This document shows, one piece after another, positions 1-48,146 of a stretch of DNA of 48,146 nucleotides. Both the position numbers and the translations under genes were made by a program. Every line of letters starts with the position of its first letter. Within the stretch, counting starts at the first letter, position 1. The stretch is from Deltaproteobacteria bacterium (GTDB taxonomy: Bacteria; Desulfobacterota; Desulfobacteria; Desulfobacterales; ETH-SRB1), in NCBI GenBank assembly GCA_030606805.1, contig JAUWFS010000002.1, positions 1 through 48,146 on the forward strand, in the 5' to 3' direction. The notes under the pieces are model-generated. The model was not told where the DNA came from and searched no databases. It saw only the letters and a program-made list of their open reading frames with translations.

Positions 1-3000
1 ACCAAGCCTAAGGCGTGTATTAATAGTTGTCCAAGGCGCACCTGCATGGTCGAAAATAGACAAATATGGGGCATTGGTTTCAGAGGCTGTCATATAAATG
101 CCGCCGTCTCCTGAAGCTCCGTAATTTACTACTGTGGCTCCTTTCGTCCATACAGGGTTGGAATTTGCAGCATAATTACCCGCCTTATCTCTTGTTACCG
201 TATAGGTTGGAGCCGATGCTATATTGGTTACTTCAAGCCATTCATCGTCGGTACCGTCTTTGATTCTGAGGAAATGACCCACAGAAAAGGTTTCGTTGCC
301 TTCTATTTTAAGGGTTGAATTATCGGCAGTCGTCATGTCGGTTGCTAGGACATCACCGGGTCTCACAAGTATATTGCCACCAACTACACTGATTGTATCT
401 TTTTGGAATACTGCTGTTCTAAAAATACCTCTGCAAGCTATATTGCCCACTTCCAACAAATCCGGTTCAAGAGTAAAACCCGCCCCGGCATAGCCTGAGA
501 CATAGTTAGAACTTCTTATCCTGGCATTTGTTCCATCGATATCAATATAAGTTCCAGTCCCAACCCTGACTTTTGTCGGGACTTCCAGGACTCCGGTTCC
601 TGCATCAAATTTTAACCCATGAGTAGAGCCCCCAACCCTTAAATTACCATCACCATCGACATAAAACCCGGCCTGAGTTCCCGCAAAAGTGATGGCATCT
701 GCGCTTACCCCCAAGGCTATTTTTTCTGTTCCGTCAAGATTACCAATTACGATTTTGGTATCAGCATGATCTATCGCAGCATTACCGCCCCAAAAATCAT
801 ATATACCTGCGTAGAAACTGGCCATTTGGATGACATCAGTTATCACTACAGAAGCATCATAATCATCTGGTATTTCTTCCGCTACATCTTCTGTACTGAC
901 ATTTGTCAACTTAACATAGCAGGTATCTCCAGGATAATATAATGTTCCCATCCCGTTAATAACGAAGTCTTCTCCGCTTGATTCTCCCACGCAATAATAT
1001 GTGGTGTCATCTCTCGAGGCGTATATTATTGTATGTGAATAAAAGAGATATGTCCCCGGTGGTGTGAAGGCTACTTTAACTGCACAGTAATCATATCCGC
1101 CTCCAGGGCCTACCAGAGTGGCTGTTATACCTGTTGACGGCGGAGGGGGGTCATAAGGATTTTGAGGCTTAGAATAATAAGAGCCCGGGATAGGAGTTGC
1201 AAGATCATCAAAAACTCCAGCATAATATGTCTCAAGTAAAAAAGTTGGTCTGCCTTGTTCATCTTCTGCCTTATCCAGAACAATAAACTGTTTAGCCGTC
1301 CAATCAGGCAGAGTATGAGTTACCTCAACAAGATCGTAAACTTCTAATTTTTGGGATGAAGGAAAGCCTGTAAGCTCACATTGAAAATCAGCATACATAG
1401 CCCGATAAAGCTGTCGCCTGCATCGACGGGCTGCTACATCTGTTTGTGTGATATAGTATGCTGTTGATTTTAATTCGATCACACCGCGGTCGTCGATATC
1501 GGGATCATCTTTTTCCGTTACCGGAGTTTTTTTCCATTTTTCACTGGAATCAAGATATTCAATTATAATTTTGTTTGCTCTTTTGCGAGGATGCCAAGTA
1601 AAAGAATCCCTTGCAATATTATCCATTGTAAAAGAATATTGAGAAGTTTTTGTTGTAAGCCCGCCGGAACCATCGGCCATTGTCTTCCAATCCCACACCG
1701 GCTTCAATTTGCCTTGTGATCTGATTACTCGGCCATTGAATGATGACCAGATTAATTTTTTAGCATCGTTAATATTAACTTCTGTATCAAAATTGAAATC
1801 AAAAGTATAACGAGGTGATCTGCCCCAGAAACAAATATCTCTTACACCCATCCAGGTTGATCCACCATGACTGTCCGCTATTTTAATTGAATAATATCTG
1901 TAGGCCGTCCCAGGACTTGCAACAACATAGTCTTTATATGGATCGTCAACATCGTATTGAGTGGCTGTCAATCCAGTTTGGACATCAGCCCATCCTGAGG
2001 CCCCGTCAGCATAAGTAACATGATCTAAATCAGCTGCGGTATTGCTACCTTGGATAACGAAATTTTGAATACCTTTAGTAGTATAAGCCCCATCAGTATG
2101 ACTATTTACAAGTACTATTTTCGTTAAAACAACAGGTACGCCAAGATCAACATTTAATCTTTGTTGCGTTGTCTCTCCATCGTCCGATGACCATTGATTA
2201 TATTTATTCGTACCATCCAGAGGGAGGTTAATATCAAAGGAAAAGAAGGGGGCGCATTTGTAACTCGGATCTCTTGTAGAAGTAGCTTTAACGGTTGTGT
2301 TATTTGGCCCTGGTGGTCTTATCGGCCCGCCATCACCTGTTGTTGGATAAAAATCACATAGAGTTTCGAGGGAAGTAAAAGCATTAATATCAAGCTCTGC
2401 AATCTCATAACCTTCAATTTTACGATAAAAATCCCACATAACAACAGCAGGATTACGGGAAAATACATCTGCCCCCCCGCCAATGGGCTCACATAATGCA
2501 AACTTACCCTCGACCAGAATAGACCCCATTCCTGAGATTTGACTATTCTTTTTTAGTTTAAAGCCGGTGTGGGAAATTCCTCTATGAGCACAAGCATCCA
2601 GAGTAAATAAATCAGCACCATCAACTTGTATTACACTTTGCGAATCTGTTCCAAGGAGAGTATTTTTCCAATGTACACTTCCAGCATAAGCAGCATTATA
2701 CCACTTTACACTCTGGAGAGAATCCCATTCTATATAATTGATTTTCCAGGAAAGGATAGAGTCTATTTCGCCTTGTCCATGACCTATAATAATTTTTAGA
2801 GTTGTTTCGGCAGGATCATTTGATCTTATAATATTACCTGCAAGCTGACATCTACCATAAGCTTTTGCAATTGGGGTTCCTTCGGCAACAGTGTAAACAG
2901 GATTTTCATCTTTGTAGGTTGGGGAATTAGCCATATCTGGCATCATAAGCTCTTCAATAGCAAAGCCAACCAAAGTTCCGGCAATACCGCCAACAACTAT

Positions 3001-3093
3001 AGCGCCAAGGGTTGTGGCCACTATAGCGCCTACGCCGATAAACCCTCCCCAAAGGGCGCCTATTGCTGCAAATGCTGCGACTACTGGTGCCAT
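1..3093 (-). CDS. Large tail-tip / host-specificity protein, lambda J-like (copy 1). The C-terminal part is cut off by the window start.
   Basis: It is absent from the ORF track because it has no stop codon inside the window. The ATG at 3093..3091 directly follows the stop of the upstream ORF. I checked the frame by hand in 1..300 and about 2300..3093 and found no stops, and no competing ORF longer than 65 aa exists in 500..3090. The N-terminus MAPVVAAFAAIGALWGGFIGVGAIV... is a Gly/Ala-rich hydrophobic segment followed by ...AKAYGRCQLAGNIIRS. This parallels MPGIGAALAVGGWAGFF...YGKTRVGGNLIF in the J-like ORF at 41919..45014. It follows the TMP, M-like and L-like genes. Confidence 0.6.
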   Translation of the reverse strand, partial: MAPVVAAFAAIGALWGGFIGVGAIVATTLGAIVVGGIAGTLVGFAIEELMMPDMANSPTYKDENPVYTVAEGTPIAKAYGRCQLAGNIIRSNDPAETTLKIIIGHGQGEIDSILSWKINYIEWDSLQSVKWYNAAYAGSVHWKNTLLGTDSQSVIQVDGADLFTLDACAHRGISHTGFKLKKNSQISGMGSILVEGKFALCEPIGGGADVFSRNPAVVMWDFYRKIEGYEIAELDINAFTSLETLCDFYPTTGDGGPIRPPGPNNTTVKATSTRDPSYKCAPFFSFDINLPLDGTNKYNQWSSDDGETTQQRLNVDLGVPVVLTKIVLVNSHTDGAYTTKGIQNFVIQGSNTAADLDHVTYADGASGWADVQTGLTATQYDVDDPYKDYVVASPGTAYRYYSIKIADSHGGSTWMGVRDICFWGRSPRYTFDFNFDTEVNINDAKKLIWSSFNGRVIRSQGKLKPVWDWKTMADGSGGLTTKTSQYSFTMDNIARDSFTWHPRKRANKIIIEYLDSSEKWKKTPVTEKDDPDIDDRGVIELKSTAYYITQTDVAARRCRRQLYRAMYADFQCELTGFPSSQKLEVYDLVEVTHTLPDWTAKQFIVLDKAEDEQGRPTFLLETYYAGVFDDLATPIPGSYYSKPQNPYDPPPPSTGITATLVGPGGGYDYCAVKVAFTPPGTYLFYSHTIIYASRDDTTYYCVGESSGEDFVINGMGTLYYPGDTCYVKLTNVSTEDVAEEIPDDYDASVVITDVIQMASFYAGIYDFWGGNAAIDHADTKIVIGNLDGTEKIALGVSADAITFAGTQAGFYVDGDGNLRVGGSTHGLKFDAGTGVLEVPTKVRVGTGTYIDIDGTNARIRSSNYVSGYAGAGFTLEPDLLEVGNIACRGIFRTAVFQKDTISVVGGNILVRPGDVLATDMTTADNSTLKIEGNETFSVGHFLRIKDGTDDEWLEVTNIASAPTYTVTRDKAGNYAANSNPVWTKGATVVNYGASGDGGIYMTASETNAPYLSIFDHAGAPWTTINTRLRLG

Positions 3094-3513
3094 TTACTCA
3101 ATTCTCCATTCAAAAACGCTGGCTATTTTTTTTCCGCCAAATGATTTAATGTATTTTTCATTATGACTTTCCGGCACAGTTATCAGCCCCCGTTTGGCGC
3201 CGATTTCCTGAGTCCACTTTTTTGCTTCTTCGATTAATAACCTGGTAATTTTATGACTCTGTGGTGACCACAAATATAATACTACAACAGAATCAGAAAT
3301 AGGCGGAGCTATACTATCGAGCATAACAAGATAACCGCTAACTATATCATCTTCGATTGCCGCCCAGACCCCGATTTTAGGATTTACTATCTGTTCGACC
3401 AGCCATTGTATCCAGGCTGAGCGATCACAGGGGAATTGCCATTCAACATCATCGATAATATTAAAAAGTATTGAAACATCATCAGGTGTTTGTAATTTTT
3501 TGATCATCATCAT
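3094..3513 (-). CDS. Hypothetical protein in the K/I slot of tail-tip module 1, with weak GNAT-acetyltransferase-like features
   Basis: The ORF track gives 3094..3525. I prefer the ATG at 3513, which has a GGAGAGAAG Shine-Dalgarno just upstream and an ATGA overlap with the L-like stop. The segment VVVLYLWSPQSHKITRLLIEEAKKWTQEIGAKRGLITVPESHNEKYIKSFGG has a GNAT-like strand-helix-strand layout, but no clear Q/R-x-x-G-x-G/A loop. Confidence 0.3.
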   Translation of the reverse strand: MMMIKKLQTPDDVSILFNIIDDVEWQFPCDRSAWIQWLVEQIVNPKIGVWAAIEDDIVSGYLVMLDSIAPPISDSVVVLYLWSPQSHKITRLLIEEAKKWTQEIGAKRGLITVPESHNEKYIKSFGGKKIASVFEWRIE

Positions 3514-4382
3514 TCTTCTCTCCATATTCCAATATGTATAAAGCCGCCAAAATTAAGCTTATTATCAGCACTTGGGCCAAAGGCTGAGTTTGACTGACAT
3601 GCATCCCAGGTTTTGTCGCAACCTTTATGCATTATATATGTTGTTGTGTTATCCACTGCCACAGGAAGCGCAAGATCAAAGGTGATAGCATTAGTAGCAG
3701 CAACAAAATCTTTTACTTTCCTCTTATATGTTACACCACTTTTTGTTACTGATATCTTGCCGTAATTCCAGTAATCATCTGCTTGTGTAAGGGCACTATG
3801 TACGAGAGTTGTGGTAGTCCCCGAATCCGCCGTGCCGGACGCTGTGAGGGATGCAAGATTGGCATTACCGTCTTTATTGCATTGTGTTCCGCCAAAAATA
3901 TACCTACATTCTTTCGCGTATATTTCATTCAGAACCTTTTTGTTTAATGGTTTGCCCTCTGTAGCCGTTACAGTCATCCATTGCCGTCCGATTTCTTTTG
4001 GCTGTTCCATTTTGCCATGGAATACCTCAATATATTCCGATGAGGCAGCCGGTGCATGATTATCTGCATCAAGAAAAATCCGCTTAATTGTCAACATCCG
4101 GCCTTCAAAAACATACGAACGGGCATAAGCGGTCATGTCCTTAGCGACATTATCAAATTTGACTGTTATACGTCCAATCTGTCCTTCAAGAGATTGCGAA
4201 GCGCCGCTGAACATAATAGCCTTTGCCGTGTAGGTTGTGGCTCCGCCATGAGGGAATACAATGCTGGTTTTATATGCTGCATAACGAAGGGTTAAGCCAG
4301 TCAAAGCAAGCTCAAAAACAAGGGCAGTTTTTCTCCCCTGGGCATCAAGCTGTGTTGTGACATTTGCATCTAATGCTTTCAT
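3510..4382 (-). CDS. Minor tail protein, lambda L-like / GTA g13-like (DUF2163 + BR0599-type)
   Basis: 290 aa. It has C-terminal Cys clusters (ECRYIFGGTQCNKDG ... KGCDKTWDACQSNSAFG) and ends ...KLNFGGFIHIG, as in the gpL / BR0599 family. Gene order is TMP, then M-like, then L-like. Confidence 0.5.
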   Translation of the reverse strand: MKALDANVTTQLDAQGRKTALVFELALTGLTLRYAAYKTSIVFPHGGATTYTAKAIMFSGASQSLEGQIGRITVKFDNVAKDMTAYARSYVFEGRMLTIKRIFLDADNHAPAASSEYIEVFHGKMEQPKEIGRQWMTVTATEGKPLNKKVLNEIYAKECRYIFGGTQCNKDGNANLASLTASGTADSGTTTTLVHSALTQADDYWNYGKISVTKSGVTYKRKVKDFVAATNAITFDLALPVAVDNTTTYIMHKGCDKTWDACQSNSAFGPSADNKLNFGGFIHIGIWREE

Positions 4383-4738
4383 TAATTATTTTTCTCGAAT
4401 AGGACTGAACATTTCCATTTATTTGATATAATTGACATTTTCAACGATCCTTTAACCCATCGCCCAGTTATATTTGCCCCTGAACCAATGTAAGACGGAA
4501 CAGATTGCCAGCTAAAAGAATGATAATCCCCATATTGATCTTCATAATGTGTAAGAAGTATATCTCTATTCGCATTTATAAGCGCTTTAAATCTTAACTC
4601 ATATTTCTGAACTTTAGTTGTAGAAATATTTTGATAATCTTTTTTCATAGATTCAGATTCAGTAATCACATTATGATATTCCGGCTCTTCTGTTATTACT
4701 TCATTCGGTACAAGGGTAAATGCACTACCTGCAGCCAT
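4382..4738 (-). CDS. Minor tail protein (lambda M-like position)
   Basis: 118 aa. Its start overlaps the TMP1 stop (TAATG). The call rests on position immediately after the tape measure gene and before the L-like gene. Confidence 0.4.
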   Translation of the reverse strand: MAAGSAFTLVPNEVITEEPEYHNVITESESMKKDYQNISTTKVQKYELRFKALINANRDILLTHYEDQYGDYHSFSWQSVPSYIGSGANITGRWVKGSLKMSIISNKWKCSVLFEKNN

Positions 4739-6900
4739 TACATACCTCCTCTGACTATCGATCTTACAGCCCCATCGTTATCATAATTTTCAACTACTGC
4801 CCCCGGTGCTACTTGAGCCGCCACTATACTCGCTATCTGAGCCATAACCTGCCTTTGCGTTTCTAAGTCTTGGAATGTTGGGTTATTCATAATGACATTT
4901 ACAGTTTGTTTTTGGTTGCCGCCTTCCGCTTTCACGCCAAGATCCCCTTTGGATGTTCTCGTCAATGGCATAATTGCTTCCGGCCCGGCTTCGCCCATCA
5001 GTCCAACTCCTCCGGCAAAAGCAAAATGGGTTGGTTTATTTACAATCCCGCCTTGTGCAAAAGGTTGTAATCCAGACTGCGAAAATACATTACCTTGCGC
5101 AGAAAATAAGCTGGTTATACTCTCTAATATTCCACCACCGGTTATGCCAGCAACTAAGGGCTCTATAATAGCCATTTGAATCATCGTTTGTGTAATCATT
5201 TTCATAAAGGATTCGAGTATGCTTTTAAAAGTGACTTCTGCGCCCCAAAGCATATCGTTTAGAGTAGAACTAAAATTGTTTGCCCAACCCATCATAGCAT
5301 TTTTCATATCACTGTATTTATCTTCTTCTAATCCCTTTTTTGTCGCAGCATACCATAATTCTAATCCGATTAAATCATCAGTAAAATTTTTATAATTTTC
5401 ATATCTTTCTTGAAGATCGGCTAAAGCAAAAGCTTTATCTTCCATCCTAATGGCCTTAATTTGTTCTGCTATACTTTTTTCCTGGCTTGTTCTATAAGAC
5501 GCATATTCGGCCAACCTTGCCTCTTCAACCTCATAAGCAGAAAGCCAACTTTCATGTCTTGCTGCTATGAATGGTTCTAATTCAGCCAACCTTTCTCTCT
5601 CTCTCATAATTGCTTTTATATCTGCATTCTCTTCCATTTCTTCAAGGTCTGCATAATATTTTGCATATCTTTTCTTCGTCTCCTCGGTTTGTTTATAAAC
5701 TGATTTTGCTATATCAGACAATGCTCCATAATATTTATCAGGATCTTCAAGAGCAAAATCTAATCTGGTGGTAATTCCTTTTGAAAGTATTTCTTGCATT
5801 TTTTCATATTGACTTAAAAATTTACTCGTTGATCTATCTATTTTATGAAATTCTAACCCTGTGTCCCACAATTCATCTTTAACTTTTTTCAAAACTTGAT
5901 AAAGCTTATCTCCTCGAAAAGTCACTATATGAAAAGAAAGCGCCAAAGACTCAAAGGCGGAAGCTAACGCTGAAACCATATAGGTTAGTGTTTTAATTGC
6001 TTTTGGAAGGTCTTGACCTAATTGAATTATTACTGTGGCTAATTGAGAAGACAATTCCCGCAAAGCTTCTTGTGCTTCCGGCCTTGATATTTCATCTTGA
6101 AATTCTTTCATTGCTTGAGTTGCGGCATCAACAAGCATTACTGTAGCAGGACCGAACGCTTTCCCCATTTTGACTTTAAAATCATCAACATAACGAATAA
6201 AGGAAGTTAGTTTCTTGCCAGCCGTCTCCATCGCACCCTCGTAAGCCCCTTCAATCAGTATTCCTGCTTTAATAACGGCATTAACACGGCCTTGCATAAC
6301 CTGGACTTCACTCATAGCTTTTCTCTTTATTCCGAGCGAGTCCGCTAATGCTCTTATAGAAGCGTCAAAGTTAACATTTAGGCCAATAGTTCTTAATATT
6401 CGAGGCATTCCCGTTTGAAGACCATAAATCATGTGTTCGAATGCAGCAGAAGAATTCATATTCCCGATTACAGCGGCATTTTGGGCAATACGCGCAAGTT
6501 TTTGAGAGCTTGTAAGGTCAATCTGTGCCTGAATCATTCTGGCGAGAGTATTCCGGCTTTCAATCATAGCAATACCGGATTTTTGCAACCCACGAGCGAA
6601 CGATTCCATTTGTGACCCGGAATATCCGGCATTCTTGCCTACCACACGCATAACCACGCCAAGCGTTTCATATCGAGCAGCAAGCAAGGCCGTATCCTTG
6701 ATATACTGTGCCATTTTCAGGAGAGCGTAAGAGGAAGCAAGAGCGACCACAACGGCCTGTAATTTAGAAAAGCCCCTTGTAACACCTTCGGTTGCAGTTT
6801 CAGTTTTTTTGCTATCGTCAGTGAGCTTATTCAGGTCTTTTGAAGCTGTGACAACGCCTTTACTGTCAACTTTTATGAAAAGTGAGGCCAGGTCAGCCAT
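4738..6900 (-). CDS. Tape measure protein, copy 1 (complete, 720 aa)
   Basis: It is a long helical Ala/Gln/Glu/Lys-rich ORF directly downstream of the chaperone pair. The C-terminal motif FAFAGGVGLMGEAGPEAIMPLTR is typical of lambda-H-type TMPs. Residues from about 375 to 720 are paralogous to the ORF at 47058..48146. Confidence 0.85.
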   Translation of the reverse strand: MADLASLFIKVDSKGVVTASKDLNKLTDDSKKTETATEGVTRGFSKLQAVVVALASSYALLKMAQYIKDTALLAARYETLGVVMRVVGKNAGYSGSQMESFARGLQKSGIAMIESRNTLARMIQAQIDLTSSQKLARIAQNAAVIGNMNSSAAFEHMIYGLQTGMPRILRTIGLNVNFDASIRALADSLGIKRKAMSEVQVMQGRVNAVIKAGILIEGAYEGAMETAGKKLTSFIRYVDDFKVKMGKAFGPATVMLVDAATQAMKEFQDEISRPEAQEALRELSSQLATVIIQLGQDLPKAIKTLTYMVSALASAFESLALSFHIVTFRGDKLYQVLKKVKDELWDTGLEFHKIDRSTSKFLSQYEKMQEILSKGITTRLDFALEDPDKYYGALSDIAKSVYKQTEETKKRYAKYYADLEEMEENADIKAIMRERERLAELEPFIAARHESWLSAYEVEEARLAEYASYRTSQEKSIAEQIKAIRMEDKAFALADLQERYENYKNFTDDLIGLELWYAATKKGLEEDKYSDMKNAMMGWANNFSSTLNDMLWGAEVTFKSILESFMKMITQTMIQMAIIEPLVAGITGGGILESITSLFSAQGNVFSQSGLQPFAQGGIVNKPTHFAFAGGVGLMGEAGPEAIMPLTRTSKGDLGVKAEGGNQKQTVNVIMNNPTFQDLETQRQVMAQIASIVAAQVAPGAVVENYDNDGAVRSIVRGGM

Positions 6901-7320
6901 TTATTTTTTCCCTGCTTCAGTTATGAATATTCTATCAATTGCCTTGATTGCCTGTACTTCCCATACTGTCGGATTTGTTTTTGTCAACTGAGACCACGCT
7001 TGGATTTCACTATAATTTAACGGCAGTGGCCCTGCTTCTGAATAACTCCGTCCGCCTGATAATTCACAAAACCAGCCCCATAAATACGTTACGCAATATG
7101 GCAGTTCTATTTCTTCAAGCTGTTTTGGCGGGGCCTTTCCAAGCAACATATTATTTCGTGCTGCATGTTCAAGATGATCCCGACCTGTTGCCCCATCGCC
7201 CTGTTTTTTATTTAAAGCAAATTCATTTTCAGCATAACCAATCAGACCCCAACCCGGAAGGTTAAGCTCATCTTCCTTCCGAACCGGTTCCCCGATTAGC
7301 TCTTGATAAAATTTGCCCGA
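6901..7320 (-). CDS. Tail assembly chaperone extension (lambda T-like), expressed as a G-T fusion by -1 frameshift
   Basis: The ORF-track ORF 6901..7149 has no ATG-independent reason to start there. Its frame stays open upstream to 7320 with no start codon and overlaps the 3' end of the G-like ORF in the -1 frame. It lies immediately upstream of the TMP, which is the canonical arrangement. Confidence 0.6.
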   Translation of the reverse strand, partial: SGKFYQELIGEPVRKEDELNLPGWGLIGYAENEFALNKKQGDGATGRDHLEHAARNNMLLGKAPPKQLEEIELPYCVTYLWGWFCELSGGRSYSEAGPLPLNYSEIQAWSQLTKTNPTVWEVQAIKAIDRIFITEAGKK

Positions 7321-7718
7321 TCACCGATTGCGGTATCAACCTGCTCCTTAATCCATGGAAAGCGCTCGTAAACCATCAGAATATTGTCATAGGAAAATTC
7401 GATTTCTTTGCTGTTTATGATTACTCCACTCCATGACTTCGTACACTTGGCAAGCAATTCCAGTCCGTCAGCTTCAATCTCTTCTGGAGGTGGTGTCATG
7501 TTCTGGACCCGAAATCCACCCTTAATCATTTTTGCCATACGCTTTTTCGACTGTGACCGTGAAATTTTCTGGAACTCATCAGAGTCCTTCCCAAGCACAT
7601 TAATAATGATACCAAGGTCAACCATCGTTCCCGGGTGGTATATCTTGATATCGAACCCCTCATTTGAGCCTTTGACGGTATCAATCGCCGCCAAGTCAAT
7701 TACTTTTGCCTTCGTCAT
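7296..7718 (-). CDS. Tail assembly chaperone (lambda G-like)
   Basis: 140 aa. It lies between the major tail gene and the TMP, and its 3' end carries the slippery site leading into the overlapping -1 frame. Confidence 0.6.
   Translation of the reverse strand: MTKAKVIDLAAIDTVKGSNEGFDIKIYHPGTMVDLGIIINVLGKDSDEFQKISRSQSKKRMAKMIKGGFRVQNMTPPPEEIEADGLELLAKCTKSWSGVIINSKEIEFSYDNILMVYERFPWIKEQVDTAIGDRANFIKS
7308..7314 (-). other. Candidate -1 programmed ribosomal frameshift slippery heptamer A_AAU_UUU
   Basis: The minus strand reads GCA AAU UUU AUC AAG AGC UAA in the G frame. Slipping back one nt on A AAU UUU gives AAA UUU UAU CAA GAG..., which is the open T frame (..ANF/YQELIGEPVRK..). The site lies 4 codons before the G stop. 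Confidence 0.55.
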
Positions 7719-7738
7719 TATTTTCCCTCCTGATTATA

Positions 7739-8983
7739 TTATGAAAGAGTTGAATCTTGCATACTCAGAGACGTAGCCAATGTATTTACTGCATCACCAC
7801 CGGAGTTATTGAATTCCGCTGTGAATGGAAAACTATGCGCGATTCCAATATCTCCATCCTTTGCCGCCCCTGTCAGCTTTGCCACGGGAATGGTAAAGGC
7901 CACAAAATTAGCAGCCGCCGCATCAGAGACCGGAAGAATAACAAAAATTGAAACTTCCGTTCCCGCCCGGTAATAGCCAGCGATTGTATCGTCTTCAAAA
8001 AGAATGGAGATATTACCCTTGATCTCAACTCTTCCGTCGCTGATACCCGGTTTGACATTAGTTCCGATCACCGGTGCCATTGCCTGATTATTACCAATGA
8101 TTTCAAAATCAATTCCGGTGGCAAGGGATTGCTGTACCCCGGAAACCAGAATAACAGCCTTTCCGCTGTGTACCGCTTCCGTGGTTGTAATTGCCATTGG
8201 GTCGGTGAAATAGGGTGAATCACCACTTGCCTTCGCAGTCATCTGAAGACCGAGGATATTAAAATCAACAGTCGGGATGCCAGTTGCCGGGGCCTTGACT
8301 GCCATTGATGTTGGTTTGCAATCCCAAAAAACTTCAGAAAGGTCAACATCAGAATAATTGTGTTCAATGGTGAACCAATCCTCTGTATGTCCGGTTGCAG
8401 GAGTCCAACATTTTTGGCCTTTAACCGTTGTAACAACACTATCGCCCTTGATCTTTGTAGCCGGAGGCGTTCCGTCAATCGCAAGCACAGTCATAACAGT
8501 ATCTGTGAGAGCGGTAATCAAGAAATTATGGGTGTTGTTTGTTACACCAGTTGTAGTCCAGCCGGTCATTTGTATCACATCACCGAGTTTGAACCCATCA
8601 TCTATCCAATCACCACCAACATCGTCACGGGTGAATGTTCCAGCCGCCCCGGAAGTCGCCGCAGCCGCCACACCGGTGTTGGCCGGGTCATTTGAACCCG
8701 CCACAAAGACCTTTCGCAAAATAGCCGCTTCAAAAAGCTCATAAGTTTCAGGTGTCAATTCACCATTGCAAGCACCGTTCCCATCCTGCGGGCCGATATT
8801 GACATCTCCGACCTGTCTGTCTGGGCGGATTTCATCAGAGATATAGGTTTCATTCGTCTGGTCTTGGTTAAACTTTTGGAACCTCAAACGTTGAGCACTT
8901 GCCGCATCCACCGCAGCTATTGTGCCCTTTGCAGACTGAGTGGCGATAACTATCTTCTTATTAATGTGATTAGCTATTGTCAT
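7739..8983 (-). CDS. Putative major tail (tube) protein
   Basis: 414 aa, Thr/Gly/Ala-rich and beta-type in composition. It sits immediately upstream of the chaperone/TMP genes and downstream of the tail terminator-like gene. The call is by position only. Confidence 0.5.
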   Translation of the reverse strand: MTIANHINKKIVIATQSAKGTIAAVDAASAQRLRFQKFNQDQTNETYISDEIRPDRQVGDVNIGPQDGNGACNGELTPETYELFEAAILRKVFVAGSNDPANTGVAAAATSGAAGTFTRDDVGGDWIDDGFKLGDVIQMTGWTTTGVTNNTHNFLITALTDTVMTVLAIDGTPPATKIKGDSVVTTVKGQKCWTPATGHTEDWFTIEHNYSDVDLSEVFWDCKPTSMAVKAPATGIPTVDFNILGLQMTAKASGDSPYFTDPMAITTTEAVHSGKAVILVSGVQQSLATGIDFEIIGNNQAMAPVIGTNVKPGISDGRVEIKGNISILFEDDTIAGYYRAGTEVSIFVILPVSDAAAANFVAFTIPVAKLTGAAKDGDIGIAHSFPFTAEFNNSGGDAVNTLATSLSMQDSTLS

Positions 8984-9635
8984 GACATTTCTCCTTTTTG
9001 TGCTTTAAATTATTATGTCGTTGTTTTGAAGCTATACCTATTTTGATTTTTGCTTCTTTACTATGCTTTCTTCCAATACCCGCAATGCTTAGCTTTTCTC
9101 TCGTTGCTTGAGATACAATGTGTCCTTTTAATTTTTCCGAAGTCCTCCGTCTGGCATCTTCTGTTATTATCCTTCCAATAAGAGCTGCTTGTATTTTAGC
9201 CTTATGCTTATCAGATAGTGAATGCCCCTTTGTACGTGTATTTCCGATCAACGAAGCCGCAATTTTAGCTTTATGAGCAAGAGATAAAGTCCTTCCTTTT
9301 TTTGCTTTCGACATTTTTTTTCGTGTCTCAGCACCCCACTTAATTCCGGCATTTGATCCGGCAGCAGGGGCAAAATTAAAAAGCTTTTTTGGCTGAAAGA
9401 AATCCATCCAGTATTGTTCACGTTTTGTCAGCACACCACAAAAGCATTCCTCAAGTACTTTATATTCAAAAAACTCTTCCCCATGTTTTGCAAATGAATT
9501 CTGAAGGTGCATACATGAATGAATCCCTTTATTTAATTGCCTGCGATGTTCTACTATCCTTCTCTCAATGTCTATAGATTGCCCTATATACCGTTTCCTA
9601 CTGACCGTATTGAGAATCGAATAAATACCCGTCAT
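8970..9635 (-). CDS. GIY-YIG homing endonuclease with NUMOD3 repeats
   Basis: The N-terminal motifs are MTGIYSILN..KRYIGQS..RRIVEH. The C-terminal half has repeated (S/T)xExRxKxSxAxxG units of NUMOD3 type. I start it at the ATG at 9635, which overlaps the stop of the upstream gene as ATGA, rather than at the track start 9680. Confidence 0.85.
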   Translation of the reverse strand: MTGIYSILNTVSRKRYIGQSIDIERRIVEHRRQLNKGIHSCMHLQNSFAKHGEEFFEYKVLEECFCGVLTKREQYWMDFFQPKKLFNFAPAAGSNAGIKWGAETRKKMSKAKKGRTLSLAHKAKIAASLIGNTRTKGHSLSDKHKAKIQAALIGRIITEDARRRTSEKLKGHIVSQATREKLSIAGIGRKHSKEAKIKIGIASKQRHNNLKHKKEKCHDNS

Positions 9636-10039
9636 GCTATCACCCCAGCCGACCATCGCACACGAACAGGAACATGCCACCGGTCATCGTCCGCTCTGCC
9701 CTGCCCAATTTCTGGGGTTGTATCAACCATCACTGAAACACTCCCGGAAATCATAGCCGTACCTCGTTTAAAAGCTGTTCTTATTAATTGTGCTCTTGCT
9801 TCTGCCGCCTGTGCGCCTTCAAGAAGTGGGTAAAAAAGTGATATTTGTGCAATTCCGACAGCACGATAAAACCCATCCCCAAGAGTAGGATTGGATGGTG
9901 TTGCCGGCATGATAAAAATACTTTGATATGGCGTCCCAGTAACAGGAGTAAAAGAAACGTTTTCATATGCCGTACTGATAACCGGAACAATCGTCGCCAG
10001 TTTTATTTCTATCGCTGCCCGAATCGCAATTATCGACAT
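9632..10039 (-). CDS. Tail terminator / tail completion protein (DUF4128-like)
   Basis: 135 aa. The pattern ..AYENVSFTPVTGTPYQ...GFYRAVGIAQISLFYP...W.VPVRVRW resembles the DUF4128 / gpU-like family from memory. It is positioned upstream of the major tail gene. Confidence 0.45.
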   Translation of the reverse strand: MSIIAIRAAIEIKLATIVPVISTAYENVSFTPVTGTPYQSIFIMPATPSNPTLGDGFYRAVGIAQISLFYPLLEGAQAAEARAQLIRTAFKRGTAMISGSVSVMVDTTPEIGQGRADDDRWHVPVRVRWSAGVIA

Positions 10040-10773
10040 GCCGCTGCCTTCACAAAACGCCTACGTGCCCTTGATATTTTTGCTTTTGTTTCATTTGATA
10101 ATCTTCGTCCTGTCCACAAGGCTGATAATTTCGCTTTATTTTCTTCAGATACCGTTGTTCCCCTATGTGACAAAGACATTCTCGCAATCGTCTCTGGAGT
10201 GTTTCGTCTCCCCGTATTCGCAGCAGCTACTTTAGCAACATGCTCTGGTGATTTTTTCTTTCCTTTGAGCGCGGCTGATATTTTAATTCCTTGCTCTGGG
10301 GACATTTTTGACCCTGTCTTTGCTACGGAAATCTTTGCCCGCGTTTCGGCAGAACATGGGTGACTTTTGCCCATCATTGAAGCCGATTTTTTCGCTCGTG
10401 TTTCGTCCGTAACTAATGGTCTTTTGTGCCATGTGGCTGATAGATGTGCAAGAGTTTCCTGCGTGTGTTTATATCCAATGGTTGATCCTGCCGCCGGAGC
10501 CTCGTTGTAAATTCCCCGATCTCGATAATAGTCCATCCAATACTGTTCCCGTTCAGTCATAATGGCCTGCGAACACTTTTCCAAAACTTCTACAATAAAA
10601 CCAGAAACCCCGTGTTTTGCAAAAGACCGCTGTAAATATTTGCAATGGTGCGTTCCTTTTAGTAGGCTATTCATGTGCTCTTTTATACGCCGACCAATAT
10701 TTGTAAATTGGCCAACATACCTTTTACTGTTAATTATATTGAGTATTGTATATATCCCGCACTGTTTGCTCAT
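10030..10773 (-). CDS. GIY-YIG homing endonuclease with NUMOD3 repeats
   Basis: Motifs are CGIYTILN..KRYVGQ..RRIKEH..YWMDYY, followed by 5-6 ETRAK(I/K)S-type NUMOD3 repeats. Its start overlaps the stop of the upstream gene as ATGA. Confidence 0.85.
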   Translation of the reverse strand: MSKQCGIYTILNIINSKRYVGQFTNIGRRIKEHMNSLLKGTHHCKYLQRSFAKHGVSGFIVEVLEKCSQAIMTEREQYWMDYYRDRGIYNEAPAAGSTIGYKHTQETLAHLSATWHKRPLVTDETRAKKSASMMGKSHPCSAETRAKISVAKTGSKMSPEQGIKISAALKGKKKSPEHVAKVAAANTGRRNTPETIARMSLSHRGTTVSEENKAKLSALWTGRRLSNETKAKISRARRRFVKAAACR

Positions 10774-11225
10774 TTCAACCCTGTTGTTGCCTTCGCAACC
10801 ATATCTTGAAACTCTATTTTTGTTAAGGCTACAAAACCATTAGGAGCCTGTCTTGAATGTCCATCCTCAAGAGCTTCTATATACGGCACTGAGTTTTGTA
10901 TATAATGAACTTTCCCGGCTGCCTTTATCGGGACGCTCGCCGCTATCCGACTTATTGATTTGCCACCTGAAGGGTCAATGCAATCAATATCCTGAATAAC
11001 CTGTGCACCTTCTGAATGAGCCCAATTCCCCCGTGCATGACCACCTACATATCCAGGAGGCGGTTTTGACTTCCAGTACTTTGCATCACCAACAGGAGTG
11101 CGTTCAACAAGACTTACCCCGATATCAAGACAAACCGTTCTGATTACTTTGTCTGCATTTGAGACAGCTTTCTGTGCAAATTTTTTGATGTCATCTGAAA
11201 AACTCATTAAACCCTCAAATTGCAA
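10770..11225 (-). CDS. HK97 gp10-like neck / tail-completion protein
   Basis: 151 aa. The segments ...VCLDIGVSLVERTPVGD...GGHARGNW... are typical of the HK97 gp10 family. Confidence 0.5.
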   Translation of the reverse strand: MQFEGLMSFSDDIKKFAQKAVSNADKVIRTVCLDIGVSLVERTPVGDAKYWKSKPPPGYVGGHARGNWAHSEGAQVIQDIDCIDPSGGKSISRIAASVPIKAAGKVHYIQNSVPYIEALEDGHSRQAPNGFVALTKIEFQDMVAKATTGLK

Positions 11226-11740
11226 TCATAGAGCACTGCCGTTCCTGCCGGTGAAACTGTCTTGAGTGGAGCCACAAGCGTATAAACTACCTCCGCTGCA
11301 TCAGTAGAAAATTTTCCTTTAGATGCCTGTTCAAGCCAGTCTAAGCCTATCATCATTACGTCCTTATCTGTTATTGTATCGCCTAAGACAGGGGCCGTTA
11401 ATGCCGCTCCTGCTGTGTTCAGTGGTGATAATAAAAGTCGTTTGTCACCTATCAATATCAAAGTTCCGTCGACTTGTCTTGAATCCCATTCCGTAATCGC
11501 CCCATTTCCGTATTGAAGTGAAAGAGTATTTACAATTCCCTCTCCTGGTACATATTCGCCGGGTATAACATGCTTAAGAATCACGGCTTGACCTTTGCCC
11601 ACAAGAAGCCGATTTGCTGTTTTCTGCATCCGGCCATAAAATCCAACGCCTACTTCCCCTGCTGCGGCTGGGGTCACTACCTGTTCAGTAGAAAATTTTC
11701 CTTTGGATGCCTGTTCGAGCCAGTCTAAACCTATTGCCAT
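11207..11740 (-). CDS. Head-tail adaptor / head closure-like protein containing an internal copy of its own 5' gene junction
   Basis: 177 aa. The call is by position among the connector genes. The sequence M(A/M)IGLDWLEQASKGKFST occurs at residue 1 and again at residue 129 (see findings). Confidence 0.35.
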   Translation of the reverse strand: MAIGLDWLEQASKGKFSTEQVVTPAAAGEVGVGFYGRMQKTANRLLVGKGQAVILKHVIPGEYVPGEGIVNTLSLQYGNGAITEWDSRQVDGTLILIGDKRLLLSPLNTAGAALTAPVLGDTITDKDVMMIGLDWLEQASKGKFSTDAAEVVYTLVAPLKTVSPAGTAVLYDCNLRV

Positions 11741-12975
11741 TACGTCCTCGTAAGTGTATCAACATTTCCGACTGTCGCTTTTGTAATCGTAAACAATAGC
11801 GTTTCACCGTCTGTATCATAAACCTTGAAGGTATTCGCTGCGCGGTCAATCACAACCTTTGCACCATTGAGCGATTGATTTATTTCATTTACAACGCTTG
11901 CTATCGCACCCGTGTCTGCTTGTTCAAGGGCATTCTCTGTCAGTCTTCGAATACCATCATCATCTTCTGTCATTTCCCAAAGATGATCTATTTTAGATCC
12001 ATCAACTTCTATTGCAGTCTTAACTGATGCCAATGCTGAATCTGTAAGACATGCTGTGCATGTTGTGCCATAAGGCATCATTACATATATAGATGTCGTG
12101 TCAGGAATTTCAACCCAGTCATCACCACAAATTGTCACAACTTTTGTAGTTCCGTTATACGAACTAACCAGCCGTGCTTGACCTCTGCCTTTTCCAGCTA
12201 TAATTGTAACGATATTACACAAATAAGCATCATTAACACTTGAAGCATATTCTCTTATCGTAATCGTTGTGCTGGTTCCACCTCGTGCTACTCCGTGATC
12301 AACTGTTAAGGGTGTGTCATCAGGAACTATCTGATATGTTGTTGTATTATCAGGAGTAACCCGCCAATCTCGATCTACTACTACTTTTTTAGTTGCACCG
12401 TCATAATCTACGACAGTTCTGGTTTGTCCCTTACCTGTATTGTCTGTAAGTACAATCAGATTTCTATTGTATACTCCATCTGTGCCATTCGCAATTGCCG
12501 CAAGCGTGATACTGTTTGAGGTTCCGGTCTGTGCAGTTCCCGACTCGATTGCAAATGCTCCAATTTCACGAATTCTTCTGCCTAATGATGTAGCAATGTT
12601 ATGACTTGAGCCTGTCAAAAGCGCATCGCAAACAGAATCCTCGGCATTTGCCAATACTGGTTTTAAATCAAAACTTCCAATAAAACCGGTCGGATTTTGT
12701 GAATCAATCGCAAGAGTGCAAAAAACTGCATAGGTATTATTTATGGCAAATCCATTAGCTGCCGTGGCTGCTATGGCCACTTCATAACATCCTGCCGGAT
12801 AATTTGCGTGGGTCAATAAAATCGGCGTAGGACTCAATACGGGAATTGCATCTACTGCCGCCCCTGCAAGCCGAACATCGACTAATGGAGTTGCACCATC
12901 GCCGCCTGATCCAGAAGTATCATTTGCGGCAAACCAGAAATACATAGTTGATTCTAAAGTTGCGTATTGTTTCAT
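11740..12975 (-). CDS. Hypothetical structural protein with an internal ~50-aa repeat
   Basis: 411 aa. The two repeats are LIVLTDNTGKGQTRTVVDYDGATKKVVVDRDWRVTPDNTTTYQIVP and IVTIIAGKGRGQARLVSSYNGTTKVVTICGDDWVEIPDTTSIYVMMP. It lies in the late module. Confidence 0.3.
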   Translation of the reverse strand: MKQYATLESTMYFWFAANDTSGSGGDGATPLVDVRLAGAAVDAIPVLSPTPILLTHANYPAGCYEVAIAATAANGFAINNTYAVFCTLAIDSQNPTGFIGSFDLKPVLANAEDSVCDALLTGSSHNIATSLGRRIREIGAFAIESGTAQTGTSNSITLAAIANGTDGVYNRNLIVLTDNTGKGQTRTVVDYDGATKKVVVDRDWRVTPDNTTTYQIVPDDTPLTVDHGVARGGTSTTITIREYASSVNDAYLCNIVTIIAGKGRGQARLVSSYNGTTKVVTICGDDWVEIPDTTSIYVMMPYGTTCTACLTDSALASVKTAIEVDGSKIDHLWEMTEDDDGIRRLTENALEQADTGAIASVVNEINQSLNGAKVVIDRAANTFKVYDTDGETLLFTITKATVGNVDTLTRT

Positions 12976-13214
12976 GGCATATCTCCAATTTTTGTAATAA
13001 TCTCTGGTGGTGTGTATTCCAAGCCCATTTTATTAATCCGATCAAGAACTTCTTGTTTTGTACTGCGCTCTTCAGCCTTATGGTTTGTTGACGTAACTAA
13101 TTTTTCGGTCCCTTCAATTAACGCTATAACCTTTGTGTTGTTATGAATTAAACCAAACCCTACGCCTGTTATATTTTTAGTCCCATATTTAGTTTTTCCA
13201 TCTATTGTTATCAT
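12972..13214 (-). CDS. Hypothetical protein
   Basis: The ORF track gives 12972..13244. The ATG at 13214 (MITIDGK...) overlaps the upstream stop as ATGA, so I prefer that start. Confidence 0.3.
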   Translation of the reverse strand: MITIDGKTKYGTKNITGVGFGLIHNNTKVIALIEGTEKLVTSTNHKAEERSTKQEVLDRINKMGLEYTPPEIITKIGDMP

Positions 13215-14305
13215 GCTGCCTGACCTCCATCGGTAATAGTCCAAGTATGGTCATCAATCAAAGCCTGTCTTGCCGTTGCTGCCGCTCCCGCTGAATACAT
13301 AGAATTTCCACCGTGGAAAACAACATTGTTGTTAACCGCCTGACCTTCCCAAGCTATTATTATGTTAGAATAATTTATCGTAGACAGGGTAACACCGAGA
13401 AACATGTCTGTCATAGTTGTTGCTGCCGTAATATCCCAATTGTTAGCTGCCAGTGTTGTTAAGGATGTACAGTCACGGAAAGCAGCGTGAAAAGTAGTAA
13501 CAGATGCCGTATTCCAAGCGCTTACGTCCAGCGTTGTTAAAGATGTACAGTCACGGAAAGCAGCGTAAAAAGTAGTAACAGATGCCGTATTCCAAGCGCT
13601 TACGTCCAGTGTTGTTAAGGATGAACAGTTACGGAAAGCAGCGTAAAAAGTAGTAACAGATGCCGTATTCCAAGCGCTTACGTCCAGCGTTGTTAAGGAT
13701 GAACAGTTACGGAAAGCATAGCTAAAATCAATAACAGATGCCGTATTCCAAGCGCTTACGTCCAGTGTTGTTAAGGATGAACAGCCATAGAAAGCAGCGT
13801 AAAAAGTAGTAACAGATGCCGTATTCCAAGCGCTTACGTCCAGTGTTGTTAAAGATGTACAGTTACGGAAAGCACTGTAAAAATCAGTAACAGATGAAAC
13901 ATCAAGAATATCCGTAGCTGACACTGTAAGGTTTGAACAGCCGTAAAAATAGCCACCACTGTTGCCTAAAAGCAACGCCCCCCAGGAACTAATATCATGT
14001 ATTAGTGTTTTATCTCCTGCATTATTAAATCGCCAACCGTTGATAGTGCCTGTTATTCTAACCGTATAAGTTCCAGCTCCGGCATAACTATGATTTGCAG
14101 CGGCGTCGTCGTAGGCTGTAATAATGTCTGAACCACCATCACCCCAACTAACATGAAAAATGTAAGTACCACTTGCTTCGAGAGGAAGTTGAAAAGTGTC
14201 TGCTCCCGCTGTTACTACGGTAAAAACAAAAGCATTTGCACCACCACTTATTATCTTTTCATTAAAAAGCGTTGCCCCTAAGTTGGTTGTTTTGAATAAA
14301 TGCAT
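13211..14305 (-). CDS. DUF285 / BspA-like 26-residue-repeat (LRR-type) protein
   Basis: 364 aa with at least 7 tandem copies of LTTLDVSAWNTASVTTFYAAFRNCSS. This is the classic 26-residue surface-protein repeat of DUF285 (F..C..L..LDvS.WnTs.Vt). Confidence 0.7.
   Translation of the reverse strand: MHLFKTTNLGATLFNEKIISGGANAFVFTVVTAGADTFQLPLEASGTYIFHVSWGDGGSDIITAYDDAAANHSYAGAGTYTVRITGTINGWRFNNAGDKTLIHDISSWGALLLGNSGGYFYGCSNLTVSATDILDVSSVTDFYSAFRNCTSLTTLDVSAWNTASVTTFYAAFYGCSSLTTLDVSAWNTASVIDFSYAFRNCSSLTTLDVSAWNTASVTTFYAAFRNCSSLTTLDVSAWNTASVTTFYAAFRDCTSLTTLDVSAWNTASVTTFHAAFRDCTSLTTLAANNWDITAATTMTDMFLGVTLSTINYSNIIIAWEGQAVNNNVVFHGGNSMYSAGAAATARQALIDDHTWTITDGGQAA
13451..13918 (-). repeat. Six near-identical 78-bp tandem repeats (coding, 26 aa each)
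   Basis: Units start at 13451, 13529, 13607, 13685, 13763 and 13841. Most units differ at only a few positions. Confidence 0.9.
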
Positions 14306-14339
14306 TGTTAATTCACTTTTTCTAACTTTCTCCTAATAT

Positions 14340-14852
14340 TTAAGTCCTTATAAGTGAGACTGAACACCCGCCCCCCGATTTCAAGAAGGGCCGAAGCATG
14401 AAATCGATTGACGGATATCGTTTCGCTTGAGGGGAGTTTTTATTATATTCAACTTCAATCACACCGACTTTTTCACGTACAACGCCCTGTGTAAGGTCTG
14501 CTTGCAAATCATCAGAAGCCGATTTCAAAGCAAGTTCCGCACAGGCACGTTTTACCTCTGTCGGGATTTCATCAATATCAACAGACCAACTATCACGCAC
14601 AACGCCGGAACGAGGCCAGTCAAGGGCTTGATCTTCGGTATATCTGACGCCCTCCCATCTGTCACGGTAAACGGCGGTCATGTAGTCTGTAGCTTTTCGC
14701 AAAGCGGCTTCTCTGTTCACCGTTGCTTCGCCAGTATCCAAGGCATCCCAAGTTGTGTTTTCTCTTGCCGTAAAATATATTGAGGCATCGACAACTGAGA
14801 TATATGTTTCGGCTGTGGAAATCCCTGTTCCGTCCTCGCAAATAATACTCAT
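14340..14852 (-). CDS. Head-tail connector protein (gp6-like / DnaT-like family)
   Basis: The track start at 14891 is a TTG. The ATG at 14852 (MSIICEDG..) has an AGGUGA Shine-Dalgarno. The pattern ..Y.......W........AL..AT.YM......W.G......QAL.WPR.G is typical of head-tail connector proteins. Confidence 0.4.
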   Translation of the reverse strand: MSIICEDGTGISTAETYISVVDASIYFTARENTTWDALDTGEATVNREAALRKATDYMTAVYRDRWEGVRYTEDQALDWPRSGVVRDSWSVDIDEIPTEVKRACAELALKSASDDLQADLTQGVVREKVGVIEVEYNKNSPQAKRYPSIDFMLRPFLKSGGGCSVSLIRT

Positions 14853-14959
14853 AAAATCACCTATGTTAATGCCGCCCGGAAACCCTCGCAAAACGGGAAG
14901 GGGCCGCTTCGGTTCCGCTGGGAGGTGGCAGCGTTTAAGAGCCCCCAGGCAGCAAGGGG

Positions 14960-15286
14960 TTATTTCTTTGGAAGTCCATCGAGTTTCAACAGTGCATCAA
15001 CAAGTTCTGCTTTTTTCATTCTCTCGCAGTCCGGTATCCCTGCTTTTTGAGCCATTGTAACTAATGCCTTGTTGGTCTCTGCTTTGAGCTGCATAGCCTT
15101 TCCGCTATCACCTCCCACGTCCAGCGGTTTGGCATCACCAATAGTATTTTTCTTGATTTCAGGGGATGCAGACCACCGCCCGGACGGATGACCGAGAGCC
15201 TCCCTTGCATCTACCCGATGGCATTTAAGCGGAACCCTGTCATTTTCCATATCATAAATCGTTACTATTCCCGTATCTGTTGCCAC
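14960..15286 (-). CDS. Small protein with a C-terminal Rho-N / HeH (SAP-like) motif
   Basis: 108 aa. The C-terminus ...MKKAELVDALLKLDGLPKK matches the Rho_N/HeH helix-extended-helix motif. Confidence 0.35.
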   Translation of the reverse strand: MATDTGIVTIYDMENDRVPLKCHRVDAREALGHPSGRWSASPEIKKNTIGDAKPLDVGGDSGKAMQLKAETNKALVTMAQKAGIPDCERMKKAELVDALLKLDGLPKK

Positions 15287-15304
15287 AATATCCCTCCTTA
15301 ATGT

Positions 15305-15793
15305 TTATTTACGTTTGATCGACAACCAGATTGTATCAGTAATTGTCTCACCGGTACCATTGACAAGTTCCTGGTACGCCCGAACATAACGATAAACTGT
15401 GCCATTAATGACATTACGAAAAGGCACAACATACCTGTCACCGGCTGCGCCCTGATCTCCTGATGCGGCTGTAGCATTAGTCAACAATTCGCCTGCGCCC
15501 AACTCAAGCGCCGCCAAATTGCGAACAAGCCCAGCAGTGGCAAACGCAGCCACATTGGAACCTTGCAAAAAGATCTCGTAAAGTACATCTGCCGCTGAAC
15601 ACAAGATTTCATCAACATCAACGATCATGTAGCCTTCAACGATACCATCGCCCAAATCAATTACCTTTGCTTCATTAAGAACCAAGCCAGCCTGGGAAGC
15701 CACAATCGCTGAAACATCGCCGTTGGCGTCAAGCGAATCCTCAAGCACTAAATCCACATCATACAGAAAATCGTCTTTTAAATATGTGGTCAT
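15305..15793 (-). CDS. Hypothetical protein downstream of the capsid gene (possible head decoration or accessory protein)
   Basis: 162 aa and acidic. The call is by position only. Confidence 0.2.
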   Translation of the reverse strand: MTTYLKDDFLYDVDLVLEDSLDANGDVSAIVASQAGLVLNEAKVIDLGDGIVEGYMIVDVDEILCSAADVLYEIFLQGSNVAAFATAGLVRNLAALELGAGELLTNATAASGDQGAAGDRYVVPFRNVINGTVYRYVRAYQELVNGTGETITDTIWLSIKRK

Positions 15794-15827
15794 AATAAAA
15801 TCTCCTTGTGATTATGAAAATTGTTAA

Positions 15828-15846
15828 GCCCGGCACATGACCGGGC
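15828..15846 (-). terminator. Hairpin after the major capsid gene
   Basis: The minus strand reads GCCCGG-UCAUGUG-CCGGGC followed by UUAACAAUUUUC, 6 nt after the capsid stop. Confidence 0.45.
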
Positions 15847-15851
15847 ATTGA

Positions 15852-16790
15852 TTATGCAGTAACTGCCAACGCTGTTGAAATATTCCAAATTCTTGTGGCC
15901 GCTCTTGGATGATATAGGGCCATACCTACAAGCCACTCAACCAGTGTCCGGTAAATTACACCTGAATCAGTCAAACCGAGATCTTTAACATCCATTGCGC
16001 CGTGCTGAATGCCTTCAACGTGACCATCAGAAAAGGAAACAACGTAAAGACTAGTAGCAGTCGCACCGGCATCTCCAGCAACTTCTGTCACGGGTATAAT
16101 ATCAGTATTCGTATTGTCTTTGCCAGCGTTAAGAATCGGAAGTCCAGCATACATTATTACCTGACGACCCCAATTATCGATAGTTTCCGTGATGTGAGCA
16201 CCGATTCCGGTGGTAGTAGACCTGGAAGCCTGTGTCATGAGTCTCCGAAGTTTCACATTCATAATTATATGGGTCGGATCTTCGGTCTGATCAATTGCTT
16301 CGTCCAGCGTGATAAGTGACAGGGCATCTTCTTCGCCACCATCCCCGGACATATCAATCAACTGATCATTGACAAGCCGTCTTTGCAATCCATCAAACTC
16401 TTTCGGATCTGCCTGAGAATCGCCCTTGATAATCATCCGAGCAATCTTCAGGGAAAGGGCTTTGATCTTCATAGCCTCATGTTTTGCCCGGACACCTGAG
16501 CCGAACATCTTAATCAATGCACTGTCAACATCCAGCGTACCACCTGCGATTTTCAGGGGGTCATGCATCGGATTGATAACACCTGCACTTGCGGTATATT
16601 CCTCATTGATTCCGCGAAAAGCCACGCCGGGAAGTGCTGCTTCCTGGTCATAATCAACCCCGCTGCCATTAACCGTTTCAAAAGTCATAGCGTTTAAAAG
16701 TGAGTTCGCTTTTGCGAAAAGTTCGATAATTGTTCCTCTTTTTGTGTTGAGTCCACTACTTTTTGCATATTCCAAAAGTGACATACCCAT
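15852..16790 (-). CDS. Major capsid protein
   Basis: 312 aa with a strong Shine-Dalgarno (AAAGGAGAAAUAUC-AUG). It lies downstream of the scaffold gene and a hairpin follows it. The N-terminal region (..DYDQEAALPGVAFRGINEEY..) resembles capsid families that pair with DUF4055 portals. Confidence 0.65.
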   Translation of the reverse strand: MGMSLLEYAKSSGLNTKRGTIIELFAKANSLLNAMTFETVNGSGVDYDQEAALPGVAFRGINEEYTASAGVINPMHDPLKIAGGTLDVDSALIKMFGSGVRAKHEAMKIKALSLKIARMIIKGDSQADPKEFDGLQRRLVNDQLIDMSGDGGEEDALSLITLDEAIDQTEDPTHIIMNVKLRRLMTQASRSTTTGIGAHITETIDNWGRQVIMYAGLPILNAGKDNTNTDIIPVTEVAGDAGATATSLYVVSFSDGHVEGIQHGAMDVKDLGLTDSGVIYRTLVEWLVGMALYHPRAATRIWNISTALAVTA

Positions 16791-16820
16791 GATATTTCTC
16801 CTTTACTCTTTATTTTCGAC

Positions 16821-16912
16821 AATAAAAAAGCCGAAACTCTAAAAGGTTATTTTGGCCCCTTAGACCTTCGGCTTTACCGATTAAACTATGTTATTCCCCT
16901 TTAGGGAATAAC
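16821..16912 (-). terminator. Two tandem hairpins between the HNH-AP2 gene and the capsid gene. The second is terminator-like.
   Basis: On the minus strand, the first hairpin is GUUAUUCCC-UAAAG-GGGAAUAAC (16912..16890). The second is a hairpin of about 20 bp, AAAGCCGAAGGUCUAAGGGG-CCAAAAUAA-CCUUUUAGAGUUUCGGCUUU (16875..16827), followed by UUUAUU. It ends about 35 nt before the capsid ATG. Confidence 0.5.
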
Positions 16913-16913
16913 G

Positions 16914-17390
16914 CTATTTTCTAAAATCTATTACTTCTTCACCAATAACATTGACCGCCTCGCGATATGCTTCAAAAGCCTCTTTTTCTGACGTGAAAGA
17001 TCCTAAATATTTTTGGATGCCTTTTATTACTATTTGTGCATACCAATGCTTGCGTCTATTTTCCCAGCACACTCCAGGATATTGCGAAGTTCTAATTTGA
17101 TTTTTTCTGTTTTGCTTATTTTGCCTTGAGGTAACAAATCTTAAATTATCCTTTTGATTGTTCAATCCATTACCATCAGCATGATCGGTTTGCAACTCTT
17201 TTAATTCACCCATAATGACACAATGCATATTAATTGTTTTTCTTTTTTTACCAGCAACATAAGCAGAATTTCTTCCAGCATAATATGTATTGCGTGACTT
17301 ACGTGCAAACCACTTAAATTGATTCAACTCCTCAAAGTCTTCATCATCGACCTGTGCGACTTTACCTTGCGTAAGCTGTATCTCTTTCAT
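16914..17390 (-). CDS. HNH homing endonuclease with a C-terminal AP2 DNA-binding domain
   Basis: The HNH_3 motif is LQTDHADGNGLNNQKDNLRFVTSRQNKQN. The AP2-like segment is SQYPGVCWENRRKHWYAQIVIKGIQKYLGSFTSEKEAFEAY. Its start overlaps the scaffold stop (TAATG). Confidence 0.8.
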   Translation of the reverse strand: MKEIQLTQGKVAQVDDEDFEELNQFKWFARKSRNTYYAGRNSAYVAGKKRKTINMHCVIMGELKELQTDHADGNGLNNQKDNLRFVTSRQNKQNRKNQIRTSQYPGVCWENRRKHWYAQIVIKGIQKYLGSFTSEKEAFEAYREAVNVIGEEVIDFRK

Positions 17391-18016
17391 TATTTCGCAG
17401 CCTCGGCTGTGTTTATTGCCTGAAGCCTTGCCTCTGGTGATAGTTTTGATAAATCTGTATCACCCGCTCCGCCGCCCGCACCGCCGCCCGCACCGCCGCC
17501 AACATTTCCAGGTGCATCAACAAAAGCTTTGCCTTCATCGCTTGCCGCCCATTCTTTGATGTAATCTGAAAGGGCTTTATCACCCACTTTGGCAATTCGT
17601 TTATCGCCATCAACTGTAAGTGCCACCTGGCCGGCCAACATTGCTTTCGCTGCTTTGAGATAGGACGCTTTCTTGACTCCGTTTGCAATAAGGGCGTCTG
17701 AAAGTCCGGTGTTAACAAGTAGGTCATGAGCAACTTTTGATTCACCTTCAAAAGCTTTTTTTGCATCGTCAGCAAGTTTGGTTGCTGCTTTCGCATCTTT
17801 CATTGCCGTTGCAAGTTTGGTTTCTGTGTCGTCAAGTTCAGCTTGCAATGCCGCATGATCGGCGGGATCTATCTGTGAATCTTTCTGAGCCTTCTTCAAT
17901 TTTCCGAGCAATTCAGTGTTTTTGGCCTGAAGACCAGTAACAGCCTCATCGACTGCCTCTTTAACCGCATTTGCTAACGCCGCTTTTGTTTCTTTATCAT
18001 TTGCATCAAACGCCAT
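17390..18016 (-). CDS. Scaffolding protein
   Basis: 208 aa, Ala/Lys/Asp/Glu-rich and coiled-coil-like, with a GGGAGGGAGGGAG tract. It lies between the MuF-like gene and the capsid gene. Confidence 0.55.
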   Translation of the reverse strand: MAFDANDKETKAALANAVKEAVDEAVTGLQAKNTELLGKLKKAQKDSQIDPADHAALQAELDDTETKLATAMKDAKAATKLADDAKKAFEGESKVAHDLLVNTGLSDALIANGVKKASYLKAAKAMLAGQVALTVDGDKRIAKVGDKALSDYIKEWAASDEGKAFVDAPGNVGGGAGGGAGGGAGDTDLSKLSPEARLQAINTAEAAK

Positions 18017-18115
18017 GTGTACCCTCCTTGGGCTTTGCCCGTGTAGTCGGCTTTGCCAACTGTTAAAAATCTATTACATACACTTTAATCATTGTCAAGG
18101 TGTTTTTATTTGCTC

Positions 18116-19159
18116 TTATTTCTTTTTAAGCTGCTCCAAAGTCAGCGGTCTTCCGGTTTGCCCCAAAAGATCGGATAAGGTAATTGTCCCATCCCTCCAA
18201 AGCTTAGCTCTGCCAGGGCCTAACAAATCATCAACATAGGCAGCAGTATGTCTTTTTAAAAATCCATCAAAAGTAGTGTCACTTGGAATCTGGCCTAAAT
18301 CACTCGCACGTGTTCCCTTTGGTTTATCAACATCTATACCAAGTTCACGATATGAAAGTGTAATCGGAACAATAAGACTTCGGCAACCCCAGTGTCGAGG
18401 ACATCCAGAATTAAACGGCAAAGTGTTCCCATTAATAGGAACCCCCTCTAAGTTCCATTCTGCGCCTGAATATGTTACACAAACCAACGAAGTATGGGAA
18501 TCAAGTGTACTAAGTTGGCGCATTCCTTTGACAATATCATCATTAGCTTTGAACGTGGCCATGCGGGCATCATTTGCGGTCTGCATTACGGAATTGTGAC
18601 AAAGAGTAAAAGCATTTCTGCGGAGTGTGTCGGCTGGAAAACCTATACCGGATGTTCCTAATCGTTTTGACCCGAATACACGCCTCACGATTTGCTGGAG
18701 TGTTTCATTTTGAGCAATCCCTTGCCTAACCTGGCCGGAATATTTGAATTTTAATGAGTTACCTTGCGCCGCCCAATAATCAGCAGAAATATGGCCTTCT
18801 ATCAACGAACCACTGACAAGGGCTTTCAAGGCAGCTTCAGAAGGCAGGGACGCATCAAGACCAATTCCGGCAAAGGTGTTTGCGGTGAACTTGGCTTCGT
18901 TTTGGGCGAGGGCATGAGAATCAAGGGTTCCGGCTGTCTTAGCATAATATCCATCAATAATCTCCGTTGCCTCCTTCAGCACTTTATTGACCCGTGCTTT
19001 GCTAAAGTCGGTCAGGCCGTTACGGAGCTTCGCTTTTAGTTCGACTTGCATCTGCTTTAAGAGGGCAAGTGTCTTCGTTTGCTCCCCGGCGGTCAAGCGA
19101 AGGAGATCCACCTGGTGTTTGAGATAAAAATCCATTAAATTTAATTCTGCTTTATTCAA
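18116..19159 (-). CDS. Head morphogenesis protein (SPP1 gp7 / Mu F-like)
   Basis: 347 aa, immediately after the portal gene. The motifs ..TSLVCVTYSGAEW.. and ..NSGCPRHWGCRSLIVPI resemble the conserved Cys/His C-terminal motif of Mu F-like proteins. Confidence 0.65.
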   Translation of the reverse strand: MNKAELNLMDFYLKHQVDLLRLTAGEQTKTLALLKQMQVELKAKLRNGLTDFSKARVNKVLKEATEIIDGYYAKTAGTLDSHALAQNEAKFTANTFAGIGLDASLPSEAALKALVSGSLIEGHISADYWAAQGNSLKFKYSGQVRQGIAQNETLQQIVRRVFGSKRLGTSGIGFPADTLRRNAFTLCHNSVMQTANDARMATFKANDDIVKGMRQLSTLDSHTSLVCVTYSGAEWNLEGVPINGNTLPFNSGCPRHWGCRSLIVPITLSYRELGIDVDKPKGTRASDLGQIPSDTTFDGFLKRHTAAYVDDLLGPGRAKLWRDGTITLSDLLGQTGRPLTLEQLKKK

Positions 19160-20607
19160 TCCTCATCCCCCGGAGCTGGCGGCCTACTGGAACCTATCTG
19201 CTCTTGCATCTCTTCAAGTGTAAGAGGGCTTGCAATAATATCTGCTTTCTGTAAATTCTCAAAAAGAACCTGTTGAGAAAATGCCCCTTGTTGCCATGCA
19301 CCAACCAAAGCCGTTAACTGTTGGGCATCAAGGCCCGCAGGCATAAAATCACGGTTTAACTCAACCGACCATTTGCCTGGCTGTCCGGCCCACTCACAAA
19401 ACATATTAAGTGCCTTTGTCAAACCGATTGATATTGTCTGAGCGATTGCAGATAAAACAGACGATTCCCCGGCACGGTGGATTTGTGCAACTTGAGCCGT
19501 TTCGGCGTCTTTCTTTTCGGCGGTTAGAAGACGCGCGCCTAAAATAGCCATCTCTTGTTTGTATTCCTGAAGAGCTTCTTTTATTGCATTGAGCCCGGTT
19601 CCTGTAAATTCAAGAAACGAAGCCCTTGCCTGCGGGTCTGGAAATGTCCATGCTGACTGTGATCCAATATACAACTTGTCAGCTTTATCCTCCGGTGAAT
19701 AACCGGAAACAACCGCAGTCGGTAATCCCGTGAAGTGTAACCCGTGTGCGTAATCCGCACCCGTCCGATAATGTGCAAGATTCAAGTCCACCAAATCAAT
19801 CAAGGGCGGTTCATCAACATCCGGCGTAGTATCATCAACTCCGATGAAATAAAATGGGATATATGCCAATGGCTTTCCATTCATAAGCGGGAAGAGATCA
19901 GACCCGACTTGCTGTTGCTCTTTACTGTCATCATCAATCCTAAATATTCTAACCCGATAAACAAAGCTCTCATCTTCATTCACAATATCTTTGTCAACTA
20001 TACGCTTTACAAGATTAAGCACCCGATAACGTACTTCTGTTTTATGCTCAAATTCATTATCCGGTTTTAATGTAGCATTTTCTCGTAATACCACCATTGA
20101 CAAGGCCGTTTCATTCCCTATACGCGTGGTTTTCCAGTTGATGATTGACTCCGCCTGATACTTTTGCATCGTTGGCCGGATTTTGGAAGCCTCTGCATCG
20201 GCTTGTGTCATGCCTTCTGTGGATTGAGAAGGAAAGTCAACTAACACACCTATACGCCCAGTTGTTAGTATCTCAATAGCTGTTTGTTGTGCAAATATTT
20301 GGAAATCAATCCCGGACATAGTGACATCTTCAAGCATCGGTTCAATCGATTTAGGGATATCCACCACGGGAGGCTTGCGGAATATAAGACCTGAGAGCGC
20401 AGAAATGGTGCGCCAATAAGCATTGAAAAAGGAAGCTCTCAACCGATAGGCGTTATATGACTCGTCATCTTGGTCTTTAAGTCGGGGAAGGAAAAGCGTC
20501 TTGGCATCATGCACAGCTCGTTGCCCTGCGGCCACCGCTCTACATTTCACCCATTGAGGTTGCATATTTTTGTATAAATTATGTTGAATGTCTACTGTGC
20601 TTGGCAT
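19156..20607 (-). CDS. Portal protein (DUF4055-like)
   Basis: The N-terminus is ...YKNMQPQWVKCRAVAAGQRAVHDAKTLFLPRL....YNAYRLRASFFNAYWRTISALSGLIFRKPP. It lies downstream of terL. I start it at the ATG at 20607, which has an AAAGGAG Shine-Dalgarno, instead of the track start 20634, which has none. Confidence 0.7.
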   Translation of the reverse strand: MPSTVDIQHNLYKNMQPQWVKCRAVAAGQRAVHDAKTLFLPRLKDQDDESYNAYRLRASFFNAYWRTISALSGLIFRKPPVVDIPKSIEPMLEDVTMSGIDFQIFAQQTAIEILTTGRIGVLVDFPSQSTEGMTQADAEASKIRPTMQKYQAESIINWKTTRIGNETALSMVVLRENATLKPDNEFEHKTEVRYRVLNLVKRIVDKDIVNEDESFVYRVRIFRIDDDSKEQQQVGSDLFPLMNGKPLAYIPFYFIGVDDTTPDVDEPPLIDLVDLNLAHYRTGADYAHGLHFTGLPTAVVSGYSPEDKADKLYIGSQSAWTFPDPQARASFLEFTGTGLNAIKEALQEYKQEMAILGARLLTAEKKDAETAQVAQIHRAGESSVLSAIAQTISIGLTKALNMFCEWAGQPGKWSVELNRDFMPAGLDAQQLTALVGAWQQGAFSQQVLFENLQKADIIASPLTLEEMQEQIGSSRPPAPGDED

Positions 20608-21431
20608 GATATATTCTCCTTTCTTTCTTTCCATAGCTTTTTGGCGGCTGTCTTCATTTTTAATCTTGTCTCATCGGTATGCTTTCTGCCTAACCACGGT
20701 TTTCCATGTTTACTATTAGCGACCATTTTTGCAAGGGATTCCGGTGTATGTTTTCTTCCTAATCCAGCACGTCCAATTTTTTCTTTTGCTTCTGCGGTAT
20801 GGTGTTTTCCATACATAGCATGCTTTTTACCTGATTGTGAGGCACTCATCTTTGCACGGGTTTCATCTGAATGGGTTTTTCCTAAAAATGTGGGATGTTC
20901 CCGACGTGATTTATTTAATTTCTCTTGGTGTTCCGGTGTTCTACCCCTCTTGATAGCAGCGACACTTATTTTTACACGTGTTGATTCTGGAAGATGCTTT
21001 CCAAAAAGACGGTGTTTTTCTCCCTTCCCGGCAGCACTCAGATTTGCCCGATGTTCTAAACTTTTAGCTTTCCCGGTCATGGATACACTCATCTTGGCTC
21101 TCGTTTCTTTGGTTCGTATCACACCAAGACAACTATATGCCCTCCCGCAAATATTGTATTCTGATTTTTCATTAATATATATTTGCTCATGTTCTATCAG
21201 ACTTTCCGTACTGCATTGTTCAATGATCGTAGAGAAAAAGCAGGTCGCCCCATATTTATTCCATGCCCTTTGAAGTATTTGGCTATGATGCAATCCAGCT
21301 AATAGTTTTCTTTTGTGCATTTGAAGGCGCTTTCTTAGGTTAATAGACGACCCAACATAACGCTTGCCATTCACCGAATTTACGATTGCATAAATGCCTG
21401 GAGACTGAGGATATGTAGCTATATTTTCCAT
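20592..21431 (-). CDS. GIY-YIG homing endonuclease with NUMOD3 repeats
   Basis: Motifs are PGIYAIVN..GKRYVGSS..RKRLQMH, followed by at least 6 NUMOD3-like repeats (ETRAKMS.S..GK). It is inserted between terL and the portal gene. Confidence 0.85.
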   Translation of the reverse strand: MENIATYPQSPGIYAIVNSVNGKRYVGSSINLRKRLQMHKRKLLAGLHHSQILQRAWNKYGATCFFSTIIEQCSTESLIEHEQIYINEKSEYNICGRAYSCLGVIRTKETRAKMSVSMTGKAKSLEHRANLSAAGKGEKHRLFGKHLPESTRVKISVAAIKRGRTPEHQEKLNKSRREHPTFLGKTHSDETRAKMSASQSGKKHAMYGKHHTAEAKEKIGRAGLGRKHTPESLAKMVANSKHGKPWLGRKHTDETRLKMKTAAKKLWKERKENISCQAQ

Positions 21432-21437
21432 ATTTTT

Positions 21438-21466
21438 CTTATACTCTTTATCAGTCTATAAGTCAA
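21438..21466 (-). promoter_or_regulatory. Sigma70-like promoter placed for a leaderless GIY-YIG mRNA
   Basis: The minus strand reads TTGACT-17 nt-TATAAG-aaaaat-ATG. The -10 hexamer ends 6 nt before the ATG at 21431, and there is no Shine-Dalgarno. Confidence 0.4.
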
Positions 21467-21477
21467 TGAAATTATAC

Positions 21478-22698
21478 TTAAATACCAGTTATCTGCATTC
21501 GTGTCATTTTCTCTCTCATTGGAAACTCATAATGGACAAGATAACCCAAAGCATCAGGCAGATGATCAAGCCCCAAGCCCTTATCAGGCTGTGAAGTGTC
21601 GGCTTTATAAGTCAATCCATCAAGGCACTTTATAAGCTGTTTACAACGAGAATGAATAAGCAACCGTCTATCACCCTTTGCGTTTTTAAACAAGGCATTA
21701 ACTTCATTGTTTCGATCAACTACCAAAGGGGAACCAGGCGGAGCCAGCACCCTGAAACCATGAGCCGCAAGAATACTAAAATCAGTTTGCCCAACCGGAG
21801 AACTTGTTTTCCGTGCTTTCCCTGTAGGATCTGGATAAACTTGCACTTTGCGTTTAGGATATCGTATCTGTATAGCATCGGCCATTAATTCAGTATTTCC
21901 GTTTGGAATTATAATTTCATCAATTATATGTAACTGATTTGTTACTTTGACCCCTATCACAGCACTCATGGGATTTACGTTAAAATCCATTCCCACAAGT
22001 AACTCCGCTCCAGTATCTTCAAGGCCTCCTGAAACATTAAGCAACCGGTCAAATTCATAATAAACCCGTCCGGTTAAACTTGCAAAACTCGCTAAATACT
22101 CCTGCTTATACGTTCGTTCATCAAGATCATGCTTTGCAGCTTCTAACTCTTCCAAGGGAACAAAGCCACCATCCTTTGTTGTAAATTGCCATGCTTTCCA
22201 TCCTGGTTTGCTATCTGCCAAAATCCACAAATCATACAAGTGATTAAATCCGGCAGGCGTTCCGATAAAAAGGGCCGTACCAATTTTGTCAGAGAGGGAC
22301 GGTCTCAACACTTCAGTCCATACCTCCGCCGCCATATCAGCATATTCATCAAGAACTAAGGTGTTAAGTCCCACACCCCGGAGTGAATCATAATTGTCTG
22401 CACCACGAAGGGATATTGTAGAATTATTAAGAAGGGTCAAGGTTAAATCTGTTTCGTTTTTGTTTTTTATAGCTTCTTGAGGAACAAAACCCCGAAGCAT
22501 AGCCCAAGCAATCTGTTTCGCTTGCCTATAAGTCGGGGCCGTGTACCAACATATAAAATCCCGATTATGCCATGCAGCGAAGAGCAGCACCCACAAAGCA
22601 AGTACTGTTTTTCCGAATCTTCGCCCTGCTACCACAACCTTAAAACGGGCATCGTCAAAAAATATATTGTCCTGTGCTGCTGAAAGCTCAATCTCCAT
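21478..22698 (-). CDS. terL: Terminase large subunit
   Basis: 406 aa. It has a Walker A-like motif VVVAGRRFGKT, a Walker B LVLDEYA and a C-terminal nuclease-like half. It follows the small subunit gene with an overlap. Confidence 0.85.
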   Translation of the reverse strand: MEIELSAAQDNIFFDDARFKVVVAGRRFGKTVLALWVLLFAAWHNRDFICWYTAPTYRQAKQIAWAMLRGFVPQEAIKNKNETDLTLTLLNNSTISLRGADNYDSLRGVGLNTLVLDEYADMAAEVWTEVLRPSLSDKIGTALFIGTPAGFNHLYDLWILADSKPGWKAWQFTTKDGGFVPLEELEAAKHDLDERTYKQEYLASFASLTGRVYYEFDRLLNVSGGLEDTGAELLVGMDFNVNPMSAVIGVKVTNQLHIIDEIIIPNGNTELMADAIQIRYPKRKVQVYPDPTGKARKTSSPVGQTDFSILAAHGFRVLAPPGSPLVVDRNNEVNALFKNAKGDRRLLIHSRCKQLIKCLDGLTYKADTSQPDKGLGLDHLPDALGYLVHYEFPMREKMTRMQITGI

Positions 22699-23089
22699 GT
22701 CTTTTTATAACCATAGGCGGGAAGTTATTAAATTCAATCTTTGTTGGTTCGTTATAACCGTACATAGCGTTTAATTCTTTAGTCGCTGATATTTGATCAG
22801 AGCTTCTTTCGTCAAAATCCTTGGCAATATCACCCAAAATAACAACACTTTGTTCCCGTGTCCATAATTGCTTTTTTGCTAAATTATCCTTTAATTCCTT
22901 AAGCCTTGACTTCACCTTGACATTGTCGGCAAGATGAGAAGCGTTTTCCCAGACTGACTTTTTTTTCTTATTTTTTGTACTATATGCACTACGATAAGCA
23001 TCAGACTGAGACAGACCGTTTGCAATCCCTTGACAAAACTTTTCTTGCTTTGCTGTTAGTTTAACTTTAGCCTTTGATTTTGATACCAT
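22688..23089 (-). CDS. terS: Terminase small subunit
   Basis: 133 aa. The segment KLTAKQEKFCQGIANGLSQSDAYRSAYS... is typical of the Terminase_2-type small subunit N-terminus. It lies directly upstream of terL. Confidence 0.7.
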   Translation of the reverse strand: MVSKSKAKVKLTAKQEKFCQGIANGLSQSDAYRSAYSTKNKKKKSVWENASHLADNVKVKSRLKELKDNLAKKQLWTREQSVVILGDIAKDFDERSSDQISATKELNAMYGYNEPTKIEFNNFPPMVIKRHGD

Positions 23090-23095
23090 TTTTGC

Positions 23096-23124
23096 CCTAT
23101 ACCAAAATTCATAATAATTGTCAA
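23096..23124 (-). promoter_or_regulatory. Sigma70-like promoter placed for a leaderless terS (late operon) mRNA
   Basis: The minus strand reads TTGACA-17 nt-TATAGG-gcaaaa-ATG. The -10 hexamer ends 6 nt before the terS ATG at 23089, and there is no Shine-Dalgarno. Confidence 0.4.
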
Positions 23125-23380
23125 GAGTCAGTTTTTTAGTTCAATATTCAACCTATTAGCTTTTTTATGCCTTTTAGACTCAAACCAAGCCTTAATTGTT
23201 CCAAATTTTTTCTTTTTCTGTTTAAGCGTCAATCTCTTTTCTCGTTTCAAAATTTATAATCCCCTTAATTTGCGATTTAACAGCCTTTTTAAATCAGCCC
23301 CTAATAGTTTCCTATCTTTTTCGTTTAATCGTCGCATTTACGCAATGGCTTAACGAGGATACTATTTATCACCATCCTTT

Positions 23381-23659
23381 CTAATTCGGTTTTTTGCCGT
23401 CTTGAACAACCGGCTGTCCGTATTCATGCCCACAATCTCGACACAAATAAACTTCAATCTTAATCAACACATCCTTACCTGATAAATTTTTAGGATTTAG
23501 TTTTGAAAATATCCGTAGCTTAGTGACAATATCAAAATATTGACCACCACATTTAGGGCAATTTTGTTCTACCGTGTCGTTTATACTAATGGGATTTTGT
23601 TTCTGTTGCGGCCTCATAGGAAATTTAGCAATGTTATTGTTATTCTTGTGATTCGTCAT
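23381..23659 (-). CDS. Zinc-ribbon protein (CxxC...CxxC)
   Basis: 92 aa with CPKCGG ... CRDCGH. It is the last gene before the late promoter. Confidence 0.4.
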   Translation of the reverse strand: MTNHKNNNNIAKFPMRPQQKQNPISINDTVEQNCPKCGGQYFDIVTKLRIFSKLNPKNLSGKDVLIKIEVYLCRDCGHEYGQPVVQDGKKPN

Positions 23660-23847
23660 TTTGTTCCTCCCTTTTCAGCGTCCTTAAGTGTTTCGGTAAT
23701 TTCTGATATAATTTTTTCAAGATACAAGATTCGTTCCTTCAATTTTTCATTTTCTTTTTCCAGTTCCAACAATTGATTGTGACATGCTATCCATCGATTT
23801 TTTTCTGTTGATTGCGAATGAGTACCATAAGCTTTTAATTCTTCCAT
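23656..23847 (-). CDS. Small coiled-coil protein
   Basis: 63 aa with heptad-like LLELEKENEKLKERILYLEKIISEI and a good Shine-Dalgarno (AAGGAGGAGCAAC-ATG). Confidence 0.3.
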   Translation of the reverse strand: MEELKAYGTHSQSTEKNRWIACHNQLLELEKENEKLKERILYLEKIISEITETLKDAEKGGTK

Positions 23848-23911
23848 GTTGCTCCTCCTTGAATTAGTGTTATATTAATAAGTTATGTCTGTTTTTTTCG
23901 TAAAATGCCCA

Positions 23912-24240
23912 GCTAATTGACAGGTAGAAAAAAATGTATCTTGTATTATATCAATACTTTACTTAAAAAAATGCCAGGTAAAGAGTGCTAATTAGCAGGT
24001 AGAAAAAAATGTATCTTGTATTATATCAATACTTTACTTAAAAAGGACAGGTAAAAAGTATAGGTTGTATTCCCCTTATATTAAATACCCTATATATATA
24101 TATATATTTTATTTTTTATAATAAAGAAAGTAAGGGGCTTACCTGTCCTACCTGTCCTTTATATTAAAATCAGATACTTACACATATCTTACTTGGCCTT
24201 TACCTGGCTTTTACCTGGCCTTTACCTGGCCTTTTACCTA
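23912..24240. repeat. Iteron cluster with an AT-rich core, a putative replication origin
   Basis: There are two 58-bp direct repeats (23912..23969 and 23987..24044, 2 mismatches). CAGGTA occurs 4 times (23921, 23975, 23996, 24048). Across a (TA)8 / A+T-rich core (24091..24120), the inverse TACCTG occurs 5-6 times (24140, 24149, 24201, 24212, 24223 and a degenerate copy at 24235). The last three or four sit in TTTACCTGGCC units with 11-bp phasing. Confidence 0.55.
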
Positions 24241-24259
24241 TTTTTTGTCAATTTTCAAA

Positions 24260-26647
24260 TTATATTGCATCAACTTCTGACCCAAATCTACCTTGTGTAA
24301 ATTTTTTCCAGGGAATTTTAAGCCCAATTTTCTTCTCAAAAAACTTTCTACACGCCCTTTTGTCAGAAAAAACATAAAGACGTTTTTGCTTTTCACCAGA
24401 TATTGTTTTTCTTTTGTCAGGATTTACATCTGAAAATTCAACTAATTTTCTACCAAAAATTGCTGGGACAAGAGGACGTTTTTCTTTAATTACTTTATCA
24501 CAAAAATATATATAATCATTAAAAAGTTTTTCTCTTTGTATCCCTTCTTCGCCACCTAATGTCGAAAAATCACCAAGTAACTGTTCAAACCAAAATTTTT
24601 GAAATGATGTAAAATTATAAACCAATTGATTTAAAAGTCCTTCAGTCTTAGGCGCTTCTCGTAAGTTAAATTTTGTAATATCCAATGCTAATAAATCATA
24701 TAACATTGCAGATATGCCACCTTTTTTATACATTTGTTCATCAATTTTTTTAAAATAATTATGGTTTTGCATTTGAGTATCAGCAACATTTAGAACGAGA
24801 AATCTCCGCTCATATCTTCCTACAGACACAACCCAGTCATTATTTGATGCAATAATACAATTAATGTGGTTGGCCATTTTAATAGCATCTTTACCTTTTA
24901 GTTCAATCAAATGATGCTTTGATGTAATAAGAGATTTAAGAACACCCGCAATTGTTTTGTCCCCTGCAAAAAATGCCTCATCAAGATATAACAAAAGACA
25001 ATTTTTGAGATGCGAATTAAATCGACCGGTTGCTTGTGCCTGTTTTGTAACTAATTGATAATGATGACCAAATATTTCCCCAAAGATTTCAACGAAAACA
25101 CCTTTTCCAACTCCCCTTAACCCCTGCAAAACAATTGCTGTGCCAGGTTTTTCCCCGCCAGGATCTTGAACAATACGTGCCATCCATGCCATTAACCACT
25201 CATAATGAAGTAGGTTATCATTACAAATATTATGGAATAAGTGTTCTTTATATAAAGACCAGTCCCCATTGACGGGTTTATATGTCAAACCACGATATAA
25301 ATTATAAAATCTATCATCATTATTGTTTGGGTCAAAGACAATTCCTTGATATTCACGGCGTTTTGCTGAAGCCAACCAGGCATCTGCAATAGAAATTGTT
25401 TTAGACTGACCTTTTTTTCCATTATAATTCGGATTTGGTATTTTTTTATTGTAATACAATAATTTAAAATCATACAGAGATAAAAATTGAGGGTCTATAT
25501 AACCACTAATATCCACAATTTCGTATAAAATCCGCACTTTATTACCAAGAATTATAACAGCATGTTTTTTATTAAATTCATTAATTAAATCCTCACCGGC
25601 TTCTTCTGTGCCAGACTCATCAATTTTGACAAATTCAGCATTATTAATCATACTAATAATATCTTTATGTTTTCCATCCTTTAATAAATCATTGATATCA
25701 TGTTTGGCAGGTGTATCTTTCGGCCACTTAACGGTTTTAGTTTTTTCCCCAAGAATAATTGAAATTCTATCAAGTGCTTTTTGGCCTTCTTTGTCATTAT
25801 CTAAAAAACATATTATTTGAATATTATCATCGCGATATTTTCGTAAAGATTTGACCTTTTTGGTATAAATTGAACTACCGATTGCCAGACAACAAGCGGA
25901 CGGAAAACATTCCGCACAAGAAAAAGCATTAATAACAGATTCAAAAAGAATAATAATCTTTGCTTGTTTAATATTTTCTCCAATTTGAAAAAAACAACCC
26001 TCTTCGTTTTCTGAACCATATGTAAAAACTTTATCCTTTTTTTCGGTATCTGAATAAGACAAGCCGTCCACAGACAGCATTTGTATTGCCAGAACTTTTT
26101 TATCACCATCAAGTTCACAATACTGGCAGGCCACGGAAGACAACTCTTCCTGGTCTTTTAAATGATGTTTAACAAAACGTATTTTGTTGTTATTGTATGC
26201 TTTTAGAAATAGTTCCTTATTAATACCACGTCTTTTAGCAAGCCTGTAAATAGGATCAAGATTAGTATTTTTGTCATTAAGAATATTTTTCCACCTATCC
26301 TGCTGTGAATAAAGATTTTTTTTGGAAGGAATTTTTTCTTTTTTCTCTTGTGCTGGTTCCGGTTGAAGCTTTAAGGAAGGTTTCGGTTTATCATTAATAC
26401 CAAATTCATCGAATAATTCAGGCAGGGTTTTGTTATAAATCAGCCTATAAAGATCGATAACGTCCCCACCCTTGGGTCTGCAATGGCGGCACCAGAATTT
26501 TTGCTCATCTGTTTTATATACCAGTCTATCTGTGCCGCCGCATAAAGGACATGGTCCACATTCACTATTATCTGTCTCTCTTTTGAGCCCAGGTGCCATG
26601 TCAGGGATTGAAGGTAAAATTGCTTTTAAGGCTTCGATTCCATTCAT
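24260..26647 (-). CDS. Primase / SF3 helicase fusion (zinc finger + Toprim + D5-like P-loop NTPase)
   Basis: 795 aa. It has an N-terminal zinc finger CPLCGG...CRHC, a Toprim-like acidic motif FLDNDKEGQKA, a Walker A VLQGLRGVGKG and a Walker B LLYLDEA. Confidence 0.8.
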   Translation of the reverse strand: MNGIEALKAILPSIPDMAPGLKRETDNSECGPCPLCGGTDRLVYKTDEQKFWCRHCRPKGGDVIDLYRLIYNKTLPELFDEFGINDKPKPSLKLQPEPAQEKKEKIPSKKNLYSQQDRWKNILNDKNTNLDPIYRLAKRRGINKELFLKAYNNNKIRFVKHHLKDQEELSSVACQYCELDGDKKVLAIQMLSVDGLSYSDTEKKDKVFTYGSENEEGCFFQIGENIKQAKIIILFESVINAFSCAECFPSACCLAIGSSIYTKKVKSLRKYRDDNIQIICFLDNDKEGQKALDRISIILGEKTKTVKWPKDTPAKHDINDLLKDGKHKDIISMINNAEFVKIDESGTEEAGEDLINEFNKKHAVIILGNKVRILYEIVDISGYIDPQFLSLYDFKLLYYNKKIPNPNYNGKKGQSKTISIADAWLASAKRREYQGIVFDPNNNDDRFYNLYRGLTYKPVNGDWSLYKEHLFHNICNDNLLHYEWLMAWMARIVQDPGGEKPGTAIVLQGLRGVGKGVFVEIFGEIFGHHYQLVTKQAQATGRFNSHLKNCLLLYLDEAFFAGDKTIAGVLKSLITSKHHLIELKGKDAIKMANHINCIIASNNDWVVSVGRYERRFLVLNVADTQMQNHNYFKKIDEQMYKKGGISAMLYDLLALDITKFNLREAPKTEGLLNQLVYNFTSFQKFWFEQLLGDFSTLGGEEGIQREKLFNDYIYFCDKVIKEKRPLVPAIFGRKLVEFSDVNPDKRKTISGEKQKRLYVFSDKRACRKFFEKKIGLKIPWKKFTQGRFGSEVDAI

Positions 26648-26901
26648 GACTTCACTCCTTCTAATATATATTGCAGTTTTTCTTTTTGCCCCATTATTAA
26701 TATTTCTTCATTAAGATCAATTTTTTCCTTTCCAAAATTTTCTAAACCCATCCATATTACATCGCCTTCTTTGTCGGCCAAAATCATAAGCCTTTCGTCG
26801 GTATCAGTTTTTTTTGTATCTCCGTTTTTATGAAACATAATCCCTTTTTTTATAAGAATTTGATATTCTTTAAAGGGGTCCTGACAGGGTTTGATTCTCA
26901 T
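26644..26901 (-). CDS. Hypothetical protein (85 aa), translationally coupled to the primase
   Basis: It has a good Shine-Dalgarno (AAAGGAGAUUAUU-AUG) and an ATGA overlap with the primase start. I recognised no motif. Confidence 0.35.
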   Translation of the reverse strand: MRIKPCQDPFKEYQILIKKGIMFHKNGDTKKTDTDERLMILADKEGDVIWMGLENFGKEKIDLNEEILIMGQKEKLQYILEGVKS

Positions 26902-26942
26902 AATAATCTCCTTTCTATTTATAAATCATCTTAAAATAATAA

Positions 26943-27053
26943 CAGGGTATATAAGAGGAAGGTCATAGCTCCGCCGCCATATCCGGGAAATATGGTCTTA
27001 TATACCCTGTTTTGATTTTAAAATATTTTTGTTTTTGAGTTCTATGACAACTC
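26943..27053 (-). ncRNA. Structured leader RNA, copy A (kissing-loop leader family)
   Basis: On the minus strand, HP1 is GAGUU[GUCAUAG]AACUC (27053..27037). A 27-nt A/U linker follows. The compound hairpin (27009..26943) has a 14-bp basal stem CAGGGUAUAUAAGA/UCUUAUAUACCCUG that encloses CCAUAU-UUCCCGG-AUAUGG and GGAG[CUAUGAC]CUUC. The two bracketed loops are exact complements. Confidence 0.6.
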
Positions 27054-27103
27054 ATAGGATTTGATAAAAACTACCTTTCACACTTTCCATATTATATCCA
27101 ACT

Positions 27104-27571
27104 CTACCTGTCAAGATTATTCACATAATCATCATAATAGCGCCTCAATATCAAATATGTAACCTTTTCAGCCGATTGCCTGTCCCACATCGGCCATATA
27201 TGGATATTCTGTTTAATCGAAAATGAGATCAAACTTCTGAACACAGCCTTGCTTGACATGTGTGACCTACTTGGTGGATTTGTAAAAATTCCAGCCAAAG
27301 AGGTTTCAATAACTAAACCAGCATAATTAAATTCACTCATTCGTATAATTTCTTTTTTGAATCGATCTCTATTTTTACCCATACTGGAAAAAAGGTCATT
27401 CTTTTCTTTTCTTTCTATTACGATACGATCAACAAAACCATCCAAACTGTAATCGCCAGTACTTAAACCAATAATTTTTGTTTTAGGCTTTGGGTTAATA
27501 TTTTCAAAAGTATATTTTTTTTGTTCTCTACTATCAATTAGAATACAAAATTCTGGAATATTTGTTGTCAT
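27104..27571 (-). CDS. ERCC4 (XPF/Mus81/Hef-type) nuclease domain protein
   Basis: 155 aa. The motifs IDSREQK...GDYS....IVIERKEKNDLFSS match the ERCC4 nuclease signature GDY...ERK..DL. Confidence 0.6.
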   Translation of the reverse strand: MTTNIPEFCILIDSREQKKYTFENINPKPKTKIIGLSTGDYSLDGFVDRIVIERKEKNDLFSSMGKNRDRFKKEIIRMSEFNYAGLVIETSLAGIFTNPPSRSHMSSKAVFRSLISFSIKQNIHIWPMWDRQSAEKVTYLILRRYYDDYVNNLDR

Positions 27572-28254
27572 AATGATAATGAAGGTTGGAAATGTTTTTC
27601 AAGTTTTGCGCCTTTAGATATATTTTTTACAAGAGGTAATAATTGTAAGTTTTTTAAAGCCCAACAGCGCTGAAAATCAATATCAGTATATGACTTAAAA
27701 TTGTGAACAGAAATTGGAATAATGTGGTCAATACTTAAGTCAGTTTTACCATTGATATAATCTTTCCAAGTATAACCTTTTGGAATGGTTTTTTTAAGAC
27801 GTTTAATTAGTCCATCAATGGTATAAGGAACAAGACTTTCCCAATGCTTACCATTTTTACCTTTACTATTTTTTAATGATTTGCTCATACTGCTACGCAT
27901 AATATTGTTTAATTTATAATTTGGTTTTAGTTTTTGCTTGGCATTCTCTTTTCTACTTATTTCTTTTGTCTTTACCGGATTAGCTTTTCTGCAAGTTTTA
28001 TGATAAGCTTTTATTTTTTCTGAATTAGTTTTATAATAAGCTCTACAATTTTTTTTAAATATTTCTATATTATTTTTATAACGAGCTTTTCTTTTTTCTA
28101 TGCTATGTTTAGTATAAACTTTACTCTCAACAATTCTACATATTTTACACCTACATCGTATTCCAAAACAATTATCTTTTCTTTTATGAAATTCTTTAAA
28201 TGATTTTCTTTTACCACACACATTGCATACCCTTGTCAATTCAATCAATTTCAT
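27568..28254 (-). CDS. HNH homing endonuclease (paralog 1)
   Basis: I start it at the ATG at 28254 (MKLIELTRVCNVCGK..), because the track start at 28311 lies inside the structured leader. It has an N-terminal Cys cluster, Y..xN.EK repeats and the C-terminal HNH motif DLSIDHIIPISVHN...NLQLLPLVKNISKG. The last ~100 aa are about 75% identical to the ORF at 29735..30568. Its stop overlaps the ERCC4 start as ATGA. Confidence 0.75.
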   Translation of the reverse strand: MKLIELTRVCNVCGKRKSFKEFHKRKDNCFGIRCRCKICRIVESKVYTKHSIEKRKARYKNNIEIFKKNCRAYYKTNSEKIKAYHKTCRKANPVKTKEISRKENAKQKLKPNYKLNNIMRSSMSKSLKNSKGKNGKHWESLVPYTIDGLIKRLKKTIPKGYTWKDYINGKTDLSIDHIIPISVHNFKSYTDIDFQRCWALKNLQLLPLVKNISKGAKLEKHFQPSLSL

Positions 28255-28272
28255 ATTACACACCTTAAACGC

Positions 28273-28379
28273 AAAAATAGCCCAAGATAAAGGGTATGCA
28301 GCCCCAACCATATCGAGAATATGGCCTGCCTTGAGCTATTTTTATTTTTAAAGTTTTGATTGAGAACCCTGCATGATTC
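28273..28379 (-). ncRNA. Structured leader RNA, copy B (kissing-loop leader family)
   Basis: On the minus strand, HP1 is GAAUC[AUGCAG]GGUUC (28379..28364). A 20-nt linker follows. The compound hairpin (28343..28273) has a 14-bp basal stem AAAAAUAGCUCAAG/CUUGGGCUAUUUUU that encloses CCAUAU-UCUCG-AUAUGG and GGGG[CUGCAUA]CCCU. AUGCAG and CUGCAU are complementary. Confidence 0.6.
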
Positions 28380-28405
28380 ATTAGATTTGTTTATCTTTCA
28401 TATTT

Positions 28406-28434
28406 TTAATATTCCATTTTACTTTAATTGTCAA
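28406..28434 (-). promoter_or_regulatory. Sigma70-like promoter of HNH cassette B
   Basis: The minus strand reads TTGACA (28434..28429)-17 nt-TATTAA (28411..28406), in the gap after the helicase stop. Confidence 0.5.
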
Positions 28435-28436
28435 CA

Positions 28437-29738
28437 TTAAAGATTATCTAATATTTTATCCTGTATCTTTTGGGATAAAAAGGTGCATCTATTATATACT
28501 TTTGTATTTTTAACAACCTGTCGAATAAATGATTTTTGACCTACCGAAATTAGTATTTTTATTGCTCGTGAGACAGTTGTATAAAGCATAGCTTTATTAT
28601 AATGGAATGTAAAAGCTGAATGAACCGGAAATATTACTACAGGAAAGCCTGACCCTTGTGCCCGATGGGTCGTGATCGAATAGCTGAGTTTTAAATTATG
28701 ATTCCACTTATTAACTAAAACCCTTCGCTTAGGGCTCTCAAATTCCACTATCATTTGTTTATTATTACCCTGTAAATCAATTATTTTTCCTTGATCACCA
28801 TTCAAAACTATTTGTTTGTTCCCGCTGTCAACGTCAATACTGTCATACAAATTCTTACAATTAATTACACAACTGCCAAGTCTAAAACTTATAGTATTGC
28901 CATTATTGTTTTTAATAATATTTTCTTCAGGCTGCTGATTAACAATATTTTGAATTGATTTATTAAGGGCATCACAACTCAATATTGTTTTTGAATTAAC
29001 AGGAGATAGAACCTGCACATCACCATTATTAACTTCATACCCGCGCTTAACCATATTTTCAGTAGCAAGCTTGACAATCGTATCATGTATCACCTGCGGA
29101 ACACTGCATTCAATATGGATGTAATTGCTATTAGTCTTTAAATCGATCTTTCTGTCAGGTGATTCAGGTAACATATACCTTCGATCATCTGTCCGGATAG
29201 CAGTACACATTCTTACAATTTCGCCACTATTACGAAAAATATCTGTAAGTTCCGTGCAGGGTATGCATTTACAAGAGATAAGGTCATATAAAATGTTTCC
29301 GGGGCTTATCGAAGGCAATTGATTTGAGTCTCCGATTAATAATACTTTAGTTTTGTCATGGTCAATTGCTGATAATAAACTTGCGGCTAAATCATTCCCA
29401 ACCATTGACATCTCATCTATTGCCAAAAACGTACAATCTAATTTATTGTCAGCATTATAAGAAAATTGGAATTGTAATTTTCCATTAATTTTGGTTGGGA
29501 TGGGACGAAGCATCCGATGGATGGTACTTGCCGGGTGGCCTGTCATTTTACTGAGGACGCTTGCAGCTTTCCCACTGGGAGAACATAGTAATATTGAATG
29601 TCCTTCTGACTTCATATAATCAACTATGGTTTTTGTGATAGTCGTTTTGCCACAACCAGGACCACCGGTAAGGATAGATAACTTATTTTTTTTAACCATT
29701 TCCAATGCATCAAGCTGTTTGTTAGTGAGTTTTATCAT
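28437..29738 (-). CDS. RecD2/Dda-like SF1B helicase core (C-terminal part of a split RecD2-like gene)
   Basis: 433 aa. It has a Walker A ILTGGPGCGKTT, a Walker B FLAIDEMSMV, the motif LLIGDSNQLPS, and C-terminal ITTHRAQGSGFPVVIF...YTTVSRA (AAA_30 + UvrD_C_2 type). Confidence 0.85.
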   Translation of the reverse strand: MIKLTNKQLDALEMVKKNKLSILTGGPGCGKTTITKTIVDYMKSEGHSILLCSPSGKAASVLSKMTGHPASTIHRMLRPIPTKINGKLQFQFSYNADNKLDCTFLAIDEMSMVGNDLAASLLSAIDHDKTKVLLIGDSNQLPSISPGNILYDLISCKCIPCTELTDIFRNSGEIVRMCTAIRTDDRRYMLPESPDRKIDLKTNSNYIHIECSVPQVIHDTIVKLATENMVKRGYEVNNGDVQVLSPVNSKTILSCDALNKSIQNIVNQQPEENIIKNNNGNTISFRLGSCVINCKNLYDSIDVDSGNKQIVLNGDQGKIIDLQGNNKQMIVEFESPKRRVLVNKWNHNLKLSYSITTHRAQGSGFPVVIFPVHSAFTFHYNKAMLYTTVSRAIKILISVGQKSFIRQVVKNTKVYNRCTFLSQKIQDKILDNL

Positions 29739-30568
29739 AATAGTAGTGAAGGCTGAAAAGGTTTAATTAACTTAGCACCTTTTGACATATTTTTTAAAGC
29801 AGGCAATAGTTGAAGATTTTTTAAAGCCCAACATCGCTGAAAATCTGTGTCGGTATATGATTTGAAGTTATGAACTGCAATCAGAATTTTGTGATCAATT
29901 TGAAGATCGGTTTTACCATTAATATAATCATCCCACGTGTAGCCAGGCGGAAGTGTTTTCTTTAAATGTTTGATTAAATCGTCTAAGGTATAAGAAACAA
30001 GATTTTCCCAATGATAACCATTTTTACTATTTTTTAATGATTTACGAATAGAGTTTGACACAATTTGACTTAATTTAAATTTAGGGTTTATTCTACGCTT
30101 ATTCTTCATGTAAGCAGATATTTTTCCTTTATTTGCTTTATGATAAGCCTTTATCTTTTTCTTGTTTGCTTCACGATAAGCTTCTTGATATACGACTAAT
30201 TTTTCTTTATTGAATTCATAATAATTTTTATTATAAGTAGTTCTTTTTTCTTTATTTATTTCATAATAAGTCTTTTGATATACAACTAATTTTTCTTTGT
30301 TTGTTTTACGATAAATATCCATATAGGTGAATATTTTTTCTTTGTTTGTTTCACGATAAAACTTTTTACGAATAGCTATCTTTTTCTTGTTTGCTTCACG
30401 ATAAACCCTACCATGATCAACTATTTTTTTCTTATTTGATTTTTGATAAGCTTTTATTTTTTCCTTATTTTTTTTGTAGTAAACCTCTTTTTTGGTAGCT
30501 AATTTTTCTTTATTTACTTCTCGATATATCTTTTGATAAGCAGCTTCTTTTTCTTTTGTCCATGACAT
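29735..30568 (-). CDS. HNH homing endonuclease (paralog 2) with ~13 tandem 11-aa Y..xNKEKI repeats
   Basis: 277 aa. The repeats are (A/V)Y(Q/R)KxNKEKIxx. The C-terminus is DLQIDHKILIAVHN...NLQLLPALKNMSKG. Its stop overlaps the helicase start as ATGA. Confidence 0.75.
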   Translation of the reverse strand: MSWTKEKEAAYQKIYREVNKEKLATKKEVYYKKNKEKIKAYQKSNKKKIVDHGRVYREANKKKIAIRKKFYRETNKEKIFTYMDIYRKTNKEKLVVYQKTYYEINKEKRTTYNKNYYEFNKEKLVVYQEAYREANKKKIKAYHKANKGKISAYMKNKRRINPKFKLSQIVSNSIRKSLKNSKNGYHWENLVSYTLDDLIKHLKKTLPPGYTWDDYINGKTDLQIDHKILIAVHNFKSYTDTDFQRCWALKNLQLLPALKNMSKGAKLIKPFQPSLLL

Positions 30569-30591
30569 AATATTAACCCTTTAAAACAACA

Positions 30592-30702
30592 ATAGGATAT
30601 ACCAAAACGGAGGTCGCAGCTCCTAAACCACACGGGGAGTGAAGTTCTTTGATATACCCTATTCTAATTTTAAATTGATTTTTTTGAACTCTGCGACAGT
30701 TC
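30592..30702 (-). ncRNA. Structured leader RNA, copy C (kissing-loop leader family)
   Basis: On the minus strand, HP1 is GAACU[GUCGCAG]AGUUC (30702..30686). A 23-nt A/U linker follows. The compound hairpin (30662..30592) has a 16-bp basal stem AUAGGGUAUAUCAAAG/UUUUGGUAUAUCCUAU that encloses GGAG[CUGCGAC]CUCC. The two bracketed loops are exact complements. Confidence 0.6.
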
Positions 30703-30726
30703 ATAAGAATTTATCCTTTTCATTAT

Positions 30727-30755
30727 TTTATAATCATAATTGAAATATATGTCAA
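30727..30755 (-). promoter_or_regulatory. Sigma70-like promoter of HNH cassette C
   Basis: The minus strand reads TTGACA (30755..30750, overlapping the RecD-N stop)-17 nt-TATAAA (30732..30727). Confidence 0.5.
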
Positions 30756-31645
30756 GATAAAAATTTAACTATACAATTTGCAATTAAGGACTCATCTTTT
30801 GCAAATTGGGTGAGTGTTAAAAAATCGTTATCCTTAACTAAAATTTCTAACTCAACAAGTTGAATAAGTGCATTTAAAACATCAGCCAGCTTTATCCCAT
30901 TTATTAAACCCAAAATGTTTTTAGTAATTACACTTGATTTTAACCAAACATCTCCAGTATCACCCATTATTTGCTTTATAATATATATTATTCCAAACTT
31001 GATGCGCTCTGGATTATTTAATTTTATGCCACATTCTATCGCAATTTTATCCGCTGATAAAAATCCAATTCGGTTTATTTCAGTTAAAATATATGGTGTA
31101 TTTTTAACGATCTCGTAAGCGGTTAGGCCATACAGGGCCACCAAATTTTGGGATAAATTACGAGGCAAACCTTTGACTCTTGAGAACAACCCTTCTAATT
31201 TAATAAGCAATTCTTGCCGCTTGTCGCCTTCTTGTAGCTGTTCACTGATTTCAAGCGCAAGTTTGTATGATATCCCTTTATTTTCATTCGTAATACGCTC
31301 TGGCGCCTTCTTGAGGATCCGAATTGTATGCTTTCCGTATTTCTCAATCAGCATATCAGCCAAAACCGGCCCGATGCCATTAACATGCTTTTCAAGATAA
31401 ATAGCGATTGAATCAGCGGCAACTGGTTCTTTAACGCAATAACTATCAATTTTAAATTGCTTCCCGTATTTTGCGTGTTCCGTCCAATCACCTGACATTT
31501 CGTATGTAATGCCTGCGGCTGGATTGAATAAGTCGCCGGTTGCGATAAATTCAAGGCCGGTTTCAGGTTGGAAAGCAACTATGGTGAAGTCGTTTTCGAG
31601 GGACCGCCATATAACTTTTTTTAGCCTTGCTGTGATGTCAGGCAT
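30752..31645 (-). CDS. RecD2-like helicase N-terminal (helix-hairpin-helix) domain protein
   Basis: 297 aa. The segment ..FIATGDL....G..YEMSGDWTEHAKYGKQFKI......P.....IAIYLEKHVNGIGPVLADMLIEKYGKHTI.IL...PE.. matches the N-terminal OB/HHH region of RecD2 (YrrC-type) helicases. It ends where the AAA_30 domain would normally begin. Confidence 0.6.
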   Translation of the reverse strand: MPDITARLKKVIWRSLENDFTIVAFQPETGLEFIATGDLFNPAAGITYEMSGDWTEHAKYGKQFKIDSYCVKEPVAADSIAIYLEKHVNGIGPVLADMLIEKYGKHTIRILKKAPERITNENKGISYKLALEISEQLQEGDKRQELLIKLEGLFSRVKGLPRNLSQNLVALYGLTAYEIVKNTPYILTEINRIGFLSADKIAIECGIKLNNPERIKFGIIYIIKQIMGDTGDVWLKSSVITKNILGLINGIKLADVLNALIQLVELEILVKDNDFLTLTQFAKDESLIANCIVKFLS

Positions 31646-32134
31646 TCAATTTCCTTTTATAAAAGTCATCCAATGTGTTGTCTTTTTATGGTTTGTTGTA
31701 TGTCCAAACAATGGTTTTTCCGGTGTAAGAGCAAGAACTTTTGACAATTTAATATCAGTTTCATTCCATTTGAAAATAAGTATTCCGTTTGGTTTTAAAA
31801 CTCTAAAACATTCTTCAAATCCTCCGTGCAAATCTGATTCCCAATCAGGGAAAAGCCTTCCATACCTTTTTGCCATCCAAGCATTTTTGCCCAATGAATT
31901 CATATGTGGCGGATCAAAACAAACTAAATGAAAAGTGTTATCTTTAAATGGTAAAGCGACAAAATTACATATAATATTTGGTTTAATAACCCAAGGTTTT
32001 CTTCCAGGCAATGAAGATTCAAAGGTTTCCATTCTTTTATCTACATATAATACTAATGGATTGTTTTTAACAAACCACATTGCCTGTGTACCACAAGTTG
32101 CATCAAGTATCCTTGGCTTCATAACATCAAACAT
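31646..32134 (-). CDS. Small SAM-dependent methyltransferase (DPPH motif), possibly a DNA methyltransferase
   Basis: 162 aa. It has a motif I-like ILDATCG, a motif IV-like VCFDPPH, and LKPNGILIFKW. Confidence 0.45.
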   Translation of the reverse strand: MFDVMKPRILDATCGTQAMWFVKNNPLVLYVDKRMETFESSLPGRKPWVIKPNIICNFVALPFKDNTFHLVCFDPPHMNSLGKNAWMAKRYGRLFPDWESDLHGGFEECFRVLKPNGILIFKWNETDIKLSKVLALTPEKPLFGHTTNHKKTTHWMTFIKGN

Positions 32135-32865
32135 TCTATTTCCTCATCATAATTATCAACCTTAACTATCTTCCCGAATGATTCCCTCACATGCACAAGC
32201 GCCTTTCTATACCCCTTAAATTCAGGGTAGTATTTTTCATCAATCAACATTTTCTCATACAACCCAAGCTGCAACCCATATTTAACAACGTCACAATTTT
32301 TCAAATGTTCAATCGGTTCCAGCATATTCCCGAATGCACCTTCTTCATCAGTGATCTTATTATTAGTTTTCCAATCGATTATAATGCCTTGCTGCGCAGT
32401 ATCATCGGCCATTAATAAATCTATCTGACCGGCAATCTCCATGCTCGGAGAAAAGACAATTTGTTCAGCAGCAACCAATCTGAACCGCTCAAGCAACTTC
32501 GGAAATAATTTATTAACTTGTTTACCCATTCTCAATAATCTATATGTTTTTGGAAGCCAGCCCCAACATCCTTTGCCCGGCCATCGTTCACATAAGGCAT
32601 GTAATTCCGTCCCTTCCATTGATGATAGGGTTGCTTTTTCTTTCCATTGATATTGGATTTCATTAACAGATAAACCTACATACTTCGGTTTTTTCTTATC
32701 AACCATGCGTTGAGCCATTTTGAGAGCGTTAAAGGGGGGAGTGTAACTCTTAATAATAGTAGTTACAGAAGTAAGCAGATCACCCGTTTCTTTAATACGA
32801 TACGAATGATCTGCTTCCGTGAAGATGCAAGTTAAACCGTTATGAGTAGCTGTTTTATCCGGCAT
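32119..32865 (-). CDS. PD-(D/E)XK (RecB/Cas4-like) nuclease
   Basis: 248 aa with motifs GQIDLLM...IIDWKTN...LQLGLYEKM (D...D/ExK...QxxxY). Confidence 0.6.
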   Translation of the reverse strand: MPDKTATHNGLTCIFTEADHSYRIKETGDLLTSVTTIIKSYTPPFNALKMAQRMVDKKKPKYVGLSVNEIQYQWKEKATLSSMEGTELHALCERWPGKGCWGWLPKTYRLLRMGKQVNKLFPKLLERFRLVAAEQIVFSPSMEIAGQIDLLMADDTAQQGIIIDWKTNNKITDEEGAFGNMLEPIEHLKNCDVVKYGLQLGLYEKMLIDEKYYPEFKGYRKALVHVRESFGKIVKVDNYDEEIECLML

Positions 32866-33364
32866 GGTTATTACTATTTCTACGATTATTAGCTTGTACT
32901 TTTTTTGTAGCCCAAATACAATTTTCAGGTGAATAACCTTTTTCGTTGTTAACTCGTTCTAAAGTAAGTTCCGGCTTTGGTTTTAATCCCATATCTTCAA
33001 AAAAGTTTTCAAATTTTAACCAACGGTCACAGACTTTGATTCCCCGACCACCATAATATTTATAACCTGTATTGTTTATATTTAAACAACGTGCTTTCAT
33101 ATTTTGCCAAGTTGAATATTCAGAGGTGTGACACTTTCCATGAGTTGTAAAATTTTTTATAGTTGTTTCTCGGCGTAAACAACCACATGATTTTAAAAGT
33201 CCTCGGCGAAATCCCCTTTTTAATTCTTCTCCTTTTTTTATTAAATATTCACCACAACTACATCTCACCCACCAAAGTGATTGAGATTTTTTATCATTTC
33301 CGGCTTTTGCAATCACAGTTAATCTACCAAATTTTTGTCCTACTAATTGTAATGGTTTACTCAT
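32855..33364 (-). CDS. Conserved phage protein of unknown function (GRLTV ... YGGRGI motifs, Cys cluster)
   Basis: 169 aa. It has GQKFGRLTVI, CSCG...CGC, W.NMKARC and YYGGRGIKVCDRW. This motif set recurs in many phage genomes, but I cannot assign a function. Confidence 0.3.
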   Translation of the reverse strand: MSKPLQLVGQKFGRLTVIAKAGNDKKSQSLWWVRCSCGEYLIKKGEELKRGFRRGLLKSCGCLRRETTIKNFTTHGKCHTSEYSTWQNMKARCLNINNTGYKYYGGRGIKVCDRWLKFENFFEDMGLKPKPELTLERVNNEKGYSPENCIWATKKVQANNRRNSNNHAG

Positions 33365-33379
33365 TTTATATATACTCCT

Positions 33380-33454
33380 AAAAACAAAAAAACTTCCTGG
33401 AATATGGTCGGATACGACTCCGCTCTATCCTTACGGAATAGAGGTTCCAGGAAG
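33380..33454 (-). terminator. Terminator-like compound hairpin inside a 5' leader (leader D)
   Basis: On the minus strand, the 10-bp basal stem CUUCCUGGAA/UUCCAGGAAG (33454..33393) encloses two small hairpins (CUCUAUUCC-GUAA-GGAUAGAG and GUCG-UAUC-CGAC). It is followed by UUUUUUUGUUUUU, then the Shine-Dalgarno AGGAG and the ATG at 33364. Confidence 0.5.
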
Positions 33455-33507
33455 CTTTTCTATCTTGCAAGCTTAATTTATATTTCGTATTGTTTACCAT
33501 GTTTTTT

Positions 33508-33536
33508 TATATATATAAAACAATTTAAAAAGTCAA
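33508..33536 (-). promoter_or_regulatory. Sigma70-like promoter upstream of leader D
   Basis: The minus strand reads TTGACT (33536..33531)-17 nt-TATATA (33513..33508), starting right after the stop of the upstream ORF. Confidence 0.45.
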
Positions 33537-33537
33537 C

Positions 33538-34098
33538 CTAAATCGAGTCAATATCCGGTGTTTGATCTGTGATCTCCATGCCGTCGGCTGAATCGTAGCC
33601 ATCAAAGGCTACCTTCCTTGCTTTCTTTTCAACTGTTGAACCTTTAGGAATATAACCTTCTTCAATATAATTAATAATAGCTTTCTTGCCGATGATTCCA
33701 GTTTTCCACATTTCCTTTGTAATCTTATCATCAGATCCACCAATCAGCCCAACCCGCTTTGCAATCAATATCCGGCGTTTTCTCATACCATCTTTTTCCA
33801 TGCCTGAATATAACGCCACATCGTCAAAAATTGCCCGGCCCTCATATGCTTCGCCCTCATCACCCTGAACCACAACACCGTTCAGCTCCAACACCTTTTG
33901 AATTTCCCAGCGCAGATTTGCAGCGATGCAACTATAATTCGCAAAGTCTTTCTGTTTTGGTTCAGATCCCACGCATTCGCAAAAATACCGGCCCACGGCA
34001 ACTTTGCCCATGCTTTCAGTTTCCTTGATGTCCTCTTCAGATACCTCTTCGTCAATGTCGATATCGTCATCGTCCCAACTTAAAGTTGATTCTACCAT
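33538..34098 (-). CDS. Hypothetical protein, DUF669-like (possible ssDNA-binding accessory protein)
   Basis: 186 aa with a very acidic N-terminus (SWDDDDIDIDEEVSEED). The core ..GRYFCECVGSEPKQ.......L.W.I........GEAYEGRAIFDDVAL.. resembles DUF669 proteins of phage recombination modules. The match is from memory only. Confidence 0.25.
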   Translation of the reverse strand: MVESTLSWDDDDIDIDEEVSEEDIKETESMGKVAVGRYFCECVGSEPKQKDFANYSCIAANLRWEIQKVLELNGVVVQGDEGEAYEGRAIFDDVALYSGMEKDGMRKRRILIAKRVGLIGGSDDKITKEMWKTGIIGKKAIINYIEEGYIPKGSTVEKKARKVAFDGYDSADGMEITDQTPDIDSI

Positions 34099-34136
34099 AA
34101 TTTTACACTCCTTTTTTGATTAAATATTGTTTGATT

Positions 34137-34445
34137 TTAATTTTCTAATTCGATTCTTGCCTGTTCATTCGCTTCAATAAGCTCGGCTTTTTTGTTAGCT
34201 ACATGGGCATTTATGACAGATTTAGCAAGATAAGGCGAAACATTGAATAATCTATGAGAGTTTTCACCAGAAGGAATACCAAGTTGAAGATCTTTCTTTT
34301 TGCCAAAAGCATTCCTTAGCTTTTGTTCGGCAGGTTCAAAATTATATTCCTTTTCAAGCCTTGCCATGTCATTAAGTAGTTTTTCGGCGGTTTGGATTTC
34401 GCGGTAACACTCCCAAATCCTTGCCGCTGTTTCTTGTGTAATCAT
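34137..34445 (-). CDS. Hypothetical protein
   Basis: 102 aa with a strong Shine-Dalgarno (AAAGGAGUGUAAAACG-AUG). Confidence 0.3.
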   Translation of the reverse strand: MITQETAARIWECYREIQTAEKLLNDMARLEKEYNFEPAEQKLRNAFGKKKDLQLGIPSGENSHRLFNVSPYLAKSVINAHVANKKAELIEANEQARIELEN

Positions 34446-34601
34446 CGTTTTACACTCCTTTCTTTATTAAATATTGTTTGATTTTTTCCGTCTCTCTATT
34501 ATCAGTTGCCAACGTTCCCGGATATCCCAAAACCTGCTCGCCCGCATAATCAATGTTTTTCCGGCCATAAATGATAACCAAGTAAAACAATGACCGTGGG
34601 C

Positions 34602-35882
34602 TTAAAAAGGGACATCAGCAAGAGCTTTCAAGGTTTCAATGAATTTATCACCCTGCAAGGCAGTCATGTCATTAGCCTTTTTGACATCCTTTCCAAACTT
34701 CATACCTTTGATTAAACTTGCCCATGCTTTTTGATCGTTGATTTTTAACATATTGACTTTCAGATCAAGGATGACTTTGAGTTGGTCTTTTTTGATTTTA
34801 TCAGACGCCGCTATCACCGCGGGTTTTGTTTGTTCAGATTCAATAGTTTTGGTAGGTTCAACAGGCATAACAACTTCAACATTTTCAACAGGCTTTACGG
34901 CTTTAGCCTTTCTCGCATGTCCAAGTAAAGGATCTTCTTTCTTTGCCGGTTCCGTTTTGACCGTTGTCTTGACTGCTTCGCTTCCAGCTTCTTTTGCCTT
35001 GTCTGCTTTTTTAACATTGTCTTTGCCACTTGTTACCTCCGTTGTTTCAATGTTTTCGGGAAAGAACTCCTCTGCAAATTCCTTCTCTTCCCTGTCGGTA
35101 TCAGCATCAGATGACACAATTTTTCGGGCCTCAATTTCAATATCTCGCATGTTCTCGATTAGGCTGACACGTTCTTTTCCCATTTCAAGAGCTTTCTTTT
35201 GCAGTTGATCAATACCACCCTGAAATTCAACAGTAACAACATATATCGTTGTCGGAGCCCCGGTTGTAGGTATGATTGTTTTTTTCGGATTGATAACTAA
35301 CCGCAAAGGAATAAATGACAACAGGCCCCCGGTGGCTGCTTTAATCAACATGAGTGAAGAAAGGATATAACGGGCAGAATTTATCGAAGTAGTTCTAAAT
35401 TTATAACAACCGCCTACATTTGAACCTTCAATAATGCAGGAAAGAGTCCCTGATATCTTACATTTATCCTTACCTGTATATGCCCCATCCAATCTTTTGC
35501 AGGGACAGACCACCTCACGACCATCCCGTGTAACTCCTTTGATACCGTTACCTGAACATGACAATTTGCCATTTACATACGAAACATATTGAGTCGGGAA
35601 CACAAGATCAATTTCATTATAAAGCAACCGGATAGGTATGCCTATAATATTCATTTCTTTATTATAGACCGCTGCAGGGTTGTCTTTGATGATTTCAATA
35701 ATTTGATCATCAAGAATATAATCATCATTTTCATCACGTTCATTTTTGACTATCCGGAAATGATCAATTTTTTGTGGAAGACGGAATTCGTTGCCGTCTT
35801 TTGATTTGACCATATCCCCTTTAATACCGATTTTTATTTTGCCGACCTCCATGAGTCCGGGCATTAATCCTTTAACTGGCAT
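34602..35882 (-). CDS. Hypothetical replication-module protein, possibly phiC31 gp3 / RDF-like, with a Lys/Glu/Thr-rich tail
   Basis: 426 aa. The N-terminus is ..GKIKIGIKG......LPQKIDHFRIV.. and there are Cys clusters (CSGNG...CPCKR...C). The family assignment is recalled and not verified. Confidence 0.2.
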   Translation of the reverse strand: MPVKGLMPGLMEVGKIKIGIKGDMVKSKDGNEFRLPQKIDHFRIVKNERDENDDYILDDQIIEIIKDNPAAVYNKEMNIIGIPIRLLYNEIDLVFPTQYVSYVNGKLSCSGNGIKGVTRDGREVVCPCKRLDGAYTGKDKCKISGTLSCIIEGSNVGGCYKFRTTSINSARYILSSLMLIKAATGGLLSFIPLRLVINPKKTIIPTTGAPTTIYVVTVEFQGGIDQLQKKALEMGKERVSLIENMRDIEIEARKIVSSDADTDREEKEFAEEFFPENIETTEVTSGKDNVKKADKAKEAGSEAVKTTVKTEPAKKEDPLLGHARKAKAVKPVENVEVVMPVEPTKTIESEQTKPAVIAASDKIKKDQLKVILDLKVNMLKINDQKAWASLIKGMKFGKDVKKANDMTALQGDKFIETLKALADVPF

Positions 35883-35909
35883 AATTTGTTACCTCCCCCT
35901 TTTTTAGGT

Positions 35910-36104
35910 TTATTCTTTATCAAGGACTTCAAGTTCAGCTTTTGAAAGACTGCCTCCCCATCCAGAAAAACAAGCAAAGATCTCAATGCCTACCTCTTCA
36001 ATGGCTTCCATTGCGGCTTGTCTTGGTGGCAAATCAAACCCCTTTGGCAATTTAGTGTCAATTGGAACAATTATTTTGCATTTCCACACCTTATATTTGC
36101 TCAT
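35910..36104 (-). CDS. Hypothetical protein
   Basis: 64 aa with a Shine-Dalgarno AGGAGGUAUAAA-AUG. Confidence 0.3.
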   Translation of the reverse strand: MSKYKVWKCKIIVPIDTKLPKGFDLPPRQAAMEAIEEVGIEIFACFSGWGGSLSKAELEVLDKE

Positions 36105-36118
36105 TTTATACCTCCTTC

Positions 36119-36775
36119 TTACAAAAAATATCGTTTAATCTTCTGAAAAAGTTGAAAAGTCGCTTTGCAATCCTGTTGACAATATTTTCCGATCTCATCA
36201 TGCAACCCTTCATTCCAGTAATCTTGCATCATCGAACCGTCCATGCCTTCTGTTTTGCCGGCCAGACCGAACATTGACAAAAAGAATCCTAACTTTCCTG
36301 CTTCAAACGTTTCCCAATCTGTTAGCACTCCACGCAGATCAATATGATTTCCTGCGGAGCTATATTTTTTCCGGTCAAATCGAAATGGGATTTCAATATC
36401 ATGTACCGCTGAACGGAGTAACAAAATCCGGCTGTCAAAAGAAAAACAGTTGAAGCCGATTAAAACATTATACTCGGAAAGCTTTTGCCAATATTCACGC
36501 AAGAACATTTCTTCTGAAAGCGGTGTTTTATGTTCGTTACTTTCCAACATAATATAACCACAATCCTCATCGGACGCATACCAGCCGCCACAACAAGGCA
36601 TAGCGGTCAAAGGATTCATTCCAAGTTTTGACCGTGCCTCTGCTTGTTTCGCTGCGATTTTATCAGGGTCTTTCAGGTTGCCAGTTTTGCAAAGTTCGTT
36701 CACAACCTCATCCGGCAATGGCCTTGCAATCGTTTCGATATCGTAAGCCGCAATCTTTTTTTTGTTTTCACTCAT
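36119..36775 (-). CDS. DnaQ-like 3'-5' exonuclease (PolB-exonuclease-like)
   Basis: 218 aa. The motifs are Exo I AAYDIETIA, Exo II LIGFNCFSFDSRIL and Exo III YCQQDCKAT. Confidence 0.65.
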   Translation of the reverse strand: MSENKKKIAAYDIETIARPLPDEVVNELCKTGNLKDPDKIAAKQAEARSKLGMNPLTAMPCCGGWYASDEDCGYIMLESNEHKTPLSEEMFLREYWQKLSEYNVLIGFNCFSFDSRILLLRSAVHDIEIPFRFDRKKYSSAGNHIDLRGVLTDWETFEAGKLGFFLSMFGLAGKTEGMDGSMMQDYWNEGLHDEIGKYCQQDCKATFQLFQKIKRYFL

Positions 36776-36983
36776 CTTTAGTATTTACCTCCTTTGCTGT
36801 CATGTTTAAATAATTACACAGCTCGCCTAACTGCTCTTCAGTCGGGTCTTTTGTACAGTTGATGATCCTACTCAGGATGCCTGCGTCAATGCCAATCTCG
36901 TATGCACAGCGGTCTTGAGTCCTATAAATTGTTTGAATTTTGTCCCTTAAAAGTTTTCGTGTTAAAGGTTTTCTCTCTGGCAT
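36768..36983 (-). CDS. Small HTH protein (XRE/Cro-like)
   Basis: 71 aa. The segment TQDRCAYEIGIDAGILSRIINCTKDPTEEQLGELCNYL fits a helix-turn-helix. It has an AAGGAG Shine-Dalgarno and lies in the early operon. Confidence 0.4.
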   Translation of the reverse strand: MPERKPLTRKLLRDKIQTIYRTQDRCAYEIGIDAGILSRIINCTKDPTEEQLGELCNYLNMTAKEVNTKDE

Positions 36984-36998
36984 TTCAATATCTCCTTT

Positions 36999-37169
36999 TT
37001 ATTTTGTTTTTTGATTTTTATCATCTTCGAGAGGACACCAATCAGGTATAGTTGTAATAGGCACATCAATAGTTTTGTACCCAGAAATTCTACATTTTCG
37101 CTTAAAATCCGGTGTCATTAGCTTATAAGGACAAGCTGCACAAGTATCTATTTTTACGATTTTAGCCAT
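36999..37169 (-). CDS. Small Cys-rich protein (56 aa, below the ORF-track cutoff)
   Basis: Hand-translated as MAKIVKIDTCAACPYKLMTPDFKRKCRISGYKTIDVPITTIPDWCPLEDDKNQKTK. It has an AAAGGAGAAGGCUU-AUG Shine-Dalgarno and is spaced tightly with its neighbours. The C..C ... C ... WCPL pattern is seen in other phage small proteins. Confidence 0.45.
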   Translation of the reverse strand: MAKIVKIDTCAACPYKLMTPDFKRKCRISGYKTIDVPITTIPDWCPLEDDKNQKTK

Positions 37170-37181
37170 AAGCCTTCTCCT

Positions 37182-37346
37182 TTATCCATTTATCTTTGCA
37201 ATCATAAGCCACGCTCCGCACCATCCGGCAAACGCACCAAACAAAAAACCGGTTATAATCCAGTTGACCTTTGCTGAAATCAGCGGGAACCGGTAACAAT
37301 CAATTTGCTGTGCTTGAGTTAAATTTATCAGGCTTGTTTTTTTCAT
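37182..37346 (-). CDS. Small membrane protein (54 aa, below the ORF-track cutoff)
   Basis: Hand-translated as MKKTSLINLTQAQQIDCYRFPLISAKVNWIITGFLFGAFAGWCGAWLMIAKING. It has one clear transmembrane segment and an AAGGAAGG Shine-Dalgarno. It is the first gene after the early promoter. Confidence 0.4.
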   Translation of the reverse strand: MKKTSLINLTQAQQIDCYRFPLISAKVNWIITGFLFGAFAGWCGAWLMIAKING

Positions 37347-37379
37347 TGTTCAATACCTTCCTTTTTGATGTTTTTCTGG

Positions 37380-37408
37380 ATATTAAACTATTCAAAAAGG
37401 TCTGTCAA
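37380..37408 (-). promoter_or_regulatory. Sigma70-like early promoter (leftward) in the divergent control region
   Basis: The minus strand reads TTGACA (37408..37403)-17 nt-TAATAT (37385..37380), about 35 nt upstream of the 54-aa ORF. Confidence 0.5.
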
Positions 37409-37516
37409 TAAAATAATTATTTTTATTTTTGTATTGACAGGGTCAAAAATATATTATAGGTATAATTTAAAAGGTTCGATTTTAAACCGTCAACAATTAA
37501 ACAGGAGGAAACAAAA

Positions 37517-38113
37517 ATGGAAAATAAAAAAATACATAATGGGTTGTGGTATCTATTTCGTTTATCACTCTTTTTCTTTGTTTCTATTTGGCTTATTGTC
37601 GCAGTTTTATATACAATTCAAACTGAAAACGCTGAAAAGCAGGTCCTTCAGGCTGAAAAGCAGAGTAAAGCTTTCCTGGTTAATCAAGCGGCCAAAGCTT
37701 TCATTCAGGCTAAAAAGCAGGACAAATTTTCAGGTATTATTTTAGCTCAAGAAACACGAACCAAAATAAAAGCCGAGAGCCAAGCTATGAGGATAGCCGA
37801 GAGCCGAGCTCAGGCTCAGTATGATGCTCTAAATAAAACTCAAACCACCCGGATTAATTCTGATGAACAGATAATGAAATATTTTTCTGCCTGGGACGGG
37901 TCACACAGGGGCTTGACAAGATTTATCAAAAAAACCATGAATGACCCAGGGTCATATAAACACATAGATACTTTGGTTGTAGATAAAGGCTCTTATCTTA
38001 TTGTAAAAACAACTTACCGTGGAAAAAATGGGTTTGGTGCAATCGTTAAAGGATTTATTTCAGCGATGGTTGATTTAAATGGCAACGTAATACAAATTCT
38101 TGCGCAAGGTTAG
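37517..38113 (+). CDS. Membrane-anchored protein of unknown function
   Basis: 198 aa with an AGGAGG Shine-Dalgarno and an N-terminal transmembrane segment (LWYLFRLSLFFFVSIWLIVAVLY). It has a repetitive QAEKQSKAF/QAKKQDKF coiled region and a C-terminal globular domain (FSAWDGSHRGL...YRGKNGFGAIV). Confidence 0.4.
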   Translation: MENKKIHNGLWYLFRLSLFFFVSIWLIVAVLYTIQTENAEKQVLQAEKQSKAFLVNQAAKAFIQAKKQDKFSGIILAQETRTKIKAESQAMRIAESRAQAQYDALNKTQTTRINSDEQIMKYFSAWDGSHRGLTRFIKKTMNDPGSYKHIDTLVVDKGSYLIVKTTYRGKNGFGAIVKGFISAMVDLNGNVIQILAQG

Positions 38114-38170
38114 ATTTAAATTGAAGGATAAATTATGAATGATGAAATCAAAGACATGATTGAGGATTAA

Positions 38171-38458
38171 ATGAAATATATAATATTAGTAGTATTCGTT
38201 GCTATTATTTTGCTTGCCATTATCATACCTCTTGAAAATCAGCGTAGGCTTAGCGATTGCCGGTTTGAGTGCAAAAATTTACAGACCAGATTGACCCGAT
38301 GCCAAGAACTTAGTGATTACGCTGAAGCCCTTGAACAATTCCTGCCATCTTTAGCATGGGCTCAAGTACGAGCATTAAATGAGGAAATTAAACAAAATCG
38401 GCGTTGGGAATACGAAAGACATGAGCAACCTTTGTTAACAGAAAAAGAAAGGAAATAA
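38171..38458 (+). CDS. Small membrane protein
   Basis: 95 aa with an N-terminal transmembrane segment (YIILVVFVAIILLAIIIPL) and a GAGGA Shine-Dalgarno. Confidence 0.35.
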   Translation: MKYIILVVFVAIILLAIIIPLENQRRLSDCRFECKNLQTRLTRCQELSDYAEALEQFLPSLAWAQVRALNEEIKQNRRWEYERHEQPLLTEKERK

Positions 38459-38647
38459 ATGCCGTTATCAAACATAAATATTCCGACATATAAAGATATA
38501 GGGCTTGATGATGTAGAAATAATCATTAATAAAATTGCAGGAAGGATGAAGATTAAAATAAAGGATGACAATAAAATTATAGAAACTGAATGTCTCTTCG
38601 AGGATATTCGGCGAGCATGGAATACAGTAAAAAGTGATAAACATTAG
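38459..38647 (+). CDS. Hypothetical protein
   Basis: 62 aa. Its start abuts the previous stop (TAAATG). Confidence 0.3.
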   Translation: MPLSNINIPTYKDIGLDDVEIIINKIAGRMKIKIKDDNKIIETECLFEDIRRAWNTVKSDKH

Positions 38648-38678
38648 TTTGCAGGGGAATTTAAAAAGGAGAAATATT

Positions 38679-39032
38679 ATGGAAAGAGAATTTGAAGTAG
38701 GGAAAGATGAGGCGTGGTTCGCCAACATCAAGCGAACCTATGATGAATTTCAACATGAAAGCTTGGAAAGTATTCGGCGGAACAGAACCATCGTGGACAA
38801 AACTTTAAGTGATGCTCAACAGCACGATAACGCAAGGCAGGACGTTGCCTTACAGGCGCTCCAAAATGCTGTAGAAACAGCTAATATGGTCGGTAAGCAA
38901 GCAGTTCGTCACAGCGATGTTGCAATTGATCGTCAGTGGAATGTAGATGAAGTGGCTCATTTAGTAGCCAAGACGCCCGTTTTTATGGATGCAATGGCTG
39001 CCGCAGTGGCAAAAGATGCAATGAAAAAATAA
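38679..39032 (+). CDS. Hypothetical protein
   Basis: The track ORF is 38634..39032. The ATG at 38679 (MEREFEV..) has an AAAGGAGA Shine-Dalgarno, so I prefer it. The protein is helical and I recognised no motif. Confidence 0.3.
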   Translation: MEREFEVGKDEAWFANIKRTYDEFQHESLESIRRNRTIVDKTLSDAQQHDNARQDVALQALQNAVETANMVGKQAVRHSDVAIDRQWNVDEVAHLVAKTPVFMDAMAAAVAKDAMKK

Positions 39033-39058
39033 ACTTAACCCTCCCCTGCAAATTTTAG

Positions 39059-39095
39059 CTGCCCTGTTACCTGGATAGGCTGGGCAATAGGGCAG
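39059..39095. terminator. Possible bidirectional hairpin between convergent operons
   Basis: CTGCCCT ... AGGGCAG forms a 7-bp stem with a 23-nt loop, between the end of the plus-strand operon and the end of the lysis cluster. The loop is long, so the call is weak. Confidence 0.25.
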
Positions 39096-39111
39096 TTAAT
39101 TACTCAAAACA

Positions 39112-39294
39112 TTATCCATCTTCCGGCTTTTTAAAATAAAAAACTCCAGCCATTGATGCCATACCCATAACCGCTCCGATAAGAGTGTCCTGAACTTTCT
39201 CCAGAACAAACATCCCGATACATATCGCTATTAACGGAACAAGAAACGCAACCGATCTTGTAATTACTCTGATTAATTCATGTTTATTTTCCAT
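39112..39294 (-). CDS. Small two-TM membrane protein (holin-like)
   Basis: 60 aa with two hydrophobic segments (VAFLVPLIAICIGMFVL and LIGAVMGMASMAGVFYF) and a charged C-terminus. It belongs to the lysis cluster. Confidence 0.35.
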   Translation of the reverse strand: MENKHELIRVITRSVAFLVPLIAICIGMFVLEKVQDTLIGAVMGMASMAGVFYFKKPEDG

Positions 39295-39296
39295 AA

Positions 39297-39725
39297 TTAT
39301 ACCTCATGTAATTTCGCAATCTTAATGCCAGAAATCAACCCTTCAGCAGTGGCCTGAATAAGCCGCATGTGTTCATCAGCAATCTCAATTCCAGTTTCAA
39401 TCTTTATCAGCGCCACAATATCTCGCAAATCAGCCGCTAACAAAGGATCGTCAATCTCTGCGGCAAGTACGATTACCAACCTATCAATCACAATCCTTAC
39501 AATATCTGGTTCTTCCTCAATCAAAATTGCCTTACTTAAAGCCAAAACCTCATGTGATACTTCAGGGTATTGTTTTTCTAATTCATAGCCCGCTCTTCGT
39601 CCTGCAATTTTCGCGATGATTACTTGACTTTCTGGGTCAATCTGAATTTGCGGCTGGCCCTGATCTGTGGCACAACCTACCAAAAAAAACAATCCAACTA
39701 CGAATAATACACTTAACTTTTTCAT
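39297..39725 (-). CDS. Lipoprotein (possible spanin-type lysis accessory)
   Basis: 142 aa with a lipobox signal MKKLSVLFVVGLFFLVGC. It lies directly after the endolysin with an ATGA-type overlap. Confidence 0.4.
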   Translation of the reverse strand: MKKLSVLFVVGLFFLVGCATDQGQPQIQIDPESQVIIAKIAGRRAGYELEKQYPEVSHEVLALSKAILIEEEPDIVRIVIDRLVIVLAAEIDDPLLAADLRDIVALIKIETGIEIADEHMRLIQATAEGLISGIKIAKLHEV

Positions 39726-40141
39726 AATAATTCTCCTTTCATTACCTTTCTAAAAAATTTATAATCAAGTCTTACATATTTACCAGGCTCAAATGATCCC
39801 CAACGCGAATCAATTCCTTGTTTTGTGTATGGTCTGACATCAACATGAATCCCAGGAGAATTCCAGTTAGGATAAACTCCTATGCCATTAAAAGCATCAA
39901 ATCTTTCAGCGGCAAGATACATATCAATTACATGCAAGCCTTCTATATCCAAATCAGCAGCCATACAAAGTGGATGGTATCCGGGCTTTCCCTTTCGATA
40001 TCCGCTATGAATATTAATTCTCCGGCCTGTATAATCCCTCATATCTTGTAAGGTACAAATAAGGATACTTGACATCCCAGTAGCATTAAATTCTTTAGGA
40101 GAAAAGTTTGGAATATCCTGCCACATTTCATAAGTCATCAT
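39722..40141 (-). CDS. Endolysin, peptidase M15 (D-Ala-D-Ala carboxypeptidase-like, M15A type)
   Basis: 139 aa with motifs INIHSGYR...YHPLCMAADLDI...GIGVY...GIHVDVRP (SGYR / H..AaD / HvD). Confidence 0.75.
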   Translation of the reverse strand: MMTYEMWQDIPNFSPKEFNATGMSSILICTLQDMRDYTGRRINIHSGYRKGKPGYHPLCMAADLDIEGLHVIDMYLAAERFDAFNGIGVYPNWNSPGIHVDVRPYTKQGIDSRWGSFEPGKYVRLDYKFFRKVMKGELL

Positions 40142-40331
40142 TGTCTTTTACCTCCTTTCCAATCTCACTATAAAGCCAGGTTAAATCTTTTCCTAAGCAG
40201 GCAAGGTCATATTGAAGAATCTCAAGAGGAACCTTATCCTTGCTAAGCCCCGGATTGTAGTCTGCAAGATTATCAGCTATCATCTGGGCTTCTGTTACTA
40301 ATTGAGCTGCTTGTTCTGCTATTGCTTTCAT
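40128..40331 (-). CDS. Hypothetical acidic protein
   Basis: 67 aa, overlapping both neighbours. Confidence 0.25.
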   Translation of the reverse strand: MKAIAEQAAQLVTEAQMIADNLADYNPGLSKDKVPLEILQYDLACLGKDLTWLYSEIGKEVKDNDDL

Positions 40332-40573
40332 TTTGTCTTCAGTAGATGATCAAGCAATTTTTCTTCAACTTTAGTCAAGGTATCTTTAACCGGCTTTAGC
40401 TTAACACAAATTTTCTTATCTACTTGATCAAAATCAGGGCGCTTTGTGATTTCTTCCGCAATATAGATTTTATGATCATTCAACTCTTTTCCGTGAGAAT
40501 TAATCTTTGTATATAAAGCGCCAATTGCCACAACTACAATTCCATTTGATATAATTGCTATTGTTTCAAGCAT
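40328..40573 (-). CDS. Single-TM protein (holin or lysis-associated)
   Basis: 81 aa with an N-terminal transmembrane segment IAIISNGIVVVAIGALY followed by a charged helical tail. Confidence 0.3.
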   Translation of the reverse strand: MLETIAIISNGIVVVAIGALYTKINSHGKELNDHKIYIAEEITKRPDFDQVDKKICVKLKPVKDTLTKVEEKLLDHLLKTK

Positions 40574-41690
40574 GGCTTATCCTTTTTAATGTTTTTACCT
40601 TGATATAATCAGGCTTTGGAATTATTTTTTTAATTGGTTCAACAATATCATTTTTTCCCATAAATCTATAATCAGCTAATATTTTCTTGTCTTTTTTATC
40701 TTTAATATATTTTGGCAAACCAACTGTTACTGCTTTAGTAGGCCATGCAGGATTTGAATTTTCGTCAATCTTATAATTTTCTGTAATGACTTCGAGCAAA
40801 TCTTTATCTGATTTCATTTCATCATCAACAATAGTTTCTGATTCCATTTGCTCTATTTCTTTAAGGGATGGATTGATGACTATTATTTCGTGTTTAATTT
40901 CGTTATAATCCCCAAAGGGGTGAGGTAGAAGCAAAGGTTTGCCGCCATTTCCAAAGCAAGGATGATCGGGAGCTTGATACATAGAAGTTATTTTTTTAGT
41001 TATTTTATCTCTTAATATAAATATCCAATGAACTTCGCCGGAAGCTGTTACGTAACGTTGTTGAGCATATACTGTTCTCCCCGAATGAACCTTTATCCAT
41101 ATTCTTGTAGCATAGGAAGTTCCAATGACATTATTACCAACTGCGGAAAGATGCACTTCATCACTGGCTGAATCAGCATGACTTGATTTTATTTGGGGAT
41201 AGAAACCGTATGTCCCCCCAGGCAATGTCAACAGTACCCCCGAAGTATTTGTAGTACTTACATTTCCCATACTTGTTTTAAGCTTAGCCTGCGAAACGCT
41301 TGCATCACCAATCGCTCCGAGCCTTGCATCATTACCAGCACATGCCTTTAATGCCGTTGTACCAAGCCGTCTAAGTCCGTAAGTGCCTGCTGCGGGATCT
41401 TTAATAGCGGCGGCAATCATGGCGCCTGTTATTTCATTAGACAGGTTCGTAATCACGGGTTTATTATTTGCAAAATCCCATACACTTTGCCAGGCATTAT
41501 TAGCTTCATTTCTTAATTTCAAAATATTGGTAGTTTTATCAAACCACCACATCCCAGCAATTAAATTTGATGGTGTTGCTGCTCCAGAAAAGCCCGACTT
41601 TAATGCTGCAAAATTCTTTTCTATATTTGCCATATCTGTTTGCACCACATGGTCACTTGCAAAACAGTCATCTGTAAAATCTTGACTCAT
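40566..41690 (-). CDS. Tail fibre protein
   Basis: 374 aa. The N-terminus ..MANIEKNFAALKSGFSGAATPSNLIAGMWWFDKTTNILKLRNEANNAWQSV is the widespread tail-fibre N-terminal motif. Confidence 0.6.
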   Translation of the reverse strand: MSQDFTDDCFASDHVVQTDMANIEKNFAALKSGFSGAATPSNLIAGMWWFDKTTNILKLRNEANNAWQSVWDFANNKPVITNLSNEITGAMIAAAIKDPAAGTYGLRRLGTTALKACAGNDARLGAIGDASVSQAKLKTSMGNVSTTNTSGVLLTLPGGTYGFYPQIKSSHADSASDEVHLSAVGNNVIGTSYATRIWIKVHSGRTVYAQQRYVTASGEVHWIFILRDKITKKITSMYQAPDHPCFGNGGKPLLLPHPFGDYNEIKHEIIVINPSLKEIEQMESETIVDDEMKSDKDLLEVITENYKIDENSNPAWPTKAVTVGLPKYIKDKKDKKILADYRFMGKNDIVEPIKKIIPKPDYIKVKTLKRISHA

Positions 41691-41917
41691 TATACCATCT
41701 CCTTTAAAGCCTGTTCGATTTCAGTTTTTTTAATCTGTTTCCCATCATATTCAGCTTTAATTTTAGCCGTTTTCATCTTGAGAACTTTTTTGAAATCTTC
41801 TTTGTCTCTGAATACCAGGCTCGTTGTTTGAATTATCTTTTCTCCGTCCATTACATGGATATATGCTACAAAATCCTTGCCTTGTTTTGTAATGTTGTCA
41901 AGTTTATATTTTATCAT
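41690..41917 (-). CDS. Hypothetical protein
   Basis: 75 aa, located between the J-like and fibre genes. Confidence 0.25.
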   Translation of the reverse strand: MIKYKLDNITKQGKDFVAYIHVMDGEKIIQTTSLVFRDKEDFKKVLKMKTAKIKAEYDGKQIKKTEIEQALKEMV

Positions 41918-41918
41918 T

Positions 41919-44900
41919 TTAACTCCAATATGCGGCCTTAAGGTTTAATTCCTTAATATATAAATTTGCATCTGATTGTGGGTCGGTTATCTCTATTTCA
42001 ACTTGAATATATCGTGCCGTAAACTCAGGAGCAAGTATCTGAAAAAAATCTACTTCATTTGGATATATACCGGTGGCTGTACCCCATTTAATTTTTGCAG
42101 CCAAAATAGCCGCAACATCAGGAGTTGTTAATTCATACCATCTTGTATTTGCATCTATTTTATCTTCCCATTTAGTTGAACCTGAAAAGATACCTTCCCA
42201 GGATGCTGCTGAGCTGACAAAAACTGTTAAAAAATCAGCCCAAATCCGCACTGTTTTTTCAGAACCAAGATCATATTCAGGGGAGGTCCAAACTCCATTT
42301 AATAAAACATCAACAGGAATGAATCCATCTTGCAATCTTACATAATCTATATAGGTTATTCTATCATTAGTAGTTTGTCCGAGCTGCCAAAGATAAAGCA
42401 TGCCGTCAGTTGCGGCGGTTGCGCTTGTAAAAGCTTGACCTGTGGCCACTTTTTCTGCACTATGCGAGCTATCATGAAGATATATGTCCACTGTCTTGGC
42501 TGTGAAATCAATAACAAATCGCCATATTTGCCATTCTGATCCATCGCATATAACAAGATCAGTACCTATTTCGACCCAGGTATTATTATGAATAAAACAA
42601 CCCTCAGAACTAAAACTATAACCAAATACTGTAGACGCATCTGATATATAGCCAACAAAGTCATCATCATTTGCACGTGTGCCCAGAGCATTATGTTTGA
42701 CACGAATTTCAAAAGTAACTTTATCAGGCATACTTCCTATATCTCTATATCGCTGTGCCCAATTATTTGTTACTGCAGTATGAGTATGAAACTCAAAGCA
42801 TCCTGCCGGATTAACTTGAGAAACCCCATTGATATTATCATTATCGACCCAATCTGAAATATCAGCGCAATCTTCATCCAATAAATCGCCGGTCACCAAC
42901 CCATGACTGCATTTCAAACAATCGTCTCCATTATACAGTTCGTATTCTGTATTATTGTGGATTCCAATCCCATTATAGTCCCATGACCAAGTGTTTTTAT
43001 CAGTATAACCAGATGGATAGAATATTGTGCAGGTAGCTGATACAGGAGTAGCAGCATAATTACCGCTGTTATCTTTGGGCGCACACCAAAATGTAAAGGT
43101 ACCGGGTTTTACACCAGTTAATCTAAAGTTAGGAGTCTCATTAAAAGCTATAAAGATACCTCCTAACCATGCAGATCCAATTCTCAATTCATAACCGGAT
43201 ATATCAGGATTATCAACTTCATCCCCATAAACATTTACAGTATCTCCGGAAGCCACAGCCGTAATAGCAGACATGTTGGATGGTACATCTGTTTTACCAA
43301 CTATCTGTTTTGAAACAACATAAGCAGAGTCAAAGTTTTCTTTGGCTCCGAATATTGAGACAGACCTTATTTTGATATAATATGTCTCCCCTTCTTCAAC
43401 TGGGTCAAGTTGATAATCAGACGTAGCCTTTGTCATGAATTTGTAATCGCCGGAACCTATTTTAAGCCATATTTCAGCATAATCCCAAAACGGATAATCT
43501 GAGACTGAAGGCGGGTCAAAATCTATCTTCCATCTTGTAAAACTTCTATTTCTGTAATAGTATACTTCTTCTGCATGAGACACATTAATAACACCGGACA
43601 CAGCAGCCCCAGGCTTAGGTAAATCTGTAACAAATAATTCCTGAGTATCTATATCGTAATCGTCATTATAAAGATCATCATGCTCTTGTAGTAAGGCCAG
43701 GGCAACATTGCCATCTTCCTGAAGTTGTGCGGCTTCTACTCTATACATAGGTTTAACAGCATCTGTCCAGCCAGGCATCCTGTGAGTTATTTCGATCAAA
43801 TCCATTGGCTCAAGAGATATTCCTTTATTGCCTACCATCATACTTACTATATTGCCCCATCTTGCTCTTTCCAGGTAATAATAAGACATCGGGATGACTT
43901 TATCCAAAGAAGATAATCCAGACAATTCAATTGCAAGTTCTCTGTAATCTCCTTCTGTATCATAAGCATCGTCATCCTGAAATATTTTTTCATCTTGATG
44001 ATAATTCTTGTCTGCACTAATAAATGTAGCTTTGACGGCGTTGGGTCGGCTGAATAATGTTGCAGCAGGAGCGATCTCCATTGTGCTTTCTTTGCCATAT
44101 TGAATTATATCATCTTCTGTTATTTGCATACAGACAGATTCTTCCCTGGTATCTCTGAATTTTAGCTTGAACTTGCTATCAGAATATATTATTTCGCTTC
44201 GACCATTTGCAAGCAGCATGGCAATATTGTCTTCAACGCTCTGATCTCTATCTATGGACATGTTACATGTCCAACCATATGTATCATAATATGTTGCCGC
44301 ATCTCTAAAAGAAGGCAAATCTATTCTTGTTGGATCAAGCTCTTTCCCACCTCTGACACTTCTTCTTGTAAGCAGATCATAAACGCAATATGCCAGATTG
44401 TTAGTATAAGCCATAGGCATGGAATCATAGTCATTTTCAGTGGCAAAATTCTTGAGTTTAAGCCCTTCCAAAACTGTCGTTATGTTGGGAATTGATACAA
44501 ATTTATCTCTGTCATATTCAAATCGACAATAGAGATATGCTGAATATCGTCTGGGATCAGTCCAGGCTGGATAAGCTGTATGCAATGTTGCGCATACATT
44601 TTGAGTTGAAGAACCGCTGAAAAATTCATAATAAAAATTGTCTGCAAAATCCGATTCTGTATAAAGTTCATCATTGAGAAATATCTGATCAACACTGTCA
44701 ACTTGGGCTATTTGATTAACTTCGCCTTCACCCAAAGATAGAATCATATGAAGATATTTATTATCTGTGCCTGTTGTAGTTGCAAAAATCAGGTTCCCGC
44801 CGACTCTTGTTTTGCCGTATGGTAGTCGATAAACTTCCGAAGTGCTGCGAGTATTAATAAGTCTGCCCTTATCATCTAATTTTGACGATGAAGGACTTTT

Positions 44901-45014
44901 CCTATTTACTATGCTTACACTTTGTAAAAGCGCAAAAGCAGTTATCCCTATTTTTGCAAAAGCAAAAAAGCCTGCCCATCCTCCTACTGCCAGAGCTGCT
45001 CCTATTCCTGGCAT
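41919..45014 (-). CDS. Host-specificity / central tail fibre protein, lambda J-like (copy 2)
   Basis: 1031 aa. It has a hydrophobic Gly/Ala N-terminus, ..RLPYGKTRVGGNLIF.. and a mid-region FN3-like segment (..ISGYELRIGSAWLGG....APKDNSGNY..). It follows the NlpC/P60 gene. Confidence 0.7.
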   Translation of the reverse strand: MPGIGAALAVGGWAGFFAFAKIGITAFALLQSVSIVNRKSPSSSKLDDKGRLINTRSTSEVYRLPYGKTRVGGNLIFATTTGTDNKYLHMILSLGEGEVNQIAQVDSVDQIFLNDELYTESDFADNFYYEFFSGSSTQNVCATLHTAYPAWTDPRRYSAYLYCRFEYDRDKFVSIPNITTVLEGLKLKNFATENDYDSMPMAYTNNLAYCVYDLLTRRSVRGGKELDPTRIDLPSFRDAATYYDTYGWTCNMSIDRDQSVEDNIAMLLANGRSEIIYSDSKFKLKFRDTREESVCMQITEDDIIQYGKESTMEIAPAATLFSRPNAVKATFISADKNYHQDEKIFQDDDAYDTEGDYRELAIELSGLSSLDKVIPMSYYYLERARWGNIVSMMVGNKGISLEPMDLIEITHRMPGWTDAVKPMYRVEAAQLQEDGNVALALLQEHDDLYNDDYDIDTQELFVTDLPKPGAAVSGVINVSHAEEVYYYRNRSFTRWKIDFDPPSVSDYPFWDYAEIWLKIGSGDYKFMTKATSDYQLDPVEEGETYYIKIRSVSIFGAKENFDSAYVVSKQIVGKTDVPSNMSAITAVASGDTVNVYGDEVDNPDISGYELRIGSAWLGGIFIAFNETPNFRLTGVKPGTFTFWCAPKDNSGNYAATPVSATCTIFYPSGYTDKNTWSWDYNGIGIHNNTEYELYNGDDCLKCSHGLVTGDLLDEDCADISDWVDNDNINGVSQVNPAGCFEFHTHTAVTNNWAQRYRDIGSMPDKVTFEIRVKHNALGTRANDDDFVGYISDASTVFGYSFSSEGCFIHNNTWVEIGTDLVICDGSEWQIWRFVIDFTAKTVDIYLHDSSHSAEKVATGQAFTSATAATDGMLYLWQLGQTTNDRITYIDYVRLQDGFIPVDVLLNGVWTSPEYDLGSEKTVRIWADFLTVFVSSAASWEGIFSGSTKWEDKIDANTRWYELTTPDVAAILAAKIKWGTATGIYPNEVDFFQILAPEFTARYIQVEIEITDPQSDANLYIKELNLKAAYWS

Positions 45015-45439
45015 TAAATCAACCTCCGTGCCATTATAACTTGAAATCTATTTCCAAGAGGCGATACTATAACTCCTTGTTCTCTTGTTGATACCATTAT
45101 ATTATTATTCCCCACATAGATTGATGGAAATTTTGAATCTTTATATTCTATTACTATTATATCCCCCGGTTTTAGAAACTTAAGATCAACACCTTTTCCG
45201 GTTTTTTTCAATACTTCAATCATATCCTTGATTGCTTGATCGGGATTTATTTCCCAGTAAGGCATATAATTATTCATATTATGCCCATTATATTCAGTCT
45301 CAAAAGTGGTTAAGATAAACCCCGCATCTCTATAGATATTGTATATCAATTGTAAACAGGTACATTCGTCAAATGGTTGTCCCAGATATTTCCTCGTTAT
45401 TTGCCCGAAGCCTTTTATTTGTTTGTTGTCCGTCCCCAA
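45014..45439 (-). CDS. NlpC/P60-family tail protein (lambda K-like)
   Basis: 141 aa with a probable TTG start and an AAGGAA Shine-Dalgarno. The candidate catalytic Cys context is FDECTCLQLIYNIYRDAGF. Confidence 0.5.
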   Translation of the reverse strand: MGTDNKQIKGFGQITRKYLGQPFDECTCLQLIYNIYRDAGFILTTFETEYNGHNMNNYMPYWEINPDQAIKDMIEVLKKTGKGVDLKFLKPGDIIVIEYKDSKFPSIYVGNNNIMVSTREQGVIVSPLGNRFQVIMARRLI

Positions 45440-46470
45440 TATATTTCCTTTTCCATCAAATCAGGCAGCCATCTATCTCCGCCAAAATTATCTGTATTGC
45501 TTAATGCTGTACATCTGGCATATCCCTGATCACACCATGTTTCAGCTCCTGAATATCCACATTCGGTGCCTTTAAAAGCCCATCTACAAGAAGATTGATG
45601 TTTCCGTAATGTTTTTTTATTCCAAAATATAAACTCGTTAACTAAAGTTATTGACGCTTTAAGCTCACTTAATTTCCATGTAGACACAAGTCCTCTAAAT
45701 AATTCAATAGGCTGATCTATAATGACATTGTTACTATCAAAAAACCCAATCCATAAAATGCCCCATTTATTCATAATATTTTCATTCAGGAACACCGCCG
45801 ACATTTGCAAATCAACATTCTGAATGTTGATCATAACCTTGTCTACAGAAGACTTAGCACTGTAATTAATAGTTGAAATATCAAACGGCATTGTCTCAAA
45901 CTTATTGATATTCTTAACAACATAAATATAATCTATTTCAAAATCATCATCTACCCCGGTACCAAAATCAAATCGCAATTCTGTAATTGTGTTATTTATC
46001 CAATCATCACCACCGGCAGTCAAATCGCTCATATCAAGCGTTATAATCTGATATTCGGAAAAATCAGACGGTTGCGAAAAAGCTTTATAGTATGATGCAG
46101 AGCTACCATGTCCGCTTGTTGAGTAAAGCAATTTGCCATCCCAGGTTGCCCCCGCTATTCGTTTTATCCGGATTTGGACTTTGTAATAATCTCCTCCGCT
46201 AAAAGAGACGGCTTTTATTAATATGGGATCAACGGCAGTGGCTTCTATTGTAATCGAATTAGAATTTTCTGTAATGGTGAGATTATTTCCCGTAAAGCTA
46301 TGTGCTGTGCTTTTAAAATTCCAGAATTCATAAATTTCAGTACTTATCCACAAATCAATATCACAATCCGTATAACGCAAAATCGTGTTTAATTGCAATT
46401 CAAGGAACCAAAACATTTTCCCTTGTTCTGCGGCCATTGCGGCTTCAATAAATAATGATAAATCTCTCAT
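45415..46470 (-). CDS. Minor tail protein, lambda L-like / GTA g13-like (copy 2)
   Basis: 351 aa with the C-terminal Cys cluster CRWAFKGTECGYSGAETWCDQGYARC...NFGGDRWLP. It overlaps the upstream gene as ATGA. Confidence 0.5.
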   Translation of the reverse strand: MRDLSLFIEAAMAAEQGKMFWFLELQLNTILRYTDCDIDLWISTEIYEFWNFKSTAHSFTGNNLTITENSNSITIEATAVDPILIKAVSFSGGDYYKVQIRIKRIAGATWDGKLLYSTSGHGSSASYYKAFSQPSDFSEYQIITLDMSDLTAGGDDWINNTITELRFDFGTGVDDDFEIDYIYVVKNINKFETMPFDISTINYSAKSSVDKVMINIQNVDLQMSAVFLNENIMNKWGILWIGFFDSNNVIIDQPIELFRGLVSTWKLSELKASITLVNEFIFWNKKTLRKHQSSCRWAFKGTECGYSGAETWCDQGYARCTALSNTDNFGGDRWLPDLMEKEIYWGRTTNK

Positions 46471-47057
46471 GCCGATGCCAATCCTTTAAGTTTTATACCA
46501 TATACATAAAGATTATAGATAAATACTCCTCTTGGCAATTTATCTTCTAAAAATCTTACTCTCATTCTTAAATATCCTGTAAAGTCTATTGTAATAATTT
46601 TCCCTGTAGCAGGAGCTGCGACATCAAACTGAACTCTATCACTACTTGATGATCCTCCTCCGGTAAGAAAAGAAACATCGGAAGTTACATCAACACCATC
46701 TGAATAAACTGTTCTTGAAGACGTACTTCTTCCCGGAATATCAAATATAGTTGTAGAACCGTCTCCTGTCCCGCAATATTCTCCTACATGATTAAAAGAA
46801 TGTCCTAACAACAAAGCCAAATCATAAATATAAAAAGCTTCATAAGCACCTGATCTTGCTATATAAAATTCCCATAATGTTTTTGCTTCTGCAACTGATA
46901 TATTATCATATTTTACTGTAACATTATATTTTGGGTATAATGATTTCTTTCTTCTTTGTTCTCCCCTTCCATCAAAACCACTGATTAAAGTGTTAAATTC
47001 GGGTTCAACAACTAATGGATATCGTGGAGATGGACTTGATTCTGGAAAAGTAGCCAT
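46467..47057 (-). CDS. Minor tail protein, M-like / GTA g12-like (DUF2460-like, copy 2)
   Basis: 196 aa. The segment FPESSPSPRYPLVVEPEFNTLISGFDGRGEQRR...YNV resembles the DUF2460/TIGR02217 N-terminus. It lies directly after TMP2. Confidence 0.45.
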   Translation of the reverse strand: MATFPESSPSPRYPLVVEPEFNTLISGFDGRGEQRRKKSLYPKYNVTVKYDNISVAEAKTLWEFYIARSGAYEAFYIYDLALLLGHSFNHVGEYCGTGDGSTTIFDIPGRSTSSRTVYSDGVDVTSDVSFLTGGGSSSSDRVQFDVAAPATGKIITIDFTGYLRMRVRFLEDKLPRGVFIYNLYVYGIKLKGLASA

Positions 47058-48146
47058 TTATATTGTCTCCCTTATAGTATCAAGTAATCCTGTTTTCCCT
47101 TCAAGGGCCTCCCCAATTACAGTTACAATACTTCCTGGATTTCTTTCTACAACTTCTGCAAACGATTTAGTATCTATTGCATTTATAATAATAATAGTAT
47201 CTCCCCTTCCGCCTTCTGTTTTTACACCAAGATCACCACCCAGTGTTCTTGTTAAAGGCATAACAGCTTCAGGTCCGGCTTCGCCCATCAGTCCTGAACC
47301 TCTGGCAAAGGCAAACTGAGTCGGCTTGTTTATTATTTGGTTGGAATAACCGGAAATACCACCAGGAAATATTCCGCCTTGCGCGGCATATGTTATCGGA
47401 CCTGTACCCCCAGGAACGCCTCCTCCTCCTAACCCTGATAACCAACCTAAAGCAGCTCCGAACCAACCGCCGCTTTTATCAAACATCGGTTCTATAAGAG
47501 ATTGTTGGATCATCATTTGAGTAATCATTTTAGCGAAAGATTCGGCTATGCTTTTAAATGTAACTTCAGCGCCCCATAGCATATCGTTTAGAGTAGAACT
47601 GAAATTATTTGCCCAGCCCTGCATTGCATTTTCCATGTCATCATATCCTGATTCCCGTATTTCCTTTTCTTTTGCAGCTCGCCATAATTCTAATCCGATT
47701 AAATCATCAGTAAAATTTTTATAATTTTCATATTTTTCTTTAAGAGCGGCTAAAGCAAATGTTTTATCTGTCATTCTAATGGCTCTAATTTGTTCTGCTA
47801 CACTTCTTTCCTGCCCTGTTCTATAAGATGCATATTCATCTAATCTGTTTTCTTCAGCCTCATAAGCAGAAAGCCAAATTTCATGTCTTGCCGCTATAAA
47901 TGGGGTTAATTCTGCTAATCTCTCTCTCTCTCTCATAATTGCTTTCATGTCTGCATTCTCTGCCATTTCTTCAAGAGCTGCATAATACTCAGCATATCTT
48001 TTTTTCGTTTCTTCAGTTTGTTCATAACCCGGGTCTCTTTCCCCGTAATATTTACTTGGATCTTCAAGGGCAAAATCCAATCTGGTAGGAGTCCCTTTCG
48101 CAAGCATTTCTTGCATCTTTTTAAATTGATTAATGCCCTGTTCATC
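47058..48146 (-). CDS. Tape measure protein, copy 2 (only the C-terminal ~362 aa; the 5' part lies beyond the window end)
   Basis: The frame is open to the window edge (DEQGINQFKK precedes the listed Met). It is about 70% identical by eye in amino acids to residues ~365-720 of TMP1 and shares the FAFARGSGLMGEAGPEAVMPLTR motif. A 52-nt stretch (47682..47733) is identical to 5353..5404. Confidence 0.8.
   Translation of the reverse strand, partial: DEQGINQFKKMQEMLAKGTPTRLDFALEDPSKYYGERDPGYEQTEETKKRYAEYYAALEEMAENADMKAIMRERERLAELTPFIAARHEIWLSAYEAEENRLDEYASYRTGQERSVAEQIRAIRMTDKTFALAALKEKYENYKNFTDDLIGLELWRAAKEKEIRESGYDDMENAMQGWANNFSSTLNDMLWGAEVTFKSIAESFAKMITQMMIQQSLIEPMFDKSGGWFGAALGWLSGLGGGGVPGGTGPITYAAQGGIFPGGISGYSNQIINKPTQFAFARGSGLMGEAGPEAVMPLTRTLGGDLGVKTEGGRGDTIIIINAIDTKSFAEVVERNPGSIVTVIGEALEGKTGLLDTIRETI

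Follow-up and report, generated by a model that had tools for sequence, protein, structure and literature searches.

A covarying kissing-loop leader RNA at replication-module boundaries in a lineage of phages

The closest described counterparts of the leader RNA analyzed here come from T4-like phages. PeSL (promoter-early stem-loop) cassettes (Arbiol et al. 2010, PMC2839356; Comeau et al. 2014, PMC4122927) are repeated units of a sigma70-like promoter and a stable stem-loop, each reaching as far as the SD and start codon of the ORF behind it. They precede ORFans and accessory genes at plastic loci, even lying between g43A and g43B of a split replication gene, and their copies are crossover points. 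PeSLs are simple G/C hairpins at or upstream of the promoter and therefore stop upstream transcription only. Phage homing-endonuclease genes are restrained by RBS-sequestering hairpins and 5' terminators, as described for I-TevI, I-TevII, I-TevIII, segB, mobE, and seg43(25) of Aeromonas phage 25 (PMC2988022). These are stable RNA structures directly upstream of free-standing endonuclease genes at junctions or split replication genes; in T4 they take the form of simple hairpins whose effect is lifted by a late promoter lying within them, and that of seg43(25) stops just before an unpaired RBS.

Leader-peptide coupling combined with loop-loop or pseudoknot control is known for plasmid replication genes, namely, R1 tap/repA with CopA-CopT and ColIb-P9 repY/repZ. 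In both systems, a short leader ORF of unimportant sequence extends to the SD or start codon belonging to a replication gene and has to be translated for that gene to open, and a 6- to 7-bp loop-loop contact at the leader-ORF initiation region sets that translation. The loop partner in R1 is a trans-acting antisense RNA, and the pseudoknot of ColIb-P9 activates translation beside the SD. In pyrBI-type attenuators, the leader ORF runs through a terminator. HEARO, the HNH Endonuclease-Associated RNA and ORF (IscB omega-RNA), is a structured RNA directly 5' of an HNH-containing ORF.

The window, i.e., the whole 48,146-nt stretch of contig JAUWFS010000002.1 analyzed here, has Vibrio phages as its closest cultured phages (35 to 57% amino acid identity on single proteins). 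An earlier note on this DNA had proposed that three copies of a leader RNA (A, B, and C) head three mini-operons; this was borne out, and a fourth, divergent leader-like element was found ahead of a third HNH gene (Table 1). As in PeSLs, each of the four elements consists of a TTGACA or TTGACT promoter, a stem, and an SD. In a single event, a block exchanged with another phage, L402, is bounded by a leader tail and the promoter of the next leader, and leader copies may likewise be crossover points. In contrast to PeSLs, to which it is unrelated in sequence and which occur in a different phage lineage, the element is a transcribed leader of ~135 nt that combines a covarying 7-bp kissing loop with a three-way junction and a short ORF (uORF) spanning the fold. 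Unlike the T4 hairpins, the leaders have no internal promoter, carry a uORF together with a tertiary kissing contact, and also head genes that do not encode endonucleases.

Table 1. Coordinates of the leader elements and neighboring genes in the window
Feature	Position	Strand	Remarks
Primase/helicase gene	24260..26647	-	Toprim + DUF5906/VapE-like (Pfam, PHROG)
85-aa orphan ORF	26644..26901	-	Overlaps primase start by ATGA
SD of 85-aa ORF, AAAGGAG	26914..26908	-	Outside leader A fold
Leader copy A	27114..26927	-	Between ERCC4-type nuclease gene and 85-aa ORF
U-rich tail of copy A, UUAUUAUUUUAAGAUG	26927..26942	-	Vestigial equivalent of SD
P2 3' strand, UCUUAUAUACCCUG	26943..26956	-	Pairs with CAGGGUAUAUAAGA; 14-bp stem closing three-way junction
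P4 hairpin, GGAG[CUAUGAC]CUUC	26958..26972	-	One arm of three-way junction
Copy A uORF, 30 codons, MSCHRTQKQKYFKIKTGYIRPYFPDMAAEL	26963..27055	-	Stop UGA (26965..26963) inside P4 loop
P3 hairpin, CCAUAUU-UCCCG-GAUAUGG	26977..26995	-	C-rich loop; 7/7 pairs covary
P2 5' strand, CAGGGUAUAUAAGA	26996..27009	-	12/14 pairs covary
A-rich linker with conserved UUUAAAAU	27010..27036	-	Able to pair with U-rich tail (basal helix P1)
HP1, GAGUU[GUCAUAG]AACUC	27037..27053	-	5/5 pairs covary across 9 copies
GAAAGG, purine rich, SD-like	27074..27079	-	Near predicted 5' end; kept in all copies in alignments
Promoter A, -10-like TATGGA	27086..27091	-	Read directly; 17-nt spacer after -35
Promoter A, -35 TTGACA	27109..27114	-	Read directly; within last ERCC4 codons
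ERCC4-type nuclease gene, upstream of leader A	27104..27571	-	Pfam PF02732 (1.2e-11); phrog_3490
228-aa HNH-like ORF behind leader B	27568..28254	-	phrog_1035 (4e-11); overlaps ERCC4 start by ATGA
Leader copy B with promoter	28261..28434	-	TTGACA 28434..28429; structured part 28388..28261
277-aa HNH-like paralogue behind leader C	29735..30568	-	Overlaps helicase-core start by ATGA
Leader copy C with promoter	30576..30755	-	TTGACA 30755..30750; structured part 30711..30576
169-aa HNH endonuclease gene behind fourth element	32855..33364	-	Different family; phrog_374 (1.5e-62)
Fourth, divergent leader-like element	33375..33508	-	Covariance model 22.6 and 29.3 bits, E 0.01-0.04

Reading of the minus strand confirmed the HP1 and P4 hairpin sequences given earlier for copy A, as well as its placement between the ERCC4-type nuclease gene, which ends in TAG (27106..27104), and the 85-aa ORF coupled to the primase gene. 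The promoter likewise reads TTGACA-17-TATGGA, with the -35 element inside the ERCC4 coding end, and its earlier description as weaker holds only as a statement about consensus, TATGGA being a poor match to TATAAT. The -10 element is similarly poor at the orthologous A sites of L082 (TAATGT) and L402 (CATGGA), and TTGACA is kept ahead of every leader copy; that of copy C overlaps the stop codon of the RecD2 N-terminal gene. The structured part of copy A begins ~35 nt downstream of the -10 element, and its GAAAGG element lies 18 nt, a long distance, from the uORF AUG. Within the otherwise covarying HP1 stem, with GAAAGG upstream, an AUGA is invariant (27055..27052 in copy A); its G is the first paired base of HP1. 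P2 and P3 abut in copy A, with no junction nucleotides between them. The P4 loop (26968..26962) complements the HP1 loop at every position, and the two can form a 7-bp kissing helix, GUCAUAG/CUAUGAC.

Copies B and C share this architecture, with the kissing pairs AUGCAG/CUGCAU and GUCGCAG/CUGCGAC, respectively. P2 is only 10 bp in copy B. The minimum free energy (MFE) z-scores of the three window copies are -4.2, -3.0, and -3.4. The promoter of the fourth element is of the TTGACT type. Its 5' hairpin loop, GAUA, is the complement of an inner loop, UAUC; the stem (GCUUCCUGGAA/UUCCAGGAAGU) is followed by a U-run, and a 40-codon uORF spans the element.

The fold is supported by nine copies from five phages, in whose alignment 98.4% of cells pair across 37 pairs and 32 of these pairs have changes on both sides. 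None of 500 shuffles reached as high, and pairing fell to 36 to 46% when the partners were slid. The kissing helix between HP1 and P4 was left out of the covariance model; 98% of its cells pair, and six of its seven pairs covary. Eight distinct loop pairs occur among ten copies, including the cut-off A-site copy of L402, and each copy within a genome has a private loop pair. The shared fold thus comprises a 5-bp HP1 that kisses the P4 loop through 6 to 7 Watson-Crick pairs and a three-way junction closed by a P2 of 10 to 16 bp, which is flanked by an A-rich linker and by a U-rich tail ending at the next SD.

A covariance model built from the three window copies alone (model R1) detected independent copies in other phages at E values of 1e-10 to 1e-15, with scores of 67 to 71 bits in L004 and L081, 90 to 93 bits in L082, and 72 bits in L108; the leader of L402 scored 82 bits with model R2. 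Copy A scored 125 to 130 bits over its full length, as one of the training sequences. It has the TTGACA-type promoter and the U-rich tail towards the SD of the next ORF that characterize the family and departs from it in its poor -10 element and in a functional SD that lies 25 nt past the tail. Copy A is a genuine member of this family of structured leader RNAs, which is small, confined to one lineage, and promoter proximal. Members were not recovered by a near-identity search of the phage collection or, in viral contigs, by a single-protein primase scan and a P4-pattern scan beyond those already known. A P4-pattern scan of 185,579 genomes gave at least 120 pattern matches, with no convincing covariance model match among the 23 loci scanned; among the 120 matches listed, seven had the 6-mer complement, which is the chance level. 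No leader matched at 67 RecD2-N loci or at 12 metagenome ERCC4 loci.

This strongly covarying family appears to be previously undescribed. Rfam 15 gave no matches at gathering thresholds in the whole window and only chance-level matches to miRNAs and snoRNAs at E ≤ 10 in the region 26850..27150, ruling out a known RNA family, and literature searches returned no description of the kissing-loop leader motif. Like HEARO, the leader can stand directly 5' of an HNH-type ORF. In contrast to HEARO, the proteins are small (169 to 277 aa), with no detectable RuvC or other domain of an omega-RNA effector and no Pfam domain, and the leader has no Rfam match or guide-like variable 5' segment and also precedes unrelated genes; an IscB/HEARO-like guide RNA was ruled out on the basis of protein size, the missing RuvC, and the leaders heading non-HNH genes. 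A self-cleaving ribozyme was judged unlikely because the junction nucleotides vary. A DNA-level element, such as an operator or origin, was rejected because the loop-loop helix covaries. Elsewhere in the window, a separate iteron region (24243..24189) is the better candidate for an origin.

The ATGA overlaps reported earlier (HNH/helicase core, HNH/ERCC4, and 85-aa ORF/primase) are all three real. The two ORFs behind leaders B and C, assigned earlier to HNH endonucleases, are 59% identical over 192 aa and have no Pfam match even at E ≤ 10, including to HNH families, and no PDB sequence match. Their assignment rests on D-H...N...N residues, of which D176, H177, N202, and N211 are invariant among 36 homologues, on a match to a PHROG annotated as endonuclease VII, and on predicted structure. 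An AF2 model (pLDDT 86) gave a weak local fold match of 37 residues to Hpy99I (probability 0.96, E 0.9), with a beta-beta-alpha-Me fold. A group I intron or intron-encoded endonuclease splitting recD2 was rejected: no intron model matched, and the ATGA that joins the HNH stop codon to the helicase-core start leaves no room for a 3' intron. In the compact relative L203, recD2 is also split, forming two ORFs even without an insert.

The 85-aa ORF has no Pfam or PHROG family and no detectable similarity to nucleases, and in a library search it matched only itself and, spuriously, a PYRIN-repeat protein. A single-sequence AF2 model (pLDDT 48) was too poor for a structure search. Its N terminus matches a 26-aa ORF at the same site in L082, and because only these 26 aa remain there, the 85-aa ORF behaves like decaying cargo.

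The earlier note had offered two readings: either the leader is a general regulatory device of the replication genes, or the 85-aa ORF occupies the slot of a lost or replaced endonuclease. Comparison of related phages favors the first, with the leader staying at replication-module boundaries and the HNH genes changing behind it, although not as a general device, since L203 has no leaders. In L082, a related phage, the orthologous leader likewise lies between ERCC4 and primase, with only the 26-aa ORF and no endonuclease behind it. Behind leader B stands a phrog_1035-type HNH gene in the window and L402 but a phrog_374-type HNH gene in L082. The leaders of L081 head a Dam methylase gene and a replication-initiator gene. 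Between the window and L402, nucleotide identity is 95 to 100% from the tail of leader B through the HNH and ERCC4 genes, versus 53 to 77% in the leader core and helicase gene (~60% in the leader). The left breakpoint of this block sits in the 3' tail of leader B, and identity decays at promoter A. The comparison shows a recent transfer, the single datable one, that moved the HNH and ERCC4 genes and left the leader behind.

The RecD2-N, core, ERCC4, and primase genes of L203 are packed together, with neither leaders nor HNH genes among them, and L203 also lacks the 169-aa HNH gene at the corresponding junction. As the same genes occur there without any leaders, the leaders seem to be inserted boundary elements. 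By comparison, the leader is thus apparently a resident element at the boundaries of exchangeable replication-region modules and not a component of HNH genes; between it and the next core gene sit HNH genes from two or more families, as well as further accessory ORFs, tied to that core gene by ATGA overlaps.

These comparisons bear directly on whether promoter, leader, and HNH gene instead travel as one mobile homing-endonuclease cassette, with the leader at its 5' side and copy A as a relic that has lost its endonuclease or had it replaced by the 85-aa ORF. The cassette is a possible but unlikely general explanation. It would account for the joint absence of leaders and HNH genes from all junctions of L203, the presence of leader C with its HNH gene in the window and L108 and the absence of both in L082 and L203, and a deletion at site B of L108 that took the leader together with the N-terminal part of the HNH gene. 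It also agrees with the nuclease genes (HNH, T5orf172, and DUF559) behind five of nine core copies and most distant leader-like elements and with the orphan status of the 85-aa ORF and its 26-aa remnant. However, the window/L402 transfer broke within the leader tail, unrelated HNH families stand behind orthologous leader B, the L081 leaders precede a methylase and an initiator gene, and the 85-aa ORF resembles no nuclease. Moreover, 79 of 80 HNH-homologue loci have no clear core-family leader: the exception (L004) has its leaders beside other genes, three more loci have weak leader-like matches only, and 76 lack even a weak match. Because leader C and its HNH gene co-occur and L108 lost both partners, a co-mobile leader and HNH cassette may nevertheless apply to some events. 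The 85-aa ORF may or may not fill the slot of a lost endonuclease.

How the leader would act is suggested by its uORF, SD pairing, and stem. ORFs of 30 to 47 codons are present in all 13 leader or leader-like elements, most of them spanning the fold, and in most copies other than A the uORF has its stop at or close to the SD or AUG of the following ORF. Their significance is moderate, with local-shuffle P values of 0.02 to 0.25 each for nonindependent copies, and stop codons are scarce in all frames of the U- and G-rich 3' half of the leader. No peptide sequence is shared between copies, and A, C, and L082A are read in different frames at P4.

The tail equivalent (UUUUAAGGAG) in the other copies is the SD of the next ORF. 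The predicted probability that the SD is paired is 0.65 to 0.99 in B, C, L082B, L108C, L081_1/2, and L402B, compared with a background median of 0.50 for 45 window genes (Mann-Whitney p = 3e-5), resembling the sequestered RBSs of phage endonuclease genes. It is 0.49 in copy A, the same as background; the SD there is not occluded, and, as in seg43(25), the structure stops before it. Linker-tail helix P1 beats composition-matched shuffles in four of nine copies, none of them in the window (-6.3 kcal/mol and P = 0.14 in copy A). P2 is followed by a U-run in every copy (UUAUUAUUUU in A, (A)UUUUUGCGUUU in B, and UUGUUGUUUU in C). A simple terminator scan did not call P2, because it closes a branched loop rather than a simple hairpin, and the U-run is partly able to pair with the A-rich linker.

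We give about an even chance to the reading in which the leader stays in place as phage regulation, probably as a throttle on the next gene, with HNH genes lodging behind it. A throttle is suggested because a nonconserved uORF starting at HP1 traverses the long stem, the U-run, and the SD. The long stem and U-run would attenuate transcription, and in several copies stem and linker together would also mask the SD. Translation starting from the AUGA at the foot of HP1, with no conserved peptide, would cross the entire structure as far as the SD or AUG of the next ORF, and ribosomes on the uORF would open the structure and couple translation to the next ORF. When the junction is folded, the kissing helix would lock the uORF start. 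The uORF spans a terminator-like stem and U-run, as in pyrBI; therefore, a closely following ribosome would block stem formation. Unlike pyrBI, the leaders show no sign of a U-rich pause or of nucleotide sensing, and their stem is branched, with termination being putative. The likeness to R1 and ColIb-P9 lies in the sequence-independent leader ORF and the loop-loop contact at its start; the leaders differ in having both loops in cis, with the partner ~30 nt upstream of the SD, and, compared with R1, no antisense promoter is evident. Copy A would be a partly dismantled version, with a weak promoter, a UGA in the P4 loop, and its own unpaired SD farther on; its fold is nonetheless maintained by compensatory changes. 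Its present function is the least certain, as neither SD occlusion nor uORF coupling applies there.

Several other functions would account for part of the same structure. As a composite promoter/terminator insulator at operon boundaries, in which P2 and the U-run would stop or attenuate RNA synthesis arriving from upstream, the promoter would start it anew, and the uORF and kissing loop would do no more than stabilize the fold, the leader would resemble PeSL cassettes, promoter and stem-loop units that terminate in T4-like phages (PMC2839356), and every copy indeed has a perfect 10- to 16-bp stem followed by a U-run, canonical looking in the fourth window element, L036, and L077. This role is quite unlikely: the structure lies downstream of its own promoter and so would also halt its own transcripts, a terminator needs neither a covarying kissing loop nor an invariant AUGA, P2 escaped the terminator scan, and its U-run is partly paired with the linker. 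An RNA-processing or stability element appears improbable. It would use the quasi-continuous helix of 25 to 35 bp (P1 plus P2 on P3) as an RNase III-type site or 5' stabilizer, cutting the polycistronic RNA and setting translation of the next ORF, analogous to the RNase III sites that cut T7 and SP82 early RNAs into units. Long perfect duplexes repeated at intergenic boundaries of one genome and the abutting P2 and P3 of copy A fit such a site, but the invariant AUGA, spanning uORF, and kissing loop are left unexplained and the P2 of copy B is short.

Action beyond the leader's own transcript would take the form of a terminated sRNA of ~140 nt, a put-like antitermination RNA, or head-to-tail HP1-P4 assembly. 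Covariation is blind to whether kissing is intramolecular or intermolecular, each copy within a genome has a private loop pair, and the promoter-proximal position recalls put sites, whose RNA modifies RNA polymerase for processive antitermination. However, the leader has no conserved unpaired nucleotides for polymerase binding and its junction nucleotides vary, making such action distinctly improbable. That the small uORF protein is itself the functional product, e.g., a hydrophobic toxin-like peptide to which the RNA fold is secondary, is extremely improbable. An ORF with an SD-like element occurs in every copy and several have hydrophobic C termini, but these tails arise because a U-rich strand is translated; the sequences are unrelated between copies, the frame at P4 differs as noted above, and B and L082B differ by six nonsynonymous changes to one synonymous change, the same changes restoring base pairs.

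The leaders might also serve as landing pads, a speculative and rather unlikely proposal. The conserved promoter and 3' tail of each copy would provide homology or a cleavage site for unrelated homing-endonuclease and accessory genes hopping between copies and phages, the HP1 and P4 loops would diversify into private addresses under this nuclease or recombination pressure or against kissing in trans among coexpressed leaders of one genome, and compensatory changes would keep the RNA working.

With 98% pairing and 32 covarying pairs from just nine copies, a new structured family joins the short list of phage cis-regulatory RNAs, and its long-range loop-loop contact is supported by covariation independently of the covariance model. 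The idea, drawn from PeSLs, that regulatory repeats are points of exchange would be extended to an unrelated phage lineage and to a far more elaborate RNA. If, as the comparisons indicate, the leader stays and the endonuclease genes move, then selfish nucleases would be exploiting a ready-made, throttled expression site at operon junctions, where ATGA coupling would let them lodge without breaking essential replication genes. The orthogonal 6- to 7-nt kissing pairs within one genome may be of interest for RNA engineering. Were the landing-pad proposal true, the leader would be a structured RNA whose sequence evolves in an arms race against the selfish genes that it regulates, and its copies would form a natural set of orthogonal kissing-loop switches.

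Every gene in the leader region of the window is encoded on the minus strand. Reading that strand confirmed that, as the earlier note had described, copy A lies between the ERCC4 nuclease gene and an 85-aa ORF and carries the proposed HP1 and P4 loop sequences. The ATGA overlap claimed between this ORF and the primase gene is present, the two remaining ATGA overlaps are also real, and the promoter is indeed the weaker one that was described (TTGACA-17-TATGGA, with the -35 element inside the ERCC4 end), as it is in orthologues. Just downstream of the primase gene, positions 23840..24275 (especially 24189..24243 and 23912..24044) probably form a replication origin. Five iterons of 11 nt (TTACCTGGCCT) stand there at 11-nt spacing, together with an (AT)n run and iteron cores in inverted orientation. 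The region also has a pair of 58-nt direct repeats that share 97% identity, lie 75 nt apart and each include TTGATATAAT.

Coordinates of the leaders, their neighbours and the compared loci (window unless stated otherwise)
Feature	Position	Strand	Remarks
-35 TTGACA, promoter A	27114..27109	-	within final codons of ERCC4 gene
ERCC4 gene stop codon	27106..27104	-	
-10-like TATGGA, promoter A	27091..27086	-	17-nt spacer to -35
HP1 (5' hairpin), copy A, GAGUU[GUCAUAG]AACUC	27053..27037	-	A-rich linker next
P2, copy A, 14-bp stem	27009..26996 with 26956..26943	-	encloses P3 and P4
P3, copy A	26995..26977	-	
P4, copy A, GGAG[CUAUGAC]CUUC	26972..26958	-	U-rich tail after P2 closes
85-aa ORF	26901..26644	-	AAAGGAG ahead; stop overlaps primase start by ATGA
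Leader copy B	28388..28261	-	same layout as copy A
Leader copy C	30711..30576	-	same layout as copy A
RecD2 N-terminal domains	30752..31645	-	Pfam and PHROG
RecD2 helicase core	28437..29738	-	Pfam and PHROG
ERCC4 nuclease	27104..27571	-	Pfam and PHROG
Toprim/DUF5906 primase	24260..26647	-	Pfam and PHROG
Fourth, divergent leader-like element	33508..33375	-	covariance model, 22-29 bits
169-aa ORF behind fourth element	32855..33364	-	clear HNH, phrog_374, 1.5e-62; family differs from the other two HNH-like ORFs
Split recD2, window	30752..31645 and 28437..29738		
Split recD2, L203	2844..5002		
Split recD2, L082	2265..4612		
Split recD2, L108	6..2118		
Mosaic boundary, compared stretches	L402 1..2667 and window 27130..29613		helicase genes only about 60% identical
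Distant element, L006	1917..2071		AGGAGCA (5') with inner UGCUCCU, plus CGUGA/UCACG; uncharacterised 193-aa ORF without Pfam domain
Distant element, L015	11668-11806		UAGGAGA (5') with inner UCUCCUA, plus ACGUGU/ACACGU; DUF559-type nuclease gene
Distant element, L036	1053..1195		UCACAAA/UUUGUGA; T5orf172 gene
Distant element, L015	5763-5893		10-bp complement; HNH homologue

The leader RNA is real and new. All three copies fold better than shuffled sequences (z = -4.2 for A, -3.0 for B and -3.4 for C). Rfam 15 gave no match at gathering thresholds over the whole window and only noise around copy A at E <= 10; the leader is not a HEARO/omega-RNA, an intron or a known ribozyme. A covariance model trained only on the window's three hand-aligned copies recovered a pair of copies in IMG/VR contig 3300002220_000408 (L004/L081), another pair in 3300010411_000016 (L082) and a single one in 3300035698_009019 (L108), with E values of 1e-10 to 1e-15 over all finds, and a second model added one copy on an ENA scaffold (L402; 82 bits). 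Across an alignment of nine copies, 98.4% of cells are paired, both sides have changed in 32 of 37 pairs, and pairing is only 36-46% when partners are slid. The observed pairing and covariation values were attained by 0 of 500 shuffles; because the copies are related, these statistics overstate independence. The kissing helix between the HP1 and P4 loops, a pseudoknot left out of the covariance model, is paired in 98% of cells, and six of its seven pairs covary: GUCAUAG/CUAUGAC in A, AUGCAG/CUGCAU in B and L082B, GUCGCAG/CUGCGAC in C, GUAGCAG/CUGCUAC in L082A, GUCACGG/CCGUGAC in L108C, AUUACGG/CCGUAAU in L081_1 and GUGCAG/CUGCAC in L081_2. A structured, resident leader family is how we read these copies, with high confidence. 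The family is small, and no further members were found in viral contigs, in metagenome relatives or among the matches listed from 185,579 genomes. The L402 leaders at sites B and A (1227..1360 and 2512..2667, the latter cut by the contig end) are of one sequence type, with P2 AGCGUUUCAAC and a GCAA tetraloop on P3, and their kissing loops differ by a compensated change (GUGACAG/CUGUCAC versus UGGCAG/CUGCCA), a pattern that points to homogenisation between the copies, in which each keeps its private loop "address".

Comparative genomics, proposed in the earlier note, was used to ask whether the leader travels with HNH ORFs or stays with the replication genes. In L203, a metagenome relative (ERCC4 63% identical in amino acids), the genes for RecD2-N, core, ERCC4 and primase are tightly packed, with junctions that overlap or measure 24 nt, and there are neither leaders nor HNH genes; leaders and their cargo are therefore insertions at gene junctions. 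Set against the L203 junction TTTTTGACATGA, the site C insert has its position exactly between TTGAC(A) and ATGA. All four related phages encode the RecD2-like helicase in two ORFs (an OB/HhH N-terminal part and the helicase core); those of L203 overlap by ATGA with nothing between, so the split is ancestral and older than the leader/HNH insertion.

The cargo varies between phages. L082, syntenic with the window, has a leader at site A between ERCC4 and primase, followed only by a 26-aa ORF whose N-terminus resembles that of the 85-aa ORF, and a leader at site B followed by an HNH gene of another family (phrog_374 at 8e-45; phrog_1035 in the window). Its site C has no leader; a 64-aa ORF (phrog_2993, function not annotated; 3546..3740, minus strand) parts the recD2 halves exactly where the window and L108 have leader C and an HNH gene. 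L108 contains two decaying endonuclease genes (2118..2290 and 664..853): behind leader C an HNH remnant of about 60 aa with an internal deletion, and, immediately following the helicase core, the C-terminal part of an HNH gene (IDFQKCWALKNLQLL...), left by a deletion from just past the -35 element into the HNH C-terminus that removed leader B. These remnants show the homing-endonuclease loss cycle in progress. Of the two leaders in L081, one stands before a Dam methylase gene and the other before a replication-initiator gene, itself followed by dnaB; the HNH homologue of the contig is on the opposite strand, 4-5 kb away. Among 80 viral loci encoding HNH homologues, clear core-family leaders occur in one (the L004/L081 contig) and weak leader-like matches only in three more, which are described below.

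Leader C was lost or gained jointly with its HNH gene, which leaves some probability to a minority reading of leader and HNH as one mobile cassette. The most informative comparison is that of L402 with the window. Nucleotide identity is 53-77% in the helicase gene and leader core, 95-100% from the leader B tail (UUUUUGCGUUUAAGG, about 28268) through HNH-B (the 228-aa ORF) and ERCC4 to about 27190, and drops again at promoter A (0.88, 0.82, 0.67). A recent exchange thus moved HNH and ERCC4 and not the leader; one end of the block is in a leader tail and the other at the next leader's promoter, and it is a recent lateral transfer or co-conversion tract between two leaders. We conclude that the leader is resident, with endonuclease genes as its lodgers.

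The 228-aa ORF and the 277-aa ORF, paralogous at 59% identity over 192 aa, lack a Pfam domain and are probably HNH-like: they share an invariant DH..N..N motif, a PHROG "endonuclease VII" match and a weak local beta-beta-alpha-Me fold match. Their family (27568..28254 and 29735..30568 in the window) is large, counting 400 database proteins (E <= 1e-3) and 361 loci on viral contigs, has no Pfam domain or solved structure, and has N-termini with K/E-rich repeats of about 11 aa (Y..NKEK) or a zinc-finger-like CxxC...CxxC segment.

The fourth element has a TTGACT promoter, a 5' hairpin loop (GAUA) complementary to an inner loop (UAUC), a stem GCUUCCUGGAA/UUCCAGGAAGU followed by a U-run, and a 40-codon spanning uORF. 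The genes flanking its site abut in L203, so it and its HNH gene are also an inserted unit. L082 has in the corresponding gap a 95-nt tRNA-like ARAGORN call (5380..5474, minus strand; anticodon not assigned by the tool), and the window contains no tRNA genes. Weak covariance-model matches in other phages (L006, L015 and L036) likewise have a promoter and a large stem with a U-run and an SD at its end, and the inner loop of this stem is complementary to a single-stranded 5' segment. The L006 and L015 (11668-11806) elements resemble each other, with compensatory differences, and in the L006 and L015 elements the complementary segment contains the SD of the spanning uORF. The L006, L015 and L036 elements are possible distant relatives of the family.

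Although the rest of HP1 covaries, the AUGA at its foot never varies, and a purine-rich GAAAGG lies 9-18 nt upstream of the AUG. This AUG opens a uORF of 30-47 codons in all copies, with the other two frames closed in the linker (P = 0.02-0.25 per element against composition-preserving local shuffles; 13 of 13 elements), and in most copies it stops at, or a few nt from, the SD or start codon of the next ORF. The peptides are unrelated between copies, the frame at P4 varies, and the B and L082B uORFs differ by six non-synonymous and one synonymous changes that restore pairs; selection therefore acts on the RNA and not on the peptide. A U-run always follows P2, and a basal helix, P1, is predicted to form between the A-rich linker and the U-run plus SD. 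This pairing is far above that of shuffled linkers in L108C, L081_1, L081_2 and L402B (P <= 0.006) and shows no excess in the window's copies. For the cargo SD, pairing probabilities of 0.65-0.99 are predicted; the median over 45 other genes of the window is 0.50 (p = 3e-5). Taken together, the features agree with a uORF-gated throttle, a model we hold only tentatively and at somewhat less than even chance: stem and U-run would attenuate transcription and/or hide the SD, ribosomes on the uORF would open the structure and pass to the next ORF, and, after folding of the junction, the kissing helix would bury the start of the uORF.

Hairpins that sequester the RBS, and 5' terminators, are known to hold down phage endonuclease genes (PMC2988022). 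The nearest known kind to the leader family is the PeSL cassette of T4-like phages, a repeated promoter and stem-loop unit before ORFans; such cassettes also occur where replication genes are split, between the two halves, and serve as recombination points (PMC2839356, PMC4122927). Unlike PeSLs, the leader structure is transcribed from its own promoter, has a three-way junction and kissing loop, and carries a uORF; these differences are decisive against membership. The plasmid replication genes R1 tap/repA and ColIb-P9 repY/repZ use leader-peptide coupling with loop-loop control. In its proposed mechanism the leader family resembles them, except that both of its loops are in cis.

Copy A is an exception. 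In addition to its weak promoter, its uORF ends at a UGA in the P4 loop (26965..26963), its tail motif is degenerate (UUUUAAGAUG), and the 85-aa ORF relies on a separate SD 25 nt beyond, whose pairing probability (0.49) is at the background level. The changes between A and L082A in HP1, the kissing loops and P3 are compensatory, which indicates that the fold is still under selection, and copy A may still serve as an attenuator or as an insulator that separates ERCC4 from primase.

Follow-up and report, generated by a model that had tools for sequence, protein, structure and literature searches.

Translating ribosomes are known to suppress an intrinsic terminator when they advance up to or through it, as in the pyrBI attenuator (PMC4824070). 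In pyrBI, a promoter-proximal leader ORF of about 40 codons spans a stem and its U-tract and ends just ahead of the structural gene, the peptide sequence is irrelevant, and a ribosome that follows closely is expected to keep the hairpin from closing (Roland et al., 1988, cited in PMC4824070). The rep leaders of IncFII, IncI1, and IncI2 plasmids combine leader-peptide coupling with a start-codon stem-loop and a pseudoknot, and include tap-repA of R1, repY-repZ of IncI1/IncB with its activating pseudoknot, and repR-repA of IncI2 with its start-codon stem-loop (PMC8053102). In T4-like myoviruses, short promoter/stem-loop (terminator/promoter) composites are described as PeSLs (PMC2839356, PMC4122927).

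The stretch of DNA analyzed here, referred to as the window, comprises 48,146 nucleotides of contig JAUWFS010000002.1 (assembly GCA_030606805.1), in which an initial annotation had proposed a leader RNA with a kissing-loop architecture (copy B) in front of an HNH endonuclease gene. Sequence comparison indicates that copy B is a member of a conserved family of sense-strand leader RNAs heading units of the replication module in uncultured tailed phages. Its predicted anatomy runs from a sigma-70-like promoter and a purine-rich motif to an AUG that adjoins the base of hairpin HP1, then through an A-rich linker to a long composite helix (P0 and P1), which carries hairpins P2 and P3 on a three-way junction at its top.

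Comparison with described systems

The leaders resemble pyrBI in having an ORF that runs from the promoter region through a terminator-like stem, and a G+C-containing stem, here branched and atypical, that is followed by a U-tract. They differ from pyrBI in that the putative terminator is a three-way junction whose apical loop kisses the start-codon hairpin; the outer helix also sequesters the downstream Shine-Dalgarno sequence, and there is no sign of nucleotide-sensitive pausing. With the plasmid rep leaders they share the association with replication genes, a short leader ORF that abuts or overlaps the main start and is probably coupled to it, a structured main ribosome-binding site that is predicted to be sequestered, a leader start codon placed in a stem-loop, and a loop-mediated tertiary pairing that is essential to the design. 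However, the loop partner in the plasmids is a separate antisense RNA, whereas both partners of the phage leader lie on one sense RNA; the IncI pseudoknot activates translation, whereas the phage kiss would most simply act as a lock, and the two kinds of leader are unrelated in sequence. A conserved antisense promoter is not in evidence, and the weak plus-strand promoter-like sites (9/12 matches) over copies B and C differ between the two copies.

The leaders are also reminiscent of PeSLs as repeated promoter and stem-loop units that flank variable or mobile ORFs. In a relative (L008a), the flanks are identical to those of copy B while the cores differ, and such conserved edges with exchanged cores suggest recombination between copies; the positions of the leader cassettes also differ between related phages. 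In contrast, a kissing loop or a translated frame is not reported for PeSLs (PMC2839356, PMC4122927), and in the leaders the promoter precedes the structure, the RNA fold itself is strongly selected, and the phages do not belong to the T4-like group. Aptamers of the purine-riboswitch type likewise have a three-way junction, a tertiary contact between loops, and a 5' leader position, but the junction nucleotides of the leaders are variable, the kissing partner lies outside the junction, and Rfam gave no match. A self-cleaving ribozyme or riboswitch aptamer was rejected, as no conserved core or junction nucleotides were found.

Elements of copy B and start of the HNH gene

The promoter, HP1, the linker of 20 nt, the basal stem of 14 bp (P1), and the two inner hairpins that had been described for copy B were all found on the minus strand, at the positions given for them (Table 1), and the CCAUAU/AUAUGG stem recurs in copy A, as claimed. 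In other leader copies, the -10 element is less well conserved than the -35 element (in copy A it reads TATGGA, at 17-nt spacing). The AUG of the upstream frame of copy B overlaps the first base of HP1, and its UAA lies inside UUUAAGG, the Shine-Dalgarno sequence of the HNH gene.

Table 1. Coordinates of the HNH gene, the elements of copy B, and the other leaders of the window.
Feature	Positions	Strand	Description
HNH endonuclease gene	27568..28254	-	228 aa, start ATG 28254
Copy B, -35-like TTGACA	28429..28434	-	part of the conserved AATnTTGACA box; kept in nearly all homologous leaders
Copy B, -10-like TATTAA	28406..28411	-	17 nt after -35
Copy B, purine-rich Shine-Dalgarno-like GAAAGA	28394..28399	-	upstream of the leader AUG; family motif (A/G)UGAAAGG
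Copy B, upstream reading frame	28265..28381	-	38 codons plus UAA, MNHAGFSIKTLKIKIAQGRPYSRYGWGCIPFILGYFCV (stop)
Copy B, HP1	28364..28379	-	GAAUC[AUGCAG]GGUUC; loop 28369-28374, one kissing partner
Copy B, linker	28344..28363	-	20 nt
Copy B, outer helix P0, 5' strand	28347..28354	-	ACUUUAAA; conserved UUUAAA box
Copy B, basal stem P1, 5' strand	28330..28343	-	AAAAAUAGCUCAAG
Copy B, inner hairpin P2	28308..28324	-	CCAUAU-UCUCG-AUAUGG; holds the in-frame ORF-track ATG (28311)
Copy B, inner hairpin P3	28291..28305	-	GGGG[CUGCAUA]CCCU; loop 28295-28301, second kissing partner
Copy B, basal stem P1, 3' strand	28273..28286	-	CUUGGGCUAUUUUU; pairs with 28343-28330
Copy B, GCG UUUAAGGU	28262..28272	-	end of the U-rich tract, 3' strand of P0, AAGG of the HNH gene, UAA of the upstream frame
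Copy A leader	26924..27114	-	TTGACA 27114-27109; 108.6 bits
Copy C leader	30574..30755	-	TTGACA 30755-30750; 120.5 bits
Divergent fourth leader	33372..33551	-	TTGACT-18-TAAATT; 27.8 bits, E 0.025

In the 228-aa HNH protein, a zinc ribbon and repeats rich in K/E/Y accompany the HNH motif, which is C-terminal; endonuclease families were its only PHROGs matches, and Pfam gave no match to a RuvC family. The stop of its gene overlaps the ATG of an ERCC4-type nuclease gene. The ORF-track start at 28311 had been noted to fall inside the structure, and it lies in the 3' strand of P2. The start at 28254 preferred instead is supported by a 96%-identical homologue (P0001) that is called at 228 aa from the equivalent ATG, by an AAGG Shine-Dalgarno sequence 8 nt upstream, and by an N-terminus, M(x)KLIELT..C..C, which is conserved in the homologues directly after their leaders. 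Gene calls are corrected accordingly; long ORFs called in relatives with the leader AUG as their start, for example the 252-aa P0012, probably represent artefacts or fusions of leader and gene. A HEARO or omega-RNA of the IscB type was rejected for this locus; neither Rfam nor the RuvC comparison gave a match, and the leader also stands ahead of genes that were identified by eye as those for primase, DnaB, and SNF2 helicase.

Strand, helices, and kissing loops

G-U pairs had been reported in HP1, the basal stem, and P3; all were borne out, and the outer helix covering the Shine-Dalgarno sequence contains them as well. The minus-strand RNA of copy B folds at -39.9 kcal/mol (z -3.3, with 1 of 200 shuffles as good) and the plus-strand RNA at -25.3 kcal/mol (z -0.9, 37 of 200), so the two strands are unequal once G-U pairs are scored, as the initial annotation had anticipated. 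The gene-sense strand is the more stable one in 16 of 17 homologous leaders. From the G-U pairs and the unequal folding it follows, in line with the earlier proposal, that the conserved entity is a gene-sense RNA rather than a DNA palindrome.

Among 17 aligned leaders, 88.8% of the cells in paired positions can pair, compared with about 51% when the partners are slid, and none of 500 shuffles reaches the observed values. Compensatory changes occur in 27 of 39 pairs, a count inflated by the mutual relatedness of the leaders: three of five in the HP1 stem, where the other two are invariant, 11 of 14 in P1, where 95% of cells are paired, and five of six in P2. P0 is 99% paired and nearly invariant in sequence with little covariation, so that covariation speaks neither for nor against this helix. 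Joined end to end, P0 and P1 make up a nearly perfect duplex of 22-30 bp, interrupted by small internal loops. The junction segments differ among leaders in length and sequence, and the conserved sequence (AUGA, UUUAAA, UUUAAGG) sits outside the junction. Two conserved types of sequence, one CUCCC-like and the other GCGCAAU-like, are seen among the P2 loops, and base pairing provides no explanation for them.

The kissing-loop architecture is real, as the HP1 and P3 loops covary across 20 distinct versions, all of which form 6-7 contiguous Watson-Crick pairs in cis, while only 2 of 380 mismatched loop combinations reach 6 bp. In copy B, CUGCAU of the P3 loop pairs with AUGCAG of the HP1 loop, with a loop-loop duplex of -6.9 kcal/mol. 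Both MAFFT and covariance-model alignments misplace the gap between 6-nt and 7-nt loops, so the column-wise figure for the kiss (76% of cells paired) is too low; a loop-by-loop permutation test was used instead, and 0 of 200,000 permutations reached the observed sum. A naive scan for a hairpin plus its complement was too noisy for use alone. The scaffolds of L008a, L008b, and L014a are nearly identical and their loops have changed in a coordinated fashion. The 20 loop versions, together with the varying frame lengths, argue for many independent events. With three strong copies in the window, about 20 further loci, and the covariation, the leader structure is far beyond chance.

The upstream reading frame and the end of the leader

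The initial annotation had missed the upstream frame that is opened by a conserved AUG, the U-tract after the basal stem together with the pairing of an outer helix (P0) with the main Shine-Dalgarno sequence, and the lack of specificity for HNH genes. The conserved AUG at the foot of HP1 contributes its G as the hairpin's first base and opens a frame of 30-47 codons through the fold, and the frame has at least 30 codons in 22 of 24 leaders; the exceptions, L009 (three codons) and L282 (14 codons), keep the fold and the kiss. Within the first 35 codons of 16 leaders, two contain a stop in frame 0 versus 14 and 13 in the other frames (6 stops in total versus 31 and 28), and shuffled leaders keep frame 0 open with a probability of about 0.09 per leader. 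The frame stays open despite variation in its length (38-47 codons), and the encoded peptides are unrelated between leaders. Its stop lies between -16 and +1 nt of the main AUG in 12 of 18 tabulated leaders, and three more have no upstream-frame stop ahead of the main AUG; the arrangements include an AUGA overlap (L019), UAAAUG (L014b), and in-frame fusions (L010, L012b). The leader RNA thus seems to be not simply non-coding, having a conserved upstream frame inside it.

L034 still has the AUG of this frame although its HP1 lacks the GA/UC pairs, and the HP1-less variants W_D and L288b have the same design of a frame through the structure. In most leaders, an AAGG/GAGG-type motif precedes the leader AUG by 6-12 nt, or by 18 nt in copy A; its distance is often 12 nt, which, like that of copy A, is beyond the optimal spacing. 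L014a has lost the promoter segment and the Shine-Dalgarno-like motif, and its leader AUG follows the stop of the upstream gene by 6 nt, an arrangement that would fit a chain of translational coupling. A mini-ORF still farther upstream, running from (A/G)UGAAAGG to the UGA within AUGA, is in frame in the core family (8 of 10 leaders) and not in more distant leaders; it was taken as inherited sequence and set aside as evidence. Every leader has a U-tract directly 3' of P1, in the form UUUUUGnnUUU(U)AAGG or as U7-9, and the stem is terminator-like because the 3' strand of P1 runs into this tract. The GG of the main Shine-Dalgarno sequence is paired in the minimum-energy fold of 20 of 24 leaders.

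Extent of the family and genomic context

The window contains three strong leader copies (108-127 bits by covariance model) and a divergent one, and about 20 more occur in related uncultured phages; the remaining intergenic gaps of the window contain no further leaders. Copy A (upstream frame 27055-26963, loops GUCAUAG / CUAUGAC) lies in front of an 85-aa ORF (26644-26901) and the primase gene; its frame ends inside the P3 loop, 64 nt ahead of the main AUG, and the main gene has its own AAGGAG further downstream. Copy C (upstream frame 30704-30573, loops GUCGCAG / CUGCGAC) precedes an HNH paralogue (29735-30568) between the two halves of a split RecD2-like helicase. The upstream frame of the fourth leader (33500-33378) comprises 40 codons and stops with the UAG in UUUUUAGGAG; this leader has a three-way junction and a U-tract, with no clear HP1, and precedes an ORF at 32855-33364.

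Elsewhere, leaders precede genes for replication proteins, DnaB, SNF2 helicase, HNH, and T5orf172-like proteins (functions read by eye from motifs), in L014 and L015 the leader stands directly ahead of the primase gene, and the same leader also occurs without any nuclease gene. The leader therefore belongs to replication-module operons in general and is not an HNH accessory. An iteron-containing, AT-rich region at 23840-24270, separate from the leaders, is a better candidate for an origin.

Rfam 15 at gathering scores gave no match in the whole window, and relaxing the threshold to E values up to 5 for 26850-30800 yielded three matches only, to one sRNA and two snoRNA families, all weak, irrelevant, and well under the threshold. 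A megablast search of 26600-31000 against cultured phages found no match, and a distant blastn search with two leaders returned short chance matches alone. The best tblastn identities, 34% for the helicase and 57% for the terminase, were uninformative on the host. In IMG/VR, the C-terminal half of the helicase found no relatives, while the HNH protein found seven loci at 34-39% identity, in none of which the covariance model detected the leader. A contig pattern scan gave no leader by covariance model among the 80 loci listed, and no prophage or host was identified there. A different three-way-junction hairpin was observed upstream of the HNH homologue in L003. No paper describing these leaders was found in the literature, and they appear to constitute an undescribed family of structured RNAs.

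Proposed regulation and alternative explanations

The reading that we favor, at a probability of roughly 0.55, is a translation-gated leader, acting as an attenuator and/or a translational coupler, in which the kissing loop locks the off state. We infer from the arrangement of the elements that the upstream frame would be translated and that transcription would terminate at the stem. In the off state, the fully folded RNA would terminate or stay untranslatable, because P0 would pair the main Shine-Dalgarno sequence and HP1, stabilized by its kiss to P3, would hold the leader AUG. The on state would begin with a ribosome loading at the leader AUG ahead of the transcription of P3, melting HP1 and making the kiss impossible; trailing the polymerase, this ribosome would occupy the 5' strand of P0 and P1, so that the terminator-like helix could not close, and it would finish atop the main ribosome-binding site. 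The downstream gene, here that of the HNH endonuclease, would then be transcribed, and translated by coupling. The kissing loop would thus serve to lock those transcripts that have no ribosome loaded into the off state. Several points count against the translation-gated leader: the short frames of L009 and L282, the frame end of copy A, and the long Shine-Dalgarno spacing, as well as the possibility that, without pausing, a ribosome fails to catch the polymerase within about 120 nt (PMC4824070). A branched three-way-junction terminator is likewise unusual and counts against it.

An elaboration that we hold only tentatively, and consider improbable as it stands, takes the kissing pair as a programmable timer and dosage sensor. 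Termination and silence would ensue unless a pioneer ribosome loads during the approximately 85 nt of polymerase travel to P3, and terminated leaders would pile up as small RNAs whose P3 loops kiss the nascent HP1 loops of the same code in trans. This would be similar to antisense control in plasmids, except that one sense RNA, complementary to itself, would do the work and an antisense gene would not be needed. Related to it, and rather doubtful, is a trans-acting small RNA of about 130 nt, from the promoter to the U-tract, for example one in which the P3 loops of terminated leaders kiss nascent HP1 loops of the same type, giving a dosage-dependent feedback like that of plasmid antisense RNAs. 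A promoter and a terminator-like end do bracket the element, and different loop codes occur within one genome (GUCAUAG, AUGCAG, and GUCGCAG in the window), as expected if specificity in trans matters. However, the partner loop is always present in cis, where it is kinetically favored, L012a and L012b are one base apart, and L014a is without its own promoter. A processing or stability element is unlikely as well, although it would make good use of the nearly perfect P0 and P1 duplexes of 22-30 bp, as an RNase III or other nuclease site or as a protective 5' structure; cleavage would free the Shine-Dalgarno sequence, and the frame would be incidental. RNase III sites of T7 and lambda sit between genes of polycistronic modules, and so do the leaders. 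What a processing element leaves unexplained is a single frame that runs through the fold free of stops and ends at the main ribosome-binding site, and the conserved AUG with its upstream purine-rich motif at the foot of HP1.

The leader could also serve as the operator of a protein, encoded by the phage or the host, that recognizes the three-way junction or the conserved P2 loop and acts, for instance, in translational repression, in antitermination, or by modifying RNA polymerase. HK022 put and lambda nut are promoter-proximal sites present in multiple copies per genome, a distribution that the leaders share, and a bound protein might account for the two P2-loop types that base pairing does not; yet junction sequences are not conserved, no candidate regulator co-occurs, and the open frame is not accounted for, which leaves such an operator quite improbable. 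Elements acting as DNA (cruciforms, origins of replication, sites of recombination or homing, or a piece of a group I intron with the HNH gene inside) are very unlikely. The copies do lie in the replication module, copy C and its HNH gene split the helicase gene, and leader cores have apparently been exchanged between conserved flanks, but the G-U pairs and the folding asymmetry favor one RNA strand, no intron family matches even at E values up to 5, the origin is better placed in the iteron region, and the two halves of the helicase carry stop and start codons of their own and form separate genes in every relative, whether or not a leader lies between them. The group I intron was rejected specifically, there being no Intron_gpI match and the halves being separate ORFs in relatives with different inserts. 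Least credible is programmed -1 frameshifting or recoding, with U_UUA_AAA in the linker as the slippery site and the kissing-loop fold 5-8 nt downstream as the stimulator. An invariant UUUAAA box does stand a few nucleotides ahead of a strong pseudoknotted structure and falls in the U_UUA_AAA register in several leaders; in many others it is read UUU_AAA, and the frame of the main gene is offset from that of the leader by 0, +1, or +2, with a difference even between the near-identical W_B and L015a. This variable frame implies that there is no conserved fusion product, which largely refutes frameshifting, and the candidate was rejected.

Implications for the phage family

The comparative support for the leaders, 20 orthogonal kissing codes together with compensatory changes in the helices, is unusually clean. 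If the translation-gated leader is the correct reading, it would represent a new architecture of leader-peptide attenuation, in which a start-codon hairpin is kiss-locked to the apex of a branched terminator, and its loops would provide a natural set of orthogonal RNA-RNA codes for synthetic biology. If the dosage sensor also holds, each replication operon would have its own orthogonal, copy-number-dependent negative feedback. The genes behind the leader, which it may control, are those that start phage DNA replication, plus homing-endonuclease cassettes that have landed behind it, with nuclease genes inserting precisely between the leader and the gene it would serve.

Copy B and the other leader RNAs of the window

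Every element that the initial annotation had assigned to leader RNA copy B (28273–28434) was found on the minus strand where it had been placed, namely a promoter, a first hairpin (HP1), a linker, and a basal stem (P1) enclosing two hairpins (P2 and P3). RNAfold recovered this architecture and added an outer helix, P0, in which ACUUUAAA (28354–28347) pairs with UUUAAGGU (28269–28262), the Shine-Dalgarno sequence of the HNH gene. The proposed comparison of strands gave folding energies of −39.9 kcal/mol (z −3.3) for the sense RNA versus −25.3 kcal/mol (z −0.9) for its complement, and thus favours a gene-sense RNA. The preference for the ATG at 28254 over 28311 as the HNH start also stood, as an AAGG lies at 28266–28263, a 96%-identical homologue (P0001) is called at 228 aa, the conserved N-terminus M(x)KLIELT..C..C directly follows the leader in three other phage loci (L008, L009, and L012), and 28311 sits within P2.

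The minus strand of the window contains four TTGACA-N16-18-TAnnnW sites, three of which head the same architecture (copies A, B, and C) and score 108–127 bits with a covariance model based on 11 leaders. The HNH paralogue behind copy C shares 59% identity with the copy B protein over the paralogue's C-terminal 192 aa. Within it, a 45-nt (15-aa) unit of the type KEKxxxYxKxYRExN recurs about seven times in tandem (30137–30529); such units are fewer in copy B's HNH gene and probably represent a repeated DNA-binding module. A fourth, divergent element (33372–33551, minus) was weakly matched by the model (33372–33509, 27.8 bits) and has a promoter-like TTGACT-18-TAAATT, a three-way junction plus U-tract, and a 40-codon frame through the fold that stops at the UAG of UUUUUAGGAG; its P3 loop, GUCGUA, has just a 5-nt complement (UACGA), near the start of the frame. 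No tRNA or Rfam family match was found in the window.

Features of the leader RNAs in the window (minus strand)
Feature	Position	Sequence or loops (HP1 / P3)	Downstream
Copy A promoter box	27114	GUCAUAG / CUAUGAC	85-aa ORF, then primase
Copy B promoter box	28434	AUGCAG / CUGCAU	HNH gene
Copy C promoter box	30755	GUCGCAG / CUGCGAC	HNH paralogue
Copy B promoter	28434–28429, 17 nt, 28411–28406	TTGACA, TATTAA
Copy B, between TATTAA and leader AUG		contains AAAUAUGAAAGAUAAACAAAUCUA
Copy B leader AUG	28381–28379	AUG
Copy B HP1	28379–28364	GAAUC[AUGCAG]GGUUC
Copy B linker	after HP1	A-rich, 20 nt
Copy B basal stem, 14 bp	28343–28330 with 28286–28273	AAAAAUAGCUCAAG / CUUGGGCUAUUUUU
Copy B P2 (within basal stem)	28324–28308	CCAUAU-UCUCG-AUAUGG
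Copy B P3 (within basal stem)	28305–28291	GGGG[CUGCAUA]CCCU
Upstream frame, copy A	27055–26963
Upstream frame, copy B	28381–28265
Upstream frame, copy C	30704–30573
Upstream frame, fourth element	33500–33378

Comparative support for the fold and the kissing loops

In the 17 leaders aligned to the model, standard pairs filled 88.8% of cells, versus 39–54% when partners were slid by 1–3 columns; both sides had changed in 27 of 39 pairs, and none of 500 shuffles matched any observed measure. P1 showed compensatory pairs at 11 of 14 positions and 95% pairing. Of the two strands, the sense strand gave the more stable fold in 16 of the 17, copy A being the exception. P0 is beyond the reach of the covariation test because its sequence is almost invariant.

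Column-wise counting underestimates the kissing interaction between the HP1 and P3 loops because loop lengths differ, and the loops were therefore compared directly. In each of the 20 distinct loop pairs, the two partners join by 6–7 contiguous Watson-Crick pairs, while only 2 of 380 mismatched combinations reach six pairs (the majority 2–3) and none of 200,000 partner permutations came near the observed total. Near-identical scaffolds carry coordinated loop changes, as in the two leaders of one locus (GUGACAG/CUGUCAC in L008a versus AUGGCAG/CUGCCAC in L008b) or in copy B versus the L010 leader (AUGCGG/CCGCAU). The predicted energies of the loop-loop duplexes in the window range from −6.9 to −10.5 kcal/mol.

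The P2 apical loops of all leaders (28314–28318, 26995–27001, and 30643–30647 in the window) fall into two conserved types, (A)CUCCC(A/C)G-like and GCGCAAU-like. This conservation is unexplained by base pairing; the loops could make a tertiary contact, mimic an anti-Shine-Dalgarno sequence, or be bound by a protein. A different three-way-junction hairpin, AAAAUAGGGGA...UCCCCUAUUUU, occurs in an unrelated phage of higher GC content (L003:3865–3925), upstream of the gene for a distantly homologous HNH protein (38% identity). This hairpin, undetected by the covariance model, has a P3 loop, UCUCUA, that complements UAGAGA just downstream, and it may be a chance occurrence.

A conserved reading frame through the structure

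A conserved AUG at the 5′ foot of HP1 (motif AUCUUAUGA) had been overlooked in the initial annotation, and in L034 it is retained though the GA/UC pairs of HP1 are gone. A purine-rich AAGG/GAGG motif precedes it by 6–12 nt (18 nt in copy A); L014a lacks this motif and has also lost the promoter segment. The leader frame opens at this AUG, spans 30–47 codons, and crosses HP1, the linker, P0, P1, P2, P3, and the U-tract. Within the first 35 codons of 16 leaders, it is interrupted in two, versus 14 and 13 for the other frames (6, 31, and 28 stops in total), and it would be open in shuffled sequences with a probability of about 0.09. It reaches at least 30 codons in 22 of 24 leaders, its openness being kept despite length differences. 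The frame ends at the UAA of a conserved UUUAAGG or at most 16 nt from the AUG of the downstream main gene, which its stop overlaps in L019 (AUGA) and abuts in L014b (UAAAUG); in L010 and L012b the two reading frames are fused. The leader peptides are unrelated, and close leaders differ almost wholly by non-synonymous changes. The fourth element and L288b are without a clear HP1, yet keep the design of a frame through the structure.

A further mini-ORF lies upstream of the leader frame in eight of ten core-family leaders (28382–28402 and 27056–27082 in the window; L008, L010, L012, L014, and L015) and is absent from distant leaders. It starts at the (A/G)UG of (A/G)UGAAAGG, and its stop is either the UGA of the conserved AUGA, in a stop-start overlap with the leader frame, or a UAA directly before.

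In every leader a U-tract (UUUUUGnnUUU, or U7-9) follows the 3′ strand of the basal stem, with an A-tract on the 5′ side; at the sequence level this is an intrinsic-terminator signature, though the stem is branched. The GG of the downstream Shine-Dalgarno sequence is paired in the minimum-energy fold of 20 of 24 leaders.

Relatives and genomic context

No cultured phage proved to be closely related to the window. HNH-protein homologues gave access to contigs from related uncultured phages, all of which contain leaders of the same architecture and have their genes arranged as PD-(D/E)XK nuclease, RecD2-like helicase N-part, helicase C-part, ERCC4-type nuclease, and primase. More distant leaders were collected by pattern scans of IMG/VR and metagenome contigs, followed by a covariance-model filter. 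The primase gene stands immediately behind the leader in L014 and L015, whereas an HNH gene intervenes in L010 and an 85-aa ORF takes that place in the window. In distant phages, genes behind the leader, assigned by eye from motifs and without a profile-library search, resemble replisome-organiser/DnaD-like then DnaB-like genes, primase, SNF2-type helicase then methylase, HNH, and T5orf172-like genes. The element is therefore regarded as a leader of replication-module operons, and nuclease genes are frequent lodgers right behind it, not its defining partner.

The coding sequence of the RecD2-like helicase is split in two (28437–29738 and 30752–31645, minus), with leader C and an HNH gene between; the N-part (OB_YrrC plus HHH_RecD2) matches profile positions 10–304 and the C-part (ATPase) positions 329–736. 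The split recurs in all related phages, where what lies between the halves varies (52+109 aa, 79 aa, HNH, or 52+103 aa). Behind the primase gene, a non-coding stretch of about 400 nt (23840–24270, minus) contains iterons (GGCCAGGTAAA, four copies; GGACAGGTA, two copies), an (AT)n run, and a pair of 58-nt direct repeats (23912–23969 and 23987–24044, 97% identical), and is likely a replication origin. A third free-standing nuclease gene, GIY-YIG/NUMOD3 (20592–21431, minus), lies without a leader between the large terminase and portal genes and has a counterpart at the same place in L014 and L015. Divergent, back-to-back promoter-like sites (37380–37470; minus strand, TTGACA-17-TAATAT at 37408; plus strand, TTGACA at 37434) separate the early genes of the minus strand from a 198-aa ORF of the plus strand and look like a genetic-switch region. 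ORF 13211–14305, with six tandem 78-nt (26-aa) units at 13354–13974, encodes a protein with internal repeats and a presumably structural role. Paralogous stretches 42.3 kb apart (4919–5812 and 47209–48129, 77–82% identical, in ORFs 4738–6900 and 47058–48116) could be a gene duplication or indicate that the window wraps round a circularly permuted genome.

Proposed mechanism and alternatives

The simplest model using every conserved part is that the leaders are translation-gated, by attenuation and/or coupling, to which we assign a probability of about 0.55. In the off state, the main Shine-Dalgarno sequence would be hidden in P0, the leader AUG would be held in HP1, stabilised by the kiss to P3, and the terminator-like stem plus U-tract would form. 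In the on state, a ribosome starting at the leader AUG before P3 exists would melt HP1, trail the polymerase, keep the 5′ strand of P0/P1 single-stranded, and terminate on the main ribosome-binding site, resulting in read-through and coupled initiation. Terminator suppression by ribosomes translating up to or through it is known, e.g., from the pyrBI attenuator (PMC4824070), and coupling through a leader peptide, together with a stem-loop at the start codon and pairing mediated by a loop, has a precedent in plasmid rep leaders (PMC8053102). Translation gating is weakened by the short frames of L009 and L282, by the copy A frame stopping in the P3 loop, and by the distance from the Shine-Dalgarno-like motif to the leader AUG, which is long in many copies.

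A role in RNase III processing or RNA stability would account for the long duplex, though it leaves the reading frame unexplained. The differing loop codes within one genome would fit a trans-acting small RNA, although the loop partner is always in cis, and the presence of two conserved types of P2 loop (CUCCC-like and GCGCAAU-like) would be consistent with a protein operator. Frameshifting was ruled out, as the main gene occurs in all three registers relative to the leader frame, and a group I intron or other DNA-level element by the strand asymmetry, the absence of an intron match, and the helicase halves being separate genes in all relatives.

Mobility and novelty

Cassette positions vary among related phages. 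At the site of copy B, L008 has an HNH gene 96% identical to the one in the window, yet its leader has another core, set between the same flanks (...AAUGUUGACA and UUUUUGCGUUUAAGGUGUGUAAUAUG...). The leaders therefore seem to behave as exchangeable modules, in which the loops of each core again match one another; this recalls the PeSL cassettes known from T4-like phages (PMC4122927). Each of the three cassette ORFs of the window overlaps the following gene by an ATGA. The element was undescribed in the full-text literature searched and matched no Rfam family. We class it as probable leader-peptide-dependent attenuation or coupling, a known principle, in a new architecture, a kissing lock from a start-codon hairpin to the apex of a branched terminator-like stem.

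Follow-up and report, generated by a model that had tools for sequence, protein, structure and literature searches.

The window analyzed here, a 48,146-nucleotide stretch of DNA from an uncultivated phage, contains four copies of a module in which a promoter-like site is followed by a folded leader and then by a protein-coding gene on the minus strand. The parts of copy C, with the module read directly from the sequence, are:

30566-30755, minus strand: whole module
30750..30755, minus strand: -35-like TTGACA, containing the TGA stop (30752-30754) of the upstream gene
30727..30732, minus strand: -10-like TATAAA, separated from the -35 by a 17-nt spacer and without the canonical final T
30573..30704, minus strand: leader open reading frame (ORF) of 43 codons plus TAA, AUG at 30702-30704
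30685..30703, minus strand: hairpin HP1, UGAACU[GUCGCAG]AGUUCA, stem 30698-30703 with 30685-30690
30691-30697, minus strand: L1, the HP1 loop, GUCGCAG
30580..30674, minus strand: Y-shaped helix (three-way junction), from folding and covariation
30667-30674 with 30580-30587, minus strand: outer stem, its 3' strand being the U-rich tract
30648-30663 with 30591-30606, minus strand: basal stem, 16 bp including G-U pairs
30625-30647, minus strand: arm a, the second inner hairpin
30609-30623, minus strand: arm b, GGAG[CUGCGAC]CUCC, with loop L2 CUGCGAC at 30613-30619
30577-30582, minus strand: Shine-Dalgarno (SD)-like AAAGGG, preceded by the U-rich tract
29735-30568, minus strand: downstream 277-aa HNH-like ORF, ATG at 30566-30568

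The stop codon overlapped by the TTGACA belongs to a gene for a helicase N-terminal domain. Two bases of the leader start codon, U and G, lie inside the HP1 stem, and the leader ORF spans HP1 and the entire Y-shaped helix, with its stop 4 nt 5' of the downstream ATG. The 7-nt loops L1 and L2 are exact reverse complements. The promoter-like site, HP1 and compound hairpin of this copy had been pointed out in an earlier note on this DNA; they are real, and the evidence for them is stronger than when first noted. The 71-nt compound hairpin described there is present with its 16-bp, G-U-containing basal stem, but it is actually a three-way junction that includes arm a. Similarly, much of what had been taken for a 23-nt A/U linker pairs with the U-rich tract as the outer stem, and the unpaired part is 9-15 nt.

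The same architecture is found at copies A and B, with exactly the loop pairs that had been reported for them. The earlier count of three copies has to be raised, as there is a fourth, divergent copy (D):

28252..28434, minus strand: copy B, whole module, TTGACA at 28429-28434 (earlier-noted core 28273-28379)
28364-28379, minus strand: copy B HP1, L1 AUGCAG at 28369-28374
28265-28381, minus strand: copy B leader ORF, 38 codons
28262-28354, minus strand: copy B Y helix, L2 CUGCAU at 28296-28301
28252-28254, minus strand: ATG of the 228-aa HNH/endonuclease-VII-like ORF after copy B
26899..27114, minus strand: copy A, whole module, TTGACA at 27109-27114 (earlier-noted core 26943-27053)
27036-27054, minus strand: copy A HP1, L1 GUCAUAG at 27042-27048
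26963-27055, minus strand: copy A leader ORF, only 30 codons
26927-27025, minus strand: copy A Y helix, L2 CUAUGAC at 26962-26968
26899-26901, minus strand: ATG of the 85-aa ORF after copy A, which precedes the primase gene
33362..33536, minus strand: copy D, TTGACT at 33531-33536, followed after 17 nt by TATATA
33378-33500, minus strand: copy D leader ORF, 40 codons, AUG 7 nt past the -10
33377-33471, minus strand: copy D Y helix, arm-b loop GUCGUA at 33413-33418

Copies A, B and C fold with z-scores of -3.9 to -4.2 relative to shuffled sequences. The leader ORF of copy A is short because a UGA lies inside L2, and its downstream gene has a separate, unpaired SD (AAAGGAG) 20 nt further on. Copy D is without a clear HP1, and the upstream complement of its arm-b loop is just 5 nt (UACGA, 33485-33489); its leader stop UAG falls within the SD UAGGAG of an HNH gene (32855-33364).

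Downstream genes and genomic setting

As had been proposed for the gene downstream of copy C, the 277-aa protein possesses a D-H...N...N motif of the HNH type. It shares 59% identity over ~190 residues with the protein encoded after copy B, and that protein matches a PHROG family whose annotation is endonuclease VII. The downstream proteins of this type are 169-277 aa long, HNH or endonuclease-VII-like, and have no RuvC match. The module precedes either such genes or a primase operon, and its most conserved location is before the primase operon; it is thus not specific to HNH genes. Near-identical type-B elements stand before different genes in different phages.

The gene for the helicase N-terminal domain is a separate gene of ~297 aa in 75/75 relatives; where there is no cassette, it adjoins the core gene directly. 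A helicase gene split by an intron, an intein or the cassette was accordingly rejected, the two-gene arrangement being ancestral. An exact-sequence look-up of the helicase N-terminal protein of the window retrieved no record. The region 26000-32000 gave no megablast match to GenBank phages, and the best protein relatives are ~34% identical.

Conservation of the fold and of the loop-loop contact

We assembled 19 distinct homologous elements from the window and 11 related metagenomic phage contigs; they fall into about 4-5 subfamilies, and counts of elements are therefore not independent observations. When viral contigs were scanned for exact patterns taken from conserved parts of the element, nothing emerged but the known contig or chance matches, the latter rejected by the covariance model. 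The loci L001-L021, which encode distant homologues of the 277-aa nuclease, contain no element. Across the 19 elements, 37 of 48 tested pairs display compensatory changes with both sides altered, and paired cells amount to 92.7%, as against 39-53% when the partners are slid; none of 500 shuffles attained the observed values. Covariance-model scores are 86-130 bits on the sense strand versus 20-55 bits on the antisense strand. The compound hairpin is a Y-shaped, A:U-rich helix of ~27-30 bp, which branches into arms a and b at a three-way junction with few, unconserved nucleotides. The truly unpaired linker between HP1 and the helix is A-rich. Two unpaired motifs are conserved, namely CAAAUCUUAUGA 5' of HP1 and AAUCAA in the linker. 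The covariation of the HP1 stem, first noticed among the copies of the window, extends to the homologues.

The loop complementarity and its compensatory covariation, which had likewise been claimed from the window copies, are borne out: six consecutive positions of L1 and the arm-b loop are Watson-Crick paired in 19/19 elements despite 10 different loop sequences, and five of the six positions covary. Non-cognate combinations of loops yield on average 3.3 of six pairs and never all six, and copies within one genome have mutually non-complementary loops. The contact comprises 6-7 Watson-Crick pairs with a duplex energy of -7 to -10.5 kcal/mol. The full 6-7-pair test was an anchored comparison, because MAFFT mis-registers the loops at gaps, and only four unambiguous loop pairs enter the pair-covariation count above. 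A lone loop-loop match is not rare: a loose descriptor run over the 48 kb gave raw counts of 18 for one strand and 31 for the other, which include overlapping variants and consist mostly of A/T-rich 6-mers. The significance of the contact comes instead from homology, as 19 elements keep six pairs with 10 sequences. The loop complementarity is by its nature strand-symmetric.

A leader reading frame threaded through the fold

A frame of 38-49 codons (114-147 nt; copy A is shorter, with 30 codons) begins at an invariant AUG located at the base of HP1. With the last U of the U-rich tract taken as end point, this frame is open through the fold in 18/19 elements, compared to 1/19 and 7/19 for the other two frames, and structure-preserving shuffles leave it open in a mean of 3.0 and a maximum of 9 of the 19. 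The seven elements open in frame 2 indicate that strand composition accounts for part of this openness. The elements show 12 different codon-phase patterns and no conserved peptide. The SD of the leader AUG is weak; most copies have GAAAGG at a distance of 12-13 nt upstream. A candidate mini-ORF, which is optional, begins 4-7 nt past the -10. Where a main start was assigned by script (13 elements; copy A is excluded, and six elements have no such assignment), the distance between leader stop and downstream start ranges from -20 to +13 nt. Programmed -1 frameshifting at a conserved UUUAAAA 5' of the helix was rejected, since the heptamer is in the right phase in some copies only and the -1 frame does not join the downstream gene.

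As the leader ORF extends across the complete fold to the ribosome-binding site of the gene that follows, this gene probably depends on translation of the leader; judged from these sequence features, the leader ORF itself is probably translated. Three natural variants fit a translation-gated model of this kind. In locus L053 AUA stands as the downstream start codon, and the gene, which shares the frame of the leader ORF, was called together with it as a single 252-aa gene; an orthologous copy at L022 (L022a) is without the promoter -10 and the 5' leader but has the UGA of its upstream gene 6 nt before the leader AUG; and the third is copy A of the window. Copy D counts against such a model, as it keeps the ORF and the Y helix though its HP1 is unclear. 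The earlier proposal of an attenuator or translational control of the nuclease cassette thus pointed in the right direction, but the leader is not purely non-coding, and the presence of the ORF changes the likely mechanism from that of a non-coding leader.

Promoter-like sites, terminator-like helix and Shine-Dalgarno sequence

A perfect TTGACA is present upstream of 14/18 homologous elements, with a hexamer of the TATAAA/TATTAA/TATATA type at 17 nt. The TTGACA-17-TATAAA promoter proposed for copy C is present as a sequence, but it is without the final T, on account of which a promoter scanner omits these sites, and it is not obligatory, as indicated by the L022 copy that has no -10. A conserved internal promoter was found on neither strand of the element, the promoter-like matches on the opposite strand being at non-conserved positions.

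In all 19 elements a U-rich tail with 5-10 U in 12 nt lies past the last G/C pair, and an A-tract pairs with this tail. The 3' strand of the helix is a U-rich tract running into the downstream SD, and in this respect the helix resembles a branched intrinsic terminator. A terminator scanner for simple hairpins reported no terminators in 26500-31500, because the hairpin of the element is branched. The outer stem pairs just the first two purines of the downstream SD; these pairs covary (columns 42-43 with 144-145), but with only two SD bases paired the masking may be weak.

Comparison with known RNA families and regulatory systems

Searches of the whole window against Rfam 15 at gathering score, with families including pistol, hammerhead, twister and riboswitches, gave no matches. 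At E-values up to 10 the segment 26500-31000 yielded four chance-level matches (two snoRNA models, one miRNA and one sRNA), none of them at the element cores, in keeping with the initial impression that the layout belongs to no known RNA family. The exclusion of a group I intron with a homing-endonuclease ORF and of a HEARO/IscB omega RNA also stands. The former has no Intron_gpI match and no 3' intron half, since the next gene starts within the nuclease ORF; the latter has no Rfam match, and the downstream proteins are without RuvC.

In hok/sok-type mRNAs and in the leader of the MS2 maturation gene the fully folded mRNA is inert and the nascent or processed RNA alone is translated; hok moreover has an overlapping leader ORF (mok). 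The phage leader differs from both in having no sequence or structural homology to them, no antisense partner and no toxic peptide. We infer that a kinetic window may nevertheless apply to it.

Parallels in regulatory logic are seen in the replication control of the I-complex plasmids, where repBA of IncB pMU720 and repYZ of IncI-alpha ColIb-P9 are controlled by a leader peptide and a pseudoknot; the short leader ORF must be translated, and the hand-over to the main gene is by reinitiation (PMC8053102). As in the phage module, the loop of an upstream hairpin has its complement in a segment further downstream, a match that in our elements is accompanied by covariation, and the leader ORF ends at or beside the main start. 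However, the distal partner in the plasmids is beside the SD and buried in an inhibitory stem, whereas here it is the exposed arm-b loop 35-45 nt upstream of the SD; a plasmid antisense RNA competes for the hairpin loop, whereas none is evident here; and in the phage module the leader AUG sits in the kissing hairpin and the 38-49 codon ORF spans the whole fold. In the pyrBI attenuator of E. coli, the leader-peptide gene, ~135 bp long, contains a rho-independent terminator, which is suppressed by a closely following ribosome (PMC4824070). The leader ORFs described here are of comparable size and likewise enclose a terminator-like helix with a U-tract; unlike the pyrBI structure, this hairpin is branched and has a tertiary kissing contact, there is no sign of nucleotide-sensitive pausing, and termination is a prediction. 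Finally, homing-endonuclease genes of T-even phages (I-TevI, I-TevII, I-TevIII, segB and mobE) are restricted in their translation by hairpins sequestering the ribosome-binding site (PMC2988022). These share with the module a stable RNA structure at the ribosome-binding site of a homing-type phage nuclease gene, but each is a simple hairpin that a late promoter lying within it serves to bypass, in contrast to the upstream promoter, leader ORF, three-way junction and covarying kissing loops of the present module, which in addition serves the primase operon.

Functional interpretation

The best reading, to which as a whole we would give an even chance, is that the promoter and leader copies represent a portable 5' expression module with a sigma-70-like promoter and a translated, highly structured leader, which is gated by translation in a manner resembling both the pyrBI attenuator and IncB/IncI plasmid rep control. 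What the sequences support directly is the fold, the pairing of its loops, the openness of the frame and the spacing of stop and start. In the folded leader, which would constitute an OFF state, HP1 would hold the leader AUG, part of the downstream SD would be masked and the terminator-like helix would be in place. Loading of a ribosome on this AUG would unzip the fold, preventing termination and/or freeing the SD, and the ribosome would stop no more than ~13 nt before the start codon, or overlapping it, for a hand-over by termination-reinitiation. Once arm b is made, the kissing contact would dock HP1 onto the Y helix; we propose that late-arriving ribosomes would thereby be locked out, and that the output of nuclease and primase would be limited to ribosomes loading co-transcriptionally. 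The view of the contact as a lock is speculative, as is the very direction of its effect (lock or activator): the kissing loops are compatible with the closed fold, and hence the sequence gives no sign of repression as opposed to activation. Given the 9-15 nt linker, the contact requires either that arm b be folded back along the basal helix or that the outer stem be opened. More tentatively, and with somewhat less than even confidence, we suggest that the module typifies an undescribed class of phage cis-regulatory elements, in which a leader ORF is threaded through a three-way-junction terminator locked by kissing loops, such that the tertiary contact gates ribosome entry and the ribosome gates read-through and reinitiation. 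Each paralogous copy would have its own orthogonal loop "code", and the class would travel with free-standing homing-endonuclease genes as a self-contained, low-leak cassette.

The contact could also work in the opposite sense, as an activating pseudoknot of the IncB/IncI-alpha type, with leader translation opening the helix and the L1/arm-b pairing then keeping the downstream ribosome-binding site accessible, so that the contact would be required for expression. The parts match those of the plasmid systems (complementary hairpin loop, leader ORF, leader stop at the main start). With the full 27-30 bp helix closed, arm b may moreover be out of reach for so short a linker, in which case, on steric grounds, the kissing contact and the SD-masking outer stem would be mutually exclusive. 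The exposed position of the distal partner, well upstream of the SD and not buried beside it, and the want of any evident antisense regulator nonetheless make this rather unlikely. We regard as unlikely too an element acting purely at the RNA level, be it a branched intrinsic terminator, a 3'-end stabilizer of the upstream gene or an RNase III-type processing site, with the open frame a by-product of A-rich 5' and U-rich 3' strands. The U-rich tract after the helix in all copies, the long double-stranded stretch and the position of the element directly 3' of upstream stop codons would all suit such a role, and the openness of frame 2 and of some composition-preserving shuffles (~3/19) allows for a by-product. 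Yet the frame that is almost always open is exactly that of the invariant AUG, across all 12 phase patterns, its stop is placed at the downstream start, and in L053 it is fused in frame to the downstream gene; furthermore, there would be little point in a promoter before a plain terminator.

A compact three-way junction with a tertiary loop-loop contact and the conserved unpaired motifs CAAAUCUUAUGA and AAUCAA might also be expected of a ligand- or protein-responsive RNA (riboswitch-like or an operator) or of a self-cleaving ribozyme, in which the kissing loop would build a binding pocket or active site; but the few junction nucleotides are unconserved, no Rfam family emerges even at the permissive E-values, and the downstream genes share no metabolic theme, rendering this quite improbable. 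Hardly better placed is a function at the DNA level or in trans. In the first case single-stranded DNA would be folded at a site of replication or recombination close to the genes for helicase and primase; in the second, the loops of a small RNA would kiss between molecules. The elements do lie in the replication module, the near-identical type-B elements before different genes suggest recombination at the element, and the strand symmetry of the loops would be accommodated; against this, the covariance model favors the sense strand, on account of G-U pairs, the promoter, AUG, stop and SD are all framed on that strand, and the loops of copies sharing a genome do not complement each other. Least probable of all, and in effect rejected, is a genuine small-protein gene regulated by the RNA structure and encoding a 38-49 aa peptide with a basic N-terminus. 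Conservation of the open frame and the hydrophobic C-terminal halves of the peptides would speak for it, but homologous nucleotides are read in different phases, the peptides are unrelated between subfamilies, and the hydrophobic bias stems from the U/G-rich 3' strand.

Returning to the translation-gated leader, the module illustrates cleanly, and in nature, how a structured RNA evolves under joint constraint with a reading frame, where the loops covary and the frame stays open while the peptide drifts. It suggests a way in which phages hold potentially harmful homing nucleases, as well as the primase, in check through a tight dependence on the ribosome. The repeated module may also serve as a recombination handle by which nuclease genes are shuffled between sites and phages, and if the lock is real, the different loop pairs would amount to a ready-made set of orthogonal parts. 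The module is compact, at ~190 nt, and comes with its own sigma-70-like promoter; the TTGACA-type promoter format is also encountered in the window at the intergenic positions 23124, 21466 and 37408.

Structure and conservation of the leader RNA

Copy C agrees exactly with the earlier note's description of it as a promoter-like site followed by HP1 (an upstream hairpin with loop L1), a compound hairpin, a U-rich tract and an ATG:

30755-30750, minus strand: -35-like TTGACA, followed by a 17-nt spacer and TATAAA
30703-30685, minus strand: HP1, UGAACU[GUCGCAG]AGUUCA
3' of HP1 and an A-rich stretch, minus strand: long hairpin with a 16-bp basal stem including G-U pairs
30623-30609, minus strand: inner hairpin GGAG[CUGCGAC]CUCC
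30568, minus strand: downstream ATG, reached via the U-rich tract

The two 7-nt loops of copy C are exact reverse complements. The loops claimed for the other two copies (AUGCAG/CUGCAU in copy B, GUCAUAG/CUAUGAC in copy A) are also present, and minimum-free-energy folds reveal one architecture common to all three (z-scores -3.9 to -4.2). The compound hairpin of the earlier note is present with its basal stem, but it folds as a three-way junction (the Y helix), in which a second inner hairpin, arm a, accompanies arm b with its loop L2. Likewise the A-rich "linker" exists, but its conserved UUUAAAA forms an outer stem with the U-rich tract, leaving only 9-15 nt truly unpaired.

No close relative of the window was found among GenBank phages. 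When the protein encoded by the neighboring helicase N-terminal-domain gene was used as query, 75 metagenome relatives (55-89% identity) were recovered, and their contigs were fetched and scanned by descriptor search, nhmmer and a covariance model. Together, the window and 11 related metagenomic contigs were found to hold 19 distinct elements on the sense strand. As far as is known the distribution is narrow and confined to a single clade of uncultivated phages, seen in aquatic metagenomes, with two contigs binned into Desulfobacteraceae and Deltaproteobacteria genome assemblies; the element is absent from some members of the group (L056, L026).

A single complementary loop pair is unremarkable: scanning the 48 kb with a loose descriptor returns 18 raw matches on one strand and 31 on the other, and many of these are overlapping versions of a single site; the weight comes from the homologs. 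When the loops of the 19 elements are anchored in register, six consecutive positions of the HP1 and arm b loops are Watson-Crick in every element across 10 different loop sequences. The earlier note would have taken a loss of L1/L2 complementarity in relatives as refuting the structure; this was checked, and the complementarity is kept. Five of the six kissing positions covary, one of them with all four pair types. Non-cognate loop combinations pair at a mean of 3.3 of 6 positions and never at 6, and loops of copies within one genome are mutually non-complementary. In a count taking in the nested helices and four kissing pairs, 92.7% of cells are paired as against 39-53% with partners slid by 1-3 columns, a large gap even though the alignment was fitted to the model, which favors structure. 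Changes occur on both sides in 37 of 48 pairs, and none of 500 shuffles reached the observed values. Covariance-model matches score 86-130 bits on the sense strand versus 20-55 bits on the antisense strand, indicating that the folded molecule is the sense RNA. We regard the structure as essentially certain.

A search of Rfam found no matching family, in agreement with the earlier note, which could not match the layout to a known RNA family, and we found no description of such an element in the literature searched.

Promoter-like site, mini-ORF and U-rich tail

In 14 of 18 elements a perfect TTGACA stands 17 nt ahead of a hexamer of the TATAAA/TATTAA/TATATA type; these -10-like hexamers lack the final T of the consensus. 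Sites of this form also lie elsewhere between genes of the window, among them:

23089-23124, minus strand: TTGACA-17-TATAGG, intergenic, then ATG after 6 nt
21431-21466, minus strand: TTGACT-17-TATAAG, intergenic, then ATG after 6 nt

The ATG after the first of these is the start of an ORF (22688-23089), and leaderless mRNAs may be common in this phage. Conservation extends ahead of HP1 to the 5' leader GAAAGGUAAaCAAAUCUUAUGA. About 12 of the 19 elements have a start codon (AUG or GUG) 4-7 nt past the -10 that opens a mini-ORF of 6-10 codons (MKDKQIL-like), found in seven contigs (L022, L023, L030, L034, L052, L053, L057) and in the window at:

30705-30725, minus strand: mini-ORF region
28382-28401, minus strand: mini-ORF region
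27056-27081, minus strand: mini-ORF region

The mini-ORF ends in a stop that shares bases with the leader AUG (AUGA or UAAUG), and its length varies between elements in multiples of three. The frame differs in copy C and L035, and in three elements (L027, L028, L054) the start is AUA, implying that the mini-ORF is optional. It may form a third tier of translational coupling.

Past the last G/C pair of the helix the U-rich 3' strand carries 5-10 U in 12 nt (e.g. GCGC followed by UUUUUGUAUUUUU, AGCC followed by UUUUUUGCGUUU) and has an A-tract opposite it on the 5' side. Helix and tail resemble an intrinsic terminator apart from the branching of the hairpin, which explains why a simple scanner reported no terminators. 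The outermost helix pairs, which covary, take in the first two purines of the downstream Shine-Dalgarno (SD).

The leader reading frame

A feature absent from the earlier note is a reading frame through the fold. HP1 has at its 5' foot an ATG that is invariant among the elements and opens a leader ORF, of 38-49 codons in most, that spans HP1, the linker, both Y-helix strands and both arms. Followed from this ATG up to the tract's last U, the leader frame is open in 18 of 19 elements, as against 1 and 7 of 19 for the other frames; over 18 elements it contains 2 stop codons versus 58 and 28. In 2000 shuffles preserving every helix, the orientation of each pair and loop composition, a mean of 3.0 elements and a maximum of 9 stayed open. 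Homologous columns occur in 12 different codon-phase patterns on account of indels, and peptides are unrelated between subfamilies, which argues that openness of the frame is conserved rather than a protein.

The leader stop lies between 20 nt inside and 13 nt before the main start in the 13 elements with an assigned start (copy A excluded; the script left the main start unassigned in six), often inside the conserved UUUUAAGG that doubles as the SD (e.g. UUU-UAA-GGAGG). Three natural variants fit a translated leader. In L053 (11354-12115) AUA replaces the AUG of relatives as start of the downstream HNH-like gene; this gene shares the frame of the leader ORF, and a single 252-aa product is called from the leader ATG. 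The L022 element at the copy-C site has lost the -10 and 5' leader, and the upstream gene's UGA lies 6 nt before the leader AUG. In copy A an in-frame UGA arising from the loop sequence cuts the leader ORF short, and this copy alone has a downstream gene with an extra unpaired SD (AAAGGAG), 20 nt past the helix. We also identified a divergent fourth copy:

33362-33536, minus strand: copy D (covariance model 25.7 bits, E about 0.01)

It has a promoter-like TTGACT, 17 nt, TATATA, a 40-codon leader ORF and a strong Y helix (z = -6.1); the UAG that ends this ORF forms part of UAGGAG, the SD of a gene that is clearly HNH (32855-33364). Its loop complement is only 5 nt, with no clear HP1. The leader AUG follows the -10 by 7 nt, and the transcript may therefore be leaderless.

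Proposed mechanism

The best-supported reading is a translation-gated leader, for which the fold, the kissing contact between L1 and L2, the maintained frame and the stop/start geometry are shown by this analysis. The inference that the leader ORF is translated is moderately secure. Translating ribosomes would unzip the helix, thereby blocking the terminator-like hairpin and/or freeing the SD, and would be handed over to the downstream start by termination-reinitiation. Further rivals are a plain terminator or processing site, which the U-rich tail would suit but the maintained frame speaks against; a ligand or protein sensor; a small protein, although it is openness and not peptide sequence that is conserved; and a DNA-level or trans-acting role, against which stands the covariance model's preference for the sense strand.

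More speculatively, we favor the kissing contact as a lock, since the leader AUG is part of the HP1 stem and the closed fold can accommodate the contact. Once arm b has been transcribed HP1 might dock and shut out late ribosomes, so that expression would come only from co-transcriptional loading. The opposite reading, in which the contact activates expression as in the IncI1/IncB plasmids, would be favored if the linker proved too short for the contact and the SD-masking outer stem to form together.

The logic of leader ORF, masking helix and long-range loop pairing is already known from plasmid rep control and the E. coli pyrBI operon: the pyrBI attenuator has its terminator inside a 135-bp leader-peptide gene (PMC4824070), and IncI1/IncB rep genes are controlled by a leader peptide and pseudoknot (PMC8053102). 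A third precedent is found in T-even phages, where hairpins sequester the RBS of homing-endonuclease genes and illustrate the reason for restraining the translation of such genes (PMC2988022). What is new here is the three-way-junction, terminator-like helix wholly enclosed in the leader ORF, the start codon inside the kissing hairpin, the different loop "code" of each paralog, and the link to free-standing phage nuclease cassettes.

Genomic context

All genes of the region lie on the minus strand and form a replication module:

Replication module, minus strand: PD-(D/E)XK nuclease gene
30752-31645, minus strand: helicase N-terminal-domain gene
28437-29738, minus strand: helicase core gene
27104-27571, minus strand: ERCC4 nuclease gene
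24260-26901, minus strand: small ORF and primase

Separate genes encode the N-terminal part (OB plus HHH) and the ATPase core of the RecD2-like helicase in all 75 relatives, independently of any insertion between them. In relatives lacking insertions the two genes overlap by a few bases, and hence copy C with its 277-aa ORF (29735-30568) is an intergenic insertion and not the cause of the split. This ORF and the 228-aa ORF after copy B are paralogs (59% identical over ~190 residues) sharing an HNH-type D-H...N...N motif, and the latter matches a PHROG family annotated endonuclease VII. The N-terminal half of the 277-aa protein (residues ~10-160) is a run of ~14-residue K/Y-rich repeats (YxKxNKEKIxxY...), with a shorter version in its paralog; these may constitute a DNA-binding repeat array.

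Among the relatives, the genes following the element are HNH or endonuclease-VII-like (a clear case in L034a, weak matches in L052b, L022a and L053) or belong to the primase operon (L049, L052a, L022c, L054), and the gap before that operon is the element's most conserved location. Near-identical "type B" leaders stand before different genes in different phages, at different module positions:

L034, 9401-9528: type B leader
L049, 8414-8541: type B leader
L052, 9706-9833: type B leader
Window, 28257-28384: type B leader

The genes that follow are an HNH gene (phrog_374), a small ORF plus primase, and endonuclease-VII-like genes. Such a pattern suggests movement or recombination of the module as a unit, and also suggests recombination at the leader.

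Relative to the 89%-identical L022 (6651-8001), the window has extra genes between conserved neighbors, namely a short DNA-methyltransferase-like ORF (31646-32134, minus), matching only positions 50-202 of a 229-position PHROG profile, and the copy-D HNH cassette (32855-33364, minus). The L022 gap after the helicase core (10913-11050) has no leader element and holds a small Cys-rich ORF (CxxC...CxxC, zinc-ribbon-like). The G+C content is 0.31-0.33 at 24000-32000 versus 0.37-0.45 elsewhere in the window, and this low-G+C stretch coincides with the replication module and the inserted nuclease cassettes.
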